From a virus (taxonomy: Duplodnaviria > Caudoviricetes): 61,785 nt of DNA. The translations under genes were made by a program, and so were the position numbers. The notes under the pieces were generated by a model. The model worked only from the letters and a program-made list of their open reading frames with translations, made no database searches and was not told where the DNA came from. Shown here piece after piece: positions 1 to 61,785 of the stretch. The stretch lies in the IMG/VR virus record IMGVR_UViG_3300027816_000110, positions 1-61,785 of that record. The stretch is one strand, 5' to 3'. The first letter of the stretch is position 1. Each line of letters begins with the position of its first letter.

Positions 1-35
1 CTCTCTATTTTTTAAAACAATTTAAATTATATACA

Positions 36-800
36 ATGGAAACAAAAATCAAACTAGCAAAGCTAGAGTCGAAAGACAGAACTTATTTATTAAGAGGGGA
101 TAGCTCCCCATTAACTTATTTCTTACCATCAAAAGACACTCCTCGTAGACGTCTACTTTATTTTGATGAAGAAACAAACTCAAATCACCCATTAAGATAC
201 GCAAGAAACTCAAACACTCCTTTTCAAGAAGATCAAGATCAAAATGTAATTCTTGAGCCAGTAGTATTTGAAGATGGTGTTTTAATAGTTCCAAAAACAA
301 ATCCAGTACTACAATTATTCTTATATTACCATCCAGGTAATGGTACCGAGTTTTATGAATTCGACAACGAAAAAGACGCTCAACAAGATGTTAAAGATAT
401 CAATATGGAGATTGATGCGTTATTACTTGCAAGAGAACTTGATATTACAAGTTTAGAAGCAATTGCTCGATTGGTATTAGGTAAAGACGTGTCTACTATG
501 ACTTCATCTGAGATTAAGAGAGATATGTTGTTATTTGCTAAAAGATATCCAGAAGACTTCTTAGATGCTGCTGGAGATCCAATGTTGAGAATTAATAATA
601 TAGCATCAAGAGCGATTTCTGATGGATATTTAACTTTTAGAAATAATAAGGACATTCATTATAACTTAAAAGATAACAAGAAGAAATTATTGACAGTTCC
701 TTATGGTGAAAATCATATATTTGTTTTGGCTTCTTGGTTGCAGTCAGACGAAGGTATGGAGTTCTACAAATTCTTAGAGGATAAAATATCAGAAAAATAG
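36..800 (+). CDS. Conserved virion-module protein downstream of MCP (function unknown)
   Basis: 254-aa ORF between MCP (wraps from window end) and the tail ring genes, as in crAss-like Bacteroidota phages. Confidence 0.6.
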   Translation: METKIKLAKLESKDRTYLLRGDSSPLTYFLPSKDTPRRRLLYFDEETNSNHPLRYARNSNTPFQEDQDQNVILEPVVFEDGVLIVPKTNPVLQLFLYYHPGNGTEFYEFDNEKDAQQDVKDINMEIDALLLARELDITSLEAIARLVLGKDVSTMTSSEIKRDMLLFAKRYPEDFLDAAGDPMLRINNIASRAISDGYLTFRNNKDIHYNLKDNKKKLLTVPYGENHIFVLASWLQSDEGMEFYKFLEDKISEK

Positions 801-808
801 TATATTTG
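801..808 (+). promoter_or_regulatory. Bacteroidota -7 promoter element TATATTTG
   Basis: Matches TAnnTTTG, intergenic, 32 nt before ATG at 840. Confidence 0.65.
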
Positions 809-839
809 TGCTATTATTAACCCATTAATTTTTTAACAA

Positions 840-1136
840 ATGGAAAAGTTTATCAGTATTCCTAATAGTTTAGGAGCAAATCAATTAGTTTCTGCTGCAA
901 ACGTAGTAGCTGTTTTTGCAGGTACAGCAGCAACAAATACTGCTACAGCAGCAAATACTGTAATTATGTATCAAGGAGGTAAAGTTGTTACATTGATTCA
1001 TGCAGCTCAAACTGCATTTAACATGCGTAACGCTATTCAAAATGCAATCTCTGCTGCATTGCAAACATCTTGGACTGATACAGTGTATGTAATACCTTCA
1101 TTGCCAATATCGGTAACTGGTATTACAGCTGCTTAA
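840..1136 (+). CDS. Small Ala/Thr-rich putative capsid accessory protein
   Basis: 98-aa ORF with its own promoter and terminator. Confidence 0.5.
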   Translation: MEKFISIPNSLGANQLVSAANVVAVFAGTAATNTATAANTVIMYQGGKVVTLIHAAQTAFNMRNAIQNAISAALQTSWTDTVYVIPSLPISVTGITAA

Positions 1137-1159
1137 TAGCAATCAAAGTAGAAAGGAAG

Positions 1160-1185
1160 AGGCACTCAAAAGAGTGCCTTTTTTT
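1160..1185 (+). terminator. Intrinsic terminator
   Basis: AGGCACTC-AAAA-GAGTGCCT followed by a T run. Confidence 0.85.
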
Positions 1186-1188
1186 ATT

Positions 1189-1196
1189 TATCTTTG
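1189..1196 (+). promoter_or_regulatory. Bacteroidota -7 promoter element TATCTTTG
   Basis: TAnnTTTG directly after the terminator, before ATG 1211. Confidence 0.65.
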
Positions 1197-1210
1197 TAAA
1201 AAGACATTCG

Positions 1211-1906
1211 ATGATAAACGAAGTTAGAAATACCGTTCTGTCTATATTAAGTAAGGACAATCGAGGATACATAACGCCATTTGAGTTTAACCTGTATGCA
1301 AAGCAAGCACAGCTTGAAATATTTACAAACTACATGGAGCAGTATTCAGATGCGTTCTTAAAGAGTATTGCTAGAGGATACGGTGAAGGATATTCAGATG
1401 TTCCTAAAAATGTGGCTGAGTCGCTTGATATATTTTACACGTCAGCAAACTTATCTGGAACTCTAAATGTCTTTACCGCTCCATCTGATTATTACTTCTT
1501 AGAGAAGATAGTTTATAACAACACTGAGGTAGAGAAAGTATCTCATAGAAAGATATTAAATCTATTGTCATCTAACTTAACTTCACCAAGTGTGTCTTAT
1601 CCAGTATACACATTCTCTGGTTCTGATATTACTGTGTATCCAACAACTATAGTATCTGGCGTAACAGCTCATTACTTAAGACTGCCGTTAGATCCAAAGT
1701 GGACATATGTAGCTATGGCGGCTGGAGATTCAGACCCATTGTTCAATCCGTCTGCTGGTGACTATCAAGATTTTGAATTACCAATGGAAGAGTTCCCATT
1801 GTTAGTGGTTAAAATATTGGCATATTGTGGAGTCACTATAAGAGAAACAGAGGTTGTGCAGATAGCAAAAGCGCAAGAAATGCAAGACATCCAACAAAAC
1901 CAATAA
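1211..1906 (+). CDS. Head-tail adaptor / tail ring protein
   Basis: N-terminal KDNRGYITPFEFNLYAKQAQLEIF resembles crAss-like ring proteins; synteny. Confidence 0.6.
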   Translation: MINEVRNTVLSILSKDNRGYITPFEFNLYAKQAQLEIFTNYMEQYSDAFLKSIARGYGEGYSDVPKNVAESLDIFYTSANLSGTLNVFTAPSDYYFLEKIVYNNTEVEKVSHRKILNLLSSNLTSPSVSYPVYTFSGSDITVYPTTIVSGVTAHYLRLPLDPKWTYVAMAAGDSDPLFNPSAGDYQDFELPMEEFPLLVVKILAYCGVTIRETEVVQIAKAQEMQDIQQNQ

Positions 1907-1909
1907 TAA

Positions 1910-2818
1910 ATGGCATACATTACTAACTATCAATACTACACAAATAACGGAGTTATACCAACAGATGTTAACTGGGGTTCATATCAATATGTAAGCCTGG
2001 CTGACGTTGTTAACAATTTTATGTTAATGTATGTAGGTAATGACAAATTGGTCAATAATGTTGATCGATATGCCGTTTTGTTTCATGCTAAGAGAGCTGT
2101 ACAAGAGCTTAATTATGACGCATTAAAAAACATTAAGGTTATAGAGCTTGAAATAGGGGATGACTTGAAGATGGTTATGCCTCCAGATTATGTTAACTAT
2201 GTTAGGATATCTATGTTGAAAAATGGTATACTATTCCCTCTTGTGGAGAACAGAACACCTATGTCAGCTACAGCTTATTTACAAGACAACAATCTAGATA
2301 TCATATTTGACGTAAACGGTGAGATCGTAACAGGTACATCGAAACTTGACATACTAAGACAAGACAAACAGTTATATACTGGTATGGGTCCATATCAAGG
2401 CCAGTACGGATGGTATTGGGATGGTGATTGGTATTTTGGATACAACTTTGGTAAAAGGTTTGGATTAGAAACCGATCAAGCTAATGTAAATCCAAAATTC
2501 TACATAAACAAGGCAGCTGGTGTGATTGATTTTTCTAGCGGTGTAGAGAATCAGATTATTGTTTTTGAATACATATCTGACGGTATGGAAAACGGTGACG
2601 ACTCTCTTATCACAATCAACAAATTAGCTGAAGAGTATTTGTATGCTTATATTAAATGGGCGTTATTAAACAATAAATACGGAATACAAGAGTACGTTAT
2701 AAATAGACTTAGAAAAGAAAAGATGGCTGTTCTTAGAAACACTAAGATCAGATTGAGTAACTTACATCCATCTAGATTATTAATGCCTTTAAGAGGTAGA
2801 GATAAACAAATAAAATGA
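1910..2818 (+). CDS. Tail ring / tubular structural protein
   Basis: 302 aa, LPPDYVNYVRIS-like motif, C-terminal KIRLSNL; lies between adaptor and muzzle. Confidence 0.6.
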   Translation: MAYITNYQYYTNNGVIPTDVNWGSYQYVSLADVVNNFMLMYVGNDKLVNNVDRYAVLFHAKRAVQELNYDALKNIKVIELEIGDDLKMVMPPDYVNYVRISMLKNGILFPLVENRTPMSATAYLQDNNLDIIFDVNGEIVTGTSKLDILRQDKQLYTGMGPYQGQYGWYWDGDWYFGYNFGKRFGLETDQANVNPKFYINKAAGVIDFSSGVENQIIVFEYISDGMENGDDSLITINKLAEEYLYAYIKWALLNNKYGIQEYVINRLRKEKMAVLRNTKIRLSNLHPSRLLMPLRGRDKQIK

Positions 2819-5800
2819 TAAAACTAGACAAGACTTTTATTGCTGGAAAGATGAACAAGGATATAGACGAACGTCTTATCCCAGATGGAGAGTACTTAGA
2901 TGCGTTAAACGTAACTATAGATACGTCACAAGGATCTACTATTGGTGCTGTTCAGAACTCTAGAGGTAATGATAAAATGTCTGACATAGCCACAGTAACT
3001 GGTTTAGCTGTTGTTAACGCAAGAGCTATAGGTGCCGTTGCATATGAGGCTCAAAACCTTATATATTGGCTTGTTACTAGTGATAACTTTGATGCTGTAT
3101 TCGAGTATAACCAATTGACTGACGTAACGACAAAAGTATTGTTGAGTACTACAGGTCAGTTGAACTTTAACAAGAATTACTGCGTTACTGGTATAAATTA
3201 CATACCTGCATTTGGTGATCTTGGACCATTTTTATTTTGGTCTGATGGCCTTAATCCACCAAGGAGAATAAATATTGCTAGAGCTAAATCTTGGTCTGAT
3301 GACGATCCTAGAATTGATCTTGATACTCAGGTTATTCTTCGTCCACCATTGAATGCTCCAAAGATATATTTAAAGACTGACGGTGATCCAGAAACAACAA
3401 ACAACATAGAGAGGAAGTTTTTATATTTTGCTTATCGATATAAATATGTAGATAATCAATATAGCTCTATGTCACCATTTTCTGGTGTAGCATTCCAAGG
3501 AGATACATTCTTTTTTGATTTTGATACTGGTGATAATACTGGTATGAAAAACGTATTCAATAAAATTGATGTAACATTTGATACTGGTAATCAATTTGTT
3601 AAGGAGATACAAGTTGTATTTTATGATACGTCTGGATTAAATACGTATGTAATAGACAATTATAACAAAGGAGAAATAGGTTTATCTGATAATGTTGTTT
3701 ACACCATAGAGTTTTCAAACAATAAAATATACGGACCATTAGATGTATCTCAAATAACTAGACTTTTTGACAATGTGCCTTTGTTAGCTAAGTGTCAAAA
3801 CGTGATAGGAAATAGGTTAGTCTATGGCAACTATACTCAATTTAGAGATCTAAAAGATGCATTTAATCAAGACATATTGATTGACTATAGTGTTGAGGTT
3901 GTTTCAGATCCAATAACTAGCACTTCAGCTACAAGAACATTTAGGTCTGATAGAGATTATGAGATTGGACTTGTTTATACTGATGAATACGGAAGAATGA
4001 CTACAGTTCTTACAACAGAAAATAATTCTGTTTACGTTCCATCAACAAAGTCAGATTATCAGAATTCTATCCGTGTAACATTAAACAATCAAGCACCTAA
4101 CTGGGCTACTAATTTTAGATTTGTATTAAAACAGCCTACTGGTGAATATTATAATATTTTTCCTCAAACATTTTTTATAGACGGACAATTTAGGTATTTC
4201 TTAATTAATGAATCAGATAGAGATAAAATAATAGTAGGTGAATATATAATATTTAAGACTGCTAGTTTTACAGCAACTCATGTAAATACAAAGTTTAAAA
4301 TACTTGAGTTAGAATATAAACAAGCATCATTTATTACTTCAGCTCCAGAAGGTCTATATTTTAAAATTAAGACAGATGGATCTGCATTTCTAAATGATGG
4401 ATCTACGTATACTGCATACAATGCATCTACTGGTAGAGGGCCAAAATCAATTACTAATCCAGATCCACATACTGTACAGCCAGTAAAAAGAACGACGTTA
4501 CCAAGCGTGAATATAACTCCAATTTTTTACAGCGTTTCTGGAATATATACCACTACAACTACATCACCTTCATTAAATGCAGATATAACATCACTTATAG
4601 CAAATACTGATAGTAGAGTAGCTATAAGAATATTAACTTCAACATCATATGAATACACTAGAGATATAGATTTAGGATCTGCTATTTGGTCTGGTCCTTT
4701 TACCATACCTTCTACATTATCAGACACTTTAACACTTGGTACATCACCAACTTCTGATTATGTAGAGTTAAATATAAGATGGGATTCTGATACAGGGTAT
4801 ACTCCTGGAGATGTATTTATATTTAATGTTAGAGGATATAATGTGATTGGATCTCCTAATAGTTATACTGGTACACCATTAAGCCCAGGTACTAATAATG
4901 GTTTATATGGTAATCAAAATGTTATAAACATGCCTAAAGCAGATTATGGAGGAGCGGCATTAATAAACTTTAATTCACCTATATACCCTTTTGCTGAAAT
5001 AACTATAAAAATAGTAAGAGATGGGGTACCAGCAAGTTCTGATAGACAATATACAAATACTTGGATAAACGGTACAAAATATTATCAAAATTTAGAAGAA
5101 TGGTTTTGGAGAGAAGGATATTCTACCTTTGATCAATATGATCAATCTGTTACATTAGTCGGTGGAGCTAATTACGTTACATTTAGATCTGGAACTGGGT
5201 ATAATAAATTTGGATATCCAGGAGATAGTAATTATATGTATGAAACATCAGCTGGAAATATATATATGATAATAAGAGGTTTTGGAACAGGTAATTTAAC
5301 AAAAAGAAACGAAATAACAGTAGAACTAACTGTAAAACAGTCTCCAGGAAAACCTAAATTATCAGCCGAAACAGTTCCAACAAAAACAGATAATGATATT
5401 TATTATGAGTTAAGCAAAACTTACAGAATAGAAAATGGACTTCATAAAGTGTCTTGGGTTTATTCTGATTTTACTGATGGATCAACTGTTTTCCCTTCTA
5501 TTCCAGAAGTAGCAGGTCTTACTGTATTAGGTCCTTTGGATCCTAATAATCCTCTATCTACTGATGCTATACATTCATTTAATGTAGGAGAAATTATATA
5601 TGTAAAAAGCGACAACCCATCAATAGGTCCTCCTGATGGATATTATAATATAACGTATGTAACTGATTATGCTATAGCTATAGATCTTCCATTCCCTGGT
5701 ACTGGACCAGTAACTGGAGGTAAGGTATACTACAATATAAACGAACAAGACCAAACAACATCCATTCCGTTAGTAATAGACATCAACCATCCGACATCAC

Positions 5801-6729
5801 AAAACTCAGATTTCAATGCATTTGCGTTCGGAAATGGCGTTGAGTCAAATAGAATACTAGATGCGTTCTTACAGCCTCAAATGCGGTACAGCCAAAGGGC
5901 TTTAACCACCATTGAGGATTACAAGCAACAGAAGAAAGAAACGTCTCTAACTTATAGCGGTGTATATGTTGGTGCTACACAGCTAAACAATCTGAATGAG
6001 TTTAACTTATCAACAGGAAACTTTAAGAACTTAGACGTTACATACGGACCAATACAAAAGTTATACGCTAGAGATACGGATCTATTAGTATTACATCAAG
6101 ACAAAATAACAAGTGTTCTGTACGGTAAAAACTTATTGGTTGATGCGGTTGGTGGTGGCCAAGTAGCATCTGTTCCAGAGGTTCTTGGAAATCAAGTTGC
6201 TCACCCATCTGAATATGGTATAAGCAACAACCCAGAGAGTTTTGCAAGACACTCAAACGTATTGTTCTTTGCTGATGCTCGTCGCGGTGCTGTGTTGCAA
6301 ATGATAAATGATGAGGTTATAGAGATATCTGATAGTGGTATGAAAAACTACTTTAGAGATACAATGAAAGACAATCCAAACACTCAGAAGTTAGGAAGCT
6401 TTGATCCATTTAACAACCAATATGTTATATCATTTAACGATCAATCTGTCAACCCTTGCGAACTATCTATAGCTCCAACAATATCTGTTACTAGTGCTGC
6501 TGCAAAGACGTTGTTTTTATTTACAATAACATCAAACACATCATGGACGCTTTCATCAAATCAGACTTGGTTGACATTACCTATATCATCTGGGTTTGGA
6601 AATGAGGATATATACGGATCGGTTGAATTAAACGATGTAGAGATGTTTAGATCAGCAAAAGTCACTATAACATACTGCGATGGACTAGAACAAGAATTTA
6701 CATTATTACAATTAGCAACACCAACATAA
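2815..6729 (+). CDS. Tail stabilisation (muzzle, P22 gp10-like) protein, N-terminal part, ending in a BACON-like domain
   Basis: GKMNKDIDERL..GEYLDALN start, YGISNNPESF motif; C-terminal SNTSWTLSSNQTWLTL...QEFTLLQ Ig-like module. Confidence 0.7.
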   Translation: MIKLDKTFIAGKMNKDIDERLIPDGEYLDALNVTIDTSQGSTIGAVQNSRGNDKMSDIATVTGLAVVNARAIGAVAYEAQNLIYWLVTSDNFDAVFEYNQLTDVTTKVLLSTTGQLNFNKNYCVTGINYIPAFGDLGPFLFWSDGLNPPRRINIARAKSWSDDDPRIDLDTQVILRPPLNAPKIYLKTDGDPETTNNIERKFLYFAYRYKYVDNQYSSMSPFSGVAFQGDTFFFDFDTGDNTGMKNVFNKIDVTFDTGNQFVKEIQVVFYDTSGLNTYVIDNYNKGEIGLSDNVVYTIEFSNNKIYGPLDVSQITRLFDNVPLLAKCQNVIGNRLVYGNYTQFRDLKDAFNQDILIDYSVEVVSDPITSTSATRTFRSDRDYEIGLVYTDEYGRMTTVLTTENNSVYVPSTKSDYQNSIRVTLNNQAPNWATNFRFVLKQPTGEYYNIFPQTFFIDGQFRYFLINESDRDKIIVGEYIIFKTASFTATHVNTKFKILELEYKQASFITSAPEGLYFKIKTDGSAFLNDGSTYTAYNASTGRGPKSITNPDPHTVQPVKRTTLPSVNITPIFYSVSGIYTTTTTSPSLNADITSLIANTDSRVAIRILTSTSYEYTRDIDLGSAIWSGPFTIPSTLSDTLTLGTSPTSDYVELNIRWDSDTGYTPGDVFIFNVRGYNVIGSPNSYTGTPLSPGTNNGLYGNQNVINMPKADYGGAALINFNSPIYPFAEITIKIVRDGVPASSDRQYTNTWINGTKYYQNLEEWFWREGYSTFDQYDQSVTLVGGANYVTFRSGTGYNKFGYPGDSNYMYETSAGNIYMIIRGFGTGNLTKRNEITVELTVKQSPGKPKLSAETVPTKTDNDIYYELSKTYRIENGLHKVSWVYSDFTDGSTVFPSIPEVAGLTVLGPLDPNNPLSTDAIHSFNVGEIIYVKSDNPSIGPPDGYYNITYVTDYAIAIDLPFPGTGPVTGGKVYYNINEQDQTTSIPLVIDINHPTSQNSDFNAFAFGNGVESNRILDAFLQPQMRYSQRALTTIEDYKQQKKETSLTYSGVYVGATQLNNLNEFNLSTGNFKNLDVTYGPIQKLYARDTDLLVLHQDKITSVLYGKNLLVDAVGGGQVASVPEVLGNQVAHPSEYGISNNPESFARHSNVLFFADARRGAVLQMINDEVIEISDSGMKNYFRDTMKDNPNTQKLGSFDPFNNQYVISFNDQSVNPCELSIAPTISVTSAAAKTLFLFTITSNTSWTLSSNQTWLTLPISSGFGNEDIYGSVELNDVEMFRSAKVTITYCDGLEQEFTLLQLATPT

Positions 6730-6730
6730 T

Positions 6731-7735
6731 ATGTGCGACTGTATAAAAATAACATACGTAGACCTAAAAGGAAATGTAGTAACATTTGAGACTGGTATTA
6801 TTGAATCAAAAACTGGTGATTACTATGAGTTTGATAATTTCTTTATATATCCACTTAAAGAAGGTTGGTCTCTTCAATATGGAAAAGGTGATATAATAGG
6901 AGAAATAAATACACTTGATTGTCCGCTTGGTCAGTTTGATTTAATTGATAATGAATTCTTTCTAAGTTTTATTGTAGAGAAGTGCGATAGCGACTACAAG
7001 ACGATAACATATTCTACTGTAAGTCAAGGTTGGAATTCATTTTGGTCATTTAATCCAGATTGGATGACTGAGCTTAATAACGTATTTTATACCATGAAGG
7101 ACGGTGATTTATGGAGGCATAACACTAATCTTACTAGGAATAATTTTTACGGTGTTCAGTATAACTCAACAATAAAGACAATATTTAACGCTAGTCCGTT
7201 AGACAACAAGGTATTTAAAAATCTATCTATAAATAGTAATGAACCTTGGACGGCATACATAGATACAAATCTACAGACAGCTGAGACTCCATATACTTAT
7301 TTTGTTGAAAAGGAAGGATTTTGGTTTGCTTACATAAGACGTCAAGATAATACGATATCAATAAAATCACTTTCTACACAAGGTGTTGGAGAGGTAAACA
7401 CGGCTACTAGCCCTTCTCCTACTACTGGTATAGTTACTTTTCCAAACAACATAGACAAGAACTCTATAAGCATTGGTGACAAACTATATAAAAATTCACT
7501 AGGTACATTATTTTTCTTGGGTGATATAGTATCATACACAGATAATAGCATAGATATAGATATAACTTTTGGTGCATTACCTTCACCTGGAGATTTTATA
7601 ATAGCTGTTAAAAACTCTCAAGTTGAGTCTTATGGTGTTCGTGGTGTATACATGAATGTTCAGCTTGAGAATGATAGTACTGATGAAGTAGAATTATTTT
7701 CACTAAGTAGTACATCATTCAAAAGTTTTCAGTAA
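6731..7735 (+). CDS. Muzzle/tail protein, separated C-terminal portion
   Basis: GWNSFWSFNPDWM, RNNFYG, EKEGFWF and ESYGVRGVY motifs typical of the C-terminal part of this family. Confidence 0.6.
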   Translation: MCDCIKITYVDLKGNVVTFETGIIESKTGDYYEFDNFFIYPLKEGWSLQYGKGDIIGEINTLDCPLGQFDLIDNEFFLSFIVEKCDSDYKTITYSTVSQGWNSFWSFNPDWMTELNNVFYTMKDGDLWRHNTNLTRNNFYGVQYNSTIKTIFNASPLDNKVFKNLSINSNEPWTAYIDTNLQTAETPYTYFVEKEGFWFAYIRRQDNTISIKSLSTQGVGEVNTATSPSPTTGIVTFPNNIDKNSISIGDKLYKNSLGTLFFLGDIVSYTDNSIDIDITFGALPSPGDFIIAVKNSQVESYGVRGVYMNVQLENDSTDEVELFSLSSTSFKSFQ

Positions 7736-7740
7736 ATTTG
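7733..7740 (+). promoter_or_regulatory. Bacteroidota -7 promoter element TAAATTTG
   Basis: TAnnTTTG before the ejection-protein cluster. Confidence 0.55.
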
Positions 7741-7757
7741 TATAAAACGTATTAGTT

Positions 7758-8423
7758 ATGATTCCTCAGTTAGCATTATACGCTCTGGGTGCTGGAGCTA
7801 ACGCTGTACAAGCGTTCCAAGCTCAAAAGAATATGAGAAAGGCACAAGAAGCGGCACAAAAAGCCTATCAAGAAATGAAGGCTATAAAAGAAATAAATCC
7901 GTTCAAACAAGTTCAAGTTCCTACATTAGGTAGTCAACTAGCTCAACAATCATTAGATAGGGCCACTATGGGTGCATTAAGTACATTACAGAGCACTGGA
8001 GCTGAAGGTGCTATAGGTGGTGTTGGAAATGTGTTGCAAGCTAATATTGGTCAAGGTCTTGAAAACGCAGCTATGTTAAACGAAGCTCAATTCAAGAGAG
8101 ATGCCATGCAAGCTGAAGCTGAGGCTGGTATTCAAGCTAGACAAGCTGAAAGAGATTGGATGCTTGGAGCTCAACAAGCTCAAAGTGCTGAACTAAGAAG
8201 AGCTGACGCTGAGACAAATAGAAATGCTTCTGTAATGGGTATAGCTGGATCTTTAAATTCAGCAGCTGGGCTAATGGGGGATTACTTTGAGTCAAATCCT
8301 TATGGTTCTTTTGCTGATATGTTTAAAATGAACAAATCTAAAAAATCCAATACCCCTTCATCATCTTATGATTGGAATAATAGCATGAATCCGAACGGTT
8401 TATCTACTTTTATACGCAAATAA
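7758..8423 (+). CDS. Putative DNA ejection (internal virion) protein
   Basis: Ala/Gln/Gly-rich helical protein, first of three genes of increasing size after the tail genes. Confidence 0.55.
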   Translation: MIPQLALYALGAGANAVQAFQAQKNMRKAQEAAQKAYQEMKAIKEINPFKQVQVPTLGSQLAQQSLDRATMGALSTLQSTGAEGAIGGVGNVLQANIGQGLENAAMLNEAQFKRDAMQAEAEAGIQARQAERDWMLGAQQAQSAELRRADAETNRNASVMGIAGSLNSAAGLMGDYFESNPYGSFADMFKMNKSKKSNTPSSSYDWNNSMNPNGLSTFIRK

Positions 8424-8425
8424 TA

Positions 8426-10054
8426 ATGGCAACTAGAAACGACTACTTTGGATATATACCGTCAGAGACGAGGATCGACTGGGGTAAAATGACGGGAGAT
8501 CTTGCCAAAACAATAACTGACGCTTACGGAAACAGGGAGAAAGTAAGAGAGGAGTTAGATCAAATAAAGACGACTAATGACGCTCTTGTAACAAACACAG
8601 AGAGAGGTAAAACTCAAGCTCTAAATGAACTTGTTCTTTCTGGTGCTGATGACGCTAAGATGAAAATGCTTGAGTGGCATAAAGCTCTAAAGAGAGGTGA
8701 GATAACAGCAAAAGAATACAAAAACAGGATGAACAATCTAACTGAAAATTGGAAGGCTTTTGCTAACAATATGAAAACATTTGACACAAGAATGCAAGAC
8801 ATTATGTCAAGACAACAACCAGGAGAAGATGGTAAGATCGCTGGTTCTGGTTTTGAAGCTTCTGTCAATCAAAAAATTGCTTCGTTAGGTGATTTGAGAA
8901 ACAAAAAAATAACTATAGACAATGAGAGCGGAAAGGTATATATGGGGTCATTAGATCCTAATACTGGGCAATACGATCCAAATACATTAATTGATGCCAT
9001 GTCTATTGGTAATGTATCAAATATGTTAGACAATAGAGTAGACGTTGTTGACTTGACTAGTGATTTAGCAAAAACATTTAAAGATTGGTCTGTATCAAAT
9101 CCAGGTAAGACTGTTCAAGATGCTAGACAAAATCCATTCTTATCAAAAGCTAAAAATAACTTTAAGGCTGGAGTATTATCTAACAATAGAATGGTTACAA
9201 GTATACTCGTTGATAACGGAGACGGTGATTATGATATTTATTTTGATGATGATGACAGAAAAAATAAATTACAGCAAATGCTGTCTGCTGAAATGGAGTC
9301 AAGGAAAACTACACCAAAATACAGTAGTTCTGACATAACTAAAAAAATAGAGCAATATAAAAAGAATAATAAGAAAGCTACAACTGCACAGTTAGAACAA
9401 TACAGAGATAAACTTGAGTCTGAGACTGTTGGTGATATGACGTTAGAAGAGCAAAAAAAATTCATAGAGGATGCTCAATTAAAACTTATTCCAGCTGTTC
9501 TTGATGAAAATGGTGTTTATCAACCACAACCAACTCAATATCAGTTACAACAAGCTGACGCTATATTAGATGCTAGTATAGAATCTCAAATACCTAAAAG
9601 TGTTCAAATAACCCCAGTAACCAGATCATCTGGTAGTGTCGGTGTCAGCGGTGGCTCAAAAGGTAGCGGAGGAGCTCCAAATACCGCATTATATCGACAG
9701 ATAGTAAGTGGATTTAATGATAGAAGTCCTGCTGGAGCTGCTAGATTAGCAGCGGCTAGTGGAGGTAAATATAGGTTTGAATTTAAGCCTAAGCAGCCAG
9801 GTGTTTTTGTATATGAAACTAGATACGTGTCAAATGGATTTGGAGGTCAAGAGGCTCAAGATTTTGAGATTGGATATTTCCAAAATGCAAGAGATTTGGC
9901 TCCAATAGTAGGATTTGCTAGCGGAACAGGTGCTACATCTTCAACAGCATTTGACGAATGGGATGCTTCAGAAAGAGCTGTAATGGGAGGAAAATCAACA
10001 AATAATAAGAGCGGAAAAGCAGAAGGTGATGATTTATTTAAAAACCCTAAATAA
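8426..10054 (+). CDS. Putative internal virion/ejection protein
   Basis: 542 aa, coiled-coil rich; synteny. Confidence 0.5.
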   Translation: MATRNDYFGYIPSETRIDWGKMTGDLAKTITDAYGNREKVREELDQIKTTNDALVTNTERGKTQALNELVLSGADDAKMKMLEWHKALKRGEITAKEYKNRMNNLTENWKAFANNMKTFDTRMQDIMSRQQPGEDGKIAGSGFEASVNQKIASLGDLRNKKITIDNESGKVYMGSLDPNTGQYDPNTLIDAMSIGNVSNMLDNRVDVVDLTSDLAKTFKDWSVSNPGKTVQDARQNPFLSKAKNNFKAGVLSNNRMVTSILVDNGDGDYDIYFDDDDRKNKLQQMLSAEMESRKTTPKYSSSDITKKIEQYKKNNKKATTAQLEQYRDKLESETVGDMTLEEQKKFIEDAQLKLIPAVLDENGVYQPQPTQYQLQQADAILDASIESQIPKSVQITPVTRSSGSVGVSGGSKGSGGAPNTALYRQIVSGFNDRSPAGAARLAAASGGKYRFEFKPKQPGVFVYETRYVSNGFGGQEAQDFEIGYFQNARDLAPIVGFASGTGATSSTAFDEWDASERAVMGGKSTNNKSGKAEGDDLFKNPK

Positions 10055-13000
10055 ATGAACGATAAATTACAACAACTTTATAATCTATACAAGAGTAAAG
10101 GTTTAATTAATACTACAGATTTTAATACATTCGCTTCTGCAAACAGTCAGCAAATCCAACAACTATATAATCTTGGAAAGAAAAATGGCCTGTTTAATAC
10201 TACAGATCTTAATACATTTAGTTCTGCATTTAGTCCTCAACAAAAATGGAGACAAGTAACTGAGAAGGAAAGTGCAGGTAGATTGAATTACAGAAAAGAT
10301 GATTTCAGAACTTGGGATATAGTAGAAGAGACTCAGAAGGGAATGACCAAGGAGGAGAGAAAGAAAACTGGGTTTGATTATACGCCAGAACAAATAGCTG
10401 CTGGTAAAAAAGCTGTTGCTATGGAAGAGGCTCCAGTTATTGAATACTCTGACCTTAAACTGAGAAGAGGTAAGGATGGCGTTTTCTACAAGGTAGAAGG
10501 TAATAATTGGTACGAGGTGGCATTTCCTAGAGATATGTCAAAAAATATTATAAACGAAAGTGTAGTAAGTCTTGAGGGCTCTGATCTTTATAAAATAAAT
10601 GATCCTAAAAAAGTAGAGAGCTTAAACATTGAGTTTGGTGAAAAAGTAAAATTACCTAACGCTGGTTTTGATACCGATCAGAAGTTAATTAAAACTGGAA
10701 TAGATACAAAAATACCATCTGTTTTAGATAAAGCAGTCAAACCAGAGGATGATCTGTATGATGTTTTTGGAGGATGGGACGAGAATACTAGAGGGCTTAG
10801 ATTTAAAAAGAATGATAGAACAAATACTTGGATGCAAATCAAACCAGGTGTAGACTCTGTATGGTCTGTAGTTACAGAAGCCATGGCTAAAGAATTAAAC
10901 AAGCGTTATGGTGGTAGGTATGGTTCTGTTCCTAAACAAGCTGATAACTTAACTGATTACCAGATATTAAACAAGACATACGGACAAGAAGGAGGTTCTG
11001 GAGTCTTAAAAAGAGAACTACTTCCAGATGGAGAGCCTACTTTTGGACTTCCGAAATCAGTAGAGAATACAGGTTGGTTTCAAACACTTTACCCTCAGAC
11101 AATGATGGGTCAAGCTGTAAACGCTGAAGAAGCAAGAAGAAGAGGTGTAAAATCTTTTGAGGAAAATGTTCAAAGGTATGTGACAAATAACAATATAGCT
11201 AACCTTGAAGAAGAAGAGGCTGTAAAAATGCTTACAAATCAGTTCGGTAGATATGGTTTTGAGTTTATAGAATCTGGAGCTGGCGACGAGATGATCGTAA
11301 GAACAAAAGATGGCTTACGTGAAGTAGTAATAAATCTTGATACTGATAATACAGGAGAAAATATAAGACTTCAAGATTTCTTAATAACTAATATGGACCC
11401 ATCTGCTTACGAGCCAGGTAATCAAAAATACGCAGAACTTATAAATAGAGATAGACGTCTTATTTACTCCAACAATGGCAGTAATAGCCAGTCACTTTAT
11501 AAAGACCTACAAGAGTTATTTAATGACGAAGACTATAAAATATGGGCCCAAAATTTACCTTACGGTGAACTAGAACAAGAGGTAAACCAAAGGATAGGAG
11601 AATATAGAAGCTTGATGAACAAACCTGGGGTTAATAGCTCACAGGTATTTAAAGATATGAAGGCGTTTGAAAAATCTCCTATGTATCAACAATACCAAAA
11701 AAATAAGAAAGAGGCATTTGAGCTTGAAAGAATGAAAATTCAGTCACTGTATGATGAAGTTAGATTAGATCCAGGACAAAATTCAAGAGCTAGGCAAAAG
11801 GTTAGAATGTTCTTGTCTGATAAATATTTAGACAAAACAAGAACTGAGTACAACGCAATGTTAAATGACATTAATAAATCTGATAAGTTTTTAAAGACCA
11901 GATATGACGAATACAATGCTGAACTTCAGAAATTAAATACGTCAAATTTAACGCCAGAACAAATAAGAGTTAAGAAAGAACAACTTGACAAAATGGCGTT
12001 ACAGCTGGATCTAGATCAATCTAACTTAGTTAGAAGAAAAAGGGCTATTTCAACTGAAGTCAAACAGCTTGAGTATTTGACAGGTAAATATGTCGTTGAC
12101 GTGGCTAAGGAGGGTTCGTTTATTGGTGGCGTTATGAATAGTTTTTCAGACGGTATATCAAAAATGATAAAGACGGGAGATGTTGTTGGAAGGTTACAAG
12201 CAGAAACAAAGGGTTCTCAGATTGCAGACAACATGACAGAGGAGGAAAAGAGATACTATAAAACAAAAGGATATTCATTAGAGGAAATAAAAATAGCAGA
12301 GGCTAATAAAGCTTGGAAAGAATCAAAAGAAGATCTTTCGAACAGAATGAAGTCCGCTATTGGTGATCTAGCCACAACTAAACAGTACCAACAGTCTGAA
12401 GATAGAGGTATTGTTAGTAAAGCATTGTTTGGTCTTGCAGAATCTCTTCCAGCAATGGCTACATCAGTTATTAATCCATACGTTGGTTTTGGATCATTGT
12501 CAGCTCAAGCATATTCATCTTTAGAGGATGAGATGTTAAATGATCCAGATTTTGAAACAACGTCACTTACAGAGATGAACTTAATAGCATTACCATATGC
12601 TATGGGTATGGGAATATTGGAAAAGATTGGTCTTAGTGCAGCTATGTCTAAAAACCCTCTTGCTAAGTCTCTTATAATGAAGTCTATACAAGGAGCTGTT
12701 AAAAAGACAGCAGGTAAAGGATCGGCAGAACTTTTACAAAATGTACTAGACAAAGAGATCAAGTCGAATATGGCTAAGTTTGGTTTAAGAATAGTCGGTG
12801 GTGCACTAACCGAGGCTGAAACTGGAGCTACTCAGTCGTTGGTTCTTGATATTGGATATAAGAGTTTGATCAACGAAATAAAAAAAGACGATAGACTAGC
12901 AAGCGAACTAACTGGAGGTGAGTTTTTTGATACCCCAGATAGCTTTATGGATGGTCTAAAGATGGTTATAGAGGATGGTATAGCTGAAGGTATTGGCGGT

Positions 13001-16000
13001 ATGGTTATGAGTGGTGGTGGAGCTTTATCTCAAAAGGTTATAAATGGGAACATCTCACTTTATGATAATGAGGACGTTGACTTTTTGAAAACTGTTTCAA
13101 CTGACAACGAGCTAAGAAAGATGATTGTGATAAAACTTAAGAGCGATATGTTATCTGGAAAGCTAACAAAGGCAGAGGCACAAAATCAATTGAACGCTCT
13201 TGATAAGGTTGGTGCTATATTTAATGCTATGCCTGACAACCTAAGTGTTGAGGACCAAGTTAAGTCTGTAAACCTTATGGCTGAAAAGCAAAGACTAGAA
13301 AAAGAAATTGACGGCAAGGACCAATCTCTTGTTGCCGCTCAAAAGGAAAGAATAACAGAGATTGATAACGAACTACAAAAAATTAGTAAAGATGCCTTTC
13401 AAAAGCAAACAACAGGTGAAGTTCCTGTACAGCCAGAAGCCAGAGTTGGCGAAGAAGTGGAGGGAAGAGTACCCGAAACAAAACTTGAAGAAGTTACCAA
13501 AGAAGGTAAAGAAGTAACAATAGATAAACCTATCATTGCTACAAACACAACTGCCGAACTTGATAGAGTTAAGTCTGTTGATATGGAGACTGAGGATGGT
13601 GCTACATTTAACATAGATGGAACTAAGTACGAGGGAGGCGGTTTGGTTGTTCCTATTGTTAGCGAAAATACTACTGTTGAAGAGATTACCCCAGAGATGA
13701 TATCCGACTTTGTTGAAAAACATTCAAGCAAAATTGGAGATCAAAATACAGTTAAGGTTGGTATATATAAATTCCCTAACAGTAACAAGGTATCGATAGA
13801 CCTAAATATCGTTGCTCCAGAGTCATCAAGACAGCAAGCCATTGAGTTTGCAAAAGCTGCTGATCAAGAGTCTCTGTTTGATTTATCTACATTTGAGAAT
13901 GTAAAGACTGGCGGTACTGGAGTTAATCCTACACAATTTACTGACGAACAATTTAAAGAGATAGCTAAAGCTCTTAACGAAGGAAGAACTCCTAGTTTTT
14001 CAACACCTACACAACAAAACATAGTAACACTTGAGAATGTAGAAGAGGTTGCAGACAAAAGAACGGCTACAGCTACTAAGTTGGTATTGAACGCTCTTCC
14101 TGACGTTAAGATATATATTCACAATACAAACGAAGAGTACTCTGCTGCAATAGGTGAAGAGGCTGAAACTGGAGACAGAGGAGCGTACGATACACAAGAA
14201 GGAGCTATACATATTAATTTAGCAGCTGGAGGTAACGCTCAAACTGTATTCCATGAGGCTATCCATCATGCCTTACTAAAGAAAGGTATGGATAGCGGAG
14301 CTATACTTGATTTAGCTAATGGTCTTAATAGAATAATTACTGACAAGAAGTTAAAGAAAAGGTTAAGTGATTTCATATCTCAATATGAAACATCTGACCA
14401 AGCTGAAGAGTATTTGTCAGAACTAGGGGCCATAATGGCTGAAGCTGAGATCGAACTAACTACAACAAAGTTCAATCAGTTTAAAGCGCTTATCGCTAGA
14501 ATATTCCAAAAGTTAGGACTACCTAAATCTATGGTTCCTTTCTTGAATGCTATGAATTCAGAGAACGCTGTTGACTTTATTAATAGTTTGACTAAATCTT
14601 TGAGGACTGGTGAGGAAGTTGAGGTATCTCAACGAGAAAAAAAATCTGAAGGTATTAAAAAACAAGCTGTAACCATAATGGAAGGCAAGGAGTCCATGGA
14701 AGAGTTTGGATTACCTAAAGGTAAGAATATAACTAGAAAAATTGGAGAAGCTCTTGAAGCTAGACAAAGATCTAAATATGGAACTATAGATCAAAAAGAT
14801 AATTCAACAAATGCTAGAAAGAAAATATCAAACTGGATGGTTGATGAAGTTAAATACTTTATTAAACTTATGGGTGATAAAAGTGGAAAAGGATGGTATG
14901 GTGAATTATATCAAAAGTCTTTAGACGCAATGTCTAAGGTTTTTCCAGAAATGAAAAATGATCAAAACGCAAGAGATTTGTTTACAATGCTTGTAGCTAT
15001 TACATCTGATGGTCAGAAAGTTATGAGTAATTTTAAATTAGCTGCTGCCGCATATGATTATTATAAAAAGAATGGTAAGATGCCATCTACTCTTCCTGGG
15101 CAACGTGTTGCTTCTTTTGAATCTAATTTAAATAGAATAAATAAATTACTTACAGATTATAATGGAGATATAGCTGCTATTAAAAAAGATTTAATGGAGG
15201 TTAAATCTATTGAAGAGATAAATAAAGAAAGAAGAAAACAAGGTCTTGAGCCATTATCTACAAATTGGCCAGTAAGTTTTAAAGCTCCATTTGCCGCATC
15301 AGTATTTGGCCCTAAATTAGGAATGTTTTATTCTAATTTATCTGGAAATGAAGCATATCCTACACTTGATAGATGGTGGTCTAGAACATTTAATAGATAT
15401 AGAGGAACATTAATTCCAGGATTAAAAAGCGGATTCAGTAAAAAGGGAGAAGCTATAGGTCTTGATAGATTTAAACAATTATTAGGTAATGCAGGTATGA
15501 GTAATGAGGAAGCATTACTTGCATCTAAATCTTATAGAGATTCGTATGCGGCTAAAGGATATAAAAACGGAAGCGATATTGAAAAAGCAGCTAATACTAT
15601 ATATAAGATAGCATTTGAAAATTTAAATGATGCTCCATTTACAAAAAATGATAGACAATTTATGTATGATACAGTTTCTGATGCTGTAGAAATATTAAAC
15701 AAACAAGGTTATAATTTGAGCATAGCTGATGTTCAAGCTATACTTTGGTACTTCGAAAAAAACCTTTACAAAACACTTGGGGTTCAAGCAAAAATAGAAG
15801 GAATAAGTTATGAAGATGCAGCAAATTATACATATAACAAATGGAAAGAATCGGGTAAAAAGTTTGATTATAAAATTAATGAATCAGAAGAAGGTCAATC
15901 AGTAGAAGATGCTGATGAAGATATAGAAGCAGAAGGAAAACAAATAAAGAAACAAAAGTCAACTATAAAAATATACGGAGAAGACTTTACTGAAACTTTT

Positions 16001-19000
16001 GAAAAATCTGGAATTCCTTTTGCATATCTTTCTGATATTAAAAATAAAACCATTCCAGACTGGATGGGTGGAGAAAATAAAAAGATAACTGAATTAAGAA
16101 AAAGCATTTTAGATTCAATAGATAGATCTTTAGAATATTGGAAAAATGATTTATCAAAACAATCAAAAAAAATATATGATTCGGATAGCAATTTAGAATT
16201 AAGGAAGTCATTGATAAACAAAAAATCTGATAGAATACTATCACTTGAAAAACTTAAATCTAATGTTGAGAATAATTTACTTTCTCTATCAGACATTGAA
16301 ATAAATTATGTTGATGAGGGAACTAAATTCAAAAAACACAAAGGTGAAAAAATAACTGCACCAGTAGCTGGAAACAAGCTGTTCAATGAGCCTTTAAAGG
16401 ATGCTGAAAATATAGCTAGATCTTACATGCAATCTATCGGTATGGAATATATACCAGTAGAAAAGATAACAAAACTAGATGAAGGTCTTTCAAAAAGAAT
16501 ATCTGACGCTTACGATCAGATGGAAAATAATCCAAACGATCCGAAGGTAAAGGCTGCTTATGAGGCTATGGCTAAGGAAACATTAGATCAGTATGACGCT
16601 ATAGTTAAAGAAGGCTACAATGTTGAGATAAATAATAACGAGCCTTACTCAAACTCTGAAGCTATGATAAAAGACCTTAAGGATAATAAGAGGATGAAAA
16701 TATTCTCTACAGAATCTGGTTTTGGAGATGAGCCTATAACTGAAGAGCAGAGATCTGAAAATTTATTATTAAAAGACTCTGGAAGAAAGGATGTAAATGG
16801 TGAGACTTTGTTGATCAATGACGTGTTTAGATTTGTGCATGACTTCTTTGGTCACGCCAAACTAGGCAACAGTTTTGGTCCAGTAGGAGAAGAGAATGCT
16901 TGGAGAGTTCACTCTGAGATGTATTCTCCAGAAGCTAGAAAGGCTATGACATCTGAGACAAGAGGTCAAAATAGCTGGGTTAATTTTAGTGGTGTAAATG
17001 ACGCTGCATTCAAGAAGAGAGATAAGGCTAGAGAACTTCGTAAAGAAGGTAAGATAGAAGAGGCTGATAGATTGGTAGGCGAGGTATATGAGGAGATGAA
17101 ATTTGCCGATCAAAAGGTTGGCATATTGCCAGATTTTGCTATTGAAGAGGGGACTAGGTTTAAGAAACAAAAACCAACATCCAAACAAGATGCCATCCAA
17201 AAAGCCAAGGATAAGTACGAACTGTCTGTAGAAAAGAGAGGTAACTCTCACGAACAAGGAGTTACTGCCGCTCTTGGTGACTTACAAAAGTCTGATTGGT
17301 ATGTAAACGCTGACGATACAGCAAGAGAAGATGCAGTTAGAGAGATCAAGGCTTTCTTCGGTGAGAAGATTAAGAAGGCTCCGTCTGTTGCTAAGATTTT
17401 AGGTAAACCAAAACCAGAGACGCAAACAAAAACCGTTGATGCCTTACGAAAAGAATTCTTTACTGCTTGGAACAAAGCGTCAAGAGAAGCAAAGGCCGAT
17501 CTAAATTCCAAAAGAAAAGCCATTGGAGCAATAATCAAGTCAATGGTTCGGTCTGGCAAAATAACAACCAAACAGTCTGCTGTTATTACAGATAGAGCTA
17601 GCAGTATAAATCTTGACAACCCAGTAATTGTACAAAGATTTTTAGACTACGTTGCTAAGGTTTTTGCTGATGCTAACTATCAAGAAAAATTAAGCAATGC
17701 ATTCTCTGCAAGAAGAGCGATAAGAAGACTTACTAAGTCAAACAACCAGGCCGAGGTTATCGGTATGGCTAAGGCGTTCTTGAATATCGATCCATCGATG
17801 GTTGAAGACATCGATACATATAACGAGATAGCTGACTCAATTAAAAATGCTATGGCTCCATCTGTTGTAAGGGGAGAGCAAGTAAAATTCAAGCAGCCAG
17901 CAAATATAGCTGACGTGAATGAATACACTATGGATGAGATATCTAGACAAGAAGAAATCAAAAAGGACCAACTATTAGCCGAGTATGACTATCTTAAGGA
18001 TGCTGGATTGATATCTAAAGACATGACTCTAAATGAGATAAGAAAGATCATAGAGGATATGAAGTCTACAGATACTGATATCAACGATGACGTTAAAGAC
18101 TTTGTTGAGAGAAGACTAGACATGATGCTTGGTATTGTAGAGTCTATTATTAGAACTGGAGTCAATCCAATCACTGGAGAGTCTATAGAAATATCTGATA
18201 AAAACAAAGATATCCTAAAAGCTATAATGAAGATGGATCTAAAAGAACTTGATACAAGAAGCTTGATCTATCTATCTGAATCTGTAGATAACTTCCTAAA
18301 TAACGGAATAACAAGCGGTCTTGAGGCTAATGTACAGTCATATGTTGGAGCTATGAAAGTTAAGGCTCTTGTAAATGCTGGCGTTAAATCTGTTGGTATA
18401 AAAACAAAAGCTTCTAAGATAGCATCTACTGAAATACTTAGCATACCTTTATTATTTGAAAAATTATTTAGAGGTACTACCATTGGTACTAGAATAATGA
18501 GTGATATGGGATTGTTGGATATGGTTAACGGCAAAAATAAAGCTGAACTTATATACAACAAAATACTTGAATCGTACACAAAGCAAGATTTCTACGGAAA
18601 GGACTTTATGACTCAACAGAACATCATAGAAAGAGGTATGCTTGCATATCTTATGAGAAATGTTAATGGTGATAACGCTCAAGTTAAAGCAGAACTAAAT
18701 AGGAGAATTGACGCTATATCTGAGAGTATTGAACAACTAAAAGAAGGAAATAGCGATGAGCAGAAACTAGCTGAAATGTATGAGAATGCATTCTCTAAGT
18801 TAAAAGTAAATTCTAGAGACATTGATATCATAAGAGCTAACTCATCTAAGTCAAACAGAGAAGCTGTTGACTGGTGGGTAGATCAATGGAAACAACACTA
18901 TACAGATTTATATGATGTCAGTTTGTCTGTTTACAACACTATGTTAAGTAGTGATATAAACTATACTCCAGATAAAATGAAGCTTATGGCTTCTAAGGCA

Positions 19001-21055
19001 CAAGATGACGACATAACTAGCTCAGATAGCGGATTTGTATCATCTCTTGGGTACACAGATACAAAAAAAGCTGGTGTGTTGATGGAAAATGTTAGAAAGA
19101 AACCAAAGAATAGATACGTTGATCTAAACTTTGATATGAATAACGCTAACTCATTAAGAAATGCACTTGTTGACATAAATACAGCTGCCGCTATTAGACA
19201 AGTAAAAGGCTTCATGGACTCTAATAACTTTGATAAATTAGCTGGAGATGAGTCTTCATTGATAAAGTCAAGAGTGAACTCTTACGTGAAAAGAATGAAG
19301 GGTAAGAGGATGATACCTAGAAGTAGCGCTGATGACATTATGAAGTATTTTAATGCAATAGCTAAGGCTGGTACTATTAGAGCTTTAGGTGGAATTGGTT
19401 CTGCAATTAAGCAGTTCTCTCCTGTAATAAATACATTGCTAAATGCAGGTAGATTTACAAGTTTAACTCCTAACAGTAATGCTTGGATCGACAGACTTGG
19501 CATGCCTATATCTAACCGTGGTATAAAATCAGAAGCTAATATTGATACTATAGACAAGAGAGTTAATGTTTTGGCTGATTCAGCTGTTGGTAAAGTTTAT
19601 GATGGTGTAGGTAAGATAGGTGACATGTGGTTGAAGGCATTAATACAATCGCCAGATGCTTATGTAGCTAAATCTTCATTTATTACTTACTACTTAAAGA
19701 GTTTAAGAGATCAAGGTCTTAGCACTAATATAGATTGGAACAACCACGAGGTAAATAAAAAGGCAGCTGAATATGCTCAAATGCAAGTTGATAGACAACA
19801 GAACGTATCTGATCCTTTACTAACTGGAGAACTATTTGCAACTGAAGATGCTACTAAAAAAATGATCACAAAACTTTTCATGCCATTTACATCATTTGTT
19901 TGGAACCAGAGAGCTAGGATGATAAATGATATGCAAATATTAGGATCTAAAGTATCATCAAAGGAAGATAAGATAATAGCTATGAGATCACTAGCTGCCC
20001 TTCCAGCAGAGATTGTAGTATTTAACTTATTAGGTGCAGCAATAAGAAAAACAATAGACGCTATAACAAATTACTTCTACGGAGAAGATGATGATGAAGA
20101 GGAAGAAGTATTGTTCTATGTGTTTGGAATGAAAGTCACTGAAGATGATGTTAAGGAATTTAAGATGCCTATCAAAAACTTATTGGTGGATTTATTCTCA
20201 CCTCTTCCTGGCCTAACAGATGAATTCTTAATTACTGGATTTAATAATCTATTTGAAATGTACCCACTAGTTGGTGATGATGAGATAGCAGAGTTGGTTA
20301 AGGCTGAAAATGATATAAGAATAGCAAACGGTGATAAACCTATGACTGAAAAACAAGAGGCAGATTTTATTGAAGAGGAGAAGAAAAAAAGAACATTCCA
20401 ACTGTATGAAAATATGGAAGCTACTGGATGGGAAAGATATATACCTGGTGCCCCAGGAGTTGCATTGAAAACATATAGCGAATTAAAAGATGCTATAGAC
20501 TTAGCAATGACTGGAAAGTATGAAGATGAGTATCAAGGAAGAAAAACAATTAAGTATATATCTGATGAAGATAGAGAGAAAGTTGCTTATGGATTATTCT
20601 TCCAGATACCACAAGCTTTAGGTTTGTTACCGAGAGAGGCTGGTCAGATTCCAAATAAAGGTATACGTAATATTAAAAAGAGATCATATACAGAAAATCA
20701 AAAAACAAAAATAGACGAGGTTGAAAAATTAACAAATCGTCCTGTTGGTAAAATTGAAAAAGTATTGATCGGCAAGAACTCAGATCCAAGGAAGATAGCT
20801 ATGGAAATGAAAATGATAGATAAGCTTGGAGGATTTGATGAAAAACAGGAGGCTGAATACGCAAAACTTAGAAGAACAATTAGTAAACCTAGTATGAAAT
20901 TCGCTCAAATGATTAAGGGAGGAATGACGGCAGAGGATATAATAAGAAGAATTGCCGAGAATAAAGGAATAGTAAAAGGTAGAACTGGAACTACAAGACA
21001 AGGAACAGTTAGAAAGGGAACTGTTAGAGAAGGGAAAATAAGAGAGGGGCAATAG
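10055..21055 (+). CDS. Giant polyvalent virion (ejection) protein with zincin metallopeptidase (HEAIH) and several enzymatic-looking cassettes
   Basis: 3666-aa ORF; RGAY..IHINL..TVFHEAIHH motif at 14252; further conserved-looking domains at ~13590-13925, ~14700-15880 and ~16350-17140. Confidence 0.75.
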   Translation: MNDKLQQLYNLYKSKGLINTTDFNTFASANSQQIQQLYNLGKKNGLFNTTDLNTFSSAFSPQQKWRQVTEKESAGRLNYRKDDFRTWDIVEETQKGMTKEERKKTGFDYTPEQIAAGKKAVAMEEAPVIEYSDLKLRRGKDGVFYKVEGNNWYEVAFPRDMSKNIINESVVSLEGSDLYKINDPKKVESLNIEFGEKVKLPNAGFDTDQKLIKTGIDTKIPSVLDKAVKPEDDLYDVFGGWDENTRGLRFKKNDRTNTWMQIKPGVDSVWSVVTEAMAKELNKRYGGRYGSVPKQADNLTDYQILNKTYGQEGGSGVLKRELLPDGEPTFGLPKSVENTGWFQTLYPQTMMGQAVNAEEARRRGVKSFEENVQRYVTNNNIANLEEEEAVKMLTNQFGRYGFEFIESGAGDEMIVRTKDGLREVVINLDTDNTGENIRLQDFLITNMDPSAYEPGNQKYAELINRDRRLIYSNNGSNSQSLYKDLQELFNDEDYKIWAQNLPYGELEQEVNQRIGEYRSLMNKPGVNSSQVFKDMKAFEKSPMYQQYQKNKKEAFELERMKIQSLYDEVRLDPGQNSRARQKVRMFLSDKYLDKTRTEYNAMLNDINKSDKFLKTRYDEYNAELQKLNTSNLTPEQIRVKKEQLDKMALQLDLDQSNLVRRKRAISTEVKQLEYLTGKYVVDVAKEGSFIGGVMNSFSDGISKMIKTGDVVGRLQAETKGSQIADNMTEEEKRYYKTKGYSLEEIKIAEANKAWKESKEDLSNRMKSAIGDLATTKQYQQSEDRGIVSKALFGLAESLPAMATSVINPYVGFGSLSAQAYSSLEDEMLNDPDFETTSLTEMNLIALPYAMGMGILEKIGLSAAMSKNPLAKSLIMKSIQGAVKKTAGKGSAELLQNVLDKEIKSNMAKFGLRIVGGALTEAETGATQSLVLDIGYKSLINEIKKDDRLASELTGGEFFDTPDSFMDGLKMVIEDGIAEGIGGMVMSGGGALSQKVINGNISLYDNEDVDFLKTVSTDNELRKMIVIKLKSDMLSGKLTKAEAQNQLNALDKVGAIFNAMPDNLSVEDQVKSVNLMAEKQRLEKEIDGKDQSLVAAQKERITEIDNELQKISKDAFQKQTTGEVPVQPEARVGEEVEGRVPETKLEEVTKEGKEVTIDKPIIATNTTAELDRVKSVDMETEDGATFNIDGTKYEGGGLVVPIVSENTTVEEITPEMISDFVEKHSSKIGDQNTVKVGIYKFPNSNKVSIDLNIVAPESSRQQAIEFAKAADQESLFDLSTFENVKTGGTGVNPTQFTDEQFKEIAKALNEGRTPSFSTPTQQNIVTLENVEEVADKRTATATKLVLNALPDVKIYIHNTNEEYSAAIGEEAETGDRGAYDTQEGAIHINLAAGGNAQTVFHEAIHHALLKKGMDSGAILDLANGLNRIITDKKLKKRLSDFISQYETSDQAEEYLSELGAIMAEAEIELTTTKFNQFKALIARIFQKLGLPKSMVPFLNAMNSENAVDFINSLTKSLRTGEEVEVSQREKKSEGIKKQAVTIMEGKESMEEFGLPKGKNITRKIGEALEARQRSKYGTIDQKDNSTNARKKISNWMVDEVKYFIKLMGDKSGKGWYGELYQKSLDAMSKVFPEMKNDQNARDLFTMLVAITSDGQKVMSNFKLAAAAYDYYKKNGKMPSTLPGQRVASFESNLNRINKLLTDYNGDIAAIKKDLMEVKSIEEINKERRKQGLEPLSTNWPVSFKAPFAASVFGPKLGMFYSNLSGNEAYPTLDRWWSRTFNRYRGTLIPGLKSGFSKKGEAIGLDRFKQLLGNAGMSNEEALLASKSYRDSYAAKGYKNGSDIEKAANTIYKIAFENLNDAPFTKNDRQFMYDTVSDAVEILNKQGYNLSIADVQAILWYFEKNLYKTLGVQAKIEGISYEDAANYTYNKWKESGKKFDYKINESEEGQSVEDADEDIEAEGKQIKKQKSTIKIYGEDFTETFEKSGIPFAYLSDIKNKTIPDWMGGENKKITELRKSILDSIDRSLEYWKNDLSKQSKKIYDSDSNLELRKSLINKKSDRILSLEKLKSNVENNLLSLSDIEINYVDEGTKFKKHKGEKITAPVAGNKLFNEPLKDAENIARSYMQSIGMEYIPVEKITKLDEGLSKRISDAYDQMENNPNDPKVKAAYEAMAKETLDQYDAIVKEGYNVEINNNEPYSNSEAMIKDLKDNKRMKIFSTESGFGDEPITEEQRSENLLLKDSGRKDVNGETLLINDVFRFVHDFFGHAKLGNSFGPVGEENAWRVHSEMYSPEARKAMTSETRGQNSWVNFSGVNDAAFKKRDKARELRKEGKIEEADRLVGEVYEEMKFADQKVGILPDFAIEEGTRFKKQKPTSKQDAIQKAKDKYELSVEKRGNSHEQGVTAALGDLQKSDWYVNADDTAREDAVREIKAFFGEKIKKAPSVAKILGKPKPETQTKTVDALRKEFFTAWNKASREAKADLNSKRKAIGAIIKSMVRSGKITTKQSAVITDRASSINLDNPVIVQRFLDYVAKVFADANYQEKLSNAFSARRAIRRLTKSNNQAEVIGMAKAFLNIDPSMVEDIDTYNEIADSIKNAMAPSVVRGEQVKFKQPANIADVNEYTMDEISRQEEIKKDQLLAEYDYLKDAGLISKDMTLNEIRKIIEDMKSTDTDINDDVKDFVERRLDMMLGIVESIIRTGVNPITGESIEISDKNKDILKAIMKMDLKELDTRSLIYLSESVDNFLNNGITSGLEANVQSYVGAMKVKALVNAGVKSVGIKTKASKIASTEILSIPLLFEKLFRGTTIGTRIMSDMGLLDMVNGKNKAELIYNKILESYTKQDFYGKDFMTQQNIIERGMLAYLMRNVNGDNAQVKAELNRRIDAISESIEQLKEGNSDEQKLAEMYENAFSKLKVNSRDIDIIRANSSKSNREAVDWWVDQWKQHYTDLYDVSLSVYNTMLSSDINYTPDKMKLMASKAQDDDITSSDSGFVSSLGYTDTKKAGVLMENVRKKPKNRYVDLNFDMNNANSLRNALVDINTAAAIRQVKGFMDSNNFDKLAGDESSLIKSRVNSYVKRMKGKRMIPRSSADDIMKYFNAIAKAGTIRALGGIGSAIKQFSPVINTLLNAGRFTSLTPNSNAWIDRLGMPISNRGIKSEANIDTIDKRVNVLADSAVGKVYDGVGKIGDMWLKALIQSPDAYVAKSSFITYYLKSLRDQGLSTNIDWNNHEVNKKAAEYAQMQVDRQQNVSDPLLTGELFATEDATKKMITKLFMPFTSFVWNQRARMINDMQILGSKVSSKEDKIIAMRSLAALPAEIVVFNLLGAAIRKTIDAITNYFYGEDDDEEEEVLFYVFGMKVTEDDVKEFKMPIKNLLVDLFSPLPGLTDEFLITGFNNLFEMYPLVGDDEIAELVKAENDIRIANGDKPMTEKQEADFIEEEKKKRTFQLYENMEATGWERYIPGAPGVALKTYSELKDAIDLAMTGKYEDEYQGRKTIKYISDEDREKVAYGLFFQIPQALGLLPREAGQIPNKGIRNIKKRSYTENQKTKIDEVEKLTNRPVGKIEKVLIGKNSDPRKIAMEMKMIDKLGGFDEKQEAEYAKLRRTISKPSMKFAQMIKGGMTAEDIIRRIAENKGIVKGRTGTTRQGTVRKGTVREGKIREGQ

Positions 21056-21060
21056 CCCCT
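21045..21060. terminator. Hairpin between convergent transcription units
   Basis: AGGGGC-AATA-GCCCCT at the point where + and - strand gene blocks meet; T tails are weak. Confidence 0.5.
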
Positions 21061-21224
21061 TACTTCTTAAAATAATCAAGAGCGACTCCGTAACAATAGT
21101 TTAGCTTATCTAAATCTGACTGAATAATAAAAGGGTGGTATCGTAATTCGATATGCACCCTTACTCTTTTTTTCTCGTAGATATAATTTTCTACAACAGC
21201 TATCATTTCTTCTACTGTGATCAT
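21060..21224 (-). CDS. Hypothetical protein (54 aa, MITVEEMIAVV...)
   Basis: Translated by hand; start overlaps the stop of the upstream gene. Confidence 0.55.
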   Translation of the reverse strand: MITVEEMIAVVENYIYEKKRVRVHIELRYHPFIIQSDLDKLNYCYGVALDYFKK

Positions 21225-22339
21225 TAGAAGATATGTGTTAGTCTAGCTACTTGTCCAAATTCTTTATGATGAATAAATCCCTCTACTGCTTTTGGGGCGT
21301 GTTGATAACCTTGCCTGTGATGCCAAGAGTCAGTGCCAGAAGGACTCCTTAAGGTTTCCACACATACAGACATAAAGTCCTTACTAGTTTTATGGTGGAT
21401 GTGATGTCCGTAGATGTATCTGTGTTTACATTCATGCCACCAAGCACCAGACTCATGAGCCATAAGGAGAGGCAGGTCTTGAGTTTTAGCACCATCCATA
21501 TGTGTGGAACCTATTAAATTATTCCCATAAACTGTATATTTACGATGGGACATATCGTTATTAAATTTTACATTTTCACACTTAGAAAACCAAGCCTCAA
21601 TACATTGTAACAACATAAATCCAGACATGTAGTCATGATTGCTTGGATTGTAAACAACCTCAACGTCGGCAACAGACATAAGTCTTTCTATTATATCGAT
21701 CAATAGTTTTTTAGCCATAACGAAATTATCATACCACATGCCATCAGTATCTTGTGGTGTTCCGCTAGTTGTAGTTCGTTTTGGGTTGTCTACATGTAGA
21801 ATGTCATTGCCAGCTATGAATATTATTTTATCAATATTAAATGGCTTCGACTTAGATAGTATACCCTCAAGCCCAGTCAACACTCTTTGAACTGCTATCT
21901 GACTGTTGTAATCTTCTCCAGTTTCAAACTTTGAGCATATCTTACCTATGTGTATGTCAGCTGGATCGAAAACAAGGCAGTGAGGCTCAGATATTGAGTT
22001 GTTACGAGCGATCTTAGCGTACTTTGGACTCCATGTCTTTATCTCGTTAACAAGATCAGATATAAACTCCTTAGGATCAAAATCTGACCCTCCGTTTACG
22101 TTTATACTGTAGTGCTTACCCTTGTACCAATAGTGTTTAACTTTAGACTCGTCTATACCTACTCTTTCACACTCATCAATAAGTCCTCTGTTTTTAATGT
22201 GGTAAGATACACCCTTTCTTAACGTATCTATGTTGTCAGAGATGGTAGGGTCTTCTTCTATTAAAATCCTAGCTATTTCTGCTTTACTTTGAGTTACGTT
22301 GTCGTAAATATCAAAAATTCTATTCCGATTGTATTTCAT
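21224..22339 (-). CDS. Calcineurin-like metallophosphoesterase
   Basis: DIHIG, GNDILH, NHD, HMD and GHHIHH motifs. Confidence 0.8.
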   Translation of the reverse strand: MKYNRNRIFDIYDNVTQSKAEIARILIEEDPTISDNIDTLRKGVSYHIKNRGLIDECERVGIDESKVKHYWYKGKHYSINVNGGSDFDPKEFISDLVNEIKTWSPKYAKIARNNSISEPHCLVFDPADIHIGKICSKFETGEDYNSQIAVQRVLTGLEGILSKSKPFNIDKIIFIAGNDILHVDNPKRTTTSGTPQDTDGMWYDNFVMAKKLLIDIIERLMSVADVEVVYNPSNHDYMSGFMLLQCIEAWFSKCENVKFNNDMSHRKYTVYGNNLIGSTHMDGAKTQDLPLLMAHESGAWWHECKHRYIYGHHIHHKTSKDFMSVCVETLRSPSGTDSWHHRQGYQHAPKAVEGFIHHKEFGQVARLTHIF

Positions 22340-22490
22340 GTGTTTTAAGAAGGTCTTTAAGTACTTTGATTAGATTTTCTACATTTGACTTCATTGACTT
22401 ATAGTCAGCATCTGTAAGATCTTCATATATACAGTCAGTAAGATCGTTTATCTCTCTCATGACTCCGTTTATATAGTTAATGTGTTCCAT
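22320..22490 (-). CDS. Hypothetical protein (56 aa, MEHINYING...)
   Basis: Translated by hand; follows a minus-strand promoter. Confidence 0.55.
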   Translation of the reverse strand: MEHINYINGVMREINDLTDCIYEDLTDADYKSMKSNVENLIKVLKDLLKTHEIQSE

Positions 22491-22498
22491 TGACGCAT

Positions 22499-22506
22499 CA
22501 AATATA
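22499..22506 (-). promoter_or_regulatory. Bacteroidota -7 promoter element TATATTTG
   Basis: CAAATATA on + strand, intergenic. Confidence 0.55.
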
Positions 22507-22535
22507 ATTCATTATAATCAAAGAAATGTAAATTG

Positions 22536-22775
22536 TTAATAATTAATGTTTGACATGTATTTAATAATATCCATGTTGTAAGTAATTCTATACTTACTTG
22601 TGTCTTTAACCTTTAGGTATTTTTTAGTAAAGTCTTCATCTAATGGCTTTAGATTTTCATCAAGTGCCAATGGTATTCTTGTTTCTTCTTTTAGTATAAT
22701 ACCTAACTTACTTGTGTTAGACAAAGGCACCGCCTTTATAATAACATTCACACAATAAACTCCTCTCATCTCCAT
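22536..22775 (-). CDS. Hypothetical protein
   Basis: ORF in the tightly packed minus-strand operon. Confidence 0.55.
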   Translation of the reverse strand: MEMRGVYCVNVIIKAVPLSNTSKLGIILKEETRIPLALDENLKPLDEDFTKKYLKVKDTSKYRITYNMDIIKYMSNINY

Positions 22776-23188
22776 ACCTTAACTATTGATTCTGGATTCT
22801 CTTCACAAGCGTCTAAATAATTTTGTGTAAAATTTAAAAGACCTTCATATGATCCCCATCCGTTTTCTGGATTAAACTTTTTAAACTTGTTTGGATTATC
22901 ACGGAGTTTAGATAACCCTTCTTTTATATATGGTATAATATCCTTAGCTCGTATTTCTTGCTTATCTTCAAACTCATGTTCCGCATTATGGTCTTTCTCT
23001 GGAATATTGTAACCATCAATAAGCCTATGAGGTCTCCATAAAGCCTCATACAATCCAGCCTTATCAGCCATCTCGCCTAAGTTGTGAGTTATGTTTGCAG
23101 AATATAATGTATCATATTCTATTTCATGAGTCTTGAACTCATCATAACTTACCCATTTTTTTCTTGTTAAATCTACATCTAAGCTCAT
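22766..23188 (-). CDS. Conserved phage hypothetical protein
   Basis: NITHNLGEMA...FNPENGWGSY motif recurrent in phages. Confidence 0.6.
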   Translation of the reverse strand: MSLDVDLTRKKWVSYDEFKTHEIEYDTLYSANITHNLGEMADKAGLYEALWRPHRLIDGYNIPEKDHNAEHEFEDKQEIRAKDIIPYIKEGLSKLRDNPNKFKKFNPENGWGSYEGLLNFTQNYLDACEENPESIVKVWR

Positions 23189-23442
23189 CTATTAAATTTT
23201 AATCCCCACATTAAACCTATCATTGACATTTGACGTTCTGCCAGTTTAGAATTCATTCTAAATTTTTTTCGTAAATACTTTTCGCCCCAAGATTTCCACT
23301 CATCATATTGAGCTTCAGTCATGGTCCAATTTGTATACCAATCGTCCTTTCTGTCTTTTATATCATAGTATGTTACGTCATGACCTGCTATTTTAAACAT
23401 CTCATTGATCATGTCGATAACCATTTGATCTTTTTTATCCAT
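23185..23442 (-). CDS. Hypothetical protein
   Basis: Overlapping stop/start with neighbours. Confidence 0.6.
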   Translation of the reverse strand: MDKKDQMVIDMINEMFKIAGHDVTYYDIKDRKDDWYTNWTMTEAQYDEWKSWGEKYLRKKFRMNSKLAERQMSMIGLMWGLKFNR

Positions 23443-23984
23443 TTATCTCTAAGTATTAATTCGTAATAGTTTATTTTTCCGTATTGATTTGTCCATATCT
23501 GTGGAAAGCCTTTTATACATTCTTCAATTCTTTCTCTCTTTGACTTTGTTTTGTCTGTATAGTATTCATAATATATCCAAGACTCCCAGTAATGATCTTG
23601 CTCACAAGCACTTACAGACACAACGATCTGCCACTTAAAGAAAACAAAAGACAGTCCTGGCGCATATTCAAAACGTATATCAGTACTTGTCCATTTGGTT
23701 TTCCATCCAAGATTCCAAAAGTTAAATCCGAACTTCTTTGGTACTGCTATTCTTGATTTTAAGTTCCTCTGATATAAAGCTTCGTAGGTAGGCTTGTACT
23801 TGCTTGGTACTTTCCATTCATCAAGTTCTCTAACAGCCTCTTCATGGGCCATTTTCTTTGACACCTTTACCCACTTACGAGGGTAGAAATATGGAGTACC
23901 CATAGCAATTTTACCACAATACCAATTCAACTTGAACGGCTTAAATGGAGACCATAAGGCCTTTATAAATCTCAAGTCTATCAT
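23409..23984 (-). CDS. Hypothetical Trp-rich protein
   Basis: 191-aa ORF in operon. Confidence 0.6.
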   Translation of the reverse strand: MIDLRFIKALWSPFKPFKLNWYCGKIAMGTPYFYPRKWVKVSKKMAHEEAVRELDEWKVPSKYKPTYEALYQRNLKSRIAVPKKFGFNFWNLGWKTKWTSTDIRFEYAPGLSFVFFKWQIVVSVSACEQDHYWESWIYYEYYTDKTKSKRERIEECIKGFPQIWTNQYGKINYYELILRDKWIKKIKWLST

Positions 23985-24262
23985 AAGTTCCTAAGCCAAT
24001 CATTAAACGCAACACCTAAATCATTGATCTGTTGATAGAACGCCATCAACTCTTTATCGTCCTCACCAGCAATCTGCTTGTAAAGATTATCTCCATTTCG
24101 CTCAACCTCCTTTATAAAGTCGTTGCCTAACATTTTTACTCTCTTACTATATACCTTCGGGTATATCTCCTTGATATCCTCCATATAGTCCATCATTACT
24201 GGCAAAATACCTACCAAGGCTGCCATCTTTTTCTCGTTCGTGATAGATTTCTTTTTCTCCAT
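23981..24262 (-). CDS. Hypothetical protein
   Basis: ORF in operon. Confidence 0.55.
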   Translation of the reverse strand: MEKKKSITNEKKMAALVGILPVMMDYMEDIKEIYPKVYSKRVKMLGNDFIKEVERNGDNLYKQIAGEDDKELMAFYQQINDLGVAFNDWLRNL

Positions 24263-24536
24263 AACTTAAATTTTCGTAATTATATTCTATTGTATTTAAC
24301 ATCTCTTCCTCTGACAGGAAGTCATCTGCTTTCTTGTAGCCAAACTCACCTTTGGTATCGTGAGATGGTCCTATAGCGTGAACCAAGTTGTGTATTAAAA
24401 AATGCCATGATATGTTGTACTTGTTTGGCAGGTTTTCAATCAGTTCGCCATTTATTATGTCTCTCTTTATTTGGTGTCTCAGATCAATCAACCTCGATAA
24501 ATCCTTCACCGCTGTAATACGTCGCCTTAATGCCAT
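24147..24536 (-). CDS. Hypothetical protein (start uncertain)
   Basis: Fills the gap between neighbours; long overlaps at both ends. Confidence 0.45.
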   Translation of the reverse strand: MALRRRITAVKDLSRLIDLRHQIKRDIINGELIENLPNKYNISWHFLIHNLVHAIGPSHDTKGEFGYKKADDFLSEEEMLNTIEYNYENLSYGEKEIYHEREKDGSLGRYFASNDGLYGGYQGDIPEGI

Positions 24537-24747
24537 GTGATTTTAGTTCTTTTATTCTATAAACTTGAAGAGGCCTAGGTTTATGTCCAGGCCTCTTTAC
24601 CTCAACAAAAAAAGCACTACAGTCCTTTGGTAAAGCCAATAGGTCTGGTATACCGTTCTTATTTGTCATAATTAACTTTATGACATAATATCCCTCACTC
24701 TCAAGTTGCTTGATTAGTTTTGTTTGTATCTGCTGTTCTGTTGCCAA
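24484..24747 (-). CDS. VRR-NUC nuclease / Holliday junction resolvase-like
   Basis: E..IQ, GIPDL, FVEVK PD-(D/E)xK motifs. Confidence 0.85.
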   Translation of the reverse strand: MATEQQIQTKLIKQLESEGYYVIKLIMTNKNGIPDLLALPKDCSAFFVEVKRPGHKPRPLQVYRIKELKSHGIKATYYSGEGFIEVD

Positions 24748-24961
24748 ACGTAGTATAATATTTATTAATATGTGGCGTTACCTTCTGAAGGTCAGCAAAC
24801 TTAATGAATTTTAAATTACCATCCAATACTTCAATTGAATTTATTATTATTTTTCCATCAACGTACTCATAGTCACATACATTTAATACTAATTGTTCTG
24901 GCGCTTCTAGATCGAAAGTTTCTATCAACTTTGCAATCATTGGATCATTTAATATCTTCAT
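24701..24961 (-). CDS. Hypothetical protein
   Basis: ORF in operon. Confidence 0.55.
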   Translation of the reverse strand: MKILNDPMIAKLIETFDLEAPEQLVLNVCDYEYVDGKIIINSIEVLDGNLKFIKFADLQKVTPHINKYYTTFGNRTADTNKTNQAT

Positions 24962-25106
24962 CGAAATTTATTTTTAGTTGATCGGCAGCCTCTAATATGA
25001 GACGCTCAAGTTCTTGCTCTGCTTCAAGTTTAAATCTTTTTAACTTGATCATATCAAATTCGATATCCTTAATCAATTGATACTGTGCTTTAATTTTTGA
25101 TTCCAT
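24945..25106 (-). CDS. Hypothetical coiled-coil protein (53 aa, MESKIKAQY...)
   Basis: Translated by hand; fills the gap between genes. Confidence 0.5.
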   Translation of the reverse strand: MESKIKAQYQLIKDIEFDMIKLKRFKLEAEQELERLILEAADQLKINFDEDIK

Positions 25107-26340
25107 AGTCTTTCTTAAAAATGTTTACTGTAAACTTCTTTTTTGATTTTACTGTCTCATAGATCTTATCTTCTATTCCTTCTTCAGAAAAGATCCAATA
25201 AACTTTATTAAATTTTCTTGCCATCGTGGTCATGCGATCTCTGGCCTGCCAATAACTTGTAGCACTGAAGTCTATGTTATAAAAGACAACATAGTCAGCA
25301 TTTTTTAAGGATATACCCTCACGACCAGATACTATTTGTAAGGCTATTACCTTATAACCTTCATCATCAAACTTATGTAACTCTGTGGTTAAGTCATCAC
25401 CAAATACTTGCTTAAGTACGTTCAGCTCTTCTTTAAACTTATAGAATACTCCTATCTTTGAGTCTTTAAACTTTGACTTTATAAACTCAGCCTTTGTAGT
25501 ATCTATTATCATGCTGTTACCGCTCTCAAATTTTACGGTACCGCTCCACAACTGATGTAGTTTTTGCATAAGTTTGACTGGCGTGTCGGCCAATATGACT
25601 TCGTCCTTACCCTCAACAACTAGATCACGCTCTAATTTTTTGATTATGTTTTTTGTGGTATCGCTCATCGCGATATGCAATATTTCTTCCTCTATCTCAG
25701 TAGAGAATCCAGCCTGCTTTTGTTGGAAGGTTATCATGTACTCAGAAACAGCAGACATTATCTTCTGCTCTATACCCTTGTCGTACTCATTTATAAGTAT
25801 GCCGTTTATATTCCGTTGATACTTATTGACATAGTCATCGGCCCATCTGTAAAAATTAACGTAGTGTTTAAAAGGACTATATGCACTCACCCAGAACTGA
25901 TGATATATCTGACTGTATGACTCTGGGCTTGGTGTTCCAGATAGAAATATCATTGGCTTAATTGCAAACATCTGCTTGTATAATTTAGTCTGCATTCCTG
26001 GCTTTGGGAAAGCTCCAAACCTATGGTGCTCATCATGTATGATAAGATCATAGTTTGTGTCCTCTAGCTTATGCATAGACTCATCATTCATCACAGTGAT
26101 ATCAAAGTGTTCTGAAAATCCAAAGTCTCTATAGTCATTCTCTATTGATCTTATGGCCTTTTTCTTAGTTAGAAATAAAACTCTTTTAGCTCCATAAATC
26201 CTAGCTGTTTCAAGAGATGTTGCCGTCTTGCCAGTCCTAACCTCCATAGCAAGATAGACTATGTTTTTATTTAAAAGTATATTAACAGCTCTATGTGCTA
26301 TCTCTGATTGATAGTCTCTTAAGTTCATCGTAGATTTCAT
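25090..26340 (-). CDS. Superfamily 2 (SNF2-like) helicase
   Basis: LRDYQ, RTGKT, DEHH, LSGTP, GREGISL and QARDR motifs. Confidence 0.9.
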   Translation of the reverse strand: MKSTMNLRDYQSEIAHRAVNILLNKNIVYLAMEVRTGKTATSLETARIYGAKRVLFLTKKKAIRSIENDYRDFGFSEHFDITVMNDESMHKLEDTNYDLIIHDEHHRFGAFPKPGMQTKLYKQMFAIKPMIFLSGTPSPESYSQIYHQFWVSAYSPFKHYVNFYRWADDYVNKYQRNINGILINEYDKGIEQKIMSAVSEYMITFQQKQAGFSTEIEEEILHIAMSDTTKNIIKKLERDLVVEGKDEVILADTPVKLMQKLHQLWSGTVKFESGNSMIIDTTKAEFIKSKFKDSKIGVFYKFKEELNVLKQVFGDDLTTELHKFDDEGYKVIALQIVSGREGISLKNADYVVFYNIDFSATSYWQARDRMTTMARKFNKVYWIFSEEGIEDKIYETVKSKKKFTVNIFKKDYGIKN

Positions 26341-26557
26341 TTAATTCGTTTTGATTTTTAGAACGTGATAGCTCCCTTATAGAATAGTAAGGTCTGTAGT
26401 CCAAGTTATCTCTACCTCCAGACAAGAAGTCATGCGTCATTGTATAATCTTCATACATTTCTTTCAACTCAGCATGTCTCCTTGTACTGTTAGCAGTAAC
26501 GCTCAATAGCTTGTCTATAACACCTATTTTTTCTTTAAGCCTAGCTATTGCGCTCAT
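26291..26557 (-). CDS. Hypothetical protein
   Basis: ORF between primase and helicase. Confidence 0.5.
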   Translation of the reverse strand: MSAIARLKEKIGVIDKLLSVTANSTRRHAELKEMYEDYTMTHDFLSGGRDNLDYRPYYSIRELSRSKNQNELNEIYDELKRLSIRDST

Positions 26558-26560
26558 AAT

Positions 26561-28903
26561 TTAAAAGTTTAACCTACTTTGCTCATTTTGCTTAATCTTA
26601 AACTCTACATTCTTACCATTTGCTCCACGAGTAATCTCTGGCTTCATTCCGTACTTATATTCACCGAATGAATCTAACCATCGGTAGAACTTTATCTGTG
26701 ATATCTTGTACCTACCATAGTTACCATAGTCTGGATACTCGGAAACAAATGAGTTATATAGAGTATTCCCAAGTGTAGGCATGTTAGCTTTTGTACCCAT
26801 GTTATCCTTTGATGTACACCACTCCCAAAAGTCAGCACTTGTTTCAGCAATAAATTTACGAGTTTTTAAATTCTTGAACTCACTCTGCATCAAACCCTTG
26901 TTTAGGTAAAGCTGTAGATTAGATATCATGTAGTTGTCAAAGCGTATCCACTCATCGTCAGACCAATCAGTAAATAACATGTGTCCGAACTCGCTCTCTG
27001 GCGTGTAGTTCTTCGAGTAGTGCTGTTTGAACTCTAGGTCCCACTTACGTCTCTCAAATGAATTACCAGCACCTCTGATGGCATAGTTTGTAGTTATGAC
27101 AATCTTTGGAGAATCCTCAAACTCTAGCTTAATCTCATCCTTGTTTTTCTTCTCAAGTGTTATACCCTCAGTAATTACTGAGAACAATCTCTCAAAGTCA
27201 AAGTGACGAGCGACATCATCAAACACCAACACCTGCGTGTCAACCTGTACACGTTGATATGGGAATGACTTCTGAAAGCTGAATCCCTTTCCGTCTATTA
27301 TCACCATCTTCTTCATGTGGCTGATAGACTTTACGAATATACCCTTACCAGTACCTCCCTCTGGGTTGTCACTGATCACCTCGTCATTAAGTATTATCGC
27401 AGGAGCATAGCTTGCAGGCTTATGCGAATGCATCAAATAACCAATGGTAGACTCAACAGAACGCTGTCTGTCTGGCGTGTCACCAGCTATGTTGTTGATG
27501 AATCTCTTGTACTCACAATCATCAAAAGATGATAGGTTAAAGTTACGCTGTATCTTCTGCTTCTCCCACACATAACCAGATAGGTCTTTGTAGTCTATCA
27601 TGTCAATGCTTGACTTCGACACCCTAACAGCGCAGTTTAGGTAATATAGGTATGCTATATCTTGGGTGTCTTTAATGAAGTCAGCATCGATCTTAGAGAC
27701 ATAGTTTAGGAATGTCTCTTGAAAGAACTTAGTGTTGATAGCAAAGAAGTTATACACTGACATATCATCACGATCGTATAAGTACTTGAGAACGAAGTCT
27801 TTAATTACATCTTCGTTTACATCACTGATCGTATTGTCAACCACTCTGACAAATACAAAGTTCATAGAAGTTGGTGGATAGTATTTATAGAAACCGCTCC
27901 TCTCTAAAAAACGTCTAAAGAGGTGTGGCACTAGGTCTATCTTACCCTTACTACTCTTGGTCCAGAAATCATCGTCTACTGATGGAATCTCCTCTATGTT
28001 GTACTTTGTAGTAACTTGTTCGACAGGAATACCCATCTTTATGTCATTCTTTATAGAGGTCTCCTTGTCCTTATCTTCAAAGTACTTCGTGTTGAACTGC
28101 TGTACGTTCTTATAAGCGCTGTATATGATGGTTGGTATCTCTCTAGACATTGATCCATCTACGTCGTGCTCATGAAGTACTGCCATAGCGTCCTCTTTGT
28201 TTATGCCATACTCATTTAGAGCTGATGCTAGTATGAATAAGTTATTGTTACGCTGTCCTGGCACCATGCCGTGATTTTTGTTCCACCATAAGTTAAGTCT
28301 ACGAACTATCTCTTGGTGATCCTCAACAACAAACATAACAGGCTTACGTTCTACTGGAACCTCAACATCACCCTCTATCTGAGTCCATATTGAAGACAGC
28401 TCATTTACATATATGTCTGGATCGTATGACTCATAGCAAACCCTTGATATGTTGCGTGACGTGGTGTCAAACTGTTGGATGTTATAGTACGTCTTGAGTG
28501 CATTAAAGTAGTGCTTATGATGCATGGGATTTTTTGGTATCCTTACAAGAACCTTTAACCCATCGCCAGAAGGTGACAAGAAACATGAATATGTGTATTC
28601 ATCGCTCTCAACCTTCTTCCGAAAGTTAGAAAGATGTACATCATCATCAAAACCATCGAAGTCTATACATATTAGACCACTATGATTTATGCAAGCAGTG
28701 TCTGCACGTTTTGAAAACTGGCCAGAGAAACATATCGCTGGAAGTAACTTCTTCTTCTCATTTCGATTGTTTTTGTCTGTCTCAGATCTAACGTCCATTA
28801 CCAACTGCATAGACTTACCATCGCGTATCCTTGAGATAGCTACAGATACATCTACGTGATAGGGTGATGATGTTTCGTTAATTGATTTAAAGTATGTTAT
28901 CAT
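26561..28903 (-). CDS. Primase-helicase (BT4734/VirE N-terminal primase-like + PriCT + P-loop helicase)
   Basis: KKKLLPAICFSG, HSGLICIDFD, SPSGDGLKV; GQRNNNLF; GGTGKG Walker A, VFDD Walker B, IVITTN. Confidence 0.85.
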   Translation of the reverse strand: MITYFKSINETSSPYHVDVSVAISRIRDGKSMQLVMDVRSETDKNNRNEKKKLLPAICFSGQFSKRADTACINHSGLICIDFDGFDDDVHLSNFRKKVESDEYTYSCFLSPSGDGLKVLVRIPKNPMHHKHYFNALKTYYNIQQFDTTSRNISRVCYESYDPDIYVNELSSIWTQIEGDVEVPVERKPVMFVVEDHQEIVRRLNLWWNKNHGMVPGQRNNNLFILASALNEYGINKEDAMAVLHEHDVDGSMSREIPTIIYSAYKNVQQFNTKYFEDKDKETSIKNDIKMGIPVEQVTTKYNIEEIPSVDDDFWTKSSKGKIDLVPHLFRRFLERSGFYKYYPPTSMNFVFVRVVDNTISDVNEDVIKDFVLKYLYDRDDMSVYNFFAINTKFFQETFLNYVSKIDADFIKDTQDIAYLYYLNCAVRVSKSSIDMIDYKDLSGYVWEKQKIQRNFNLSSFDDCEYKRFINNIAGDTPDRQRSVESTIGYLMHSHKPASYAPAIILNDEVISDNPEGGTGKGIFVKSISHMKKMVIIDGKGFSFQKSFPYQRVQVDTQVLVFDDVARHFDFERLFSVITEGITLEKKNKDEIKLEFEDSPKIVITTNYAIRGAGNSFERRKWDLEFKQHYSKNYTPESEFGHMLFTDWSDDEWIRFDNYMISNLQLYLNKGLMQSEFKNLKTRKFIAETSADFWEWCTSKDNMGTKANMPTLGNTLYNSFVSEYPDYGNYGRYKISQIKFYRWLDSFGEYKYGMKPEITRGANGKNVEFKIKQNEQSRLNF

Positions 28904-29141
28904 ATTCCTTTATGTCGTTTAAAAGTAATTGGTCATTAACTGATAATAGGTACTCGTATTTGTTTATCCAATAGTGGACCGCACTATGGTCCCGATTGAA
29001 CAACTGACCTATCTCTTTTAATGTAAGACCTGCCTTTCTCAACTGAACATAAAGATGTGCTCTCTTGTGAACGAGATGCTGTTTTCTTGATGGAGAGTTT
29101 AAACTGTCTCTATCAATTATCGATTGGATTATTGTTTTCAT
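28887..29141 (-). CDS. DnaA C-terminal-like HTH DNA-binding protein
   Basis: LKEIGQLFNRDHSAVHY matches the DnaA domain IV signature. Confidence 0.7.
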   Translation of the reverse strand: MKTIIQSIIDRDSLNSPSRKQHLVHKRAHLYVQLRKAGLTLKEIGQLFNRDHSAVHYWINKYEYLLSVNDQLLLNDIKEYDNIL

Positions 29142-30262
29142 TTTCTCATTTCTTTTATTGGTAATAATAATTCTTCATAACCGCTTATGCTTTCTCCTAT
29201 GTATTCGTGGCAGTAAGAAGCTCTTTCTAATCTGTTAGATGCTTTTTTATCAGTATCTTCTTTTATAGTTCTTTTTTTACCATTATTTACTGTTGGTCTC
29301 CATTTATTACTTTTGTTAAAGTACACACCTAACGCTGGGTTTACTGTTTTTATAAAACAAAGACCTCCTTCATTTCTTATAATACCTCCTGCAAATTCAG
29401 ATAACTTAACGCCCAATCCCATTCCTTGAAAATCTGGCATGACAACTATTCTACTTATAGCAAAACCATTAGGGCAACCTTTCCTTGGTTGATTTATTAT
29501 AGCAATAATTGCAATAGGTTTGTTTTGCCATTCAAATAATAAAAACTTACAACTTTTATTTACTTCTTCTGTTAGATAATGATGTTTTTTGAAGAGGTTC
29601 CAAGTTTCAGATTCGACTCTACTAATTTGTAGTTCGATTTTTGGTCTGCCGTGCCTTCGATAGTCGCACCTTTCGAGTACGCCTCCTTTTTGCGGTGAAC
29701 AAGTCCAATCTGGTATTAACCATTCTAAAATATCATAATGACAAGATGCTAAAATAATCCTCTTGTTTTCTCTACGAATGTATTTTTGTAATGCAAAACT
29801 CATAGCTTTAGCAACATCTCTATCAACAACAGATGTATATTCATCTATTAGTATTACTTCACCATCCTTAGCAGATGCAACCAAGTAAGCTAATGTTGCC
29901 CTGTATTGTTCGCCATTGCTTAATGCATTAAATGGTCTTAACCAAGTTGGTACTGATGATAAACCCATTGAAGTTAAAACTAATGTAGCTTCTTTTGGCT
30001 CTAGCCAATTAAAGTTGCTTATTAATGGTTTATTGTAATCAAATTTAGATTGTTTTAACTCACCACATTTTTTCAAAATTGTAGTCTTTCCGCTACCACT
30101 ACTACCGAGTATAACACCTATATTCCAATCAAAAGTTTTTGCTTCTCCTAAACTCATAGGAATAGATACAGATGTTTCTTCTCTGTTCTGAATATCAAAT
30201 GATTCATATACATAGTCTGTATATTTATCATTAATTATTTTTGATTTAAGTTCTATTTTCAT
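29138..30262 (-). CDS. ABC-type ATPase fused to GNAT acetyltransferase
   Basis: GSSGSGKT, LSNGEQ, ILIDE; ISRIVVMPDFQGMGLG acetyl-CoA motif. Confidence 0.85.
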   Translation of the reverse strand: MKIELKSKIINDKYTDYVYESFDIQNREETSVSIPMSLGEAKTFDWNIGVILGSSGSGKTTILKKCGELKQSKFDYNKPLISNFNWLEPKEATLVLTSMGLSSVPTWLRPFNALSNGEQYRATLAYLVASAKDGEVILIDEYTSVVDRDVAKAMSFALQKYIRRENKRIILASCHYDILEWLIPDWTCSPQKGGVLERCDYRRHGRPKIELQISRVESETWNLFKKHHYLTEEVNKSCKFLLFEWQNKPIAIIAIINQPRKGCPNGFAISRIVVMPDFQGMGLGVKLSEFAGGIIRNEGGLCFIKTVNPALGVYFNKSNKWRPTVNNGKKRTIKEDTDKKASNRLERASYCHEYIGESISGYEELLLPIKEMRK

Positions 30263-30623
30263 GTCTGTATTTGATTTCTTTTTTTAATAATTCAAGGTGC
30301 CATTCTGCACCACCATATTCAAGTATTGCTTGGATGTGATCATCTGTTAGATGTGCTATTGGTATCCATATCAGAGGTTGCTTGCCATCTATTCCTCGAC
30401 TACCTCGTGTTGCAAACTGACGTACAAGCTCAAAGTCATCATCGTCATTTATAGCATACGCATGTATCTTTTTCATGTCTTTTGCACCGTACCTTTGATA
30501 GTATGAACCGCCATCTACAAATGCTTCGTTTGGACATCCACACTTATTAAAGTCATGGACGTGTCTGCTTACTAATGTTTTTAAACACTGTAGGCATGTT
30601 GCTGAGTTATATACAATCGCCAC
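30246..30623 (-). CDS. Conserved Zn-binding phage protein
   Basis: CxxC...HDF..CxC...VDGG motif. Confidence 0.7.
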   Translation of the reverse strand: MAIVYNSATCLQCLKTLVSRHVHDFNKCGCPNEAFVDGGSYYQRYGAKDMKKIHAYAINDDDDFELVRQFATRGSRGIDGKQPLIWIPIAHLTDDHIQAILEYGGAEWHLELLKKEIKYRHENRT

Positions 30624-30795
30624 TTTCTAATTCTTCTTTTATATCTAAATAATAATCTATATACAATAAGTTACATACACTTGACATAAGATCGACCGCT
30701 TCAATGGCCGACCGTCTGGCATATTCTGGACTCATGTCGTGACTGATATTTAAAAATCTTTCGTATATCTTTTTTGCTTCTTCTTTTGCTGTCAT
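30607..30795 (-). CDS. Hypothetical protein (MTAKEEA family)
   Basis: ORF in operon. Confidence 0.55.
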   Translation of the reverse strand: MTAKEEAKKIYERFLNISHDMSPEYARRSAIEAVDLMSSVCNLLYIDYYLDIKEELESGDCI

Positions 30796-30796
30796 G

Positions 30797-31102
30797 TTAT
30801 TTATTTTTATTTATTTCTCTTTTAGCATCATTAACTCTGTCCAACACAAAATCAAAATCATCAGTAATAACCATTCTTGTAAATCCAAAATCATCACCAA
30901 ATGGTAATTTTTTAATTGTTGCCTCAAAATGAAACCAAGTTGTCTCATCTAATGGCTCAGCTCCAATATAAAAAACAGCATCATCAAGATCTTTGTATGC
31001 CTCGCTTTTTTTAATTAGTTCATAAATGTTCATTGCAAATGATTTGTAATGGGGTTCTCCCATCATCTCAATTACTTCTTGTTCTGTTAGTTCTTGTTTC
31101 AT
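30797..31102 (-). CDS. Hypothetical protein
   Basis: ORF in operon. Confidence 0.55.
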   Translation of the reverse strand: MKQELTEQEVIEMMGEPHYKSFAMNIYELIKKSEAYKDLDDAVFYIGAEPLDETTWFHFEATIKKLPFGDDFGFTRMVITDDFDFVLDRVNDAKREINKNK

Positions 31103-31113
31103 CTTATTCTGAT

Positions 31114-31233
31114 TTAAAGGTTTTTATTTCTTTTTTTAAATAATTGGTAATACCAATAGTGAATTGCTATACAAAATCCTGAAACACTAATTGCTCCATA
31201 AACAATACAAAATCCAATATCTTCACTGCTCAT
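31114..31233 (-). CDS. Small membrane peptide (39 aa, MSSEDIGFCIVY...)
   Basis: Translated by hand; hydrophobic core and basic tail. Confidence 0.4.
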   Translation of the reverse strand: MSSEDIGFCIVYGAISVSGFCIAIHYWYYQLFKKRNKNL

Positions 31234-31234
31234 T

Positions 31235-31438
31235 CTATTCTGATTTAAAGGTTAATTCATCTAATTTTATTTGGTACTCTTTACCATCTTTGAAGCCTTT
31301 TAGGTATTCTTCTGCCTTTTGACTTCTCTCTTTGGCTTTGGCTTGTTCAAATTTTACAATAAAACCTGAATGAACCCCTCCGAAATCTTTACACATTTCT
31401 TGAAATTCATTTTCCAACCATTCTACTGCTGTTTTCAT
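31235..31438 (-). CDS. Hypothetical protein (MKTAVEWL...TFKSE)
   Basis: ORF in operon. Confidence 0.6.
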   Translation of the reverse strand: MKTAVEWLENEFQEMCKDFGGVHSGFIVKFEQAKAKERSQKAEEYLKGFKDGKEYQIKLDELTFKSE

Positions 31439-31526
31439 AATTATTTTTATTTTATGTTTATTATACTTTAATGTCCAGTTTATTGTGCAAAAAACTGGAC
31501 AAATATCAGTTTATAACCTGATGTTT

Positions 31527-31883
31527 TCATAACATTTGTTTTATTTTTTCAAGATATAGCGCAAGATCCATGGCCTCCTGCTTGGCATGTTCAACCCACT
31601 CCTTTATGGTTAAGTCATTACGATCTAAATTCGTATTGTACTTCGCCATCCCAACAGCCGATCGGTCTCTCAACTGACTGACCAGTGACTCGACAATACT
31701 ATCTGACTTTATAAATTCAGAATTGTTGTACCATCTGGTTGTCTGATTGCCAAGCTGATTGATACCTGTCAACCAACAGCCGTTATCTTTAGCGTCCTCA
31801 ACGCTCACTACCTCGTACTTGTCGAAGTAGCGCTTATCATCAATTAGCTTGATGATGTAAACTTTCTCTCCTTTTTTATACAT
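31527..31883 (-). CDS. Protein with C-terminal all-alpha nucleotide pyrophosphatase-like domain
   Basis: RSAVGMAKY..LDR.DL..W..HA.QEAMDLALYLEK; start moved to ATG 31883 because the longer start lies in a terminator. Confidence 0.55.
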   Translation of the reverse strand: MYKKGEKVYIIKLIDDKRYFDKYEVVSVEDAKDNGCWLTGINQLGNQTTRWYNNSEFIKSDSIVESLVSQLRDRSAVGMAKYNTNLDRNDLTIKEWVEHAKQEAMDLALYLEKIKQML

Positions 31884-31897
31884 ATCTTTTGATTTAG

Positions 31898-31932
31898 AAA
31901 AAAAAAGACAGACTGGCCACACCCATCTGCCT
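31898..31932 (-). terminator. Intrinsic terminator closing the ncRNA cluster
   Basis: AGGCAGA-TGG-gtgtgg-CCA-G-TCTGTC followed by T9 on the minus strand. Confidence 0.7.
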
Positions 31933-31997
31933 AGAGTTTTTACCTATGTGGAGGCTAACCACAGAACCCTAACTGTTGTCCACCATGAACAAATTTG

Positions 31998-32135
31998 TTG
32001 TCAGGACAGGACTCGAACCTGTATTTGTAAGTGTTCATCAGTCAATATCCTCACTTACCGAAGTTGTGTACAAAATCCTTTGACCTCCGTGCGTCTACCA
32101 CGCCAGGGAAATCCCTAGCCTTCCGCCACCTGACT
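31998..32135 (-). ncRNA. tRNA-like RNA (Leu-type D/T arms, D-loop insertion, no canonical anticodon arm)
   Basis: GTCAGG/CCTGAC acceptor stem, TGGCGGAA..TGGTAGACGC D arm, ACAGG-TTCGAGT-CCTGT T arm. Confidence 0.7.
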
Positions 32136-32197
32136 AACGCTGTCTTTCCAGCTGTCAGAGGGTTGAAGTAAGTCACTCCCACAATAGCATTTTAAAT

Positions 32198-32337
32198 GTT
32201 CTCAAGAAGGGATTCGAACCCTTGCCGCATCCGTTTACCTGCATGACATACGTTGAAACTCCTACAGTTTTAATGATGGTCAAGCTCCCCATCTTTTAAG
32301 TCATATTTCGCCTTCGACCACTCAGCCACTTGAGAAC
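32198..32337 (-). ncRNA. tRNA-like RNA (Ser-type D arm, expanded anticodon region)
   Basis: GTTCTCAAG/CTTGAGAAC stem, TGGCTGAGTGGTCGAAGGC D arm, AAGGG-TTCGAAT-CCCTT T arm. Confidence 0.7.
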
Positions 32338-32339
32338 CT

Positions 32340-32555
32340 TACCATTTAGTAAGTTACTAGTTGGTAACCCCTAGCAGTGTCTATTGATCAGATAGTCTTA
32401 CTAGGGGGTTGTATCAGTTATAAGGACACGTCCAATTTCCCGATACAGATAAGGCCATCTAAGTGAGCTGATCTTACGGTAAGCTCGATGGCACTGGGCC
32501 TGTGGATATCTCACCACAGGGGGGCGTGTAGCAGGCTCCGCTCCCTGCTCGGCAC
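32340..32555 (-). ncRNA. Cluster of GC-rich RNA hairpins, unassigned
   Basis: GCAGG/CCTGC, CCTGTGG/CCACAGG, GCCATC/GATGGC, TGTATC/GATACA and CCCCTAG/CTAGGGG stems in an AT-rich genome. Confidence 0.55.
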
Positions 32556-32569
32556 TTTTACTTAAGCGT

Positions 32570-32899
32570 TTAAAAAGGTAATGCGTCCTCTTGCTTTGGC
32601 TCTTGCTTAGGAGCCTCTCCCTCAATCTTCCAACCTTGTAAGGTGTTGAAGTACTTAACGTCACCTGCTGGCGATGTCCACTCACGACCTTTCAGATTAA
32701 AAGATAGCTCTATCTCTTGGCCTTCCATCACGTTGTCAAGTAAGCTGGTCTTGTCTTGCGTAAACTCAAAACTAACGTACTGCGGATAGTTGGCATCACT
32801 GTTGTCAACCATCACAAGTTCGCGCTTTGAGAACTTCTCGCTCACAATCATCGTTTGTCCTACCTTGTGGACAACTCCCTTCATTTTAAAACTACTCAT
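32570..32899 (-). CDS. Single-stranded DNA-binding protein (DUF3127-like)
   Basis: FSKRELV, YPQYVSFEFTQDK, FNLKGREW, YFNTLQGWKI; acidic DALPF tail. Confidence 0.85.
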   Translation of the reverse strand: MSSFKMKGVVHKVGQTMIVSEKFSKRELVMVDNSDANYPQYVSFEFTQDKTSLLDNVMEGQEIELSFNLKGREWTSPAGDVKYFNTLQGWKIEGEAPKQEPKQEDALPF

Positions 32900-32902
32900 A
32901 CT

Positions 32903-33145
32903 TTATTTGATTTTAATTAATAATTTTAACAGAGCCACTATCTCTGCCCTCGTCCTCACCGTCGTTAAGACCACACTCTGATCGGGCCCTATTCTCTCCA
33001 TGTCTTGATTTACGAATATCACAGCGTTGTCATCGACCTGTAAGTCGATCGTTATGCTTAGTGTTGGCTCGTATTTAAACTCGTATCTATCGCCTGTTAG
33101 CTCAGTGAAGCCTTGCTCTAGTAACCATTCTCTTGTTATATCCAT
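32903..33145 (-). CDS. Hypothetical protein
   Basis: ITREWLLEQGF N-terminal motif; operon. Confidence 0.55.
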   Translation of the reverse strand: MDITREWLLEQGFTELTGDRYEFKYEPTLSITIDLQVDDNAVIFVNQDMERIGPDQSVVLTTVRTRAEIVALLKLLIKIK

Positions 33146-33876
33146 CTCTGTCTGTATTTGTTAGCGTATTCAATAGCGATGTCTAACCGCTCGTCTATCT
33201 TTTTTATGTCGTCATCTGTTAGCTCAACTGGCACGATGATTTGTCTTAGGTTGTCAGAAAGGTCGTCCATGTAGTGAAGGCTGTCGTCCTCACTCTCTGG
33301 TATCAACTCCTCTGGAGTGTTTACCAACATGTAGGCTATACGACCGTATCTCCAATGCGTACCCGTTTGTTTTGTCAACATAAATAGGTACAACTTTACC
33401 TGCCACTCGTACTGAGAGTTACGTGCTTTCTCAATGGTCTTAGGAAATGTCTTCTTAGACCAAGGGGACTTTATGTCTATAACTACCTTTGTGTCCTCGT
33501 TTGCAATGTCAGGATGACCTGTTAGTATGCCCTTGTAAGATAGACTCATCTCAGACTTAACGTGGCTCGTGAAGTTTAAGCGGTTGTATAGGTCTATAGA
33601 TATAGGCTCTACCATATTACCCTTTGTCGTATCACGACTACTGAACGATGGCTTGTAACCCCATAGCTCCTGCTCAACCGCCTCCTCGATTAAGGTCTTA
33701 GCTCCAGCAGACAGCTCGTATGGAGCGTCACGCTTTGCCATCAACTCATCACGTAGTATAGCCTGCTTCTCAGTTAACTTTATCTTTGCAAGTAGACCGT
33801 CCAATGTCTCCTGTTGCTTGGCTGTAATGCCAGCATCCCCTAAAAACAGGGGATACGCTGTTGAACACCTAAACAT
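33136..33876 (-). CDS. Lambda-exonuclease/YqaJ-like PD-(D/E)xK exonuclease
   Basis: KGNMVE, TGHPD, IDIKSPW, YEWQVKLY. Confidence 0.8.
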   Translation of the reverse strand: MFRCSTAYPLFLGDAGITAKQQETLDGLLAKIKLTEKQAILRDELMAKRDAPYELSAGAKTLIEEAVEQELWGYKPSFSSRDTTKGNMVEPISIDLYNRLNFTSHVKSEMSLSYKGILTGHPDIANEDTKVVIDIKSPWSKKTFPKTIEKARNSQYEWQVKLYLFMLTKQTGTHWRYGRIAYMLVNTPEELIPESEDDSLHYMDDLSDNLRQIIVPVELTDDDIKKIDERLDIAIEYANKYRQRWI

Positions 33877-34354
33877 CTTGCAAAGCTTTTAATTGTTCGG
33901 CAGTTAGGCTGTACTGCTTTTGTATCTTCTCTATAGACGTAGAGCCAGCCTTTACTGCATTGACAGCACTCTCAAGCTTGTCGTCTGGCAGTTGAGGTAG
34001 CTTAGGCAATGGACGTGTGCTGAATCTCAGCGCGTCGACCATGCCTTGAGGACTCTTTACCTTCTCAGTGCCTAACACTATCTGCTTGTTGAGGTAGTCG
34101 TTGTGATCAAATGAATTGAAGAATGTCTCAAGCCTTTTGAAGTTCGATCGGTTGCAGACCATCGGCTTGTCAAACTCTTTTAGCTTAACAAACACCTTGT
34201 CCTCTTTACCCATCTCACCAACAAATGTGTCTTGGTATATCTTGTCAATTGTTACTAATTTCGGCTCGTACTTGCCGTTAACCTCTAAGTCCCATGCTCC
34301 GAGGTACTTGTTGTCTTTCATTAAATTTCTCCAGTGTGCCATAATTTTATACAA
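33869..34354 (-). CDS. Putative recombination/ssDNA-annealing protein
   Basis: KYLGAWDL, KPMVCNRSN motifs; adjacent to exonuclease and SSB. Confidence 0.5.
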   Translation of the reverse strand: MYKIMAHWRNLMKDNKYLGAWDLEVNGKYEPKLVTIDKIYQDTFVGEMGKEDKVFVKLKEFDKPMVCNRSNFKRLETFFNSFDHNDYLNKQIVLGTEKVKSPQGMVDALRFSTRPLPKLPQLPDDKLESAVNAVKAGSTSIEKIQKQYSLTAEQLKALQDV

Positions 34355-34727
34355 ATTTATTTAACTTTTGTTTATAATCCAACAGTTTGTCGGAATATTT
34401 TTTTATTCGCTTATCTATTGACTCTTTGTCATCAGTGTACTTTATGCAGTGATGTAGCCAGTCAATACGCTCCTCAATGGCGTCTATGTTTACCTTTAGA
34501 CAGCCTACATACCAACCATACTCAGTGAAGTAGTACTCTTGTATATCGTTAATCAGCCTGTACTTCTCGCTGTTTGTCATGGTGTCGTGTATGACGATGC
34601 GACCATCCGACTCAAAGCGCTCTATCTTTACACCCATGTCAAGATACCATCTTGATGTTGGGTTGTCTTCGTCACCTATCCAAAATAGCGAGACGGTTCT
34701 CTCTAGTTCATCCCAAGCCTTAATCAT
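34347..34727 (-). CDS. Hypothetical protein
   Basis: ORF in operon. Confidence 0.55.
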   Translation of the reverse strand: MIKAWDELERTVSLFWIGDEDNPTSRWYLDMGVKIERFESDGRIVIHDTMTNSEKYRLINDIQEYYFTEYGWYVGCLKVNIDAIEERIDWLHHCIKYTDDKESIDKRIKKYSDKLLDYKQKLNKFV

Positions 34728-35098
34728 GGTAAGTATCCGTAGTTTAGTCCATTAACTCTAAAGTAGAATGTCTCCTCTCGTTTGTGATGAAACAAGTAGA
34801 TGTCGTAGTTACCTTTCTCGTTCTCAACAACAGCCATAGTATTTACGTCAGTTGATGACTCCCAACTCTGAAAGAAAGGTACAGGACTCTTTGAGTTGAA
34901 TATCATCGTGTCCAAGATGTAGTTATGGTTTGTTAGAACGATTGTAATCATTGAACGTATACGTCTTCTTGAAAAGTCTTTTAGAACAAGAGTGTGCTCG
35001 TTAACCTTCTTGAAGTCTCTTTTAGGTACCGACCATTGCGCATCGGCAACGAACGGCGCGGTCATCATAGCGACCGTCAAAATAATCGATTTAAACAT
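34724..35098 (-). CDS. Exported hypothetical protein
   Basis: Signal peptide ending ADA-Q, a Bacteroidota-style N-terminal Gln. Confidence 0.6.
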   Translation of the reverse strand: MFKSIILTVAMMTAPFVADAQWSVPKRDFKKVNEHTLVLKDFSRRRIRSMITIVLTNHNYILDTMIFNSKSPVPFFQSWESSTDVNTMAVVENEKGNYDIYLFHHKREETFYFRVNGLNYGYLP

Positions 35099-35368
35099 AA
35101 GATTAAAGTTATAAGTAAAACAAATGAAGCAGAATATAGTACTGCTAAGAATAAAATTAATTTGATGATATTTCCCATGGTATTATAGGTATTTGGACAA
35201 CCGATTCTTCATAACTTATTATGACTACGCCAAGCATAGCTGACATCATCTCTATCGTCTCGTCTATGTTGCTCGTCGTTACCTTTATAACGTCATTGGT
35301 ATCGGTTGTTACGTTATATGTTTTCATTTTTTGCTTTTATTACTTGCATGTATAACTCCCAATTGAAG

Positions 35369-35599
35369 TTAGTCCACCACTGATAGTTCTTCATCCTTTA
35401 TCTTTTTTATGGTTGCACATATCTCATAGTACTCAAGGTCTAACGCACACTCAGATAGCTCGTTTAACATCTGAATAAAGCTCTCTCTCTGCCTTGAGTC
35501 ATAAGCTGACAACAGAACGTCATGCCTGTCGATTGGAGTCATCTCCCTTAACCTCTCCATGGTGTCCATGAAGATGTCTTTAAAAATTTGTTCTAGCAT
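35369..35599 (-). CDS. Hypothetical protein with UVR-like helical hairpin
   Basis: ALDLEYYEICATIK. Confidence 0.5.
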   Translation of the reverse strand: MLEQIFKDIFMDTMERLREMTPIDRHDVLLSAYDSRQRESFIQMLNELSECALDLEYYEICATIKKIKDEELSVVD

Positions 35600-35802
35600 A
35601 GTATGATTTTTACATTAGTAAATTTAATTATTATTTCGCCAGTTAGGTTGTCTATCTCAGACCGATGGGCATATCGTTTGACCAATTGGCTGTCGTACTT
35701 GGTGCGTAGTATTAAACGACCTCCAAGTATTTTGGGATTAGGTTTGAACTCTATGTGACTCAGACCTAAATTCTCGATTGTAAATTTTATTAGTTCGTTC
35801 AT
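35593..35802 (-). CDS. Hypothetical protein
   Basis: ORF in operon. Confidence 0.5.
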   Translation of the reverse strand: MNELIKFTIENLGLSHIEFKPNPKILGGRLILRTKYDSQLVKRYAHRSEIDNLTGEIIIKFTNVKIILC

Positions 35803-35803
35803 A

Positions 35804-36063
35804 GTGTTGACTTTTGGGGTTTTGTGTTGACTTTATTACGACTTTGTGTTAAGTTTTTCTAGTGTTTATAAGGAAAGTGTTAACTTTACAACTTTTTTCT
35901 ATTTTTCAAAAAAAAAATATATATATATAGATATAGTAGTAGAAAAAAAAATTCTACCACTAGGGACTAAAAGTCGTAAAGTTAACACTAAAATGGATAA
36001 TTGACTGATAATGTGTAAGTTAGGTCGAAAAAAGTCGACACAAACTTAACATAAAGTCAACAC
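35804..36063. repeat. Putative replication origin: inverted 11-bp iterons around an A/T-rich core
   Basis: GTGTTRASTTT at 35804, 35824, 35846, 35877; near reverse complements at 35978, 36031, 36042, 36053. Confidence 0.65.
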
Positions 36064-36446
36064 AGGTTGTCAATGACATAATTTATGTAGCTGATTCTCT
36101 GCGTGTTAGTGCCTGTTACTTGAGGTGTTGGTAGAGAAGTCACAATCATCGTGTTAGTGTCAACGATTGGTTGGCTGTTAAACATGCCGAAGAATAAGGC
36201 TGACCGTTTGTCTTTGTGACAAGTCAGAACGGAAAGCTTTAATACCTCCCCATCGAACTCACCGAACAACATGTCGGTCGTCATGCCGTGCTGTCGAATG
36301 AATGCCCGAACACTTGCTTCGATGTCCTCGACAGATAGGCAGATGTATTTCTTGGTGTTGGTTAACGTCGTGTATCTTGACGTGTAGTTTACTTGGCTTA
36401 CCGAACGTCCCGTTGGGTAGAGCGACTGGCTGAATTGTTTTAGCAT
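36057..36446 (-). CDS. Early protein, possible SAM-lyase-like fold
   Basis: FGEFDGEVLKLSV...ALFFGMFNSQPIVD pattern. Confidence 0.45.
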   Translation of the reverse strand: MLKQFSQSLYPTGRSVSQVNYTSRYTTLTNTKKYICLSVEDIEASVRAFIRQHGMTTDMLFGEFDGEVLKLSVLTCHKDKRSALFFGMFNSQPIVDTNTMIVTSLPTPQVTGTNTQRISYINYVIDNLC

Positions 36447-36458
36447 TTGTTTCTAGAT

Positions 36459-36929
36459 TTAAAATGTCCAATCGTAGTGATAGTCACATACACCGAACAC
36501 TATGTTTATTTTACTATAGGTTGTTTTTAATTTAGTTACTCCATCAATTAGCTTGAGACGTCCTCGTTCGTCCCAAAGGTCAAGACCAATTGTGTAGTCT
36601 TTGAATCTTTCGCCAGACCTCTCGTACTGCTTGTACCACTTGTCGTCAAATTCGATTGACTTGCTTTCCTTTCTCCAAGACTTGTTTCTATATACTATCG
36701 TCTCGAAATGGTCTATTGGTTCGTGCTTCCAATCTTGATGTCCCATTGGTAGTTCAGTCCCATCTCCTGTTGTGTTGCAGTGTTGGATGATTACACTCTT
36801 GCCGTCTTTAGATACGTCATGTACCTTAGCTACTTGTCGGTCGGTGTATAGACATATTGTTGCCCAATCACCTTTGTTTGGTATTGTTTGGATGGTTGAG
36901 TACATCCAATTTATAAAACTTCCTTTCAT
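36459..36929 (-). CDS. Conserved phage early protein
   Basis: GDWATICLYTDR N-terminal and YHYDWTF C-terminal motifs. Confidence 0.6.
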   Translation of the reverse strand: MKGSFINWMYSTIQTIPNKGDWATICLYTDRQVAKVHDVSKDGKSVIIQHCNTTGDGTELPMGHQDWKHEPIDHFETIVYRNKSWRKESKSIEFDDKWYKQYERSGERFKDYTIGLDLWDERGRLKLIDGVTKLKTTYSKINIVFGVCDYHYDWTF

Positions 36930-36934
36930 GATTT

Positions 36935-37150
36935 CTACATATTAATTCCGTATTCTATTGCTCTCATTTCATCTATGTCACCATCCTTGGTTAATATCCC
37001 GACCTCAATTAGTCGGGATGCCATCCGTCCGTAATGACCTTGTAACGACCATGCGCTACCATTTTTTACAAGTTCAGAGAACATGTATACCATCTCTGCA
37101 CCATCAAGCATCCCGCTCTCGTATGCGATTATTCTGTCTATCGTGTCCAT
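36935..37150 (-). CDS. Conserved phage early protein
   Basis: IIAYESG...AWSLQGHYGRMA motif recurrent in phage early regions. Confidence 0.65.
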   Translation of the reverse strand: MDTIDRIIAYESGMLDGAEMVYMFSELVKNGSAWSLQGHYGRMASRLIEVGILTKDGDIDEMRAIEYGINM

Positions 37151-37153
37151 AAG

Positions 37154-37435
37154 TTATAGGTTAATAATTATTTTATCTTTATTCTTTTCTCCCCATTTGT
37201 TTATTTGGTCTAGGGTGTAGGAAGTCCATGTTGCTTTACCATTGTCATATTCATATCTTGATATGTCTACCTCTCTATTTGAATCTAATTCTTCCCACAC
37301 ACCATAACTTATGCTCATGATTGGTGCAGTGATAACGAAGTATGTTCCCGTCCATGATTTCTCAACATAAACATTAATAGGAAATTTATCCTTAATGCTC
37401 CATGATTTTTCTTTTTGAAAATTTATTTCAGCCAT
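37154..37435 (-). CDS. Hypothetical early protein
   Basis: ORF with TAGAACTT-ATG start. Confidence 0.55.
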   Translation of the reverse strand: MAEINFQKEKSWSIKDKFPINVYVEKSWTGTYFVITAPIMSISYGVWEELDSNREVDISRYEYDNGKATWTSYTLDQINKWGEKNKDKIIINL

Positions 37436-37440
37436 AAGTT

Positions 37441-37665
37441 CTAAAATGTTAGTTTATCAAATTCATGAAACATGTCTATCTTGTCATTCGGAAATCTATC
37501 CGTTAACGCTCTGAACAAATCTTCGTTCGTGTACTCCTCATATCCATCTCGTTCTGCGTTTACGATTGGTTGGATGACTTCAGCGATTTGGTCATCGTTC
37601 AAGGTAGTTAATAGATAGAAGTCTTCTTCATTAAATGCTGTTGTGTTGATTCTAATTACTCTCAT
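37441..37665 (-). CDS. Acidic hypothetical early protein
   Basis: ORF starting 24 nt after hammerhead 1 cleavage site. Confidence 0.6.
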   Translation of the reverse strand: MRVIRINTTAFNEEDFYLLTTLNDDQIAEVIQPIVNAERDGYEEYTNEDLFRALTDRFPNDKIDMFHEFDKLTF

Positions 37666-37683
37666 TTGTTCTAAGTTTTTATT

Positions 37684-37740
37684 GGTTAAGACAGCACCTT
37701 TGGAGTGCTGTTTCGATTATTTAAATCTCGTCAGTTAACC
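37684..37740 (-). ncRNA. Type I hammerhead ribozyme 1
   Basis: GGUUAA-CUGACGA-GAUU(uaaau)AAUC-GAAAC-AGCAC(uccaaag)GUGCU-GUC^UUAACC. Confidence 0.93.
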
Positions 37741-37962
37741 TTGGTGAAACATGCTCTCCTTGAATCGAATCAATTGACCCTCCTCGTACTTGAGTAGGTC
37801 GTCTAGCTTGTCTCTGTCAACGGATATTATTCCGTGTATCGGGTGCTTGATGTCGTTGATGCCAACGAATTGCTTGTTGCGAATCAATTGCTCTCTGATT
37901 GTCAATTGTCTGATAGTGCCTTCCGCCTTGTGAAAGCCTACGTTGTTCATTCTCTTTTCCAT
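37735..37962 (-). CDS. Hypothetical early protein
   Basis: Stop codon lies in stem I of hammerhead 1. Confidence 0.55.
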   Translation of the reverse strand: MEKRMNNVGFHKAEGTIRQLTIREQLIRNKQFVGINDIKHPIHGIISVDRDKLDDLLKYEEGQLIRFKESMFHQG

Positions 37963-37967
37963 AATTT

Positions 37968-38108
37968 CTATTTGTTATATACCTCGTCTAATTGGTAGCC
38001 GTAACGCTTTTGCATGTAAGCTACGTAGTTATTAAAATGTTGTTCGTTCTCAAATTCCTTCGTGATGATTATCTGCTCTCTACGATGGTTAAAAAATACT
38101 AGTATCAT
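37968..38108 (-). CDS. Small early protein (46 aa, MILVFFNHRR...)
   Basis: Translated by hand. Confidence 0.55.
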   Translation of the reverse strand: MILVFFNHRREQIIITKEFENEQHFNNYVAYMQKRYGYQLDEVYNK

Positions 38109-38125
38109 CGCGCTCTGAATGGAAT

Positions 38126-38215
38126 TAATAATCTCTTAGTCTTAACTAATGTTCCGTTTAGAAAGAATCCCCATACCTCGAAGTTCCCTTCAATCTTTAA
38201 GATTTTTGTGCTCAT
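38126..38215 (-). CDS. Small early protein (29 aa, MSTKILKIEGNFEVWGFF...)
   Basis: Translated by hand; starts 23 nt after hammerhead 2 cleavage site. Confidence 0.5.
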
Positions 38216-38232
38216 GGCTATTAAATTAAATT

Positions 38233-38287
38233 GGTTAAGACGTGACACGTAGTCACGTTTCGGTCATTGAGACCTCATCAGTCAACC
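38233..38287 (-). ncRNA. Type I hammerhead ribozyme 2
   Basis: GGUUGA-CUGAUGA-GGUC(ucaau)GACC-GAAAC-GUGAC(uacgu)GUCAC-GUC^UUAACC. Confidence 0.95.
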
Positions 38288-38442
38288 TCGTTGATAAATT
38301 TCTTTGCCTCATCTAATGTCATGTGTATACCACATGCATCAAATCCATCCGCATCGACAATTATATATCTGTCTTCTGTTTGAATCTCGCCAGTATAGTC
38401 ATATTGACCTTTTTCTAAATAAATTTCTATTGTGTAATACAT
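38278..38442 (-). CDS. Small acidic early protein (54 aa, MYYTIEIYLEKG...)
   Basis: Translated by hand; bracketed by hammerheads 3 and 2. Confidence 0.6.
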   Translation of the reverse strand: MYYTIEIYLEKGQYDYTGEIQTEDRYIIVDADGFDACGIHMTLDEAKKFINEVD

Positions 38443-38459
38443 GATTTCTATGTTTTATT

Positions 38460-38516
38460 GGTTAATACGGCATCTTGTGAATGCCGTTTCGAATACTAAA
38501 TTCTCATCAGTTAACC
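38460..38516 (-). ncRNA. Type I hammerhead ribozyme 3
   Basis: GGUUAA-CUGAUGA-GAAU(uuagu)AUUC-GAAAC-GGCAU(ucacaag)AUGCC-GUA^UUAACC. Confidence 0.93.
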
Positions 38517-38629
38517 TAAATGTAAATCGGTGGAACGTGACCTGTTATGATTTGGTAGACGGCATATCCAATACCGAACAAAATACCAAATGCTAAACTG
38601 CTTGTCCAAACTGCAAATACTACTTTCAT
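38516..38629 (-). CDS. Small membrane protein (37 aa, MKVVFAVWTSSLAFGILFGIGY...)
   Basis: Translated by hand; one hydrophobic helix; first ORF of the early operon. Confidence 0.55.
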   Translation of the reverse strand: MKVVFAVWTSSLAFGILFGIGYAVYQIITGHVPPIYI

Positions 38630-38652
38630 GGCTATAAATTTAAATGGTTAGT

Positions 38653-38699
38653 GCCGTGCTGAGTTTCGCTCTCAGTTAATGACTCATAGTCAACACGGC
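38653..38699 (-). ncRNA. Mini tRNA-like three-way junction
   Basis: GCCGUG/CACGGC stem stacked on CUGAG-AGCGAAA-CUCAG arm, plus UGAC/GUCA hairpin. Confidence 0.5.
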
Positions 38700-39030
38700 T
38701 ATAATGTACCTTGCACCACACTTATATAGGTGGAATCGAACCACCACAAGGATATTATCTTTATCTGTAACCTACCATGCGTGAAATAGGAGTAGTCTTA
38801 ATTGCTTTTCAGCTTCCGCTTTTTTGATGTTATCGTAGGCGACGCATGTTCCAAGATGTCAAAGACCGATATTTATTAATCTAATTACTATTCATTGCCT
38901 ATAACACTTTAACCATTTCCCTTTCGGTGTTTATTATCGGTTTCATTTAGACTTTATGCACTAGGCTAGTCGCACCCTTATTTCCGTGTTGTTTTCTAGT
39001 AAGAAGTATTGTTGTTAGCTCGTTTGCTTA
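38700..39030 (-). ncRNA. Long structured early leader with T-arm and boxA-like element
   Basis: No ORF; ACCGAUA/UAUCGGU and CAUGCGU/ACGCAUG stems, GGUGG-UUCGAUU-CCACC, GUCUUUGACAU. Confidence 0.5.
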
Positions 39031-39059
39031 CATCAAAGTAACGGCAACTGATTGGATTA

Positions 39060-39600
39060 ATAACGATTTTTTTTTAGACGTTTTGAAAAATACGTGTTAA
39101 TACGTAGAAGAATCTAAGTGTTTATACGTAGTGACGACACCATTGGAGAAGGCTGTAATGACTGGCAAAGTCTTATTGGTATTGGGTTTGGGATCGATTT
39201 AGATTATTTTGCAGTAAATTCATTTGTGAAGTAAGATTACAAGACGGGGTAACCCCTCCCCTCCAATCAATCGAGCTGAAACGTAGAACGGACGGACGAT
39301 TGAACGATTGGTCGGTTGGTCTATTTAACATAATGCAAATTATAATACAAGTTTGTCGAGCGATTTTAAGGTAGGGGTAATTGGTCTCAGATAACAACAC
39401 ACCACCCCACCCCTGCGCACAAGCACACCCACCCCTACACACGTGCGCGTAGCGTACAGGTAGGCAGGTAGGTAGGTCGCTAGGCAAAAAGCCAAAAAGT
39501 CCGACCGAACTTTCCGAAATACATACCCCCCTATCGATTTGCCAGTCGTTTCGGTCGATCGGGCTGGCGCGCCAGATGGGGGTATTACCCAAAAATTCCG
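39060..39600. other. Non-coding strand-divergence region, candidate genome terminus/packaging region
   Basis: GC-rich low-complexity tracts and short repeats between divergent early and late blocks. Confidence 0.45.
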
Positions 39601-39608
39601 TATATTTG
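39601..39608 (+). promoter_or_regulatory. Bacteroidota -7 promoter element TATATTTG
   Basis: TAnnTTTG at the start of the rightward block. Confidence 0.6.
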
Positions 39609-39704
39609 CCATATGGTTAAAAAACACATCAAACGGAATAACACGATCAAGAAGAACTTAGATCGTATAAAAAATAATTCATTATCTTTACAAAAAATAA
39701 AGTC

Positions 39705-39947
39705 ATGCCAAACGATAAAAAAATAAAGACTGTTGAACGTACTACAGCAAATAAGTTTGTAGCTGTTCCTAATCCATTCAGACCTATCAAAAAAACTCCA
39801 TCAGGTCTACCTACAAAGTATTATAATGAAGTTCCAGTAAAAACTACAACAGTTACTAAGAACGGTGTTACAAAAACAAAAACAAACAGAAAAATTGATC
39901 CAGATATGCCTGGAGTTATAAATAATAAGAGGTGGAGGAAAGGATGA
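39705..39947 (+). CDS. Small basic hypothetical protein
   Basis: ORF with A-rich leader. Confidence 0.5.
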   Translation: MPNDKKIKTVERTTANKFVAVPNPFRPIKKTPSGLPTKYYNEVPVKTTTVTKNGVTKTKTNRKIDPDMPGVINNKRWRKG

Positions 39948-40078
39948 CAGTAATCCTACAGTTTAGTATGCCTTACGGCCTTAATGTTGGTTTTGAGTAT
40001 TACAAGGCTGAGGAAGGTTTAGACAATGAGTTTCATCTCAATTTGTTAATTTTTAAAATTATATTGTTATGGCATTAA
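39944..40078 (+). CDS. Small hypothetical protein (44 aa, MTVILQFSMPYG...)
   Basis: Translated by hand; ATGA overlap with the upstream gene. Confidence 0.45.
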   Translation: MTVILQFSMPYGLNVGFEYYKAEEGLDNEFHLNLLIFKIILLWH

Positions 40079-41289
40079 TGAGAACGGGTCGTAAAATGAT
40101 GATTGGTGACCCACCAAGTCTTCCTACTAGACGACAGGATGTTACTAAAGCAATGAGCGATCTACAGCAAGTAAAAATAAGTGGTCCTAAAGACGATCCA
40201 TTTGTTGGAACATTTGCCAGAAAGGGTGATATAGCTGAAACTTCAAAGAGAAACAAAATGGCTCAAGAGTCTTACAGTAAGGCATCTTCTGAGTACAAAC
40301 AAAAGTCTGAGGCTAAATCGTCTTACGACAAACAAAAAGCTGCATATGACGAATTCTTAAAAAGTAAACCGACAAGAAAAGCAAAAGGAACTCTTGAAGA
40401 TATGACTGAAGAGCAAGAGATGTCTGTTTATGGTAAGAAGGAGTTATCTGGATCAGAGTTAGAGAGCTTCTACAATGCTCCATCTAATAAGTCTTTTAAA
40501 CAAAGTCGCTTACCAAATGAGCGTATACTTGTGCATGATTACGAGGAGCAAAAAAAGACTGGATTTAAAGGTCCAATGAATGTAACAAGAATGTACAAGG
40601 ATCCAGGTGCTGATCCAGGTAGTCCAGGTAAAGCTCCAGAACAGCCTAAATTAGTTCAACCTAAAACAACTACAGTTGGAAGAATTAAAAAAGATGAAGT
40701 TGAATCATGGGCTTCACCTACAAGAACTAGGGGCGGAGGTAGTAAATTGATGACTCAAAAGATACCTGTTAAAAAATCAACATCTGAACGTCAAAAAGGC
40801 TACACATACGGCAAAGAGCGAAAAATGGCTGCTGCTTACTATGGTGCTATTGGTGATGTTCTAGGTGAGGAAGGAAGATATGCAACTAGTGGTGCTTTAG
40901 GAGACTTCCAAAAAACACGTAAGGAAGATATAAAAAGTTTGAAATCTGAAAAGAGAGCTTCTTCCGACGCGTCTGAAAAAAGGTCTATCAAAAAAGATAT
41001 TAAATCAAGCAGGAAAGATATCAGAGAAGCCAAACTAGCTCAGAAATACGTAGAGTCTTTACCTAACAAATATCAATCTTCTGCTGGTGTAGCAAAAGAT
41101 GATATACGTAGAAATGTAGAAAACGAAAAACTACCAGAAGGTAAAAACAAGCCAAAAAGAGTAGTTAGAACTTTTACTCCAGAATCTATGAAGGGATCTA
41201 CAGAACAATCAAGGCAATCAATGCTAACTGAAACTAAAAAAGTAAGAAATTTAGGCCCAACTAAACGAACAATGCCAAAAAATAGATAA
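40069..41289 (+). CDS. Lys/Arg-rich, likely disordered hypothetical protein
   Basis: 406-aa ORF followed by a terminator. Confidence 0.6.
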   Translation: MALMRTGRKMMIGDPPSLPTRRQDVTKAMSDLQQVKISGPKDDPFVGTFARKGDIAETSKRNKMAQESYSKASSEYKQKSEAKSSYDKQKAAYDEFLKSKPTRKAKGTLEDMTEEQEMSVYGKKELSGSELESFYNAPSNKSFKQSRLPNERILVHDYEEQKKTGFKGPMNVTRMYKDPGADPGSPGKAPEQPKLVQPKTTTVGRIKKDEVESWASPTRTRGGGSKLMTQKIPVKKSTSERQKGYTYGKERKMAAAYYGAIGDVLGEEGRYATSGALGDFQKTRKEDIKSLKSEKRASSDASEKRSIKKDIKSSRKDIREAKLAQKYVESLPNKYQSSAGVAKDDIRRNVENEKLPEGKNKPKRVVRTFTPESMKGSTEQSRQSMLTETKKVRNLGPTKRTMPKNR

Positions 41290-41293
41290 AATA

Positions 41294-41317
41294 GCCCTCC
41301 AATCGGAGGGTTTTTTT
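41294..41317 (+). terminator. Intrinsic terminator
   Basis: GCCCTCC-AATC-GGAGGGT followed by a T run. Confidence 0.85.
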
Positions 41318-41338
41318 GTTTTTGTCACGAAAATCTGC

Positions 41339-41346
41339 TATATTTG
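41339..41346 (+). promoter_or_regulatory. Bacteroidota -7 promoter element TATATTTG
   Basis: TAnnTTTG upstream of groEL. Confidence 0.65.
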
Positions 41347-41363
41347 TGACAAAATATAATAAA

Positions 41364-42932
41364 ATGGTAGTAAAACATGTTCATTTAGGCCAAGATGGCC
41401 AACAAAAGCTCAAGAAAGGCATCAAGACGATCGCTGGAGCAGTCAAAAGTACATTAGGTGCGCGAGGGCGCACAGTATTAATCGAGTCAGAGCACCATGT
41501 GGGTGGTATAACAGTGACAAAGGACGGTGTGACAGTCGCTAAGTCGATAAACCTGTTTGATCCAACTGAGAACTTGGCAGTAATAATGATGCGCCAGGCT
41601 GCCGAGAAGACGGCAACAGTTGCTGGTGATGGTACAACCACATCTATTGTGTTGGCTGAGGCTCTTATTAATTCTGCCGACATACATCTGTCAGATACAG
41701 ACAACGTGACTGAGGTGATAAGAGAGATAAACGACTTAACAAAGGACGTTGTTGCATGGCTTGACAAGAAGAGTAAAAAGGTTAAGGGTAAAAAGCTAGT
41801 TGACGTAGCCACAATAAGTGCAAATAACGACAGAGAGATCGGTAAGATGATCGCTAGTGCGTTTAATGAGGTTGACGTTGTTACTGTTGAGAACAGTATG
41901 ACAAGCAACACATATGTTGAGATAATAAAAGGTATGAAGATCGATCGTGGAATGACTTCTCCTTATTTCATTACGGACCAAAAGAAGCAAGAGTGTGTTC
42001 TTGACAATCCATATGTATTAATATGTGATCATGAGATTAATAACTTGATATCTATAGAGAACATACTAAAGCATTGTGTTGTAAACCAAAAACCACTACT
42101 AATTATTGGTACTTTGGGTCAAAACGCTATGAACACATTAAACCTAAACGTGGCTAAGGGCCAGATCAAGGCATGTAACATACAGCCACCATCGTTTGGG
42201 TACCGCACAAAAGACCTTATGGAGGATATAGCCATCGCAACAGGCGGTACGTTCTTCTCTGAGTCTACTGGTGATGACCTGTCGTTGATAACTGTAGCTG
42301 ACTTAGGTCGTGCCAACCGTATTGTCGTTAGTAAGGGCATGACAGTATTTATGCCAAACGCTGACAGAGCTGAGGATATTGATGGGCAGGTTAATCAACT
42401 AAAAGACTCTCGTTCTGAGATGTCATCTGATAAGGAGCTGCTTGATTTCACAAACGAGCGTATTGCAAACCTATCTGGCGGTGTTGGTGTTATATATGTT
42501 GGTGCACTTAGTGACATTGAGCAAAAGGAGAAGAGAGATCGTATTGACGACGCTGTGTGTGCTGTAACGGCCGCACTTGAGGAGGGTATACTTCCAGGTG
42601 GTGGTATAGCATTAGTTGACGCTGCTTCATCAACGCTACGTGGAGACAGTAAGGCTTGTAAGATAATGCGTGACACTGTCATCGCTCCATTTTATCAGAT
42701 ACTAGTTAACGCAGGTAAGGACCCAGAGGAGATAAAGGAAAACATGTTGCCAATAGAGAACGAGGGGTATGACGTTAAGAACGAGCAGTACGGAGACATG
42801 ATGAAGCTTGGTATTATAGATCCAGCTAAGGTTACTAAGAACGCACTGTTAAACGCAGTGTCTGTAGCGACTACAATAATGAGTACAAATGCAATAATAA
42901 CAAATGTAAGAGCAGATGAGAGTATTAAATAA
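41364..42932 (+). CDS. groEL: Phage chaperonin GroEL
   Basis: VKSTLGARG, TKDGVTVAK, AGDGTTT, EEGILPGGG, GIIDPAKVT; ATG 41364 preferred. Confidence 0.95.
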   Translation: MVVKHVHLGQDGQQKLKKGIKTIAGAVKSTLGARGRTVLIESEHHVGGITVTKDGVTVAKSINLFDPTENLAVIMMRQAAEKTATVAGDGTTTSIVLAEALINSADIHLSDTDNVTEVIREINDLTKDVVAWLDKKSKKVKGKKLVDVATISANNDREIGKMIASAFNEVDVVTVENSMTSNTYVEIIKGMKIDRGMTSPYFITDQKKQECVLDNPYVLICDHEINNLISIENILKHCVVNQKPLLIIGTLGQNAMNTLNLNVAKGQIKACNIQPPSFGYRTKDLMEDIAIATGGTFFSESTGDDLSLITVADLGRANRIVVSKGMTVFMPNADRAEDIDGQVNQLKDSRSEMSSDKELLDFTNERIANLSGGVGVIYVGALSDIEQKEKRDRIDDAVCAVTAALEEGILPGGGIALVDAASSTLRGDSKACKIMRDTVIAPFYQILVNAGKDPEEIKENMLPIENEGYDVKNEQYGDMMKLGIIDPAKVTKNALLNAVSVATTIMSTNAIITNVRADESIK

Positions 42933-43176
42933 ATTTTTATTAGTAAAGAGACAGCAAGAGAACAAAATGTCAACCACTGGGTTCATGTATGGTGCTGACG
43001 ATATGAAAGAAATACGGTATCAAAAGGGTACCGTTATTTCATTCGGTCAAAATGTAGCTGGTATAGAAGAGAACAGTGAGATACTATTCGACAAGGTTGC
43101 AGGTCATGATGTCTTAATAGATAACGAGCGATTGACCGTTATTCAAGAGAAGGACGTTGTTTGTGTTCTTCATTAA
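42916..43176 (+). CDS. groES: Co-chaperonin GroES-like
   Basis: 86 aa, KGTVISFG..V...ILFDK..G...IQEKDV; overlaps groEL. Confidence 0.8.
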   Translation: MRVLNKFLLVKRQQENKMSTTGFMYGADDMKEIRYQKGTVISFGQNVAGIEENSEILFDKVAGHDVLIDNERLTVIQEKDVVCVLH

Positions 43177-43636
43177 ATTTTAAAATAGCTTTAGCTAAAG
43201 TTCTTTGATGGAAAGGGGCGTTCTTACGGAACGCCTTATTTCTTCTTTCTGAAGTCGGTATCGGCTCTATTCCATTTAGTTTTCTATAGATACTATTAAT
43301 CATTTTCTTGCCCTTATGCGTAAGGTCAAATATCTCTGGGTTTCCCCATCCTCCCTTTCTCCATGTGTAGATAAATCCTCCGTCTATAAGTCTGTTTAGA
43401 AGTCTAGCATCCCATGCCATAAAGTTCGTTTGTTCTCTGATGATTGCCCTAGTAAATAATTTTTCTGAGTATAAAAAGAACATAAGTTCTAGTTCTGAGA
43501 AAGACTTTAATTCGTAATGCATCATTGCCCATCTTCTTACTACTGAGAAATGCCTTAGATAATTATCTTCGGTTACCCATCCTTGATATCTCTTAGGTCT
43601 ATACCTGAGATCTTTTCTTACAATCTTTCGTTTCAT
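43139..43636 (-). CDS. Winged-helix (MarR-like) DNA-binding protein
   Basis: ELELMFFL...LNRLIDGGFI...FDLTHKGK. Confidence 0.6.
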   Translation of the reverse strand: MKRKIVRKDLRYRPKRYQGWVTEDNYLRHFSVVRRWAMMHYELKSFSELELMFFLYSEKLFTRAIIREQTNFMAWDARLLNRLIDGGFIYTWRKGGWGNPEIFDLTHKGKKMINSIYRKLNGIEPIPTSERRNKAFRKNAPFHQRTLAKAILKFNEEHKQRPSLE

Positions 43637-43641
43637 TTTAT

Positions 43642-43649
43642 TATATTTG
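43642..43649 (+). promoter_or_regulatory. Bacteroidota -7 promoter element TATATTTG
   Basis: TAnnTTTG in a divergent intergenic gap. Confidence 0.6.
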
Positions 43650-43670
43650 TAAAAACAAAATTATGAAATT

Positions 43671-44081
43671 ATGAGAAACGTAAAATTGCAACCTAAAAAA
43701 CCTAAAAAAACAAATGGTTATACCGAAAAAACGAAGAAAGTATTAGAAAATGCTGGCATAAAATATAATTCACCTATTGAAGATGCAATTAATGCCGCTT
43801 CAAAAAAAGCAAAATCATACGACCAAAGTAAGCCGCATCCTAAATTCGACTTTGGAAGCAAGGGGACCTATATTGCTACTAAAGGCGGTAGGGTAGGAAG
43901 ACTTACTCCTTCTGGATATACATCTGTTGATACTTCTGGTTATAGCAAAGGTAAGTCTGAATTTGATTTAAAAGAATCTATAGGCAACTATAAACCAACT
44001 GAGCAAAAAATAAAAAGAGAAGAAGTTAAGCCAATGATAAACTCTTTTAAAAAAGGAGCTACTCGTAATTATAGAAAATAA
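43671..44081 (+). CDS. Basic hypothetical protein
   Basis: Lys-rich ORF. Confidence 0.55.
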   Translation: MRNVKLQPKKPKKTNGYTEKTKKVLENAGIKYNSPIEDAINAASKKAKSYDQSKPHPKFDFGSKGTYIATKGGRVGRLTPSGYTSVDTSGYSKGKSEFDLKESIGNYKPTEQKIKREEVKPMINSFKKGATRNYRK

Positions 44082-44094
44082 AAATAAAGAAAGT

Positions 44095-44361
44095 ATGAAA
44101 ACAGATAAGTACTGGGCATCAAACCCAAAGAAAAATGGTAGCTATGTTGATAAAGGTAGAGTAGAAGCTGCTAAATTTTCTGGTATGTCTAAAGTTTCAC
44201 AAAAAAAACAAGGAGTTGAAACTAAAAAAAACAGTATAAAAAATCCAAACAACAAAGAGTTCGTAAATGAGGTAGCATTTAACCTTGGGGTAGATCCTAG
44301 TAAGGTTACTCAAAAACAGTTTAACAGTAGATATAATCCTAGAAAAGTAAAAAAACAATGA
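44095..44361 (+). CDS. Basic hypothetical protein
   Basis: Lys-rich ORF. Confidence 0.55.
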   Translation: MKTDKYWASNPKKNGSYVDKGRVEAAKFSGMSKVSQKKQGVETKKNSIKNPNNKEFVNEVAFNLGVDPSKVTQKQFNSRYNPRKVKKQ

Positions 44362-44498
44362 AAAAGATCGTAGAAAAAAAGACTGGCGAAAAATACGCTA
44401 GCAAAGCAGCAAAGATGAAGCACGAAAAGTCTGAATCTAAGAAAGAGATGATTAAGGAGTACGGCATGAAGGCCGCTATGAAGAAGATGAAGAAATAA
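44358..44498 (+). CDS. Small Lys/Met-rich protein (46 aa, MKKIVEKKTGEKY...)
   Basis: Translated by hand; ATGA overlap. Confidence 0.55.
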   Translation: MKKIVEKKTGEKYASKAAKMKHEKSESKKEMIKEYGMKAAMKKMKK

Positions 44499-44499
44499 C

Positions 44500-44742
44500 A
44501 TGGCTATAGTTATTGCTGACGGTGAAAAGCACAGGATTTATAAAAAAACCAATAAAATAGGTAAAGGTAATCCAGGTGATATAATGGTAAACCATCCAAC
44601 AAAAGATAAAGGTAAATGGGATACTATTAATTTAACTAATGTAGCAAAAGTTAAAACTATTAAGCAAGGAATTGAAGCTACTAAAAAATGGCATAAAGAG
44701 CATCCATATGAAAGACCCAAGATTAGAAAGAGCAGGCGTTGA
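44500..44742 (+). CDS. Basic hypothetical protein
   Basis: VNHP..DKGKWDTINLT motif; operon. Confidence 0.55.
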   Translation: MAIVIADGEKHRIYKKTNKIGKGNPGDIMVNHPTKDKGKWDTINLTNVAKVKTIKQGIEATKKWHKEHPYERPKIRKSRR

Positions 44743-45010
44743 GGGATTTAATAAGCCCAAGCGAACTCCTAGCCATCCAACCAAAAGTCATATTGTTGTT
44801 GCTAAAGAAGGTGATCAGATCAAGACGATACGTTTTGGTCAGCAGGGAGTAAAGACCAACCAAACTGTAGGTCAACGTGAGGCTTTTAAAAGCCGTCACG
44901 CCAAGAATATCGCTAAGGGTAAGATGTCAGCAGCGTATTGGTCCGACAAGGAAAAATGGGCCCCATCAAAAACCGCATCACCTAGTAAGAAATGGATTAA
45001 AGGAAGTTAG
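44708..45010 (+). CDS. Conserved basic phage protein (DUF6321-like)
   Basis: KSHIVVAKEGDQIKTIRFGQQG..RH....SAAYW; family name recalled, not searched. Confidence 0.6.
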   Translation: MKDPRLERAGVEGFNKPKRTPSHPTKSHIVVAKEGDQIKTIRFGQQGVKTNQTVGQREAFKSRHAKNIAKGKMSAAYWSDKEKWAPSKTASPSKKWIKGS

Positions 45011-45012
45011 TT

Positions 45013-45522
45013 ATGGATAATTATGACAAAATACCATTCAAGAATAATGATATAGATTTCTTTGGTAAGAAAAGATATAAAAATTTTAAAGAGTCATTAC
45101 CTTCTAATCTTTCTCAGACTAATGAGAAGGAATATGCGATGAAGAGATATTGGAAAGACTCTGGGAAACCAAAAGATTTTAACGAAGCTCAAAATAGAGA
45201 TAATCCTATGTTTTATGAGGTATATCATCCAGAAGAAAACAAATATTTATTTCATGGCGTGAGTACAAGTGAAAAAACTGGAAAATTTTATAAACCAAAA
45301 AGACATGAATCAACATATAAAGAACTTGAAGAATATAAAAGTAATCCAGAATTACAAGATTTTAGAGATAAAACAAAGTTAGTATCTAGAGGAAAAAATT
45401 GGAAGTACAAAGAAAAAACAAATAGAGAATTAACTAATCCAAAAGTATCTGAAAGAGTAAATAAAAGAACTGAAAAAAATATAGAAAAAGGTATAAAGTT
45501 ATCTAAAAATGCAAACAGCTAA
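45013..45522 (+). CDS. Hypothetical protein
   Basis: 169-aa ORF. Confidence 0.55.
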   Translation: MDNYDKIPFKNNDIDFFGKKRYKNFKESLPSNLSQTNEKEYAMKRYWKDSGKPKDFNEAQNRDNPMFYEVYHPEENKYLFHGVSTSEKTGKFYKPKRHESTYKELEEYKSNPELQDFRDKTKLVSRGKNWKYKEKTNRELTNPKVSERVNKRTEKNIEKGIKLSKNANS

Positions 45523-45901
45523 AAAATCCAATCCAGCGTTATGGAGTCGAATTGTATCTAGCGTTAAGGCTGGTACAAAAGGCGGTGATGCAGGGTCTTG
45601 GTCAGCTCGCAAGGCACAATTGGCTGTTGCTAAGTATAAAGAATCTGGAGGCAAATACTCTGGTAAAAAGTCCGCTGACAACAACCTATCGAAATGGACA
45701 AAGCAAGAGTGGACCACAAAGAGTGGTAAGCCAAGCAAGGAGACAGGTGAGCGGTACTTGCCTAAGAAGGCCATTGCTGCGTTGACTAACGCAGAGTACG
45801 CTGCAACCACAAGAGCAAAACGTGAGGGCGGGGGTGTTGGATCCGTTGTGCCTCAACCTAAAAAAATAGCAAAGAAAACATCTAAATATGGGAAACAGTA
45901 A
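45509..45901 (+). CDS. Conserved basic phage protein (DUF5872-like)
   Basis: WSARKAQL...YK..GG.Y...LSKWTKQEW...ERYLP; family name recalled, not searched. Confidence 0.65.
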   Translation: MQTAKKSNPALWSRIVSSVKAGTKGGDAGSWSARKAQLAVAKYKESGGKYSGKKSADNNLSKWTKQEWTTKSGKPSKETGERYLPKKAIAALTNAEYAATTRAKREGGGVGSVVPQPKKIAKKTSKYGKQ

Positions 45902-46148
45902 GACATCAAAGTACTACGCATCCAATCCAAAGGCTGCTGAGAAACGCAGGGAGTATCAGAGAGAGCTTAACGCTACTACTGAGCAGAAGAAGTACAGAGC
46001 TGAACACACAAAGGAAAGAAGAAGCAGAGGTATTGACGGTAAGGGTGGTATGGATGTTAGTAAGAAAAAAAATGGTAAATTTGTACTTGAGAGTCCATCG
46101 ATCAATAGGGGTCGTAATGGAGCTAATGGTAAAAGCACAAAAAAATAA
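45888..46148 (+). CDS. Small basic protein, degenerate HNH-like
   Basis: GKGGMDVS.KKNG...ESPSINRGRNG; lacks the expected His. Confidence 0.45.
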   Translation: MGNSKTSKYYASNPKAAEKRREYQRELNATTEQKKYRAEHTKERRSRGIDGKGGMDVSKKKNGKFVLESPSINRGRNGANGKSTKK

Positions 46149-46151
46149 AAA

Positions 46152-46427
46152 ATGGCAAACTTAAAACTACAAACAAGCAGAGCTGCTGCTGTTACACCAA
46201 GTAATACTGTAAACATCCCATATCCTGGAGACGCTACAGCTTCACCTAACGAGGCAAGATGGCCTTGTGTATTATATGTAGGTACAGGTGGTATATTGCG
46301 TATTATGACAGCGGACGGTGATGACGTTACATTGCAAAATGTGCCAGACGGTTCATTCATTCCGATCCAGGTGATCAGAGTGTTTTCATCTACAACAACA
46401 GCTACTGACATTATTGCTCTTTGGTAA
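46152..46427 (+). CDS. Small beta-rich structural protein
   Basis: AVTPS, LYVGTGG, GSFIPIQV.RV...TTATDIIALW motif. Confidence 0.65.
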   Translation: MANLKLQTSRAAAVTPSNTVNIPYPGDATASPNEARWPCVLYVGTGGILRIMTADGDDVTLQNVPDGSFIPIQVIRVFSSTTTATDIIALW

Positions 46428-46430
46428 TTT

Positions 46431-48008
46431 ATGGCTTTACAGATATCCATATCAAATGCCATAGGAGCTAGAGCTGTCGCTGGTGGAGGAGGAGTTGACC
46501 CCGATGCACAAGCATTCATTACAGCGGCTGCAATAACAGACCCTACTCAACAAAGTGCTATTAATACTTTGGTAGTTGACTTGAAAGGGTATAATGTTTG
46601 GACTAAAATGAAGGCTTTGTATCCGTTTGTAGGTGGTTCTGCTTTAGCTCACAAGTTTAACTTAAAAGACCCAAGAGATTTAGACGCTGCGTTTAGAATA
46701 ATTTGGAATGGTGGCGTAACTCATGATGCTAATGGTGTTCAATTTGGAGGTGTTAATGGATGGGGTGATACTAAATTTAATATTAATTCATATATTAATA
46801 ATAATCATATATCTTTATATATTAGACAAAATAAAGATGAAGCTGCTGTTGATTGTGGTGTTTATAATTTTGGCTTTCCAACTACATTTATTGATATAGA
46901 GTCAAGAATTTCAAATGTTGCTTATTTTGGAAATTTTACAGCAGGTGGTGATATTATTTCTGTTGCAAATACTGATTCAAGAGGTTTGTATATAAACACA
47001 AGGACATCTTCAACAATATTCAAAATATTTAAAAATAATTCACAATTTGGATTAACAAAAACTGCATCAAGTACAGGTACATTAAATGGTAATTTATCAT
47101 TGGGAGCGCGTTATAATGTATCAACATCAACTCCTGAATCTTATTCATCAAAACAAGTTGCCTTCGCTTCAATAGGTGACGGCTTAACAGACACCGAAGC
47201 AGCTAACTTTTACACAGCGGTACAAGCATTTCAAACAACTTTAGGACGGTCAATAGGCACACAAACAGTATCAGATGCAGATGCACAAGCATTTGTTACT
47301 AACGCAGGTATAGTTGACCAAGTAGAAGCTAACGCAATAAACAATTTAGTAATAGGATTAAAAGCTGATAGCTTGTGGACTAAGATGAAAGCAATCTATC
47401 CTTTTGTTGGTGGAACAAGTACAACGCATAAATATAACCTTGTTAATCCTTTAGATACTGATGCTGCGTTTAGATTAGTGTTTAGCGGTGGTTGGACACA
47501 TAGTTCAACAGGTGCTACTCCAAATGGTACTAATGGTTATGCAGATACTAAATTAATTGCACAAAATGTTTTAGGTTTAAACTCGACAAGTTATGGAGTT
47601 TATTCAAGGACAAATGTAGATAGAAATGCGCCTTCTATTGGCAATGTAACAGGTGGTGCAAGTGCTGAATGTTCTTTATGGTTAAGGTCTGGAAATCTTA
47701 CATATTTAAGAGTAAATAATCCAAGTGCTTCAAGTCAAGCAAATTCAGATTCAAGAGGTTTATTTATAGCAAATAGAGCAAATTCAACACAAATAAATTT
47801 ACAAATAAGAGGAACGCAATATACTTATAGCAATAATAGTAATTCACTTTATGTAAATGCTTTTCATTTAGGCGGTGTCAACCCTAACTTTTTTGATAAT
47901 AAAGAAATTGCATTCTCATTTATAGGAGATGGTTTAACAAGTCAAAATATGACTGACTTAGATACTCGTGTAACTACATTCCAAACAGCATTAAATAGAA
48001 ACGTATAA
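46431..48008 (+). CDS. Fibre/spike-like protein A with two tandem modules
   Basis: Repeated DAQAF...KMKA.YPFVGG and IGDGLT motifs. Confidence 0.6.
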   Translation: MALQISISNAIGARAVAGGGGVDPDAQAFITAAAITDPTQQSAINTLVVDLKGYNVWTKMKALYPFVGGSALAHKFNLKDPRDLDAAFRIIWNGGVTHDANGVQFGGVNGWGDTKFNINSYINNNHISLYIRQNKDEAAVDCGVYNFGFPTTFIDIESRISNVAYFGNFTAGGDIISVANTDSRGLYINTRTSSTIFKIFKNNSQFGLTKTASSTGTLNGNLSLGARYNVSTSTPESYSSKQVAFASIGDGLTDTEAANFYTAVQAFQTTLGRSIGTQTVSDADAQAFVTNAGIVDQVEANAINNLVIGLKADSLWTKMKAIYPFVGGTSTTHKYNLVNPLDTDAAFRLVFSGGWTHSSTGATPNGTNGYADTKLIAQNVLGLNSTSYGVYSRTNVDRNAPSIGNVTGGASAECSLWLRSGNLTYLRVNNPSASSQANSDSRGLFIANRANSTQINLQIRGTQYTYSNNSNSLYVNAFHLGGVNPNFFDNKEIAFSFIGDGLTSQNMTDLDTRVTTFQTALNRNV

Positions 48009-48259
48009 TGAAACTAACAGATTTAACAACAGAACAAAAAGCTACCTATGTCGGACTATTGACTGAGGTACAAAAAGACGAATTAGTAGGTCAATGGTAT
48101 GCACCTGACAGCTTTTTTAATCCTATCCAAGATGTAAACGACAATTGGGTAATATCAATAGAGGAAATGGAGCAATGTGTTAATCCAGACTTTTTATGGG
48201 TTAAAGACCTTGACTTGATTCCTTACGAACCGAAACCAACACCACCACCTTTTGAATAA
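48008..48259 (+). CDS. Partner/chaperone of fibre protein A
   Basis: 83 aa, near-identical to 52959-53210. Confidence 0.55.
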   Translation: MKLTDLTTEQKATYVGLLTEVQKDELVGQWYAPDSFFNPIQDVNDNWVISIEEMEQCVNPDFLWVKDLDLIPYEPKPTPPPFE

Positions 48260-48693
48260 TGAAGATCATCCTATATATCATACTATCAATCGGTCTATTG
48301 TCATGTAGTCCAAAACAACGTTTCAATAGGTTGGTTAAAAATCATCCTTGGTTATTGACTACTGATACCTTGATAATAAAGGATACCATACGAGACACAA
48401 TTAGAATAACAATCCCAGAGGTAAGGGTAGATACTGTTGTAAAGGTTGATCAGTTGTACGATACCGTCACTATAACAAAAGATCGTTTAAAGGTTAAAGT
48501 TTGGAGAGTTGATGACAAGGTGTATATAAACGGAAAGTGCGACACTGTATTTATAGAAAAACCTTACGAGAAGATCATTGAAAGAAAGATACCAGTAAAG
48601 TACTATGAGAAAGACAACAAGATGTGGCTATATAGAATACTAGGCATCTTGTTTATATTTTTAGTTGTTTACATCATATATTCAAAAAAATGA
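48259..48693 (+). CDS. Lipoprotein, spanin-like
   Basis: LLSC lipobox, DT-rich middle, C-terminal TM helix; next to holin and endolysin. Confidence 0.6.
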   Translation: MKIILYIILSIGLLSCSPKQRFNRLVKNHPWLLTTDTLIIKDTIRDTIRITIPEVRVDTVVKVDQLYDTVTITKDRLKVKVWRVDDKVYINGKCDTVFIEKPYEKIIERKIPVKYYEKDNKMWLYRILGILFIFLVVYIIYSKK

Positions 48694-49112
48694 AAATTAA
48701 GATCTTAATAGCATCCTTACTAGCTATAATAAGTCCAGTAAAGCCAATGATATACATAGCGATATGTGCTATATTATTAGACACTATGTTCGGCATCTGG
48801 CGAAGTGTTAAAAAGAACGGATGGGGCTCTATAAAGAGCAGGAAGTTATCACATACCATAAGTAAGTCAGTTCTTTACTCTGGAGCTATTGTTTTCGTGT
48901 TCTTGATAGAGAAGTATATCGCTGCTGATTTAGTGGCTGAGTTCATCTCTGTTGAGCTAATAATGACAAAGGTTGTCGCACTTGGGTGTGTGTTTGTTGA
49001 GATATTGTCAATCAACGAAAATTATGAGGCTGTAACAGGCAAGAATATCATAAAGTCTCTTAGATCATTTGTATTAAGAGCAAAAGAGGAAGCTGAAAAA
49101 ATTAAACAATAA
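48690..49112 (+). CDS. Holin
   Basis: Several TM helices; DTMFGIW, S.KL, EILSINEN motifs. Confidence 0.8.
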   Translation: MKIKILIASLLAIISPVKPMIYIAICAILLDTMFGIWRSVKKNGWGSIKSRKLSHTISKSVLYSGAIVFVFLIEKYIAADLVAEFISVELIMTKVVALGCVFVEILSINENYEAVTGKNIIKSLRSFVLRAKEEAEKIKQ

Positions 49113-49753
49113 TGGATACTACTAAAATCGTACAGCAAAGACTTCCAGAGTCTCAGTACATTGCAGAGAACACTGCTAAAAATCAAATCTATTTACACCA
49201 CACAGCTGGTAATAAGAACGCGGTAAACACAATTAAAGGTTGGGAATCTAACAAAGAGCGTGTAGCTACTGCATTTGTGATAGGATACGAAGGTACGATA
49301 GCACAAGCGTTTAGTTCAAGAGATTGGGCGTGGCACTTAGGTGTAAAAGACAGCGTGTTTAAAGGTCAAGGATTGCCATATAAGAACTTAGATAAGTATT
49401 CGGTAGGTATAGAGATAACTAACTGGGCGTACTTGGTAGAGAAAGGTGGAAAGTATTATAACTATGTTGGTGGTGTTGTTGATCCTTCAGAGGTTACTGT
49501 TTTAGATAAGCCATTCAAAAGACATAAACTTTGGCACAAATACTCAGACAAGCAGATAGAGGCTACAAGAGAGCTTCTTGTTTATCTTGGTGAGACATAT
49601 GGCATAAGTCTAAAATATAACGATGACATATGGGATTTATCTAAACGTGCATTAAAAGGTGAGAACGGTCTATACACACATAACTCTGTTAGGGTTGATA
49701 AGTCAGACGTTTACCCTTGTCCACGATTAATTAAAATGTTAAAAGGATTATGA
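49112..49753 (+). CDS. Endolysin, N-acetylmuramoyl-L-alanine amidase
   Basis: IYLHHTAG, AWHLG, SVGIEI, THNSVR.DKSD. Confidence 0.9.
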   Translation: MDTTKIVQQRLPESQYIAENTAKNQIYLHHTAGNKNAVNTIKGWESNKERVATAFVIGYEGTIAQAFSSRDWAWHLGVKDSVFKGQGLPYKNLDKYSVGIEITNWAYLVEKGGKYYNYVGGVVDPSEVTVLDKPFKRHKLWHKYSDKQIEATRELLVYLGETYGISLKYNDDIWDLSKRALKGENGLYTHNSVRVDKSDVYPCPRLIKMLKGL

Positions 49754-49887
49754 AAAAGAAGGCAGACGAGGTAAAGAGATTTGAAAAAAAGTATGTAAGC
49801 CGACCAGGTGTTCATGCTAAAACAAAACAGTCAAAAATAAAGACCAGTAAACTATACAAGAAGGGATATAGAGGTCAAGGAAAATAA
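49750..49887 (+). CDS. Small basic peptide ending YRGQGK (45 aa)
   Basis: Translated by hand; RPGVHAK...KGYRGQGK. Confidence 0.6.
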   Translation: MKKKADEVKRFEKKYVSRPGVHAKTKQSKIKTSKLYKKGYRGQGK

Positions 49888-49888
49888 C

Positions 49889-49896
49889 TATATTTG
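49889..49896 (+). promoter_or_regulatory. Bacteroidota -7 promoter element TATATTTG
   Basis: TAnnTTTG only 4 nt before ATG 49901, implying a near-leaderless transcript. Confidence 0.5.
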
Positions 49897-49900
49897 TATT

Positions 49901-50344
49901 ATGAAAGTAAATAATTATCCACTAAAGACACCTAGCGCAGGAGATAAACTATTTGGTAGCGATTCTAATGGCGATCAGAAACAGTTTGACATGTCTAACT
50001 TTAGTAGTACTACATATAAAGTTTATACGGCATTATTAACTCAATCAGGTATTAGCGATCCAACGGCTGTTGTTCTAGATAACACATTATCTGGTTCTAT
50101 TGTATGGACTAGGTTAGGCATGGGTAATTATAAAGCCACACTTGTTGGAGAGTTTCCAGATGCCGATAAGGTGTTAATACTTGTAAACCAAGCTGGTACT
50201 TTTCCATTAGGTGGAGGTGATTCTGTATATACTTATGCATATGTAAACGATGCTGACAGTATTATACTAGATACTTTATTAAGTAGTAACTATCAAGATG
50301 CTATGTTGTACAAGACTAGTTTTGAGATAAGAGTATATAACTAA
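49901..50344 (+). CDS. Putative tail/fibre accessory protein
   Basis: YKVYTALLTQSG...SFEIRVY motif. Confidence 0.55.
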   Translation: MKVNNYPLKTPSAGDKLFGSDSNGDQKQFDMSNFSSTTYKVYTALLTQSGISDPTAVVLDNTLSGSIVWTRLGMGNYKATLVGEFPDADKVLILVNQAGTFPLGGGDSVYTYAYVNDADSIILDTLLSSNYQDAMLYKTSFEIRVYN

Positions 50345-50349
50345 GCATT

Positions 50350-50979
50350 ATGAGTATACCATCTGGCACACGATTTATAGGAATTCTACCAGGAGTTGAC
50401 ATGGTTGAAAGAAAATCAACACAAGCAAATAGTCCTACTGAAGTTTATACAATAGAGCAGATACAAGGTAATATAGGTTTGTTTGCTCAGACGGCAAACA
50501 GTACTCCTATTACTAATACTATAGTAGAGACATCTCTGATCAATGGAGGTGTGGGATCACTATCTGTGCCAGCCAATGGATTTCAAATAGGAGATAGCTT
50601 TAGAGCTGTAATGGCTGGTATATTAAATGCTACTAACAATCAAACTATAAGAATAAGAGTTAAATCTGGTTCTGTGATCTTGCTTGATAGCGGTGCTCAA
50701 CCTATTTCTAACATCACAAATGATGTATTCTCTTTAAATATAGATTTTACCATTAGACAGTTAGGTGCTGCTGGTGTAGCTTCTATAGTTTCATTAGGAA
50801 CATTTCACTATGTGAAAACATCAAATGGTGTTTTGGAAGGATTTGCTTTTAATCAAGTTAATAATACAACATTTAATACTACTATATCTAATACACTTGA
50901 TATAACAGTACAATGGGGTGCTGCCAACGCGGCTAATAGTATTTACAGTGATATATTTATACTAAACAAAACATATTAA
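50350..50979 (+). CDS. Putative fibre/decoration protein
   Basis: Beta-rich; shares N-terminal 40 aa with next gene. Confidence 0.55.
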   Translation: MSIPSGTRFIGILPGVDMVERKSTQANSPTEVYTIEQIQGNIGLFAQTANSTPITNTIVETSLINGGVGSLSVPANGFQIGDSFRAVMAGILNATNNQTIRIRVKSGSVILLDSGAQPISNITNDVFSLNIDFTIRQLGAAGVASIVSLGTFHYVKTSNGVLEGFAFNQVNNTTFNTTISNTLDITVQWGAANAANSIYSDIFILNKTY

Positions 50980-50980
50980 A

Positions 50981-51424
50981 ATGAGTATACCAGCAGGCAC
51001 AAAGTTTATAGGAATAGCTCCAGACGTTGATACATATGAAAGAAAATCAGCTCAGGCCAACAGCCCATCAAATGTATATACTATTGAGGATATACAAACA
51101 TTAGTAAAAACACCTTCAGTTCAGTCTGTTGTTAGTTCAGCTACTGTTACGCCAGTATATGGCAATGACATTGTAGTGATAACTGCTCAAGCGGCTGCCT
51201 TAGCTTTAGCTAATCCTACAGGTACATGGCCACAAGGCAAGGATATGATGATAAGAATTAAAGATGATGGTACTGCAAGAGCTATTACATTTGATACCAA
51301 ATATAGAGCGATAGGTGTTACGTTGCCAGCTACAACTGTTATAAGTAAGACAACATATGTTGGCGTTATATATAACGCTACTGACGATAAGTTTGATGTA
51401 ATTGGCGTAACTACTGAGGCATGA
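50981..51424 (+). CDS. Putative fibre/decoration protein
   Basis: IRIKDDGTARAIT..YR..GVTLP motif. Confidence 0.55.
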   Translation: MSIPAGTKFIGIAPDVDTYERKSAQANSPSNVYTIEDIQTLVKTPSVQSVVSSATVTPVYGNDIVVITAQAAALALANPTGTWPQGKDMMIRIKDDGTARAITFDTKYRAIGVTLPATTVISKTTYVGVIYNATDDKFDVIGVTTEA

Positions 51425-52962
51425 GTTATTACAACTTAATATCCTTAATGCCTAAGACTCCTGCAGTTGACCCCGATGCACAAGCATTCATAACAGCTGC
51501 TGCAATTACAGACCCTACACAACAAAGTGCTATTAATCAATTAGTAGTTGACTTAAAAGGGTATAGCATTTGGAGTAAAATGAAGGCTTTGTATCCTTTT
51601 GTAGGTGGAAGCAGTACAAGTAATTCTTACAACCTACGCAATACAGCACAATATCAATTATCATTTAGTGGTGGTGCAACACATAATTCTAATGGTTATA
51701 CGTCTGGTGTTAATGGATATGCAAATACGGGATTAAATCCAAATACAGCATTTAGCACAAATGATTCAATGCATTTATCATTGTATTCAAGAACAAATAA
51801 TGATTTAGGAGGTTTGGATTTTGGAGGTTTAAATGCGTCAGCTGTAACTGGTTTATATGCGAGATTTTCAAATAATGCTTATGCTTATATTAATGGAGGC
51901 TCAGGAGTATTAACTGGAAACACAAATTCAACAGGTTTTTATGTTGGAACAAGGACGGCTTCAAATGTTTTAAAATTATTTAAAAGTGGAACACAATTAG
52001 GAAGCACATATACAGGAGCAAATGGAGCAAGACTTGATTTAAATGCTTTTTTAGGCGCTCTAAATGTTAGTGGAACAGCTCAATACTACACACAAAGAAA
52101 TTACGCTTTTGCCTCAATAGGTGATGGTTTAACAGACGCCGAAGCACTTAACTTTTACACAGCAGTACAAGCATTCCAAACAACTTTAGGACGTTCTATA
52201 GGCACACAAACAGTATCAGATGCAGATGCTCAAGCCTTTGTTACAGCAGCAGATATTCAAGACCAAGTAGAAGCAAACGCAATTAACAACCTTGTTATAG
52301 GAATGAAAGCGGATGGTTTGTGGACTAAGATGAAAGCGGTTTATCCATTTGTTGGCGGTACAAGTACAAGCACATCTTATAATCTTAAGAATACAGCTCA
52401 ATATCAAATTACTTGGAACGGTGGAATCACGCACAGTTCAACAGGAGTTTTGCCTAACGGAACAAATGGTTATGGTTCAACAGGATTTTTCTTTGATTCT
52501 ACAACAGCATTAAGCTCACATATATCAACTTACATAAGGACAAATTCTACTACATTAGCTTGTGAAATTGGTAGCGGAAATTCAAGTGGTTCTGATGAAT
52601 GTTTTATTGTTAGAAATGGAAGTACATATTTAAACAATCAATGTAGTGGACAAGCACAAAGAATAAATCCAAGTGTTGCCGATGCAAGAGGTTTAATTTT
52701 AAATTCTCGTAGAGCTAATAATGATTGGGAAACATATAAAAATGGTTCGTCTTTAGGTACAAATACAGCAAATAACACATATACTGGAGGTTCTTCTTAT
52801 ATTTTAAATTTATTTAGAAGAGGAGGAATAGGAACTAATGATTTATATTCAGCTAAAGAAACGGCATTTGCCTCAATAGGTGACGGCTTAACAGATACCG
52901 AAGCGGCTAACCTTTACACAGCCGTACAAGCATTCCAAACAGCATTAAATAGAAATATATGA
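51421..52962 (+). CDS. Fibre/spike-like protein B with two tandem modules (paralog of 46431-48008)
   Basis: Same conserved flanks as protein A, different cores. Confidence 0.6.
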   Translation: MSYYNLISLMPKTPAVDPDAQAFITAAAITDPTQQSAINQLVVDLKGYSIWSKMKALYPFVGGSSTSNSYNLRNTAQYQLSFSGGATHNSNGYTSGVNGYANTGLNPNTAFSTNDSMHLSLYSRTNNDLGGLDFGGLNASAVTGLYARFSNNAYAYINGGSGVLTGNTNSTGFYVGTRTASNVLKLFKSGTQLGSTYTGANGARLDLNAFLGALNVSGTAQYYTQRNYAFASIGDGLTDAEALNFYTAVQAFQTTLGRSIGTQTVSDADAQAFVTAADIQDQVEANAINNLVIGMKADGLWTKMKAVYPFVGGTSTSTSYNLKNTAQYQITWNGGITHSSTGVLPNGTNGYGSTGFFFDSTTALSSHISTYIRTNSTTLACEIGSGNSSGSDECFIVRNGSTYLNNQCSGQAQRINPSVADARGLILNSRRANNDWETYKNGSSLGTNTANNTYTGGSSYILNLFRRGGIGTNDLYSAKETAFASIGDGLTDTEAANLYTAVQAFQTALNRNI

Positions 52963-53210
52963 AACTAACAGATTTAACAACAGAACAAAGACTAACTTAT
53001 GTAGGCTTGCTTACTGAGTTACAAAAAGACGAATTAATCGGTCAATGGTATGCACCTGACAGCTACTTCAATCCTATCCAAGATGTTAACGACAATTGGG
53101 TAATATCAGTTGAAGAAATGGAGCAGTGTGTAAACCCTGACTTTTTATGGGTTAAAGACCTTGACTTGATTCCTTACGAACCGAAACCAACACCACCACC
53201 TTTTGAATAA
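52959..53210 (+). CDS. Partner/chaperone of fibre protein B
   Basis: Near-identical duplicate of 48008-48259. Confidence 0.55.
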   Translation: MKLTDLTTEQRLTYVGLLTELQKDELIGQWYAPDSYFNPIQDVNDNWVISVEEMEQCVNPDFLWVKDLDLIPYEPKPTPPPFE

Positions 53211-53216
53211 AATCAC

Positions 53217-53224
53217 TATATTTG
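53217..53224 (+). promoter_or_regulatory. Bacteroidota -7 promoter element TATATTTG
   Basis: TAnnTTTG before the packaging operon. Confidence 0.65.
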
Positions 53225-53243
53225 TACTATAAATTAAATTAAA

Positions 53244-53480
53244 ATGAAAAAATTAGAAGAACAAGATCTCAATAAATTGGTTGAGCTGAACAGAAGGTAC
53301 AGAGACCTTAAGTTCGAAGTGGCTGATATCGAACTAACATTCGAACGTCTAAAAAGCCAGAAACTAACAGTAATAACAGAGCTTGAAATCGCAGTGCAAG
53401 AATTCTCTTCTTTTCAGAAGGACGTTCAAGAAAGATATGGCGCAAGCAATATTAATCTATTAACAGGTGAATATAATTAG
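53244..53480 (+). CDS. Coiled-coil (prefoldin-like) small protein
   Basis: Heptads ending ERYGASNINLLTGEY. Confidence 0.55.
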   Translation: MKKLEEQDLNKLVELNRRYRDLKFEVADIELTFERLKSQKLTVITELEIAVQEFSSFQKDVQERYGASNINLLTGEYN

Positions 53481-53685
53481 AAAAATATCAGTTGGGCCAG
53501 ACTACATGAAGTGCATGCACTACACAGTAGGTCAGAAGGTCTTAAACAGCGAGTATACGATCTATGCTATCAAGCTTGGTACCGAAGGGTACCAGGTTTG
53601 GATAGAGAGAGAAGGAGAGATCATATGCTGGAAGCAGTTTTCTAATACAATGCCAGTATCAGTAGAATACAAAATAGATTTTTAA
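53467..53685 (+). CDS. Conserved hypothetical protein
   Basis: IRKISVGPDY..MHY.VGQ...WK.F..MPVSVEY. Confidence 0.6.
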   Translation: MNIIRKISVGPDYMKCMHYTVGQKVLNSEYTIYAIKLGTEGYQVWIEREGEIICWKQFSNTMPVSVEYKIDF

Positions 53686-53686
53686 T

Positions 53687-54247
53687 ATGAAGTCGCCATA
53701 TTGCTTTATCATCAAAGCTGTTGATGGGAGGCGATATGATAACATCAGAAATTACGAAGGTAAGGAGTTCATCATAAGTTCATCCCAAGAAGATCACAAG
53801 GTATCAAACAGATTTGCTACCGTTATATCAACACCTATATATTACAACGGACCAATAAAACCGAACGATGTTGTTGTAGTCCATCATAACGTGTTTAAAT
53901 TTTATTACGACATGAAGGGCAGACAAAAGAGCAGTTGGCATCACTTGACTGACGATCTGTTTATCGTTGAGATAGATCAAGTATATCTGTATTCCAGAGA
54001 TGGAGGCAGATGGGCTGCTCCGTCTCCATTTTGTTTTATTCGTCCTATACCATCTGAAGACAAGATATTTAGTTCAACATCTGGACTTGAAGAACTGTGG
54101 GGTGAGTTGGTATTTAAGAACGAAGAAATGACAGAAGTCACTGAAGGTGACATCGTATCATTTACTCCAGACAGTGAATATGAGTTCAGAATAAATGAAG
54201 AAGTTTTATATAGAATGTACAATCGGAATATATGTCTAAAAAAATAG
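53687..54247 (+). CDS. Double GroES-like domain protein
   Basis: ATVISTP...IKPNDVVVVHHNVF and GDIVSFTPDSEYEF. Confidence 0.55.
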   Translation: MKSPYCFIIKAVDGRRYDNIRNYEGKEFIISSSQEDHKVSNRFATVISTPIYYNGPIKPNDVVVVHHNVFKFYYDMKGRQKSSWHHLTDDLFIVEIDQVYLYSRDGGRWAAPSPFCFIRPIPSEDKIFSSTSGLEELWGELVFKNEEMTEVTEGDIVSFTPDSEYEFRINEEVLYRMYNRNICLKK

Positions 54248-54498
54248 AAATATTAGAAGCTGCGAAGGTAGCCATAGATGAGCTTATAAAGGTATTAAGA
54301 GAGCCAATTATAACTAGATCTGAGGATGACATATCTGCTGATAAGTTAAAGAATGCTGCATCTGCAAAGCGTCTTGCATTTGAGGACGCACTTAGTATGT
54401 TACAAAAGATAGAGCAGGAAGAAAATGCAGAATCACCAAAGGCAGAAGTTACTCTTGGAAATAAGGGATTCGCTGAGGGTAGAGTAAAAAAGAAGTAA
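54232..54498 (+). CDS. Putative terminase small subunit
   Basis: Helical, KLKNAASAK...GFAE; immediately upstream of terL. Confidence 0.45.
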   Translation: MSKKIEILEAAKVAIDELIKVLREPIITRSEDDISADKLKNAASAKRLAFEDALSMLQKIEQEENAESPKAEVTLGNKGFAEGRVKKK

Positions 54499-54523
54499 AT
54501 ACTTTTTACAAATAAATGTATAA

Positions 54524-57500
54524 ATGGAAAATAGTCTTTACACTATAGTAAATAATCACATACACAAAACTGCATTAACAACAAAAAATGCAAAGAAATC
54601 TTGGACGTATGGTTATCATCCAGATTATGATCTAGTTGTGATATCAAGGGATGGTACTATAGGTGAAATATATGATATAAACGGTGTAAAGATTGCGCTT
54701 CCATCAGAACCAAGCTCATTACATAAAGGTTCAAACAAGTGGGTAGCAGAAGAATATCCATCAGAACTACAGAAGATAAAAACTGTATTTGATTGGAATA
54801 GAAAAGACAATACATTTAAATCAAAGTATGTAGATTATATAGAACAAGAGTTTGACAGAAGAGATTATGGGCATTGGTTTATGAATAACGGTAAGCCAAC
54901 ATATATAACTGGAACTCATTATATGTATTTACAATGGACAAAGATAGATATAGGTCTTCCAGAATTTAGGGAATCTAACAGAATATTTTATATATACTGG
55001 GAAGCATGCAAGGCTGACAACAGATCTTTTGGTATGTGTTACCTAAAGAACAGACGTTCTGGTTTCTCATTTATGTCGTCTGCTGAGGTCTGTAATACTG
55101 CAACTTTAGCAAAAGACGCTAGAGTAGGTATACTGTCAAAGACTGGTAGTGATGCCAAGAAGATGTTTACAGATAAGGTAGTACCCATTGTAAGAAACTA
55201 TCCTTTCTTCTTCAAACCTATACAGGACGGTATGGATAACCCGAAGACTGAGTTAGCGTTTAGGGTTCCAGCAAGTAAGATCACTAGGAGAAACATGGAT
55301 GAAGAAAAGACTGAAGATATTGAAGGTCTTGATACAACTATTGACTGGAAGAATACAGCAGACAACAGTTATGACGGTGAGAAATTACTGATGCTTGTTC
55401 ACGATGAGTGTTACGACCCCGAAACAAATATACTTATGTCTGATTTTAAATTTAAAAAAATAAAAGACATTAATATAGGAGACAAGGTAATTGTTGAAGG
55501 AGGTATTATTAAAACGGTTGTTAAGAAAACATCTGGAATAACAGAAAAATATTTAGTTAGTCAACCTTATGCTAAAGATTATGTAGTAACCAAGAATCAT
55601 AGATTATTATTCAACAGTTATGGTAAAGGAGAAGTTATAATGACTCCAGAGGAATACATAAATAGTTCTAATTGTTTAAAAAGGCATATAACAAGAGTAG
55701 CTTCAAAAGGAATAGAATCAGAGGATTGTTTTGATGGAATACCTCCTTATTTATTAGGTCTTTGGTTAGGTGACGGAAGAAGTAACTCATTTACTATACT
55801 TGTTAATAAAACAGAGGAGCCTGAGATACTTGATTATCTAGGAAAGATGTCTTTAATGATGAATATAGATTTCGAATTAAAAAAATCTACATCCGATAAA
55901 ATAGTTGAATTCTCATTCAAAGGAATAAATAAAGAACTTAAAAAAATAAATGTATATAAAAACAAACATATACCAGAAGATTACATAAAATCATCAATAG
56001 AGTCAAGATTACAACTTTTAGCTGGTATAATAGAAACAGATGGATATTGCGATAAGAAAAAGAAATCTATAGAGATAGGAATGAGTAGAAAAGATTTGGT
56101 GGAGCAAATTAGATTTATAGCGCTTTCTTGCGGATTATCATGTAGTAATATCTCTCACAAAAAAAGTAATTATGATACAGATGTGTATAGAATATTTATA
56201 TCTGGAGATTTATCAATAATACCTTTATTAACAGCTAAAAAATCATTTGAAGGATATCAACCTAAAACAAAAGGAAGAAGAAATAAAGTAAGTGTAAGTC
56301 ATATAGGTTTAGGTGAATATGTTGGAATACAAGTTGATGCAGAAAATGACAATGAAAGAAAATTAATATTAGATGATTTCACATTGAGCATGAATAGCGG
56401 AAAATGGGAGAAACCAGAAAACATCTTAAACAACTGGAGGGTAACAAAGACGTGTCTTCGTTTAGGAGCTAAGATAGTAGGTAAGTGTATGATGGGATCA
56501 ACGTCTAATGCTCTTCCAAAAGGTGGTCAGAATTTTAAGGATTTATACTACGACAGCAGTATATCTAAAAGGTCAGCAAATCATCAAACAAAGAGTGGTT
56601 TGTATTCATTATTCATTCCTATGGAGTGGAACGTAGAAGGATATATCGATGAGTTTGGATGGCCAGTATTTACAGATCCAAGTAAACCAGTGAAGGGTAT
56701 AGATGGTGAGATGATAACTCAAGGCGTTATTACTTGGTGGGAGAACGAGGTAGCCGCATTAAAATCTGATGCTGACGCTCTTAATGAATTCTATAGACAG
56801 TACCCAAGGACTGAGTCTCATGCATTTAGAGATGAGTCTAAGCATTCATTATTTAACTTAACTAAGATATATCAACAGATAGACTACAATGACTCTCTAA
56901 TAAAGGAGAAGTTTTTAACTAGGGGTTATTTCCACTGGAAGAACGGAGAGGTTGATAGCGAGGTTATTTGGACTCCAGATCCTAAAGGTAGGTTTATAGT
57001 TTCATGGATACCTAATCAAGAATTAAGAAATAGAAAAATAGTAAGAAATGGAAAATTTTATCCAGGTAATGAAAGCCTTGGTGCTTTTGGTTGTGACCCT
57101 TATGATATCTCTGGTGTTGTTGGTGGGGGTGGTTCTAACGGTGCTCTTCATGGTGTTACTTCGTTTCATATGGAGCAAAATGTACCGTGCAATGAATTCT
57201 TTTTAGAGTACATAGCTAGACCTCAAACGGCTGAGATATTCTTCGAGGATGTGCTTATGGCATGTGTGTTTTATGGTATGCCGATACTTGCTGAAAACAA
57301 CAAGGCTAGACTGCTGTACCATTTTAAAAACAGAGGATACAGGGCATACTCCATGAACAGGCCAGACAAACATCAGTCAAAGTTGTCTAAAACTGAGATA
57401 GAGATAGGCGGTATACCTAACTCATCAGAAGATATGAGGCAAGCTCATGCATCTGTAATTAACACTTACATAGAGGAGCATGTAGGCTTTGATAACGAGG

Positions 57501-57733
57501 GTACATACAGAGAATCTGGCGTTATAGGATCCATGTATTTTAATAGAACTTTAGAAGATTGGGCTAGGTTTAATATAAACGATAGAACGAAGCACGATGC
57601 CACGATTAGTTCTGGTTTAGCACTAATGGCGATCAAGCGTTACATGTTTTTACCAGAGAGAAAAGAATCAAAAATAAGTATTAAATTTGTAAAATACGAT
57701 AATCGTGGAAGCAGAAGCGAAATAATAAAATAA
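54524..57733 (+). CDS. terL: Terminase large subunit containing an intein
   Basis: KNRRSGFS Walker A, LVHDE Walker B, MGST, GCDP, AENN and HDATIS nuclease motifs. Confidence 0.92.
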   Translation: MENSLYTIVNNHIHKTALTTKNAKKSWTYGYHPDYDLVVISRDGTIGEIYDINGVKIALPSEPSSLHKGSNKWVAEEYPSELQKIKTVFDWNRKDNTFKSKYVDYIEQEFDRRDYGHWFMNNGKPTYITGTHYMYLQWTKIDIGLPEFRESNRIFYIYWEACKADNRSFGMCYLKNRRSGFSFMSSAEVCNTATLAKDARVGILSKTGSDAKKMFTDKVVPIVRNYPFFFKPIQDGMDNPKTELAFRVPASKITRRNMDEEKTEDIEGLDTTIDWKNTADNSYDGEKLLMLVHDECYDPETNILMSDFKFKKIKDINIGDKVIVEGGIIKTVVKKTSGITEKYLVSQPYAKDYVVTKNHRLLFNSYGKGEVIMTPEEYINSSNCLKRHITRVASKGIESEDCFDGIPPYLLGLWLGDGRSNSFTILVNKTEEPEILDYLGKMSLMMNIDFELKKSTSDKIVEFSFKGINKELKKINVYKNKHIPEDYIKSSIESRLQLLAGIIETDGYCDKKKKSIEIGMSRKDLVEQIRFIALSCGLSCSNISHKKSNYDTDVYRIFISGDLSIIPLLTAKKSFEGYQPKTKGRRNKVSVSHIGLGEYVGIQVDAENDNERKLILDDFTLSMNSGKWEKPENILNNWRVTKTCLRLGAKIVGKCMMGSTSNALPKGGQNFKDLYYDSSISKRSANHQTKSGLYSLFIPMEWNVEGYIDEFGWPVFTDPSKPVKGIDGEMITQGVITWWENEVAALKSDADALNEFYRQYPRTESHAFRDESKHSLFNLTKIYQQIDYNDSLIKEKFLTRGYFHWKNGEVDSEVIWTPDPKGRFIVSWIPNQELRNRKIVRNGKFYPGNESLGAFGCDPYDISGVVGGGGSNGALHGVTSFHMEQNVPCNEFFLEYIARPQTAEIFFEDVLMACVFYGMPILAENNKARLLYHFKNRGYRAYSMNRPDKHQSKLSKTEIEIGGIPNSSEDMRQAHASVINTYIEEHVGFDNEGTYRESGVIGSMYFNRTLEDWARFNINDRTKHDATISSGLALMAIKRYMFLPERKESKISIKFVKYDNRGSRSEIIK
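55409..56395 (+). mobile_element. Intein with LAGLIDADG homing endonuclease (329 aa)
   Basis: HDE|CYDPET ... LSMN|SGKW junctions; LLGLWLGDG and LLAGIIETDG motifs; more AT-rich than flanks. Confidence 0.92.
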
Positions 57734-60165
57734 TGGAGAAAAAACCATCAGTTATAATTTACCCAGGTCAATTTCCCAATGCGTTGGTCCCAGATGAGGA
57801 GAAGCAAACCATTGAATACGGCCTAAGGGTCGGAAAGGCTATAGAGGGTGAATGGTTTAAGAGAAAAAACAACACATGTCGATTTTACGATCAATGGGGA
57901 GAGTATCATCGATTGAGGTTATATGCTCGTGGTGAACAGCCAGTACAAAAGTATAAGGATGAGTTAGCTATAAATGGCGACATGTCTATGCTTAATTTAG
58001 ACTGGACTCCAATTCCTATTATACCTAAGTTTGTTGATATCGTTGTTAATGGAATGAACGATAGGCTTTTTAAAATAAAGGCCGAAGCTCAAGACGTAAT
58101 GTCTGCTGAGAAAAAGAGTTTATTTCAAGATATGATAGAGGCTGATATGGTCGCTAAAGATTTTCTTGAGTTGACAAAAGAAGAATACGGTATAGACGCT
58201 TATAATGTAGATCCAGAAGAACTTCCAGAAAATGATGAAGAGCTTTCTCTGTATATGCAGATGAAGTACAAGCCGTCTATAGAAATAGCAGAAGAGATTG
58301 CTATTGACACTGTTCTTAAGATGAACGACTATCTTGAGTTAAAGAGATTGTTTGACTACGATATGACTACTCTTGGTGTAGGCGTTATGAGACACACGTT
58401 CTTAATTAATGACGGTGTTAAGATTGATTACGTAGATCCAGCTAACTGGATTCATAGCTATACAGAGAAGCCAGACTTTTCTGACTGTTATTATTTTGGA
58501 GAAGTAAAACAAGTACACTATACTGAGTTATTAAAGATAAACCCAAATCTAACTAAAGAAGAACTAGAAGAAATAAAGAACGCTAGTTCTGCTTGGTATG
58601 ACTACTTTCCAATCATCAGACAGTATCAAGACGACGCATTTTTGAATGAGGTCGTTACACTATTGTATTTTAACTACAAGACAGACATGCGTTTTGTCTG
58701 GAAGAAAAAATTGTTAGAAAATGGTGGTGAGAGAGTAATAAGAAAAGACGGAAACTTCAATCCTCCTGTTGAGGAAGGAATGATGTTTGAAAGAGTAGAA
58801 GCTGTAAGGGACGCATGGTATGAAGGTATATTGGTAGGAGGTACCAATATATTAGTCAAATGGGAACTGATGAAGAATATGGTGCGACCTAAATCTGCTA
58901 CACAAAAGGCGTTGCCTAATTATGTTGCCTATGCACCTAGGATGTATAAAGGCAACATAGAATCTCTTGTGAGAAGGATGATACCTTTTGCTGATCAGAT
59001 ACAGCTAACACATTTAAAGTTACAGCAAGTTATGGCTCGCGTTGTTCCAGACGGTGTATTCATAGATGCTGATGGTATAAATGAAGTTGATCTTGGCACT
59101 GGCGCTGCTTATAACCCAGAGGATGCTCTTAAGCTTTATTTCCAAACTGGTAGTGTTATTGGTAGAAGCTATACACAAGATGGCGAGTTTAATAACGGAA
59201 GAGTTCCTATACAAGAGTTAAGTTCAAATAGTGGTCAATCAAAAATGGCCGCATTGATCAACGTATATAATTACAATCTGAATATGATCAGAGACGTGAC
59301 AGGAATAAATGAAGCTAGAGATGCTTCAACTCCTAGTCCAGATGCTCTTGTTGGTGTTCAGAAACTAGCTGCACTAAACAGCAACACAGCCACTAGACAC
59401 ATACTTACCGCTGGTTTAAACGTAACAAAAAGAATGGCTGAATGTATATCAATAAGAATAGCTGACATACTTGAATATGCTGACTTCGCTGAAGATTTTG
59501 CGATGCAGATAGGAAAGTACAATGTAGCTATACTTGAGGATATCAAAGATTTATATTTACACAACTTCGGTATTTTTATTGAGCTAGCTCCAGATGAAGA
59601 AGAAAAACAACGCCTTGAGGCAAATATTCAAATCGCACTTCAGCAACAAACCATTGATCTGGAAGATGCTATTGATATTAGAATGGTTAGCAATATTAAG
59701 TTGGCTAATGAGCTACTTAAAATGAAGAGAAAGAAGAGGATAGAACAGCAACAAAAACAAAAGGAGATGGAGTTTAGAATGCAAATGCAGTCAAACATTC
59801 AGTCTCAACAAGCTGCTGCTGAATCAAAAGCTCAACTTGTTCAGATGGAAGCTCAAGCCAAAATACAGTTACGTCAAGCAGAGATGCAATTTGCTGTACA
59901 ACAGTTACAAGCAGAGGCAGATCTTAAGCGTCAGTTGATGGATCAAGAGTTCCAATACAACATGCAATTAAAAGGCATGGAGGCAGAGCAATTGAAAAAG
60001 AGAGAGGAAGATAAGGAGAAGGCTAAAGACAAACGTATTGACATACAAGCTAGCAGACAGTCTGAGCTGATTAACCAGAGAAAGAACAATCTACCTCCTA
60101 TGGATTTCGAATCAAATGAAGATTCATTAGATGGTTTTGATTTGGATTCATTTGAACCTAGATAA
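57733..60165 (+). CDS. Portal protein
   Basis: LRLYARGEQ, NLDWTP.PIIPKFVDIVVNG, IRDVTGINEARD; Gln-rich crown. Confidence 0.88.
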   Translation: MEKKPSVIIYPGQFPNALVPDEEKQTIEYGLRVGKAIEGEWFKRKNNTCRFYDQWGEYHRLRLYARGEQPVQKYKDELAINGDMSMLNLDWTPIPIIPKFVDIVVNGMNDRLFKIKAEAQDVMSAEKKSLFQDMIEADMVAKDFLELTKEEYGIDAYNVDPEELPENDEELSLYMQMKYKPSIEIAEEIAIDTVLKMNDYLELKRLFDYDMTTLGVGVMRHTFLINDGVKIDYVDPANWIHSYTEKPDFSDCYYFGEVKQVHYTELLKINPNLTKEELEEIKNASSAWYDYFPIIRQYQDDAFLNEVVTLLYFNYKTDMRFVWKKKLLENGGERVIRKDGNFNPPVEEGMMFERVEAVRDAWYEGILVGGTNILVKWELMKNMVRPKSATQKALPNYVAYAPRMYKGNIESLVRRMIPFADQIQLTHLKLQQVMARVVPDGVFIDADGINEVDLGTGAAYNPEDALKLYFQTGSVIGRSYTQDGEFNNGRVPIQELSSNSGQSKMAALINVYNYNLNMIRDVTGINEARDASTPSPDALVGVQKLAALNSNTATRHILTAGLNVTKRMAECISIRIADILEYADFAEDFAMQIGKYNVAILEDIKDLYLHNFGIFIELAPDEEEKQRLEANIQIALQQQTIDLEDAIDIRMVSNIKLANELLKMKRKKRIEQQQKQKEMEFRMQMQSNIQSQQAAAESKAQLVQMEAQAKIQLRQAEMQFAVQQLQAEADLKRQLMDQEFQYNMQLKGMEAEQLKKREEDKEKAKDKRIDIQASRQSELINQRKNNLPPMDFESNEDSLDGFDLDSFEPR

Positions 60166-60166
60166 T

Positions 60167-60382
60167 ATGAGAAATAGTAAAATAAAAGTAAAACCTTTTG
60201 CTTCTGGTGTATCTTCACCAGGATCTGGTTATGATATTAGTGCTGGAGCTTCAGCATCAAGAGGACCGTTATCTGTATCTACGTCTATGTCTAAAGGATC
60301 TGAGTATCCTGCTGAATTTAATATTGAGGCAAGTGTATACGTACCTATAACTAAAAAGGTTAAGCATAAAACTAAATTATAG
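60167..60382 (+). CDS. Small hypothetical protein
   Basis: ATG 60167 directly after the portal stop. Confidence 0.4.
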   Translation: MRNSKIKVKPFASGVSSPGSGYDISAGASASRGPLSVSTSMSKGSEYPAEFNIEASVYVPITKKVKHKTKL

Positions 60383-60517
60383 CTTTTCCAAAAAATGAAT
60401 AGCCGCCAAAATTGTAAAAATTCATGCATTTTGGCGAATTATAATGTAAAAAATATTATGCATTTAATCGGATTTTAACCGATTATGCATATTAAATTAT
60501 GTGTAAAATATAATTAT

Positions 60518-60525
60518 TAACTTTG
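60518..60525 (+). promoter_or_regulatory. Bacteroidota -7 promoter element TAACTTTG
   Basis: TAnnTTTG before scaffold and MCP. Confidence 0.65.
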
Positions 60526-60544
60526 TAAAAATAAATTAAATAAA

Positions 60545-61630
60545 ATGGAAGGAGAATTTAAAGTAAGAGCCGTTGAATTCGAAGAGAAGTCAAAGGTTGA
60601 AATTGAAGAGCAACTATTAAAGGAGCACGAGGATAAGTTAAACGAAGAGCAAACTGAAACGCCAGAACAAACTTCTACAGAACCAACTCCTACTCCAGAG
60701 ATTGATGATAACATCGTTCTTTCACATATTAAGACAAGGTACAACAGAGAGATCAGCTCTTTGGATGAGTTATTCGAACAGAGAAATCAGAACGAAGAAC
60801 TTCCAGAAGATGTAGCTGCATTTCTTAAGTACAAAAAAGAGACTGGAAGAAACATCGATGACTTTATTAAATTAAATAAAGATTATTCGAATGCTGATCC
60901 AGACACGCTACTTTTTGAGTTCTATAAAGAACAAAACCCAGACCTAGATCCAGATGATGTTAAATTTGAGATAGGTCTTAAGTTTGGTTACGATGAGGAC
61001 CTTGATGACGAAAAAGAAATCAAGCAAAAAAAATTAGCGTTTAAAAAAGAACTTACTAAAGCTAAGAAACATTTCGATGAGCAGAAGGAGCAATATAAAA
61101 TGCCGCTTGAGTCAAGGGCTACATTTGTTCCAGATGAAGAAAAGGAATCATACGAAAGCTTTAAGAGTTATAGAGAAACCGCTTCTAAACATGAGGAGGA
61201 GCAAGCGAAACGGTCGAAGTTTTTTGCTGACAAAACTTCTGAATTGTTTTCTGATAAATTCGAAGGTTTCGGATTCAATATCGATGAAAGCAATAAGATG
61301 GTATATAAACCAGCAGATGCTAATACCCTTATTAAGGAACAGTCAAACATTATGGACTTTATATCAAAGTTTTTAAATGAAGATGGTTACCTTAAAGACG
61401 CTGAGGCCTTTCATAAAGCTATAGCAGTGGCAAACAACCCAGACAAATTTGCTAAGTACTTTTATGAAAAAGGAAAAGCAGAGGCTGTAGGTGATATTGC
61501 TAAAGAGTCTAAAAATATTGATATGACTCGAACGGCACCGACACCAACGCCAAAACAGGGTACACAGGTCAGAGTTATAGATGAAGAACGCGGTAATAGA
61601 TTAATTATTAGAAAACCGTTTAAAAACTAA
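60545..61630 (+). CDS. Putative capsid scaffolding protein
   Basis: Acidic, helical; lies between portal and MCP. Confidence 0.65.
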   Translation: MEGEFKVRAVEFEEKSKVEIEEQLLKEHEDKLNEEQTETPEQTSTEPTPTPEIDDNIVLSHIKTRYNREISSLDELFEQRNQNEELPEDVAAFLKYKKETGRNIDDFIKLNKDYSNADPDTLLFEFYKEQNPDLDPDDVKFEIGLKFGYDEDLDDEKEIKQKKLAFKKELTKAKKHFDEQKEQYKMPLESRATFVPDEEKESYESFKSYRETASKHEEEQAKRSKFFADKTSELFSDKFEGFGFNIDESNKMVYKPADANTLIKEQSNIMDFISKFLNEDGYLKDAEAFHKAIAVANNPDKFAKYFYEKGKAEAVGDIAKESKNIDMTRTAPTPTPKQGTQVRVIDEERGNRLIIRKPFKN

Positions 61631-61635
61631 AAAAA

Positions 61636-61785
61636 ATGGCTGGTACATTACAAGCGAGTCCTGGTGTAGCAATTACACCTAGCTCAGTGAAGGCTACGTT
61701 GCCTTCAAACTACATTACAAACTTTGATTTCTTGAATCAGTATCTTCCTGATACTTATGAGCAAGAATTCGAGCGTTATGGAAAC
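61636..61785 (+). CDS. Major capsid protein (partial, N-terminal 50 aa)
   Basis: MAGTLQASPG...NQYLPDTYEQEFERYGN, runs off the window; follows the scaffold. Confidence 0.75.
   Translation, partial: MAGTLQASPGVAITPSSVKATLPSNYITNFDFLNQYLPDTYEQEFERYGN

Follow-up and report, generated by a model that had tools for sequence, protein, structure and literature searches.

The first small minus-strand genes of a 62-kb phage are separated by three RNA elements that are, in our estimate with a probability of about 75%, functional type I self-cleaving hammerhead ribozymes acting in the transcript of these genes. The window analysed here is the whole 61,785-nt stretch of the phage DNA. This reading rests on the motif itself, on membership in a large viral family, on selection for the fold, and on the geometry from one gene to the next.

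Three hammerhead motifs between small genes

The coding strand in this part of the window is the minus strand, as indicated by the direction of the ORFs and by GC and AT skew. Hammerhead 1 occupies 38516-38460 on this strand, with the cleavage triplet GUA and a predicted cut between 38466 (A17) and 38465. Hammerhead 2 (38287-38233) and hammerhead 3 (37740-37684), also on the minus strand, both have the triplet GUC, with predicted cuts at 38239|38238 and 37690|37689, respectively. In minus-strand order, all three copies consist of the 5' strand of stem I, CUGANGA, hairpin II, GAAA, hairpin III, UH, and the 3' strand of stem I. Stem I is thus open and stems II and III are closed by loops, which is the type I topology.

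We judged the copies by the acceptance criteria of Perreault et al. (2011, PMC3088659), namely a consensus core and the absence of mispairs beside the core and of multiple mispairs in short stems. The consensus core is present in all three copies (CUGAUGA or CUGACGA, GAAA, the pair A15.1-U16.1, and A, C and C at H17), and so are the same core-adjacent pairs, A-U at N2.1-N1.1, G-C at N10.1-N11.1 and A-U at 15.1-16.1. None has a mispair beside the core, and the stems are fully paired when G-U pairs are included. The 5' strands of stem I are GGUUAA, GGUUGA and GGUUAA in hammerheads 1, 2 and 3, each facing UUAACC, so that hammerhead 2 contains one G-U pair. Stem II differs between the copies (GAAU/AUUC, GGUC/GACC and GAUU/AAUC), and the 8, 7 and 8 pairs of stem III are unrelated in sequence. 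A sequence-only reading of this DNA had claimed three complete type I cores on the coding strand, with stems II and III differing but paired and stem I conserved; the minus-strand sequence bears this out, and for the cores an independent covariance model (R1, below) does so as well. All three predicted cuts leave UUAACCAAU as the start of the downstream RNA, and the next ATGs, at 38442, 38215 and 37665, are 23, 23 and 24 nt past cuts 1, 2 and 3, exactly as had been stated.

The motifs alternate with small minus-strand ORFs. The first cistron, upstream of hammerhead 1, is ORF1 (38516..38629), which encodes a hydrophobic peptide of 37 aa. Its start is also present in L242 and L281, and no homologue was found among the related loci compared (tblastn, 1e-3). 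ORF2 (54 aa, 38278..38442) lies between hammerheads 1 and 2, its AUG being the one 23 nt past cut 1. The unit between hammerheads 2 and 3 (37735..38215) begins with ORF3 (36 aa, 38215-38105), whose AUG follows cut 2, and continues with ORF4 (46 aa, 38108-37968) and ORF5 (75 aa, 37962-37735). These three ORFs have tblastn homologues in related contigs, for example at 97% identity in L103 and at 72-76% in L009 and L100. ORF6 (74 aa, 37441..37665) starts 24 nt past cut 3, and from ORF6 onward the genes are spaced 3-12 nt apart with no more hammerheads. This layout agrees with the earlier placement of the hammerheads on the coding strand, with small ORFs on either side where the minus-strand gene block begins.

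Each ribozyme also overlaps the stop codon of the ORF before it. In hammerhead 1, the first G of stem I is shared with the TAG of the 37-aa ORF (38518-38516), the TGA of the 54-aa ORF (38280-38278) lies within CUGA of hammerhead 2, and the TAA of the 75-aa ORF (37737-37735) lies within stem I of hammerhead 3.

The phage is related to Flavobacterium podoviruses, and its host is probably a Flavobacterium-like bacterium. When the 4-kb region and the 500-nt upstream region were compared with GenBank phages by blastn, neither had a match.

Predicted folding

For copies 2 and 3, the structure of lowest calculated energy is the hammerhead itself. In copy 1, the native structure was calculated to lie 0.8 kcal/mol above the minimum, with an ensemble probability of 0.07. 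When 40-nt flanks were included, copy 3 kept its native fold, and in copy 2 an upstream hairpin, UCAAC/GUUGA, captured the 5' strand of stem I. These predicted competing folds of copies 1 and 2 count against the activity reading. In addition, stem I and the core would be covered by any ribosome terminating at the end of the upstream ORF, so translation could delay folding.

Chance expectation and covariance models

The pattern CTGANGA..GAAA..TTAACC matched three times against 0.08 expected, and none of 100 shuffles reached three matches. We built the covariance model R1 from 22 hammerheads of other viral contigs, none of them from the window. Hammerheads 1, 2 and 3 scored 59.0 bits (E 2.7e-14), 57.7 bits and 61.2 bits (E 6.2e-15), respectively. 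A search of all 61,785 bases with filters off gave nothing further, the next best match scoring 14.5 bits (E 0.19). The three motifs are not due to chance.

The Rfam hammerhead models, proposed earlier as a check, gave a different result, as none reached its gathering score at the three sites. At gathering thresholds, a search of the whole window returned one tRNA-like match only and no ribozyme. Hammerhead_1 (RF00163) scored 12.2 bits against a cut-off of 34, and RAGATH-1-hammerhead (RF03152) 23.8 bits against 56.3, both for copy 3 only; copies 1 and 2 gave no match to RF00163. The extra 5' hairpin of RAGATH-1 aligned poorly at copy 3, with low posterior probability. Hammerhead_3 scored 20.4 bits against 48.5, in a mis-permuted alignment that arises because the UCAAC/GUUGA hairpin competes with stem I of hammerhead 2. 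By Rfam thresholds, the three copies are non-members of RF00163 and RF03152. Common to the copies and both models are the catalytic core and a type I layout in which stem I is open.

A viral subfamily of type I hammerheads

A survey of related phages had been suggested, and it placed the three ribozymes in a large viral subfamily whose members sit directly between two genes. The hallmarks of the subfamily are a 6-bp stem I, a 4-bp stem II and a loop II of U-N-A-N-U; in the window copies, loop II is U-N-A-R-U and stem III has 7-8 bp. Among cultured relatives, the Flavobacterium phages of the genus Elemovirus hold one family member, as does vB_FspP_elemo, whose host is Flavobacterium sp. BAL314. 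The GenBank annotation places a 'hypothetical protein' on the opposite strand across this Elemovirus hammerhead. A pattern scan of bacterial genomes returned 68 stretches, against about 90 expected by chance (an estimate that assumes equal base frequencies). R1 recognised a hammerhead at 13 of these 68 loci. Seven of the 13 are labelled Bacteroidota, including a complete Paraflavitalea genome, the labels of metagenome-assembled genomes being weak evidence of host.

For covariation, we aligned 94 matches (91 distinct rows) from the window and 99 loci, collected by a scan that left stem I unconstrained. Paired cells made up 98.7% of 1335, compared with 59.4% in shuffles and 30-36% with partners slid, and 514 cells were changed on both sides, compared with 139 +/- 10 in shuffles; since the alignment was fitted to the model, these counts lean towards structure. 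Double changes occurred in 13 of 15 pairs, and all three stems showed strong compensatory variation. The same is seen close at hand in the relative L103, in which the flanking proteins are 97% identical and the ribozyme at the same position has different but paired stems II and III. Together with the R1 scores, this pattern of change supports the claim that the elements are genuine members of the hammerhead family and are under selection for the catalytic fold.

The sub-threshold Rfam scores, and the fact that the copies are known from sequence alone, would also fit elements that merely resemble hammerheads and do not cleave, for example RNA structures or DNA sites at which transcription pauses or terminates or a protein binds. 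We consider this extremely unlikely. Every catalytic nucleotide is kept, in the window copies as in the rest of the family, even as the helices change freely, and selection for catalysis produces such a pattern. No U run follows any of the three hammerheads, and in a scan of 37300-40100 the only terminator-like call overlapping them was on the plus strand, which is non-coding here.

Several positions outside the core are also conserved. In 46 unselected members, the A before stem I is present in 46, a distal G-C pair in 42 and the A after stem I in 41; within loop II, U1 is present in 46, A3 in 43 and U5 in 34. The two flanking A residues, the G-C pair, U1 and A3 all occur in the three window copies, and these positions, together with U5, are candidates for a contact between stem I and loop II that would be needed at cellular Mg2+. 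Stem I has neither the internal nor the terminal loop used by well-studied hammerheads for tertiary contacts, so fast cleavage at low Mg2+ would depend on this putative contact.

We examined the gene context of 217 distinct hammerheads. An ATG-started ORF of at least 30 codons was found within 120 nt in 204, at a median of 23 nt past the cut, and in 139 of those 204 the distance was 18-27 nt. Upstream, 191 of the 217 are preceded by an open frame of at least 35 codons that ends between -17 and +18 of stem I. The commonest upstream stops are the TGA of CUGA (39), a TAA in stem I (36) and a TAG over the first G (25), and the three hammerheads of the window have one each of these types. What is general across the family is therefore the geometry: the leader past the cut measures about 18-27 nt, and the upstream stop codon abuts the ribozyme or lies inside it.

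The sequence-only reading had also proposed that the ribozymes define uniform mRNA 5' ends. This stands within the present genome and in at least 116 contigs with the same stem I, but not as a rule of the family: in the unselected sample stem I covaries freely, and the copies in some genomes (contigs L139, L197, L185 and L206) differ in stem I. Within contigs, stem I differs at 0.284 of sites, compared with 0.509 for stem II and 0.439 for stem III (57 pairs).

A shared stem I bears on the possibility that cleavage is followed by rejoining, by the hammerhead itself or by a host RtcB-type ligase, giving circular or re-ordered mRNAs. With one stem I common to the copies, a 3' cyclic-phosphate end can base-pair with the 5'-OH UUAACC end of its own or of any other fragment, and both the near-identity of stem I in the three window copies, whose stems II and III differ, and its lower divergence within contigs are in keeping with this. 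Perreault et al. raised the possibility, but their search for spliced or circular products, as described in PMC3088659, found none. The genomes with differing stem I indicate that exchangeability is not required by the family. A scan of 25 window proteins, which are part of the proteome, recognised neither an RNA ligase nor a kinase, and no joints were seen among RNA contigs that are too sparse to count. Rejoining thus appears very unlikely.

Possible gene exchange at the ribozymes

Comparison with related loci raises another question, whether the ribozymes, although active, serve mainly as joints of exchangeable gene cassettes, with operon processing as a side effect. Stem I, the core and the leader would then provide short recombination homology, or the ribozyme would travel with a mobile gene. 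Alignments of the window with its relatives lose similarity at the ribozyme or leader; for example, those of L100 and L085 switch at 37689-37655, and that of L019 begins exactly at 37689. In seven of seven relatives, no hammerhead precedes the gene that comes after hammerhead 3 in the window, and two of the seven, L019 and L100, keep a solo TTAACC leader. In L100, L072, L085 and L103, a hammerhead comes after the gene that precedes hammerhead 3. In L103, the ribozyme before the 97%-identical ORF3 has other stems II and III. The genes flanked by the hammerheads described in PMC3088659 are likewise not constant. Nonetheless, intergenic joints are the usual breakpoints of phage mosaics, with or without a ribozyme. 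Recombination could do without an intact catalytic core, but here the core does not vary and compensatory changes preserve the stems, and the tight distance to the start codon points to a role in expression. We therefore regard a mainly recombinational role as unlikely, and it and transcript processing are not mutually exclusive.

RNA data

Six metatranscriptome runs matched 10-14% of sampled words, and four were examined, as contigs of depth 2-8 in which RNA starts and ends are unreadable and which left most of the stretch uncovered. A 151-nt RNA contig from a related strain spans hammerhead 3 and extends 26 letters past the cut, short of the 31 required for bridging. An RNA-covered stretch of about 300 nt folds worse than its shuffles (z = +1.83), which ruled it out as a structured RNA. 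A sigma-70 scan of 37300-40100 gave 13 promoter-like sites, compared with 9.7 expected; Bacteroidota promoters lie outside this consensus.

A three-way junction upstream of the first cistron

Upstream of ORF1, we found a three-way-junction (3WJ) RNA at 38653..38699 on the minus strand. It is made up of P1 (GCCGUG/CACGGC), hairpin A, the junction UUAA, and hairpin B with the loop AGCGAAA. On its 3' side follow A-CUAACCAUU and then the ATG of ORF1 at 38629. The 3WJ holds the same place before the first cistron as the hammerheads hold before later cistrons. The leader CUAACCAUU after the 3WJ is like the one that follows the hammerhead cuts. RNAalifold analysis of 25 distinct copies gave 15 pairs, 14 of them with compensatory changes.

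The 3WJ had no match in Rfam at E up to 10 and no ARAGORN call, which set it aside as a known ribozyme or tRNA-like element. Across 38600-39700, the tRNA model likewise gave no match at E up to 10, and ARAGORN made no call even at relaxed settings. The junction is reminiscent of tRNA only in geometry, in that hairpin B, with its 7-nt loop, stacks directly on the 3' strand of P1. A degenerate hammerhead was also rejected, the apparent CUGAGAG/CGAAAC belonging to a hairpin that covaries in relatives. Just upstream of the 3WJ, at 38710..38750 on the minus strand, lies a T-loop-like hairpin element with a 5-bp stem and the loop UUCGAUU, closed by CUUG/CAAG. Its alignment with four relatives has invariant columns and its 5-bp stem covaries among copies; neither ARAGORN nor Rfam called it.

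In related phages, the 3WJ marks the start of hammerhead operons. Among 33 further contigs with a well-formed 3WJ, 20 have hammerheads downstream of it, and all 32 hammerhead matches in these 33 contigs are downstream of the 3WJ on the same strand. No hammerhead was found in 22 contigs whose match to the 3WJ pattern lacks the fold. The orthologue of ORF3 has a hammerhead upstream in five relatives and a 3WJ upstream in three. It is conceivable, and we put it forward tentatively as a doubtful possibility, that the early operons of this phage group are punctuated by two interchangeable RNA signals, the hammerhead and the 3WJ, the latter also being a processing element. The 3WJ could then be a new self-cleaving class or a substrate of a host tRNA-processing enzyme. 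Against this, the 3WJ may simply mark the operon start in the three relatives, and it could equally be an antiterminator or a promoter-proximal signal.

Discussion

Under the reading that we prefer, self-cleavage in the transcript of the first minus-strand genes, each ribozyme would fold as the RNA emerges and then cut after GUA or GUC. We infer that this transcript would be a polycistronic precursor, made early and cleaved in vivo, with an effect on expression. The products would be separate RNAs for ORF1, ORF2, ORF3-5, and ORF6 onward. Each upstream piece would retain an intact ORF with its stop codon and would end in a folded ribozyme carrying a 2',3'-cyclic phosphate. Each downstream piece would begin with 5'-OH-UUAACCAAU and have an unstructured A-rich leader of 23-24 nt that lacks a Shine-Dalgarno sequence. 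Since the whole ribozyme remains on the upstream RNA, cleavage would set 3' ends no less than it sets 5' ends. The likely benefit would be that neighbouring cistrons become independent in stability and translation without a host nuclease. The presumed host group, Bacteroidota, starts translation on leaders that are unstructured and A-rich. The effect of a 5'-OH on the life of an mRNA varies between bacteria, a point that weighs against this reading for Bacteroidota.

The early transcript of phage T7 is cut between its cistrons by a host protein, RNase III, which leaves 5'-phosphate and 3'-OH ends. As at the T7 sites, a hairpin would be left at the 3' end of each upstream mRNA; unlike in T7, the RNA here would cut itself, leaving 5'-OH and 2',3'-cyclic phosphate ends. 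The comparison is a fair functional analogy. In RiboJ-type insulators, a hammerhead placed before the ribosome-binding region gives the same 5' end whatever lies upstream. RiboJ is engineered from a satellite-RNA hammerhead plus a hairpin, whereas the elements described here are natural and the ribozyme would remain on the upstream RNA.

Clustered hammerheads flanking phage and prophage genes were already described in 2011 (Perreault et al., PMC3088659), so the present cluster belongs to a known kind. The clusters in that report also consist of several closely spaced hammerheads, each between genes of one phage transcription unit. There, three arrangements were shown to cleave in vitro, clustered hammerheads of phages and prophages cutting polycistronic RNAs of about 2 kb, and one prophage set also cut in vivo after cloning. 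The authors proposed that a long transcript is processed into mRNAs of a single gene or a few genes. The tested cases described in PMC3088659 were prophage hammerheads of Clostridium, Azorhizobium and Agrobacterium, with type II copies among them, whereas those of the window are compact, of type I, and known from their sequence. What is described here is the overlap with the stop codon, the 23-nt leader rule and the 3WJ partner. Our literature search found nothing on this arrangement in DNA phages, and the supplementary alignments of PMC3088659, which lie outside the comparison, may list the subfamily. A 2019 review states that what hammerheads do for bacteria and phages calls for further work.

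Type I hammerheads have also been described in the 5' and intergenic UTRs of fungal and plant RNA viruses (de la Pena and co-workers 2026, PMC13725137), where RACE confirmed the cleavage and the authors suggested a connection with translation initiation. As in the window, where the cuts are predicted, a type I hammerhead there fills a short intergenic UTR and cuts shortly before the next start (7 nt in one case). Those viruses are eukaryotic RNA viruses, and matches in DNA bacteriophages were set aside in that report as already known.

The Rfam models miss a large viral subfamily of type I hammerheads, and as a consequence phage annotation pipelines will pass over these elements or annotate spurious small ORFs across them. 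If the early operons are indeed punctuated by both hammerheads and 3WJs, both signals would release mRNAs starting with one YUAACCAAU leader, and the leader would act in its own right as a signal for stability or translation in hosts without Shine-Dalgarno pairing. Together, the locus and the family present a sharply defined and testable arrangement, a stop codon overlapping the ribozyme and a leader of about 23 nt, in most of the 217 copies.

Three type I hammerheads between small phage genes

The viral record, 61,785 bases long and complete-looking (CheckV estimate 100%), carries, within 833 bases of the minus strand, three motifs in which no feature of a type I hammerhead is missing. Numbered 5' to 3' along that strand, copy 1 lies at 38516-38460, copy 2 at 38287-38233 and copy 3 at 37740-37684, and the stop codon of the upstream ORF is, respectively, a TAG whose last base is the first G of stem I, a TGA inside CUGA and a TAA inside stem I. 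Stems II and III are fully paired in all three copies, with sequences unrelated from copy to copy, and stem I pairs GGUUAA or GGUUGA with UUAACC. The sequence-only reading had placed three hammerheads here, with an AUG 23, 23 and 24 nt downstream of the predicted cuts; reading of the minus strand showed that its coordinates, cut sites and distances were all correct.

A loose hammerhead pattern gave 3 matches in the window, against 0.08 expected. The Rfam hammerhead models, which had been proposed as a check, reported no hammerhead in the window at gathering thresholds, and only sub-threshold or mis-permuted matches at permissive ones. Because Rfam gave no adequate match, we trained a covariance model, R1, on 22 hammerheads of equal length taken from other viral contigs. 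On the whole window, with filters off, R1 found three sites at 57.7-61.2 bits and a next-best match of only 14.5 bits (E 0.19), demonstrating that the genome contains exactly three copies.

In the coding sequence upstream of copy 2 (38270-38300, minus strand), UCAAC-GAG-GUUGA can pair with itself, and the resulting hairpin, the minimum free energy fold with 40-nt flanks, ties up the 5' strand of stem I. The ribozyme may have to compete with this hairpin in order to fold, or its folding may be coupled to ORF2 translation.

A viral subfamily of type I hammerheads

The exact stem I variant GGUURA...UUAACC was found in at least 116 IMG/VR contigs, in at least 148 copies, at least 134 of them distinct among the matches listed; the stem-loop II segment was 13 nt long in 84 of these 134. 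A second scan, in which stem I was left free, returned at least 120 stretches, and examination of 115 of these gave 93 candidates resembling type I. Their 6-bp stem I sequences varied widely, GGUUAA/UUAACC being present in only 4 candidates. R1 made 94 matches in the window plus 99 loci of the stem-I-free scan, and 137 matches in 100 loci of the GGUURA...UUAACC scan. In the 94-match set, 98.7% of 1335 cells were paired, compared with 59.4% after shuffling and 30-36% with partners slid, and both sides had changed in 514 cells compared with 139 ± 10 in shuffles; the alignment is model-fitted, which favours structure, but the margin is still very large. Double changes occurred at all six stem I pairs.

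Conservation outside the core was counted on 46 unselected copies. The A before stem I and U1 of loop II were present in all 46, A3 of loop II in 43, the distal G-C pair in 42 and the A after stem I in 41, and window copies 1-3 carry all of these near-fixed positions, which are read here as the likely contact between stem I and loop II.

Geometry between genes

For gene context we pooled 217 distinct hammerheads from both scans. In 204 of them, an ORF of 30 codons or more started with ATG within 120 nt downstream, at a median of 23 nt from the cut (18-27 nt in 139 of the 204). In 191 of the 217, an upstream reading frame open for 35 codons or more ended between -17 and +18 of the stem I start, most commonly at the TGA of CUGA (39), a TAA in stem I (36) or a TAG at -2 (25). 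These stop-codon and ATG distances indicate that nothing but the ribozyme and a short leader fills the intergenic region. Given the type I topology, the cut would leave the whole ribozyme on the upstream RNA.

It had also been claimed that the ribozymes define uniform mRNA 5' ends. This holds in the window, where all three predicted products begin UUAACCAAU, but not as a rule, since stem I varies within some genomes. In the unselected set, stem I was more similar within contigs (57 pairs; 0.284 differences per site) than stem II (0.509) or stem III (0.439), the values between contigs being 0.67, 0.615 and 0.681, respectively. Copies of one genome had quite different stem I sequences in contigs L139, L197, L185 and L206. 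Uniformity of stem I is a tendency, not a rule.

The ribozyme comes and goes at orthologous junctions of relatives. The gene that follows hammerhead 3 lacked an upstream hammerhead in all 7 relatives, and a bare TTAACC leader was kept by two of these; for the gene that precedes hammerhead 3, four relatives had a hammerhead after it. The protein encoded after hammerhead 2 is 97% identical in contig L103, where stems II and III of the ribozyme are different yet still paired. Breakpoints of similarity with relatives fall at the ribozyme or leader.

A three-way junction at the operon start

ORF1, the first cistron, has no hammerhead upstream; instead, a three-way-junction (3WJ) element (38699-38653, minus strand) stands there, with A-CUAACCAUU and then the ATG after it. 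Sixty contigs matched a pattern for the 3WJ, 37 of them with the P1 helix; among the 23 without P1, one (L280) is probably real, with a longer hairpin A. RNAalifold on 25 distinct copies gave 15 pairs, 14 with compensatory changes, and the hairpin loops and UUAA junction were conserved. Rfam had no match for the 3WJ. Hammerheads were found downstream of a well-formed 3WJ in 20 of 33 further contigs, where 32 of 32 matches lay downstream on the same strand; the 22 pattern contigs lacking the 3WJ fold had no hammerheads. Upstream of the ORF3 orthologue, five relatives have a hammerhead and three a 3WJ. The 3WJ may be a site of processing, serve in antitermination or act as a promoter-proximal signal. 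Immediately 5' of it, at 38750-38710 (minus strand), is a conserved element with a T-loop-like hairpin.

Three riverine metatranscriptome runs (from as many coded studies, which may belong to one campaign) each yielded one contig of 281-300 nt from the ORF-free stretch 38694-38998. These contigs cover this stretch only, at >99% identity with 1 other letter each, and end at 38694, 38699 and 38706, the 5' edge of the 3WJ, with opposite ends at 38986-38998. They hint weakly at a discrete RNA or leader of high abundance; contig ends at these places could also come from strain branch points. Shuffled versions of 38694-38998 folded better than the native stretch (z = +1.83). Two CTACGTATWAACAC copies (39094-39131, minus strand; 24 nt apart start to start) closely precede the RNA-covered region; they sit within 39139-38993, which is 70% conserved with the relative L052, and could be an operator or promoter element. 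A CGACCGAAACGACUGG stretch and, at 39517-39492, a terminator-like hairpin lie in a GC-rich, ORF-poor block (39457-39611, minus strand) that is 70-73% conserved in the relatives L052, L090, L006 and L019.

The phage, its relatives and its host

The genome also encodes a primase-helicase, a helicase, exonucleases and GroEL. In GenBank, the primase-helicase is closest to proteins from an uncultured 60.9-kb phage (50% identity) and from Flavobacterium, Polaribacter, Cellulophaga, Maribacter and Bacteroides phages. No Shine-Dalgarno motifs were found in the window leaders. The host is likely a member of the Bacteroidota. Flavobacterium phage elemoF (MT497071.1) has one subfamily hammerhead (40.5 bits, stem II imperfect), and a small unannotated forward ORF there ends in a TAG overlapping stem I, as at window copy 1; the hammerhead locus (2462-2569) lies under a 'hypothetical protein' annotated on the opposite strand.

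Two plus-strand ORFs, one of 3666 aa (10055-21055; scanned as two pieces, neither with a Pfam match) and one of 1304 aa (2815-6729; N-terminus matching the crAss-virus muzzle protein family), are reminiscent of crAss-like phages with giant virion proteins. A 1069-aa ORF (54524-57733, plus strand) has Hint and LAGLIDADG homing-endonuclease domains at residues about 296-561, and is therefore read as a phage protein with an inserted intein. An Rfam tRNA model matched 32199-32335 (minus strand, 35.6 bits), skipping 17 positions at a 76-nt stretch, and a second T-arm-like GGTTCGAGTCC lies 190 nt away, at 32009-32019 (minus strand). ARAGORN called nothing with default settings, and with relaxed ones proposed two tRNAs containing introns, one of them having the anticodon UCA. 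The tRNA genes here may be interrupted or unusual.

Taken together, the three hammerheads are real and very probably active. Hammerhead clusters of prophages and phages, described in 2011, have the same arrangement as the window copies (PMC3088659). Added here are the definition of a subfamily, the geometry of stop codon and leader, and the associated 3WJ element.

What the first reader, a model, noticed from the sequence alone, without database searches (positions are those of the whole stretch)
38630..38699. Mini tRNA-like element occupies the same slot as the hammerheads
Seen: a 47-nt junction, GCCGUG-U-UGAC(uauga)GUCA-UUAA-CUGAG(AGCGAAA)CUCAG-CACGGC-A. It has a 6-bp acceptor-like stem stacked on a 5-bp arm with a 7-nt loop. 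It is followed by CUAACCAUUUAAAUUUAUAGCC-AUG, nearly the same as the leader after hammerhead 2 (UUAACCAAUUUAAUUUAAUAGCC-AUG). Inference: it is a functionally equivalent processing signal, either a host RNase P/RNase Z substrate or an unrecognised self-cleaving motif. Positional interchange with known ribozymes is how several ribozyme classes were discovered.
Basis: partly seen in the sequence, partly recalled or inferred. Interest (0 to 1): 0.8.

Follow-up and report, generated by a model that had tools for sequence, protein, structure and literature searches.

The report
Mini tRNA mimic replacing phage hammerheads
A 48-base RNA fold at the head of a phage's early operon imitates the corner of a tRNA and sits where related phages carry a self-cutting hammerhead, so it is most likely a cutting signal for the host's tRNA-processing enzymes.

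Summary
On the minus strand, 38699-38652 folds into a three-way junction followed by a 22-nt leader and an ATG. Three type-I hammerheads lie downstream in the same operon. The window is a complete uncultured phage genome.

The element is a conserved RNA family. I found 63 distinct versions in related phage and metagenome contigs, one copy per locus. In the 62-sequence alignment, 99.8% of cells are paired and 16 of 17 pairs show double-sided changes.

One loop-loop Watson-Crick pair covaries: G:C in 53 sequences, A:U in 9, no mismatch. It sits where G19:C56 forms the tRNA elbow. The coaxial stack is 11 bp in 59 of 62, the discriminator is always a purine, and the next base is always C.

Relatives fill the same slot, before orthologous first genes, with other elements:
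- a hammerhead,
- a mini-tRNA with a canonical T arm,
- a plain 11-bp hairpin.

Two metatranscriptome contigs cover only the upstream leader and stop at or near the element's 5' edge.

Best reading (about 0.55): a tRNA-elbow mimic cut by host RNase P at its 5' edge and perhaps by RNase Z at its 3' edge, doing the job that hammerheads do elsewhere. No cleavage has been shown. A new self-cleaving ribozyme remains possible (about 0.08). No Rfam family matches it, and my literature searches found no description.

The parts
38652..38699 (-). Mini tRNA-like three-way junction ('M2'). It has a 7-bp acceptor-like stem (the last pair is U38693:G38659, or alternatively C38675:G38659), a D-like hairpin (38692-38680), the linker UUAA, a T-like hairpin with loop AGCGAAA (38670-38664), and discriminator A38652. 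The proposed tertiary pair is G38685:C38668.
38630..38651 (-). 22-nt leader CUAACCAUUUAAAUUUAUAGCC between the element and the ATG. It is the same kind of leader as behind the hammerheads. Its first base is C in all 62 homologues.
38516..38629 (-). First ORF of the operon (37 aa, hydrophobic). Its orthologue in L004 follows a hammerhead.
38707..38753 (-). Upstream module 'M1'. A 6-bp closing stem encloses a canonical T arm (GGUGG-UUCGAUU-CCACC) and a conserved strand, UAUAUAAGUGUGGUG. This looks like a second tRNA-elbow mimic.
38700..38998 (-). Non-coding leader RNA of about 300 nt. Two metatranscriptome contigs cover it (38699-38998 and 38706-38986) and nothing else of the 2-kb stretch laid. 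The first stops at the element's first base, the second 7 nt upstream of it.
38460..38516 (-). Type-I hammerhead A. Stem I is GGUUAA/UUAACC, with core CUGAUGA and GAAA. The predicted cut is after A38466.
   Evidence: relatives
38233..38287 (-). Type-I hammerhead B. Stem I is GGUUGA/UUAACC. The predicted cut is after C38239.
37684..37740 (-). Type-I hammerhead C, with core CUGACGA. The predicted cut is after C37690.

Best explanation
The element is a miniature tRNA mimic. A 7-bp acceptor-like stem stacks directly on a 4-bp T-like stem, and the T-like loop (A-G-Y-R-A-N-A) is locked to the loop of a small D-like hairpin by one Watson-Crick pair. This reproduces the tRNA elbow without an anticodon arm.

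It lies in the 5' part of the phage's early transcript, between a non-coding leader RNA and the first ORF. I propose that host RNase P recognises the elbow and the stack and cuts at A38700|G38699, severing the leader RNA from the mRNA. RNase Z or a like enzyme may also cut after the discriminator, at A38652|C38651. That cut would free a ~48-nt mini-tRNA and leave an mRNA starting N-UAACC, 22 nt before the AUG. A type-I hammerhead produces the same 5' end.

Shown: the structure, the tertiary pair, the constant stack length, the single position in the operon, and the interchange with hammerheads. Weakly hinted: an RNA end at the 5' edge. Inferred: which enzymes act, and the 3' cut.
For: (1) Structure. 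On 62 distinct sequences, 99.8% of cells are paired and 16 of 17 pairs changed on both sides. Slid controls pair at 21-47%. A first set of 33 gave 98.6%.

(2) Elbow. D-like loop nt 4 pairs with T-like loop nt 3 as G:C in 53 sequences and A:U in 9, with none unpaired. Judged by the surrounding stems, the A:U state arose in at least three lineages (L185/L221; L148/L182/L134/L198/L166; L196; L031). T-loop nt 3 corresponds to C56 of tRNA.

(3) Ruler. The stack is 7+4 bp in 59 of 62 and 8+4 in 3. The hairpin-only variants (L060, L135, L178) have an 11-bp stem.

(4) tRNA-like ends. The discriminator is A in 54 and G in 8 of 62, and +1 is G in 59 of 62. The base after the discriminator is C in 62 of 62, and the base two further on is A in 62 of 62. 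This R-C-N-A resembles RCCA. Behind hammerheads the first leader base is U in 102 of 105 contexts, so the C is specific to this element.

(5) Same-slot variants. Nine distinct contexts have a canonical T arm (AAGGG-UUCGAUU-CCCUU) and a GG-bearing connector instead of the D-like hairpin. All are followed by A-CUAACC.

(6) Interchange with hammerheads before orthologous genes, and equal leader lengths.

(7) RNA runs. In two riverine metatranscriptome runs, the only contigs on the 2-kb stretch are 38699-38998 and 38706-38986. Neither has loose ends.

(8) Strand. G:U pairs occur in 13 cells of the three stems, while only 2 of 991 cells are unpaired. The fold therefore belongs to the transcribed strand.

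(9) Geometry (inference). The conserved loop and junction bases lie about 11 bp from both helix ends. That fits an enzyme which measures from the elbow, not a catalytic core at the cut.

(10) The phage's own tRNA-like gene has no encoded CCA, so host 3' tRNA maturation must act on phage RNA.
Against: - No call shows cleavage. The RNA evidence comes from assembled contigs, which cannot define ends. One contig stops at 38699, one base inside the stem, and the other at 38706. The two runs may belong to one sampling campaign.
- The stack is 11 bp, not the 12 bp of tRNA. There is no CCA, and -1 is A (58 of 62) rather than the U that I recall as preferred by E. coli RNase P.
- The loop AGCGAUA is not the canonical T-loop UUCGAAU.
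- The strict conservation of the loops and of the UUAA linker exceeds what a bare RNase P/Z substrate would seem to need. It would also suit a ribozyme core or a specific protein site.
- The Rfam tRNA model and ARAGORN do not recognise the element, nor the canonical-T-arm variants.
- The host is unknown. Whether it has RNase Z was not tested. The control list includes Bacteroides thetaiotaomicron among 14 genomes with a match but does not say whether it passes the cut-off.
- In a distant relative (MW202828), short 6-7-bp hairpins followed by A-CAAA leaders fill the internal junctions. The shared feature might therefore be 'a helix plus an A/C-rich leader' rather than tRNA shape.
Confidence: 0.55

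Rival explanations
1. The element is a new class of small self-cleaving ribozyme. It shares the slot with hammerheads because it performs the same chemistry itself.
For: - It is found where ribozymes sit.
- About 20 bases in loops and junction are nearly invariant while the stems vary freely. This is typical of a catalytic core.
- No Rfam family matches it, even at E <= 10 on 1.6 kb.
- A loop-loop tertiary contact is also a feature of natural hammerheads (recalled).
Against: - The conserved bases cluster at the elbow end, about 11 bp from either helix end, and an RNA contig stops at the 5' helix end.
- The slot is also filled by mini-tRNAs with a canonical T arm and by an 11-bp hairpin. The T-arm forms lack the conserved loops and linker. 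The hairpins lack the D-like hairpin and the UUAA linker and keep only an AGUGAAU stretch in their loop. Both keep the stack length, the purine discriminator and the C.
- The covarying pair sits at the C56 position of a T-loop-like loop.
- No match to twister, twister-sister, pistol, hatchet, HDV-like, hairpin or VS models.
Confidence: 0.08
2. The element is not cut. It is a structural or regulatory 5'-UTR element, for example a 5' stabiliser, a ribosome or protein landing pad, or a tRNA decoy. Its link with hammerheads reflects modular leader cassettes rather than shared cleavage.
For: - The 22-24-nt N-UAACC leader is conserved for its own sake behind both kinds of element, so cassettes could be swapped by recombination at the leader.
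- Type-III hammerheads in L123 and L205 stay attached to the mRNA after cutting, so a structured 5' cap is tolerated.
- In MW202828, simple hairpins precede similar leaders.
Against: - RNA contigs from two runs cover the leader up to, or to within 7 nt of, the element's 5' edge and nothing of the element or the mRNA.
- Interchange with a self-cutting RNA before orthologous genes is most simply explained by shared cutting.
- The purine discriminator and the invariant C are not explained.
Confidence: 0.2
3. The element is a decayed hammerhead or a decayed tRNA gene with no present function.
For: - GUUGACUAUGAG in the element resembles GUUGACUGAUGAG of hammerhead B, and both contain CGAAAC.
- The leader is shared with the hammerheads.
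Against: - There are 63 distinct versions with compensatory changes in all three stems and in a tertiary pair. That is purifying selection on this fold.
- The hammerhead-like words are not conserved in relatives.
- The larger GGUUA...UAACC closure seen in the window (z = -0.77) is absent from relatives.
Confidence: 0.03
4. The element acts at the DNA level, as a hairpin promoter, an origin or a packaging signal.
For: - It lies beside a 1.3-kb divergent intergenic region with GC-rich repeats.
- The phage encodes a 3666-aa protein of unknown function.
Against: - G:U pairs occur in 13 cells, with almost no unpaired cells. This marks a strand-specific fold of the transcribed strand.
- The element lies inside a region covered by RNA-library contigs of relatives.
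- It interchanges with ribozymes.
Confidence: 0.03

Closest known systems
tRNA-like processing signals cut by RNase P and RNase Z: mascRNA at the 3' end of MALAT1, plant mitochondrial t-elements, and mitochondrial tRNA punctuation (all recalled, not from a call)
   Same: A tRNA-shaped fold inside a longer transcript that defines the 3' end of the upstream RNA and the 5' end of the downstream RNA. It has an acceptor/T-arm stack, an elbow contact and a purine discriminator.
   Different: Those examples are eukaryotic or organellar, and as I recall they keep a cloverleaf. This element is in a phage and has no anticodon arm, an 11-bp stack and a non-canonical T-like loop. It alternates with hammerheads in relatives. 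Cutting has not been shown here.
Non-tRNA substrates of bacterial RNase P in phages and operons: phage M3 RNA, P1/P7 C4 antisense RNA precursor, T4 gene 32 mRNA and polycistronic operon mRNAs (passages of PMC11143913 read)
   Same: Host RNase P is used on phage or mRNA substrates that imitate part of a pre-tRNA.
   Different: Those are individual substrates. This is a conserved structural family (63 distinct versions) with a defined place in the operon and a covarying elbow pair.
Hammerhead ribozymes, type I and type III (Rfam RF00163, RF00008, RF03152)
   Same: Same slot, the same downstream leader, the same 22-24-nt distance to the AUG, and a three-way junction.
   Different: The element lacks the CUGANGA and GAAA core in a junction context, and no Rfam hammerhead model hits it. 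Its junction strands are 0, 4 and 0 nt.
Minihelix and hairpin model substrates of RNase P (acceptor stem plus T stem-loop; mentioned in PMC11143913, Figure 1 legend; details recalled)
   Same: A coaxial acceptor/T stack with a T-type loop is sufficient. The 11-bp hairpin variants L060, L135 and L178 look like natural versions.
   Different: The model substrates carry a 3' RCCA. Here the trailer is R-C-U-A-A-C-C.
HDV-like theta ribozymes that process tRNA 3' ends in gut phages (recalled; not retrieved by my searches)
   Same: Phage transcripts combine tRNA-type and ribozyme-type processing.
   Different: There a ribozyme serves a real tRNA. Here a tRNA mimic appears to serve mRNAs in place of a ribozyme.

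Membership tests
Hammerhead ribozyme | Conserved core CUGANGA ... GAAA at a three-way junction, with an NUH cleavage site | tested here: not met
   The junction strands of the element are none, UUAA and none. There is no CUGANGA, and CUGAGAG/CGAAAC lie inside a hairpin. No hammerhead model hits 38652-38699 at E <= 10.
tRNA (RF00005) | Cloverleaf with an anticodon arm; recognised by tRNA models | tested here: not met
   ARAGORN finds 0 genes. The Rfam tRNA model hits only 32199-32335. The element has no anticodon arm.
tRNA-like RNase P/Z substrate (minihelix type) | Acceptor stem stacked directly on a T-type stem, total about 12 bp | tested here: met
   7+4 bp in 59 of 62 and 8+4 bp in 3 of 62, with no base between the two 3' strands. 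This is 11 bp rather than 12 in most.
tRNA-like RNase P/Z substrate (minihelix type) | T-loop/D-loop elbow contact equivalent to G19:C56 | tested here: met
   Alignment columns 28 and 45 pair as G:C in 53 and A:U in 9, with 0 others among 62. The loop pattern is A-G-Y-R-A-N-A, with A5 in 62 of 62.
tRNA-like RNase P/Z substrate (minihelix type) | Unpaired purine discriminator and an RCCA-like 3' trailer | tested here: inconclusive
   Discriminator A in 54 and G in 8. The next base is C in 62 of 62, then U 54 / A 7 / G 1, then A in 62 of 62. This gives R-C-N-A, not RCCA.
tRNA-like RNase P/Z substrate (minihelix type) | Actual cleavage by RNase P at the 5' edge or by RNase Z after the discriminator | not testable with these tools
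   There is only a weak hint: RNA-library contigs end at 38699 and 38706.
Known small self-cleaving classes (twister, twister-sister, pistol, hatchet, HDV-like, hairpin, VS, glmS, hovlinc) | Match to the family's covariance model | tested here: not met
   No Rfam match on the element at gathering score, at E <= 5 on the whole window, or at E <= 10 on 1.6 kb.
tmRNA tRNA-like domain | Acceptor and T arm joined to a tag reading frame; found by ARAGORN or Rfam | tested here: not met
   ARAGORN finds no tmRNA and Rfam finds none.

The most novel reading that the evidence does not exclude
The AGCGAUA three-way junction is a new class of self-cleaving ribozyme that has taken on a tRNA-like shape. It would have been found the way twister-sister, pistol and hatchet were found, by sitting in a hammerhead's place.
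Probability: 0.08. Interest if true: 0.9.

Novelty: new variant of a known kind. Interest (0 to 1): 0.62.

Why it matters
What the many hammerheads in phage and bacterial operons are for is still open. The review read (PMC6765202, passages) says that processing of polycistronic transcripts has only been suggested.

Here one phage family fills the same slot, before orthologous genes and at the same distance from the AUG, with a type-I hammerhead, a type-III hammerhead, a canonical-T-arm mini-tRNA, an 11-bp minihelix or this elbow mimic. That natural swap argues that the selected function is simply to cut the RNA at that place. It makes the question testable with one transcript and two enzymes.

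It would also be a bacterial-virus counterpart of tRNA punctuation and of the MALAT1-mascRNA arrangement. It would be a natural precedent for the tRNA- and ribozyme-flanked guide-RNA arrays of synthetic biology, and a compact 48-nt RNase P/Z tag.

It also points to an abundant leader RNA of about 300 nt and unknown function.

Tried and rejected
- A larger hammerhead-like closure, GGUUA (38772) paired to UAACC around the whole region, appears in the window's fold (z = -0.77). The upstream GGUUA is absent from relatives, so I rejected it.
- Module M1's GUGGUGCA can pair with the 3' acceptor strand UGCACCAC in one clade. It cannot in the window, the GCUUCCG or the GCUGUUG types (by eye), so I rejected an alternative-pairing switch.
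- I considered a tRNA fragment serving as a phage attachment site. The 406-aa neighbour has no Pfam or PHROG family, and no integrase was found among the ORFs tested. I did not pursue it.
- Rfam on the canonical-T-arm and hairpin variants (L077, L092, L060) found nothing at the slot at E <= 1.
- Rfam on L051, L179, L123, L205, L194 and L026 found only sub-threshold hammerheads. It found nothing for the L051 insert or the L179 element.
- A pattern scan of 185,579 species' genomes found 1 hit, a chance match without stems. This covers only the commonest form of the element.
- blastn of the window's 5 kb and of L065's M1+M2 against 50,697 phage records found no match.
- RNase Z family in the phage itself: none.
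- RNA contigs of runs X15 and X16 come from diverged relatives. Their breaks near hammerhead C do not coincide with the predicted cut, so no conclusion follows. Parts of the stretch without contig cover say nothing.
- Literature searches returned no description of this motif or of tRNA-like/hammerhead interchange in phages. I read only the search listings, plus passages of PMC6765202 and PMC11143913. Weinberg et al. 2015 (the RAGATH motifs) was not in the listings, and its supplements could not be seen, so a candidate motif listed there could have been missed.
- The script stopped with an error after printing the leader-length tables. The logo of the element's leader was taken instead.

Full report
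**What the window is.** The window is a whole IMG/VR virus record of 61,785 bp, which CheckV rates complete. It encodes:
- a GroEL-like chaperonin (41316-42932),
- a primase/helicase-type protein,
- a SNF2-type helicase,
- a PD-(D/E)XK nuclease,
- a 3666-aa protein of unknown function.

The nearest named phages by GroEL are Flavobacterium podoviruses, at 40% identity. An uncultured podovirus record reaches 49%. blastn finds nothing in 50,697 phage records. A host in the Bacteroidota is therefore likely but not shown.

**The observation.** On the minus strand a run of small ORFs reads leftwards from about 39000. Three CUGAnGA...GAAA cores lie on this strand. Read with their flanks, they are type-I hammerheads:
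- A at 38516-38460
- B at 38287-38233
- C at 37740-37684

Each has stem I GGUUAA (or GGUUGA) paired to UUAACC, and each would leave an mRNA that starts UUAACC about 23 nt before an ATG. Rfam sees them only below threshold: RAGATH-1-hammerhead at 23.8 bits and Hammerhead_3 at 20.4 bits. Hammerhead A is not reported at all.

It folds into the reported three-way junction (-17.5 kcal/mol, z = -2.94). It is followed by CUAACC and the rest of a 22-nt leader, then the ATG of a 37-aa ORF.

**Homologues and structure.** I collected relatives in five ways:
- the 406-aa neighbour gene,
- the GroEL gene (285 relatives, the best 80 kept),
- DNA patterns in IMG/VR,
- a covariance model, R1.

This gave 63 distinct versions of the element, and the model aligned 62 of them. 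The L194 variant fell below the E-value limit and is not in the count.

In that alignment 99.8% of 991 cells form standard pairs, and 16 of 17 pairs changed on both sides. With the partners slid by 1-3 columns, only 21-47% pair. The first, independent MAFFT alignment of 33 sequences gave 98.6%, with 15 of 16 pairs changed on both sides. G:U pairs occur (13 cells) and unpaired cells almost never (2 of 991), so the fold belongs to the transcribed strand.

The consensus is:
- an A at -1 (58 of 62)
- G at +1 (59 of 62)
- a 7-bp stem
- a 4-bp hairpin with loop A-R-U-G-A
- the linker U-U-W-A
- a 4-bp hairpin with an invariant U:A pair at its junction end
- the loop A-G-Y-R-A-N-A
- the 3' strand of the first stem, joined without any spacer
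- an unpaired purine (A 54, G 8)
- the trailer C-N-A-A (C and both A in 62 of 62)

**Why it is a tRNA mimic.**
- First, the fourth base of the D-like loop and the third base of the T-like loop covary as G:C (53) or A:U (9), with no exception. By the surrounding stems, the A:U state arose in at least three lineages. The third T-loop base is C56 in tRNA, which pairs with G19 of the D loop to form the elbow. The loop also keeps the equivalents of R57 and A58.
- Second, the two stems that stack total 11 bp in 59 of 62 and 12 bp in 3. In the window this is 6+5 or 7+4, depending on which partner G38659 takes.
- Third, other phages carry other tRNA-like solutions in the same slot, each followed by the same A-CUAACC trailer. 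Nine distinct contexts have a canonical T arm (AAGGG-UUCGAUU-CCCUU), a 6-7-bp acceptor stem and a GG-bearing connector. Three (L060, L135, L178) have a plain 11-bp hairpin whose loop holds AGUGAAU.
- Fourth, the conserved bases lie at the elbow end, about 11 bp from both ends of the acceptor helix. That is the geometry used by enzymes that measure from the elbow (inference from established knowledge of RNase P and RNase Z).

It is not a tRNA. It has no anticodon arm, and neither ARAGORN nor the Rfam tRNA model recognises it.

**Position and interchange.** The model finds one copy per locus: 51 strong hits of 56-88 bits in 85 sources, plus two 19-bit hits that I treat as noise. The copy always lies 2-3 kb upstream of the GroEL gene on the other strand, at the head of the early operon. 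Internal junctions carry hammerheads.

Many relatives share an upstream hairpin, GCAUGC-AGUUUCACGUG-GCAUGC. Among 16 distinct contexts behind it, 10 have the element alone, 5 have it with module M1, and 1 (L026/L027) has a type-I hammerhead. Seven of these rows were left unlabelled by my script's stricter pattern, and I classed them by eye.

The 34-aa first gene behind the L026 hammerhead is orthologous to the first gene behind the element in L035 (44% identity, E = 1.8e-10) and in L025 (41%). The window's 37-aa ORF follows the element here. Its orthologue in L004 follows a hammerhead, while L004's own copy of the element precedes two extra genes.

Behind true M1 modules, the 96 distinct contexts divide as follows:
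- 81 match the element's loop-and-trailer pattern (this count includes the three hairpin forms),
- 9 are canonical-T-arm forms,
- 2 are type-III hammerheads (L123, L205; a third, L174, was too short to count),
- 3 have an insert followed by the element (L194, L013, L051/L114),
- 1 is another hairpin followed by A-CUAAAU (L179).

The distance from cut site to ATG is 22-24 nt in 93 of 105 distinct type-I hammerhead contexts. Counted from the base after the discriminator, it is 22-24 nt in 86 of 104 element contexts.

**RNA evidence.** Only assembled contigs of RNA libraries were available. In two riverine metatranscriptome runs from different studies, the only contigs on the 2-kb stretch are 38699-38998 (300 nt, 1 mismatch) and 38706-38986 (281 nt, 1 mismatch). 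Neither has loose ends.

So the non-coding leader is present in RNA libraries as a discrete piece. It stops at, or 7 nt before, the first base of the element, and neither the element nor the mRNA was assembled. This fits a cut at the 5' edge, as RNase P would make. But contigs cannot define ends, the first contig runs one base into the stem, and the two studies may be one campaign. I count it as a weak hint. A contig of a relative in run X15 bridges the element (38639-38701), so uncut RNA or DNA is present there too.

**Mechanism proposed.** Host RNase P binds the elbow and the 11-bp stack and cuts at A38700|G38699. The invariant C after a purine discriminator, with an A two bases on, resembles the RCCA that pairs with RNase P RNA (recalled). 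Behind hammerheads that position is U in 102 of 105 contexts, so the C belongs to the element and not to the leader.

A second cut after the discriminator, by RNase Z or a like enzyme, would give the same N-UAACC 5' end and the same leader length as a hammerhead. This is inferred only from the equal spacing. The phage's own tRNA-like gene lacks an encoded CCA, and the phage has no RNase Z of its own.

Either cut separates the leader RNA from the early mRNA. Either product 5' end would be poor prey for 5'-monophosphate-dependent RNases (inference): one end is buried in a helix, the other carries a 5'-OH after a hammerhead.

I put this reading at 0.55. The rivals are an uncut structural or regulatory element (0.2), a new self-cleaver (0.08), a relic (0.03) and a DNA-level signal (0.03). 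The rest is unassigned.

**Module M1.** Just upstream lies M1 (38753-38707). It has a 6-bp closing stem, one U, a canonical T arm and a 15-nt strand, UAUAUAAGYGNGGUG. On 50 distinct sequences, 95.1% of cells pair and 8 of 13 pairs changed on both sides. The T-loop C pairs with the second G of GG as C:G in 49 and U:A in 1. It looks like a second, self-contained elbow.

Its role is unknown. It lies near the 3' end of the leader RNA that the contigs cover. It is absent from L004, L085 and the ten 'element alone' contexts, so the element does not need it.

**Novelty.** No Rfam family matches. The commonest form is absent from the representative genomes of 185,579 species. Six literature searches returned nothing on such a motif or on tRNA-like/hammerhead interchange in phages. 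Supplements, and the 2015 paper on RNAs associated with ribozyme-linked genes, could not be seen.

RNase P substrates in phages and tRNA-like processing signals elsewhere are known (others recalled). I therefore class this as a new variant of a known kind.

A weak model hit (16.7 bits, E about 0.05) in GenBank record MW202828 marks a similar three-way junction followed by A-CUAACC. That phage has no hammerheads, and small repeated hairpins fill its other junctions. The arrangement may therefore be older and more varied than the family sampled here.

Noticed in passing
window 32199-32335 (-): A tRNA-like gene scores 35.6 bits on the Rfam tRNA model but ARAGORN misses it. Its anticodon arm and variable region span 76 nt where the model expects 17. 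By eye the anticodon loop reads CUUAAAA (anticodon UAA, Leu type), followed by an insert of about 45 nt. No CCA is encoded; the discriminator A is followed by CAUUUAAAAUG.
   Followed up: partly
window 38700-38998 (-): A non-coding leader of about 300 nt appears as the only assembled piece of this region in two metatranscriptome runs. It may be a stable phage RNA of unknown function. It is replaced or absent in close relatives such as L085.
   Followed up: partly
window 38707-38753 (-): Module M1 is a canonical T arm (UUCGAUU loop) inside a closing stem, with a conserved GG-bearing strand. Its stems covary, and one T-loop C to U change is matched by a G to A change in that strand. It is present in 50 distinct versions.
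   Followed up: yes
L051 about 5701-5773 (-) and L013 about 5525-5597 (-): A structured insert of about 66 nt lies between M1 and the element (AUAACA...GAAAUGUUAU). Its inner hairpin covaries between the two loci. A loop word, UAGUUC, is complementary to two GAACUA words, which gives pseudoknot potential. It has no Rfam match. It may be another processing element.
   Followed up: partly
window 37684-38516 (-) and relatives: All type-I hammerheads of this phage family keep an almost invariant stem I (GGUUAA/UUAACC) and a 22-24-nt leader to the AUG. The UAACC word is also kept behind the tRNA mimic, where it has no pairing partner. The leader's 5' end therefore seems to have a function of its own.
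   Followed up: partly
window 37684-38516 (-): The Rfam hammerhead models miss these short hammerheads at gathering score. The best scores are 20-30 bits against cut-offs of 34-56, and one of the three is not reported at all.
   Followed up: yes
window 39200-39600: A GC-rich stretch lies in the divergent intergenic region. It has short direct repeats (CCUACC/CCUGCC words, then GGGGUGGG words on the minus strand) and is conserved in L004. It could be an origin, a promoter array or a protein-binding site.
   Followed up: no
L015-L075, about 10-60 nt upstream of the element: A conserved hairpin, GCAUGC-AGUUUCACGUG-GCAUGC, has covarying stem bases. It precedes the element, M1 or a hammerhead in 16 distinct contexts. 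It is absent from the window.
   Followed up: partly
L235 (MW202828) 2586-6990 (-): A repeated hairpin, GUGUCG-UUAA-CGACAC, followed by A-CAAA(A/C) leaders precedes at least six genes of the early operon in this distant relative. That phage has no hammerheads.
   Followed up: partly
L123 2695-2749 (+), L205, L174: Type-III hammerheads directly follow M1. Here the ribozyme would stay on the 5' end of the mRNA after cutting, and the leader lacks UAACC.
   Followed up: partly
window 10055-21055 (+): A 3666-aa ORF whose only match is a PHROG of unknown function, over residues 2147-2313.
   Followed up: partly
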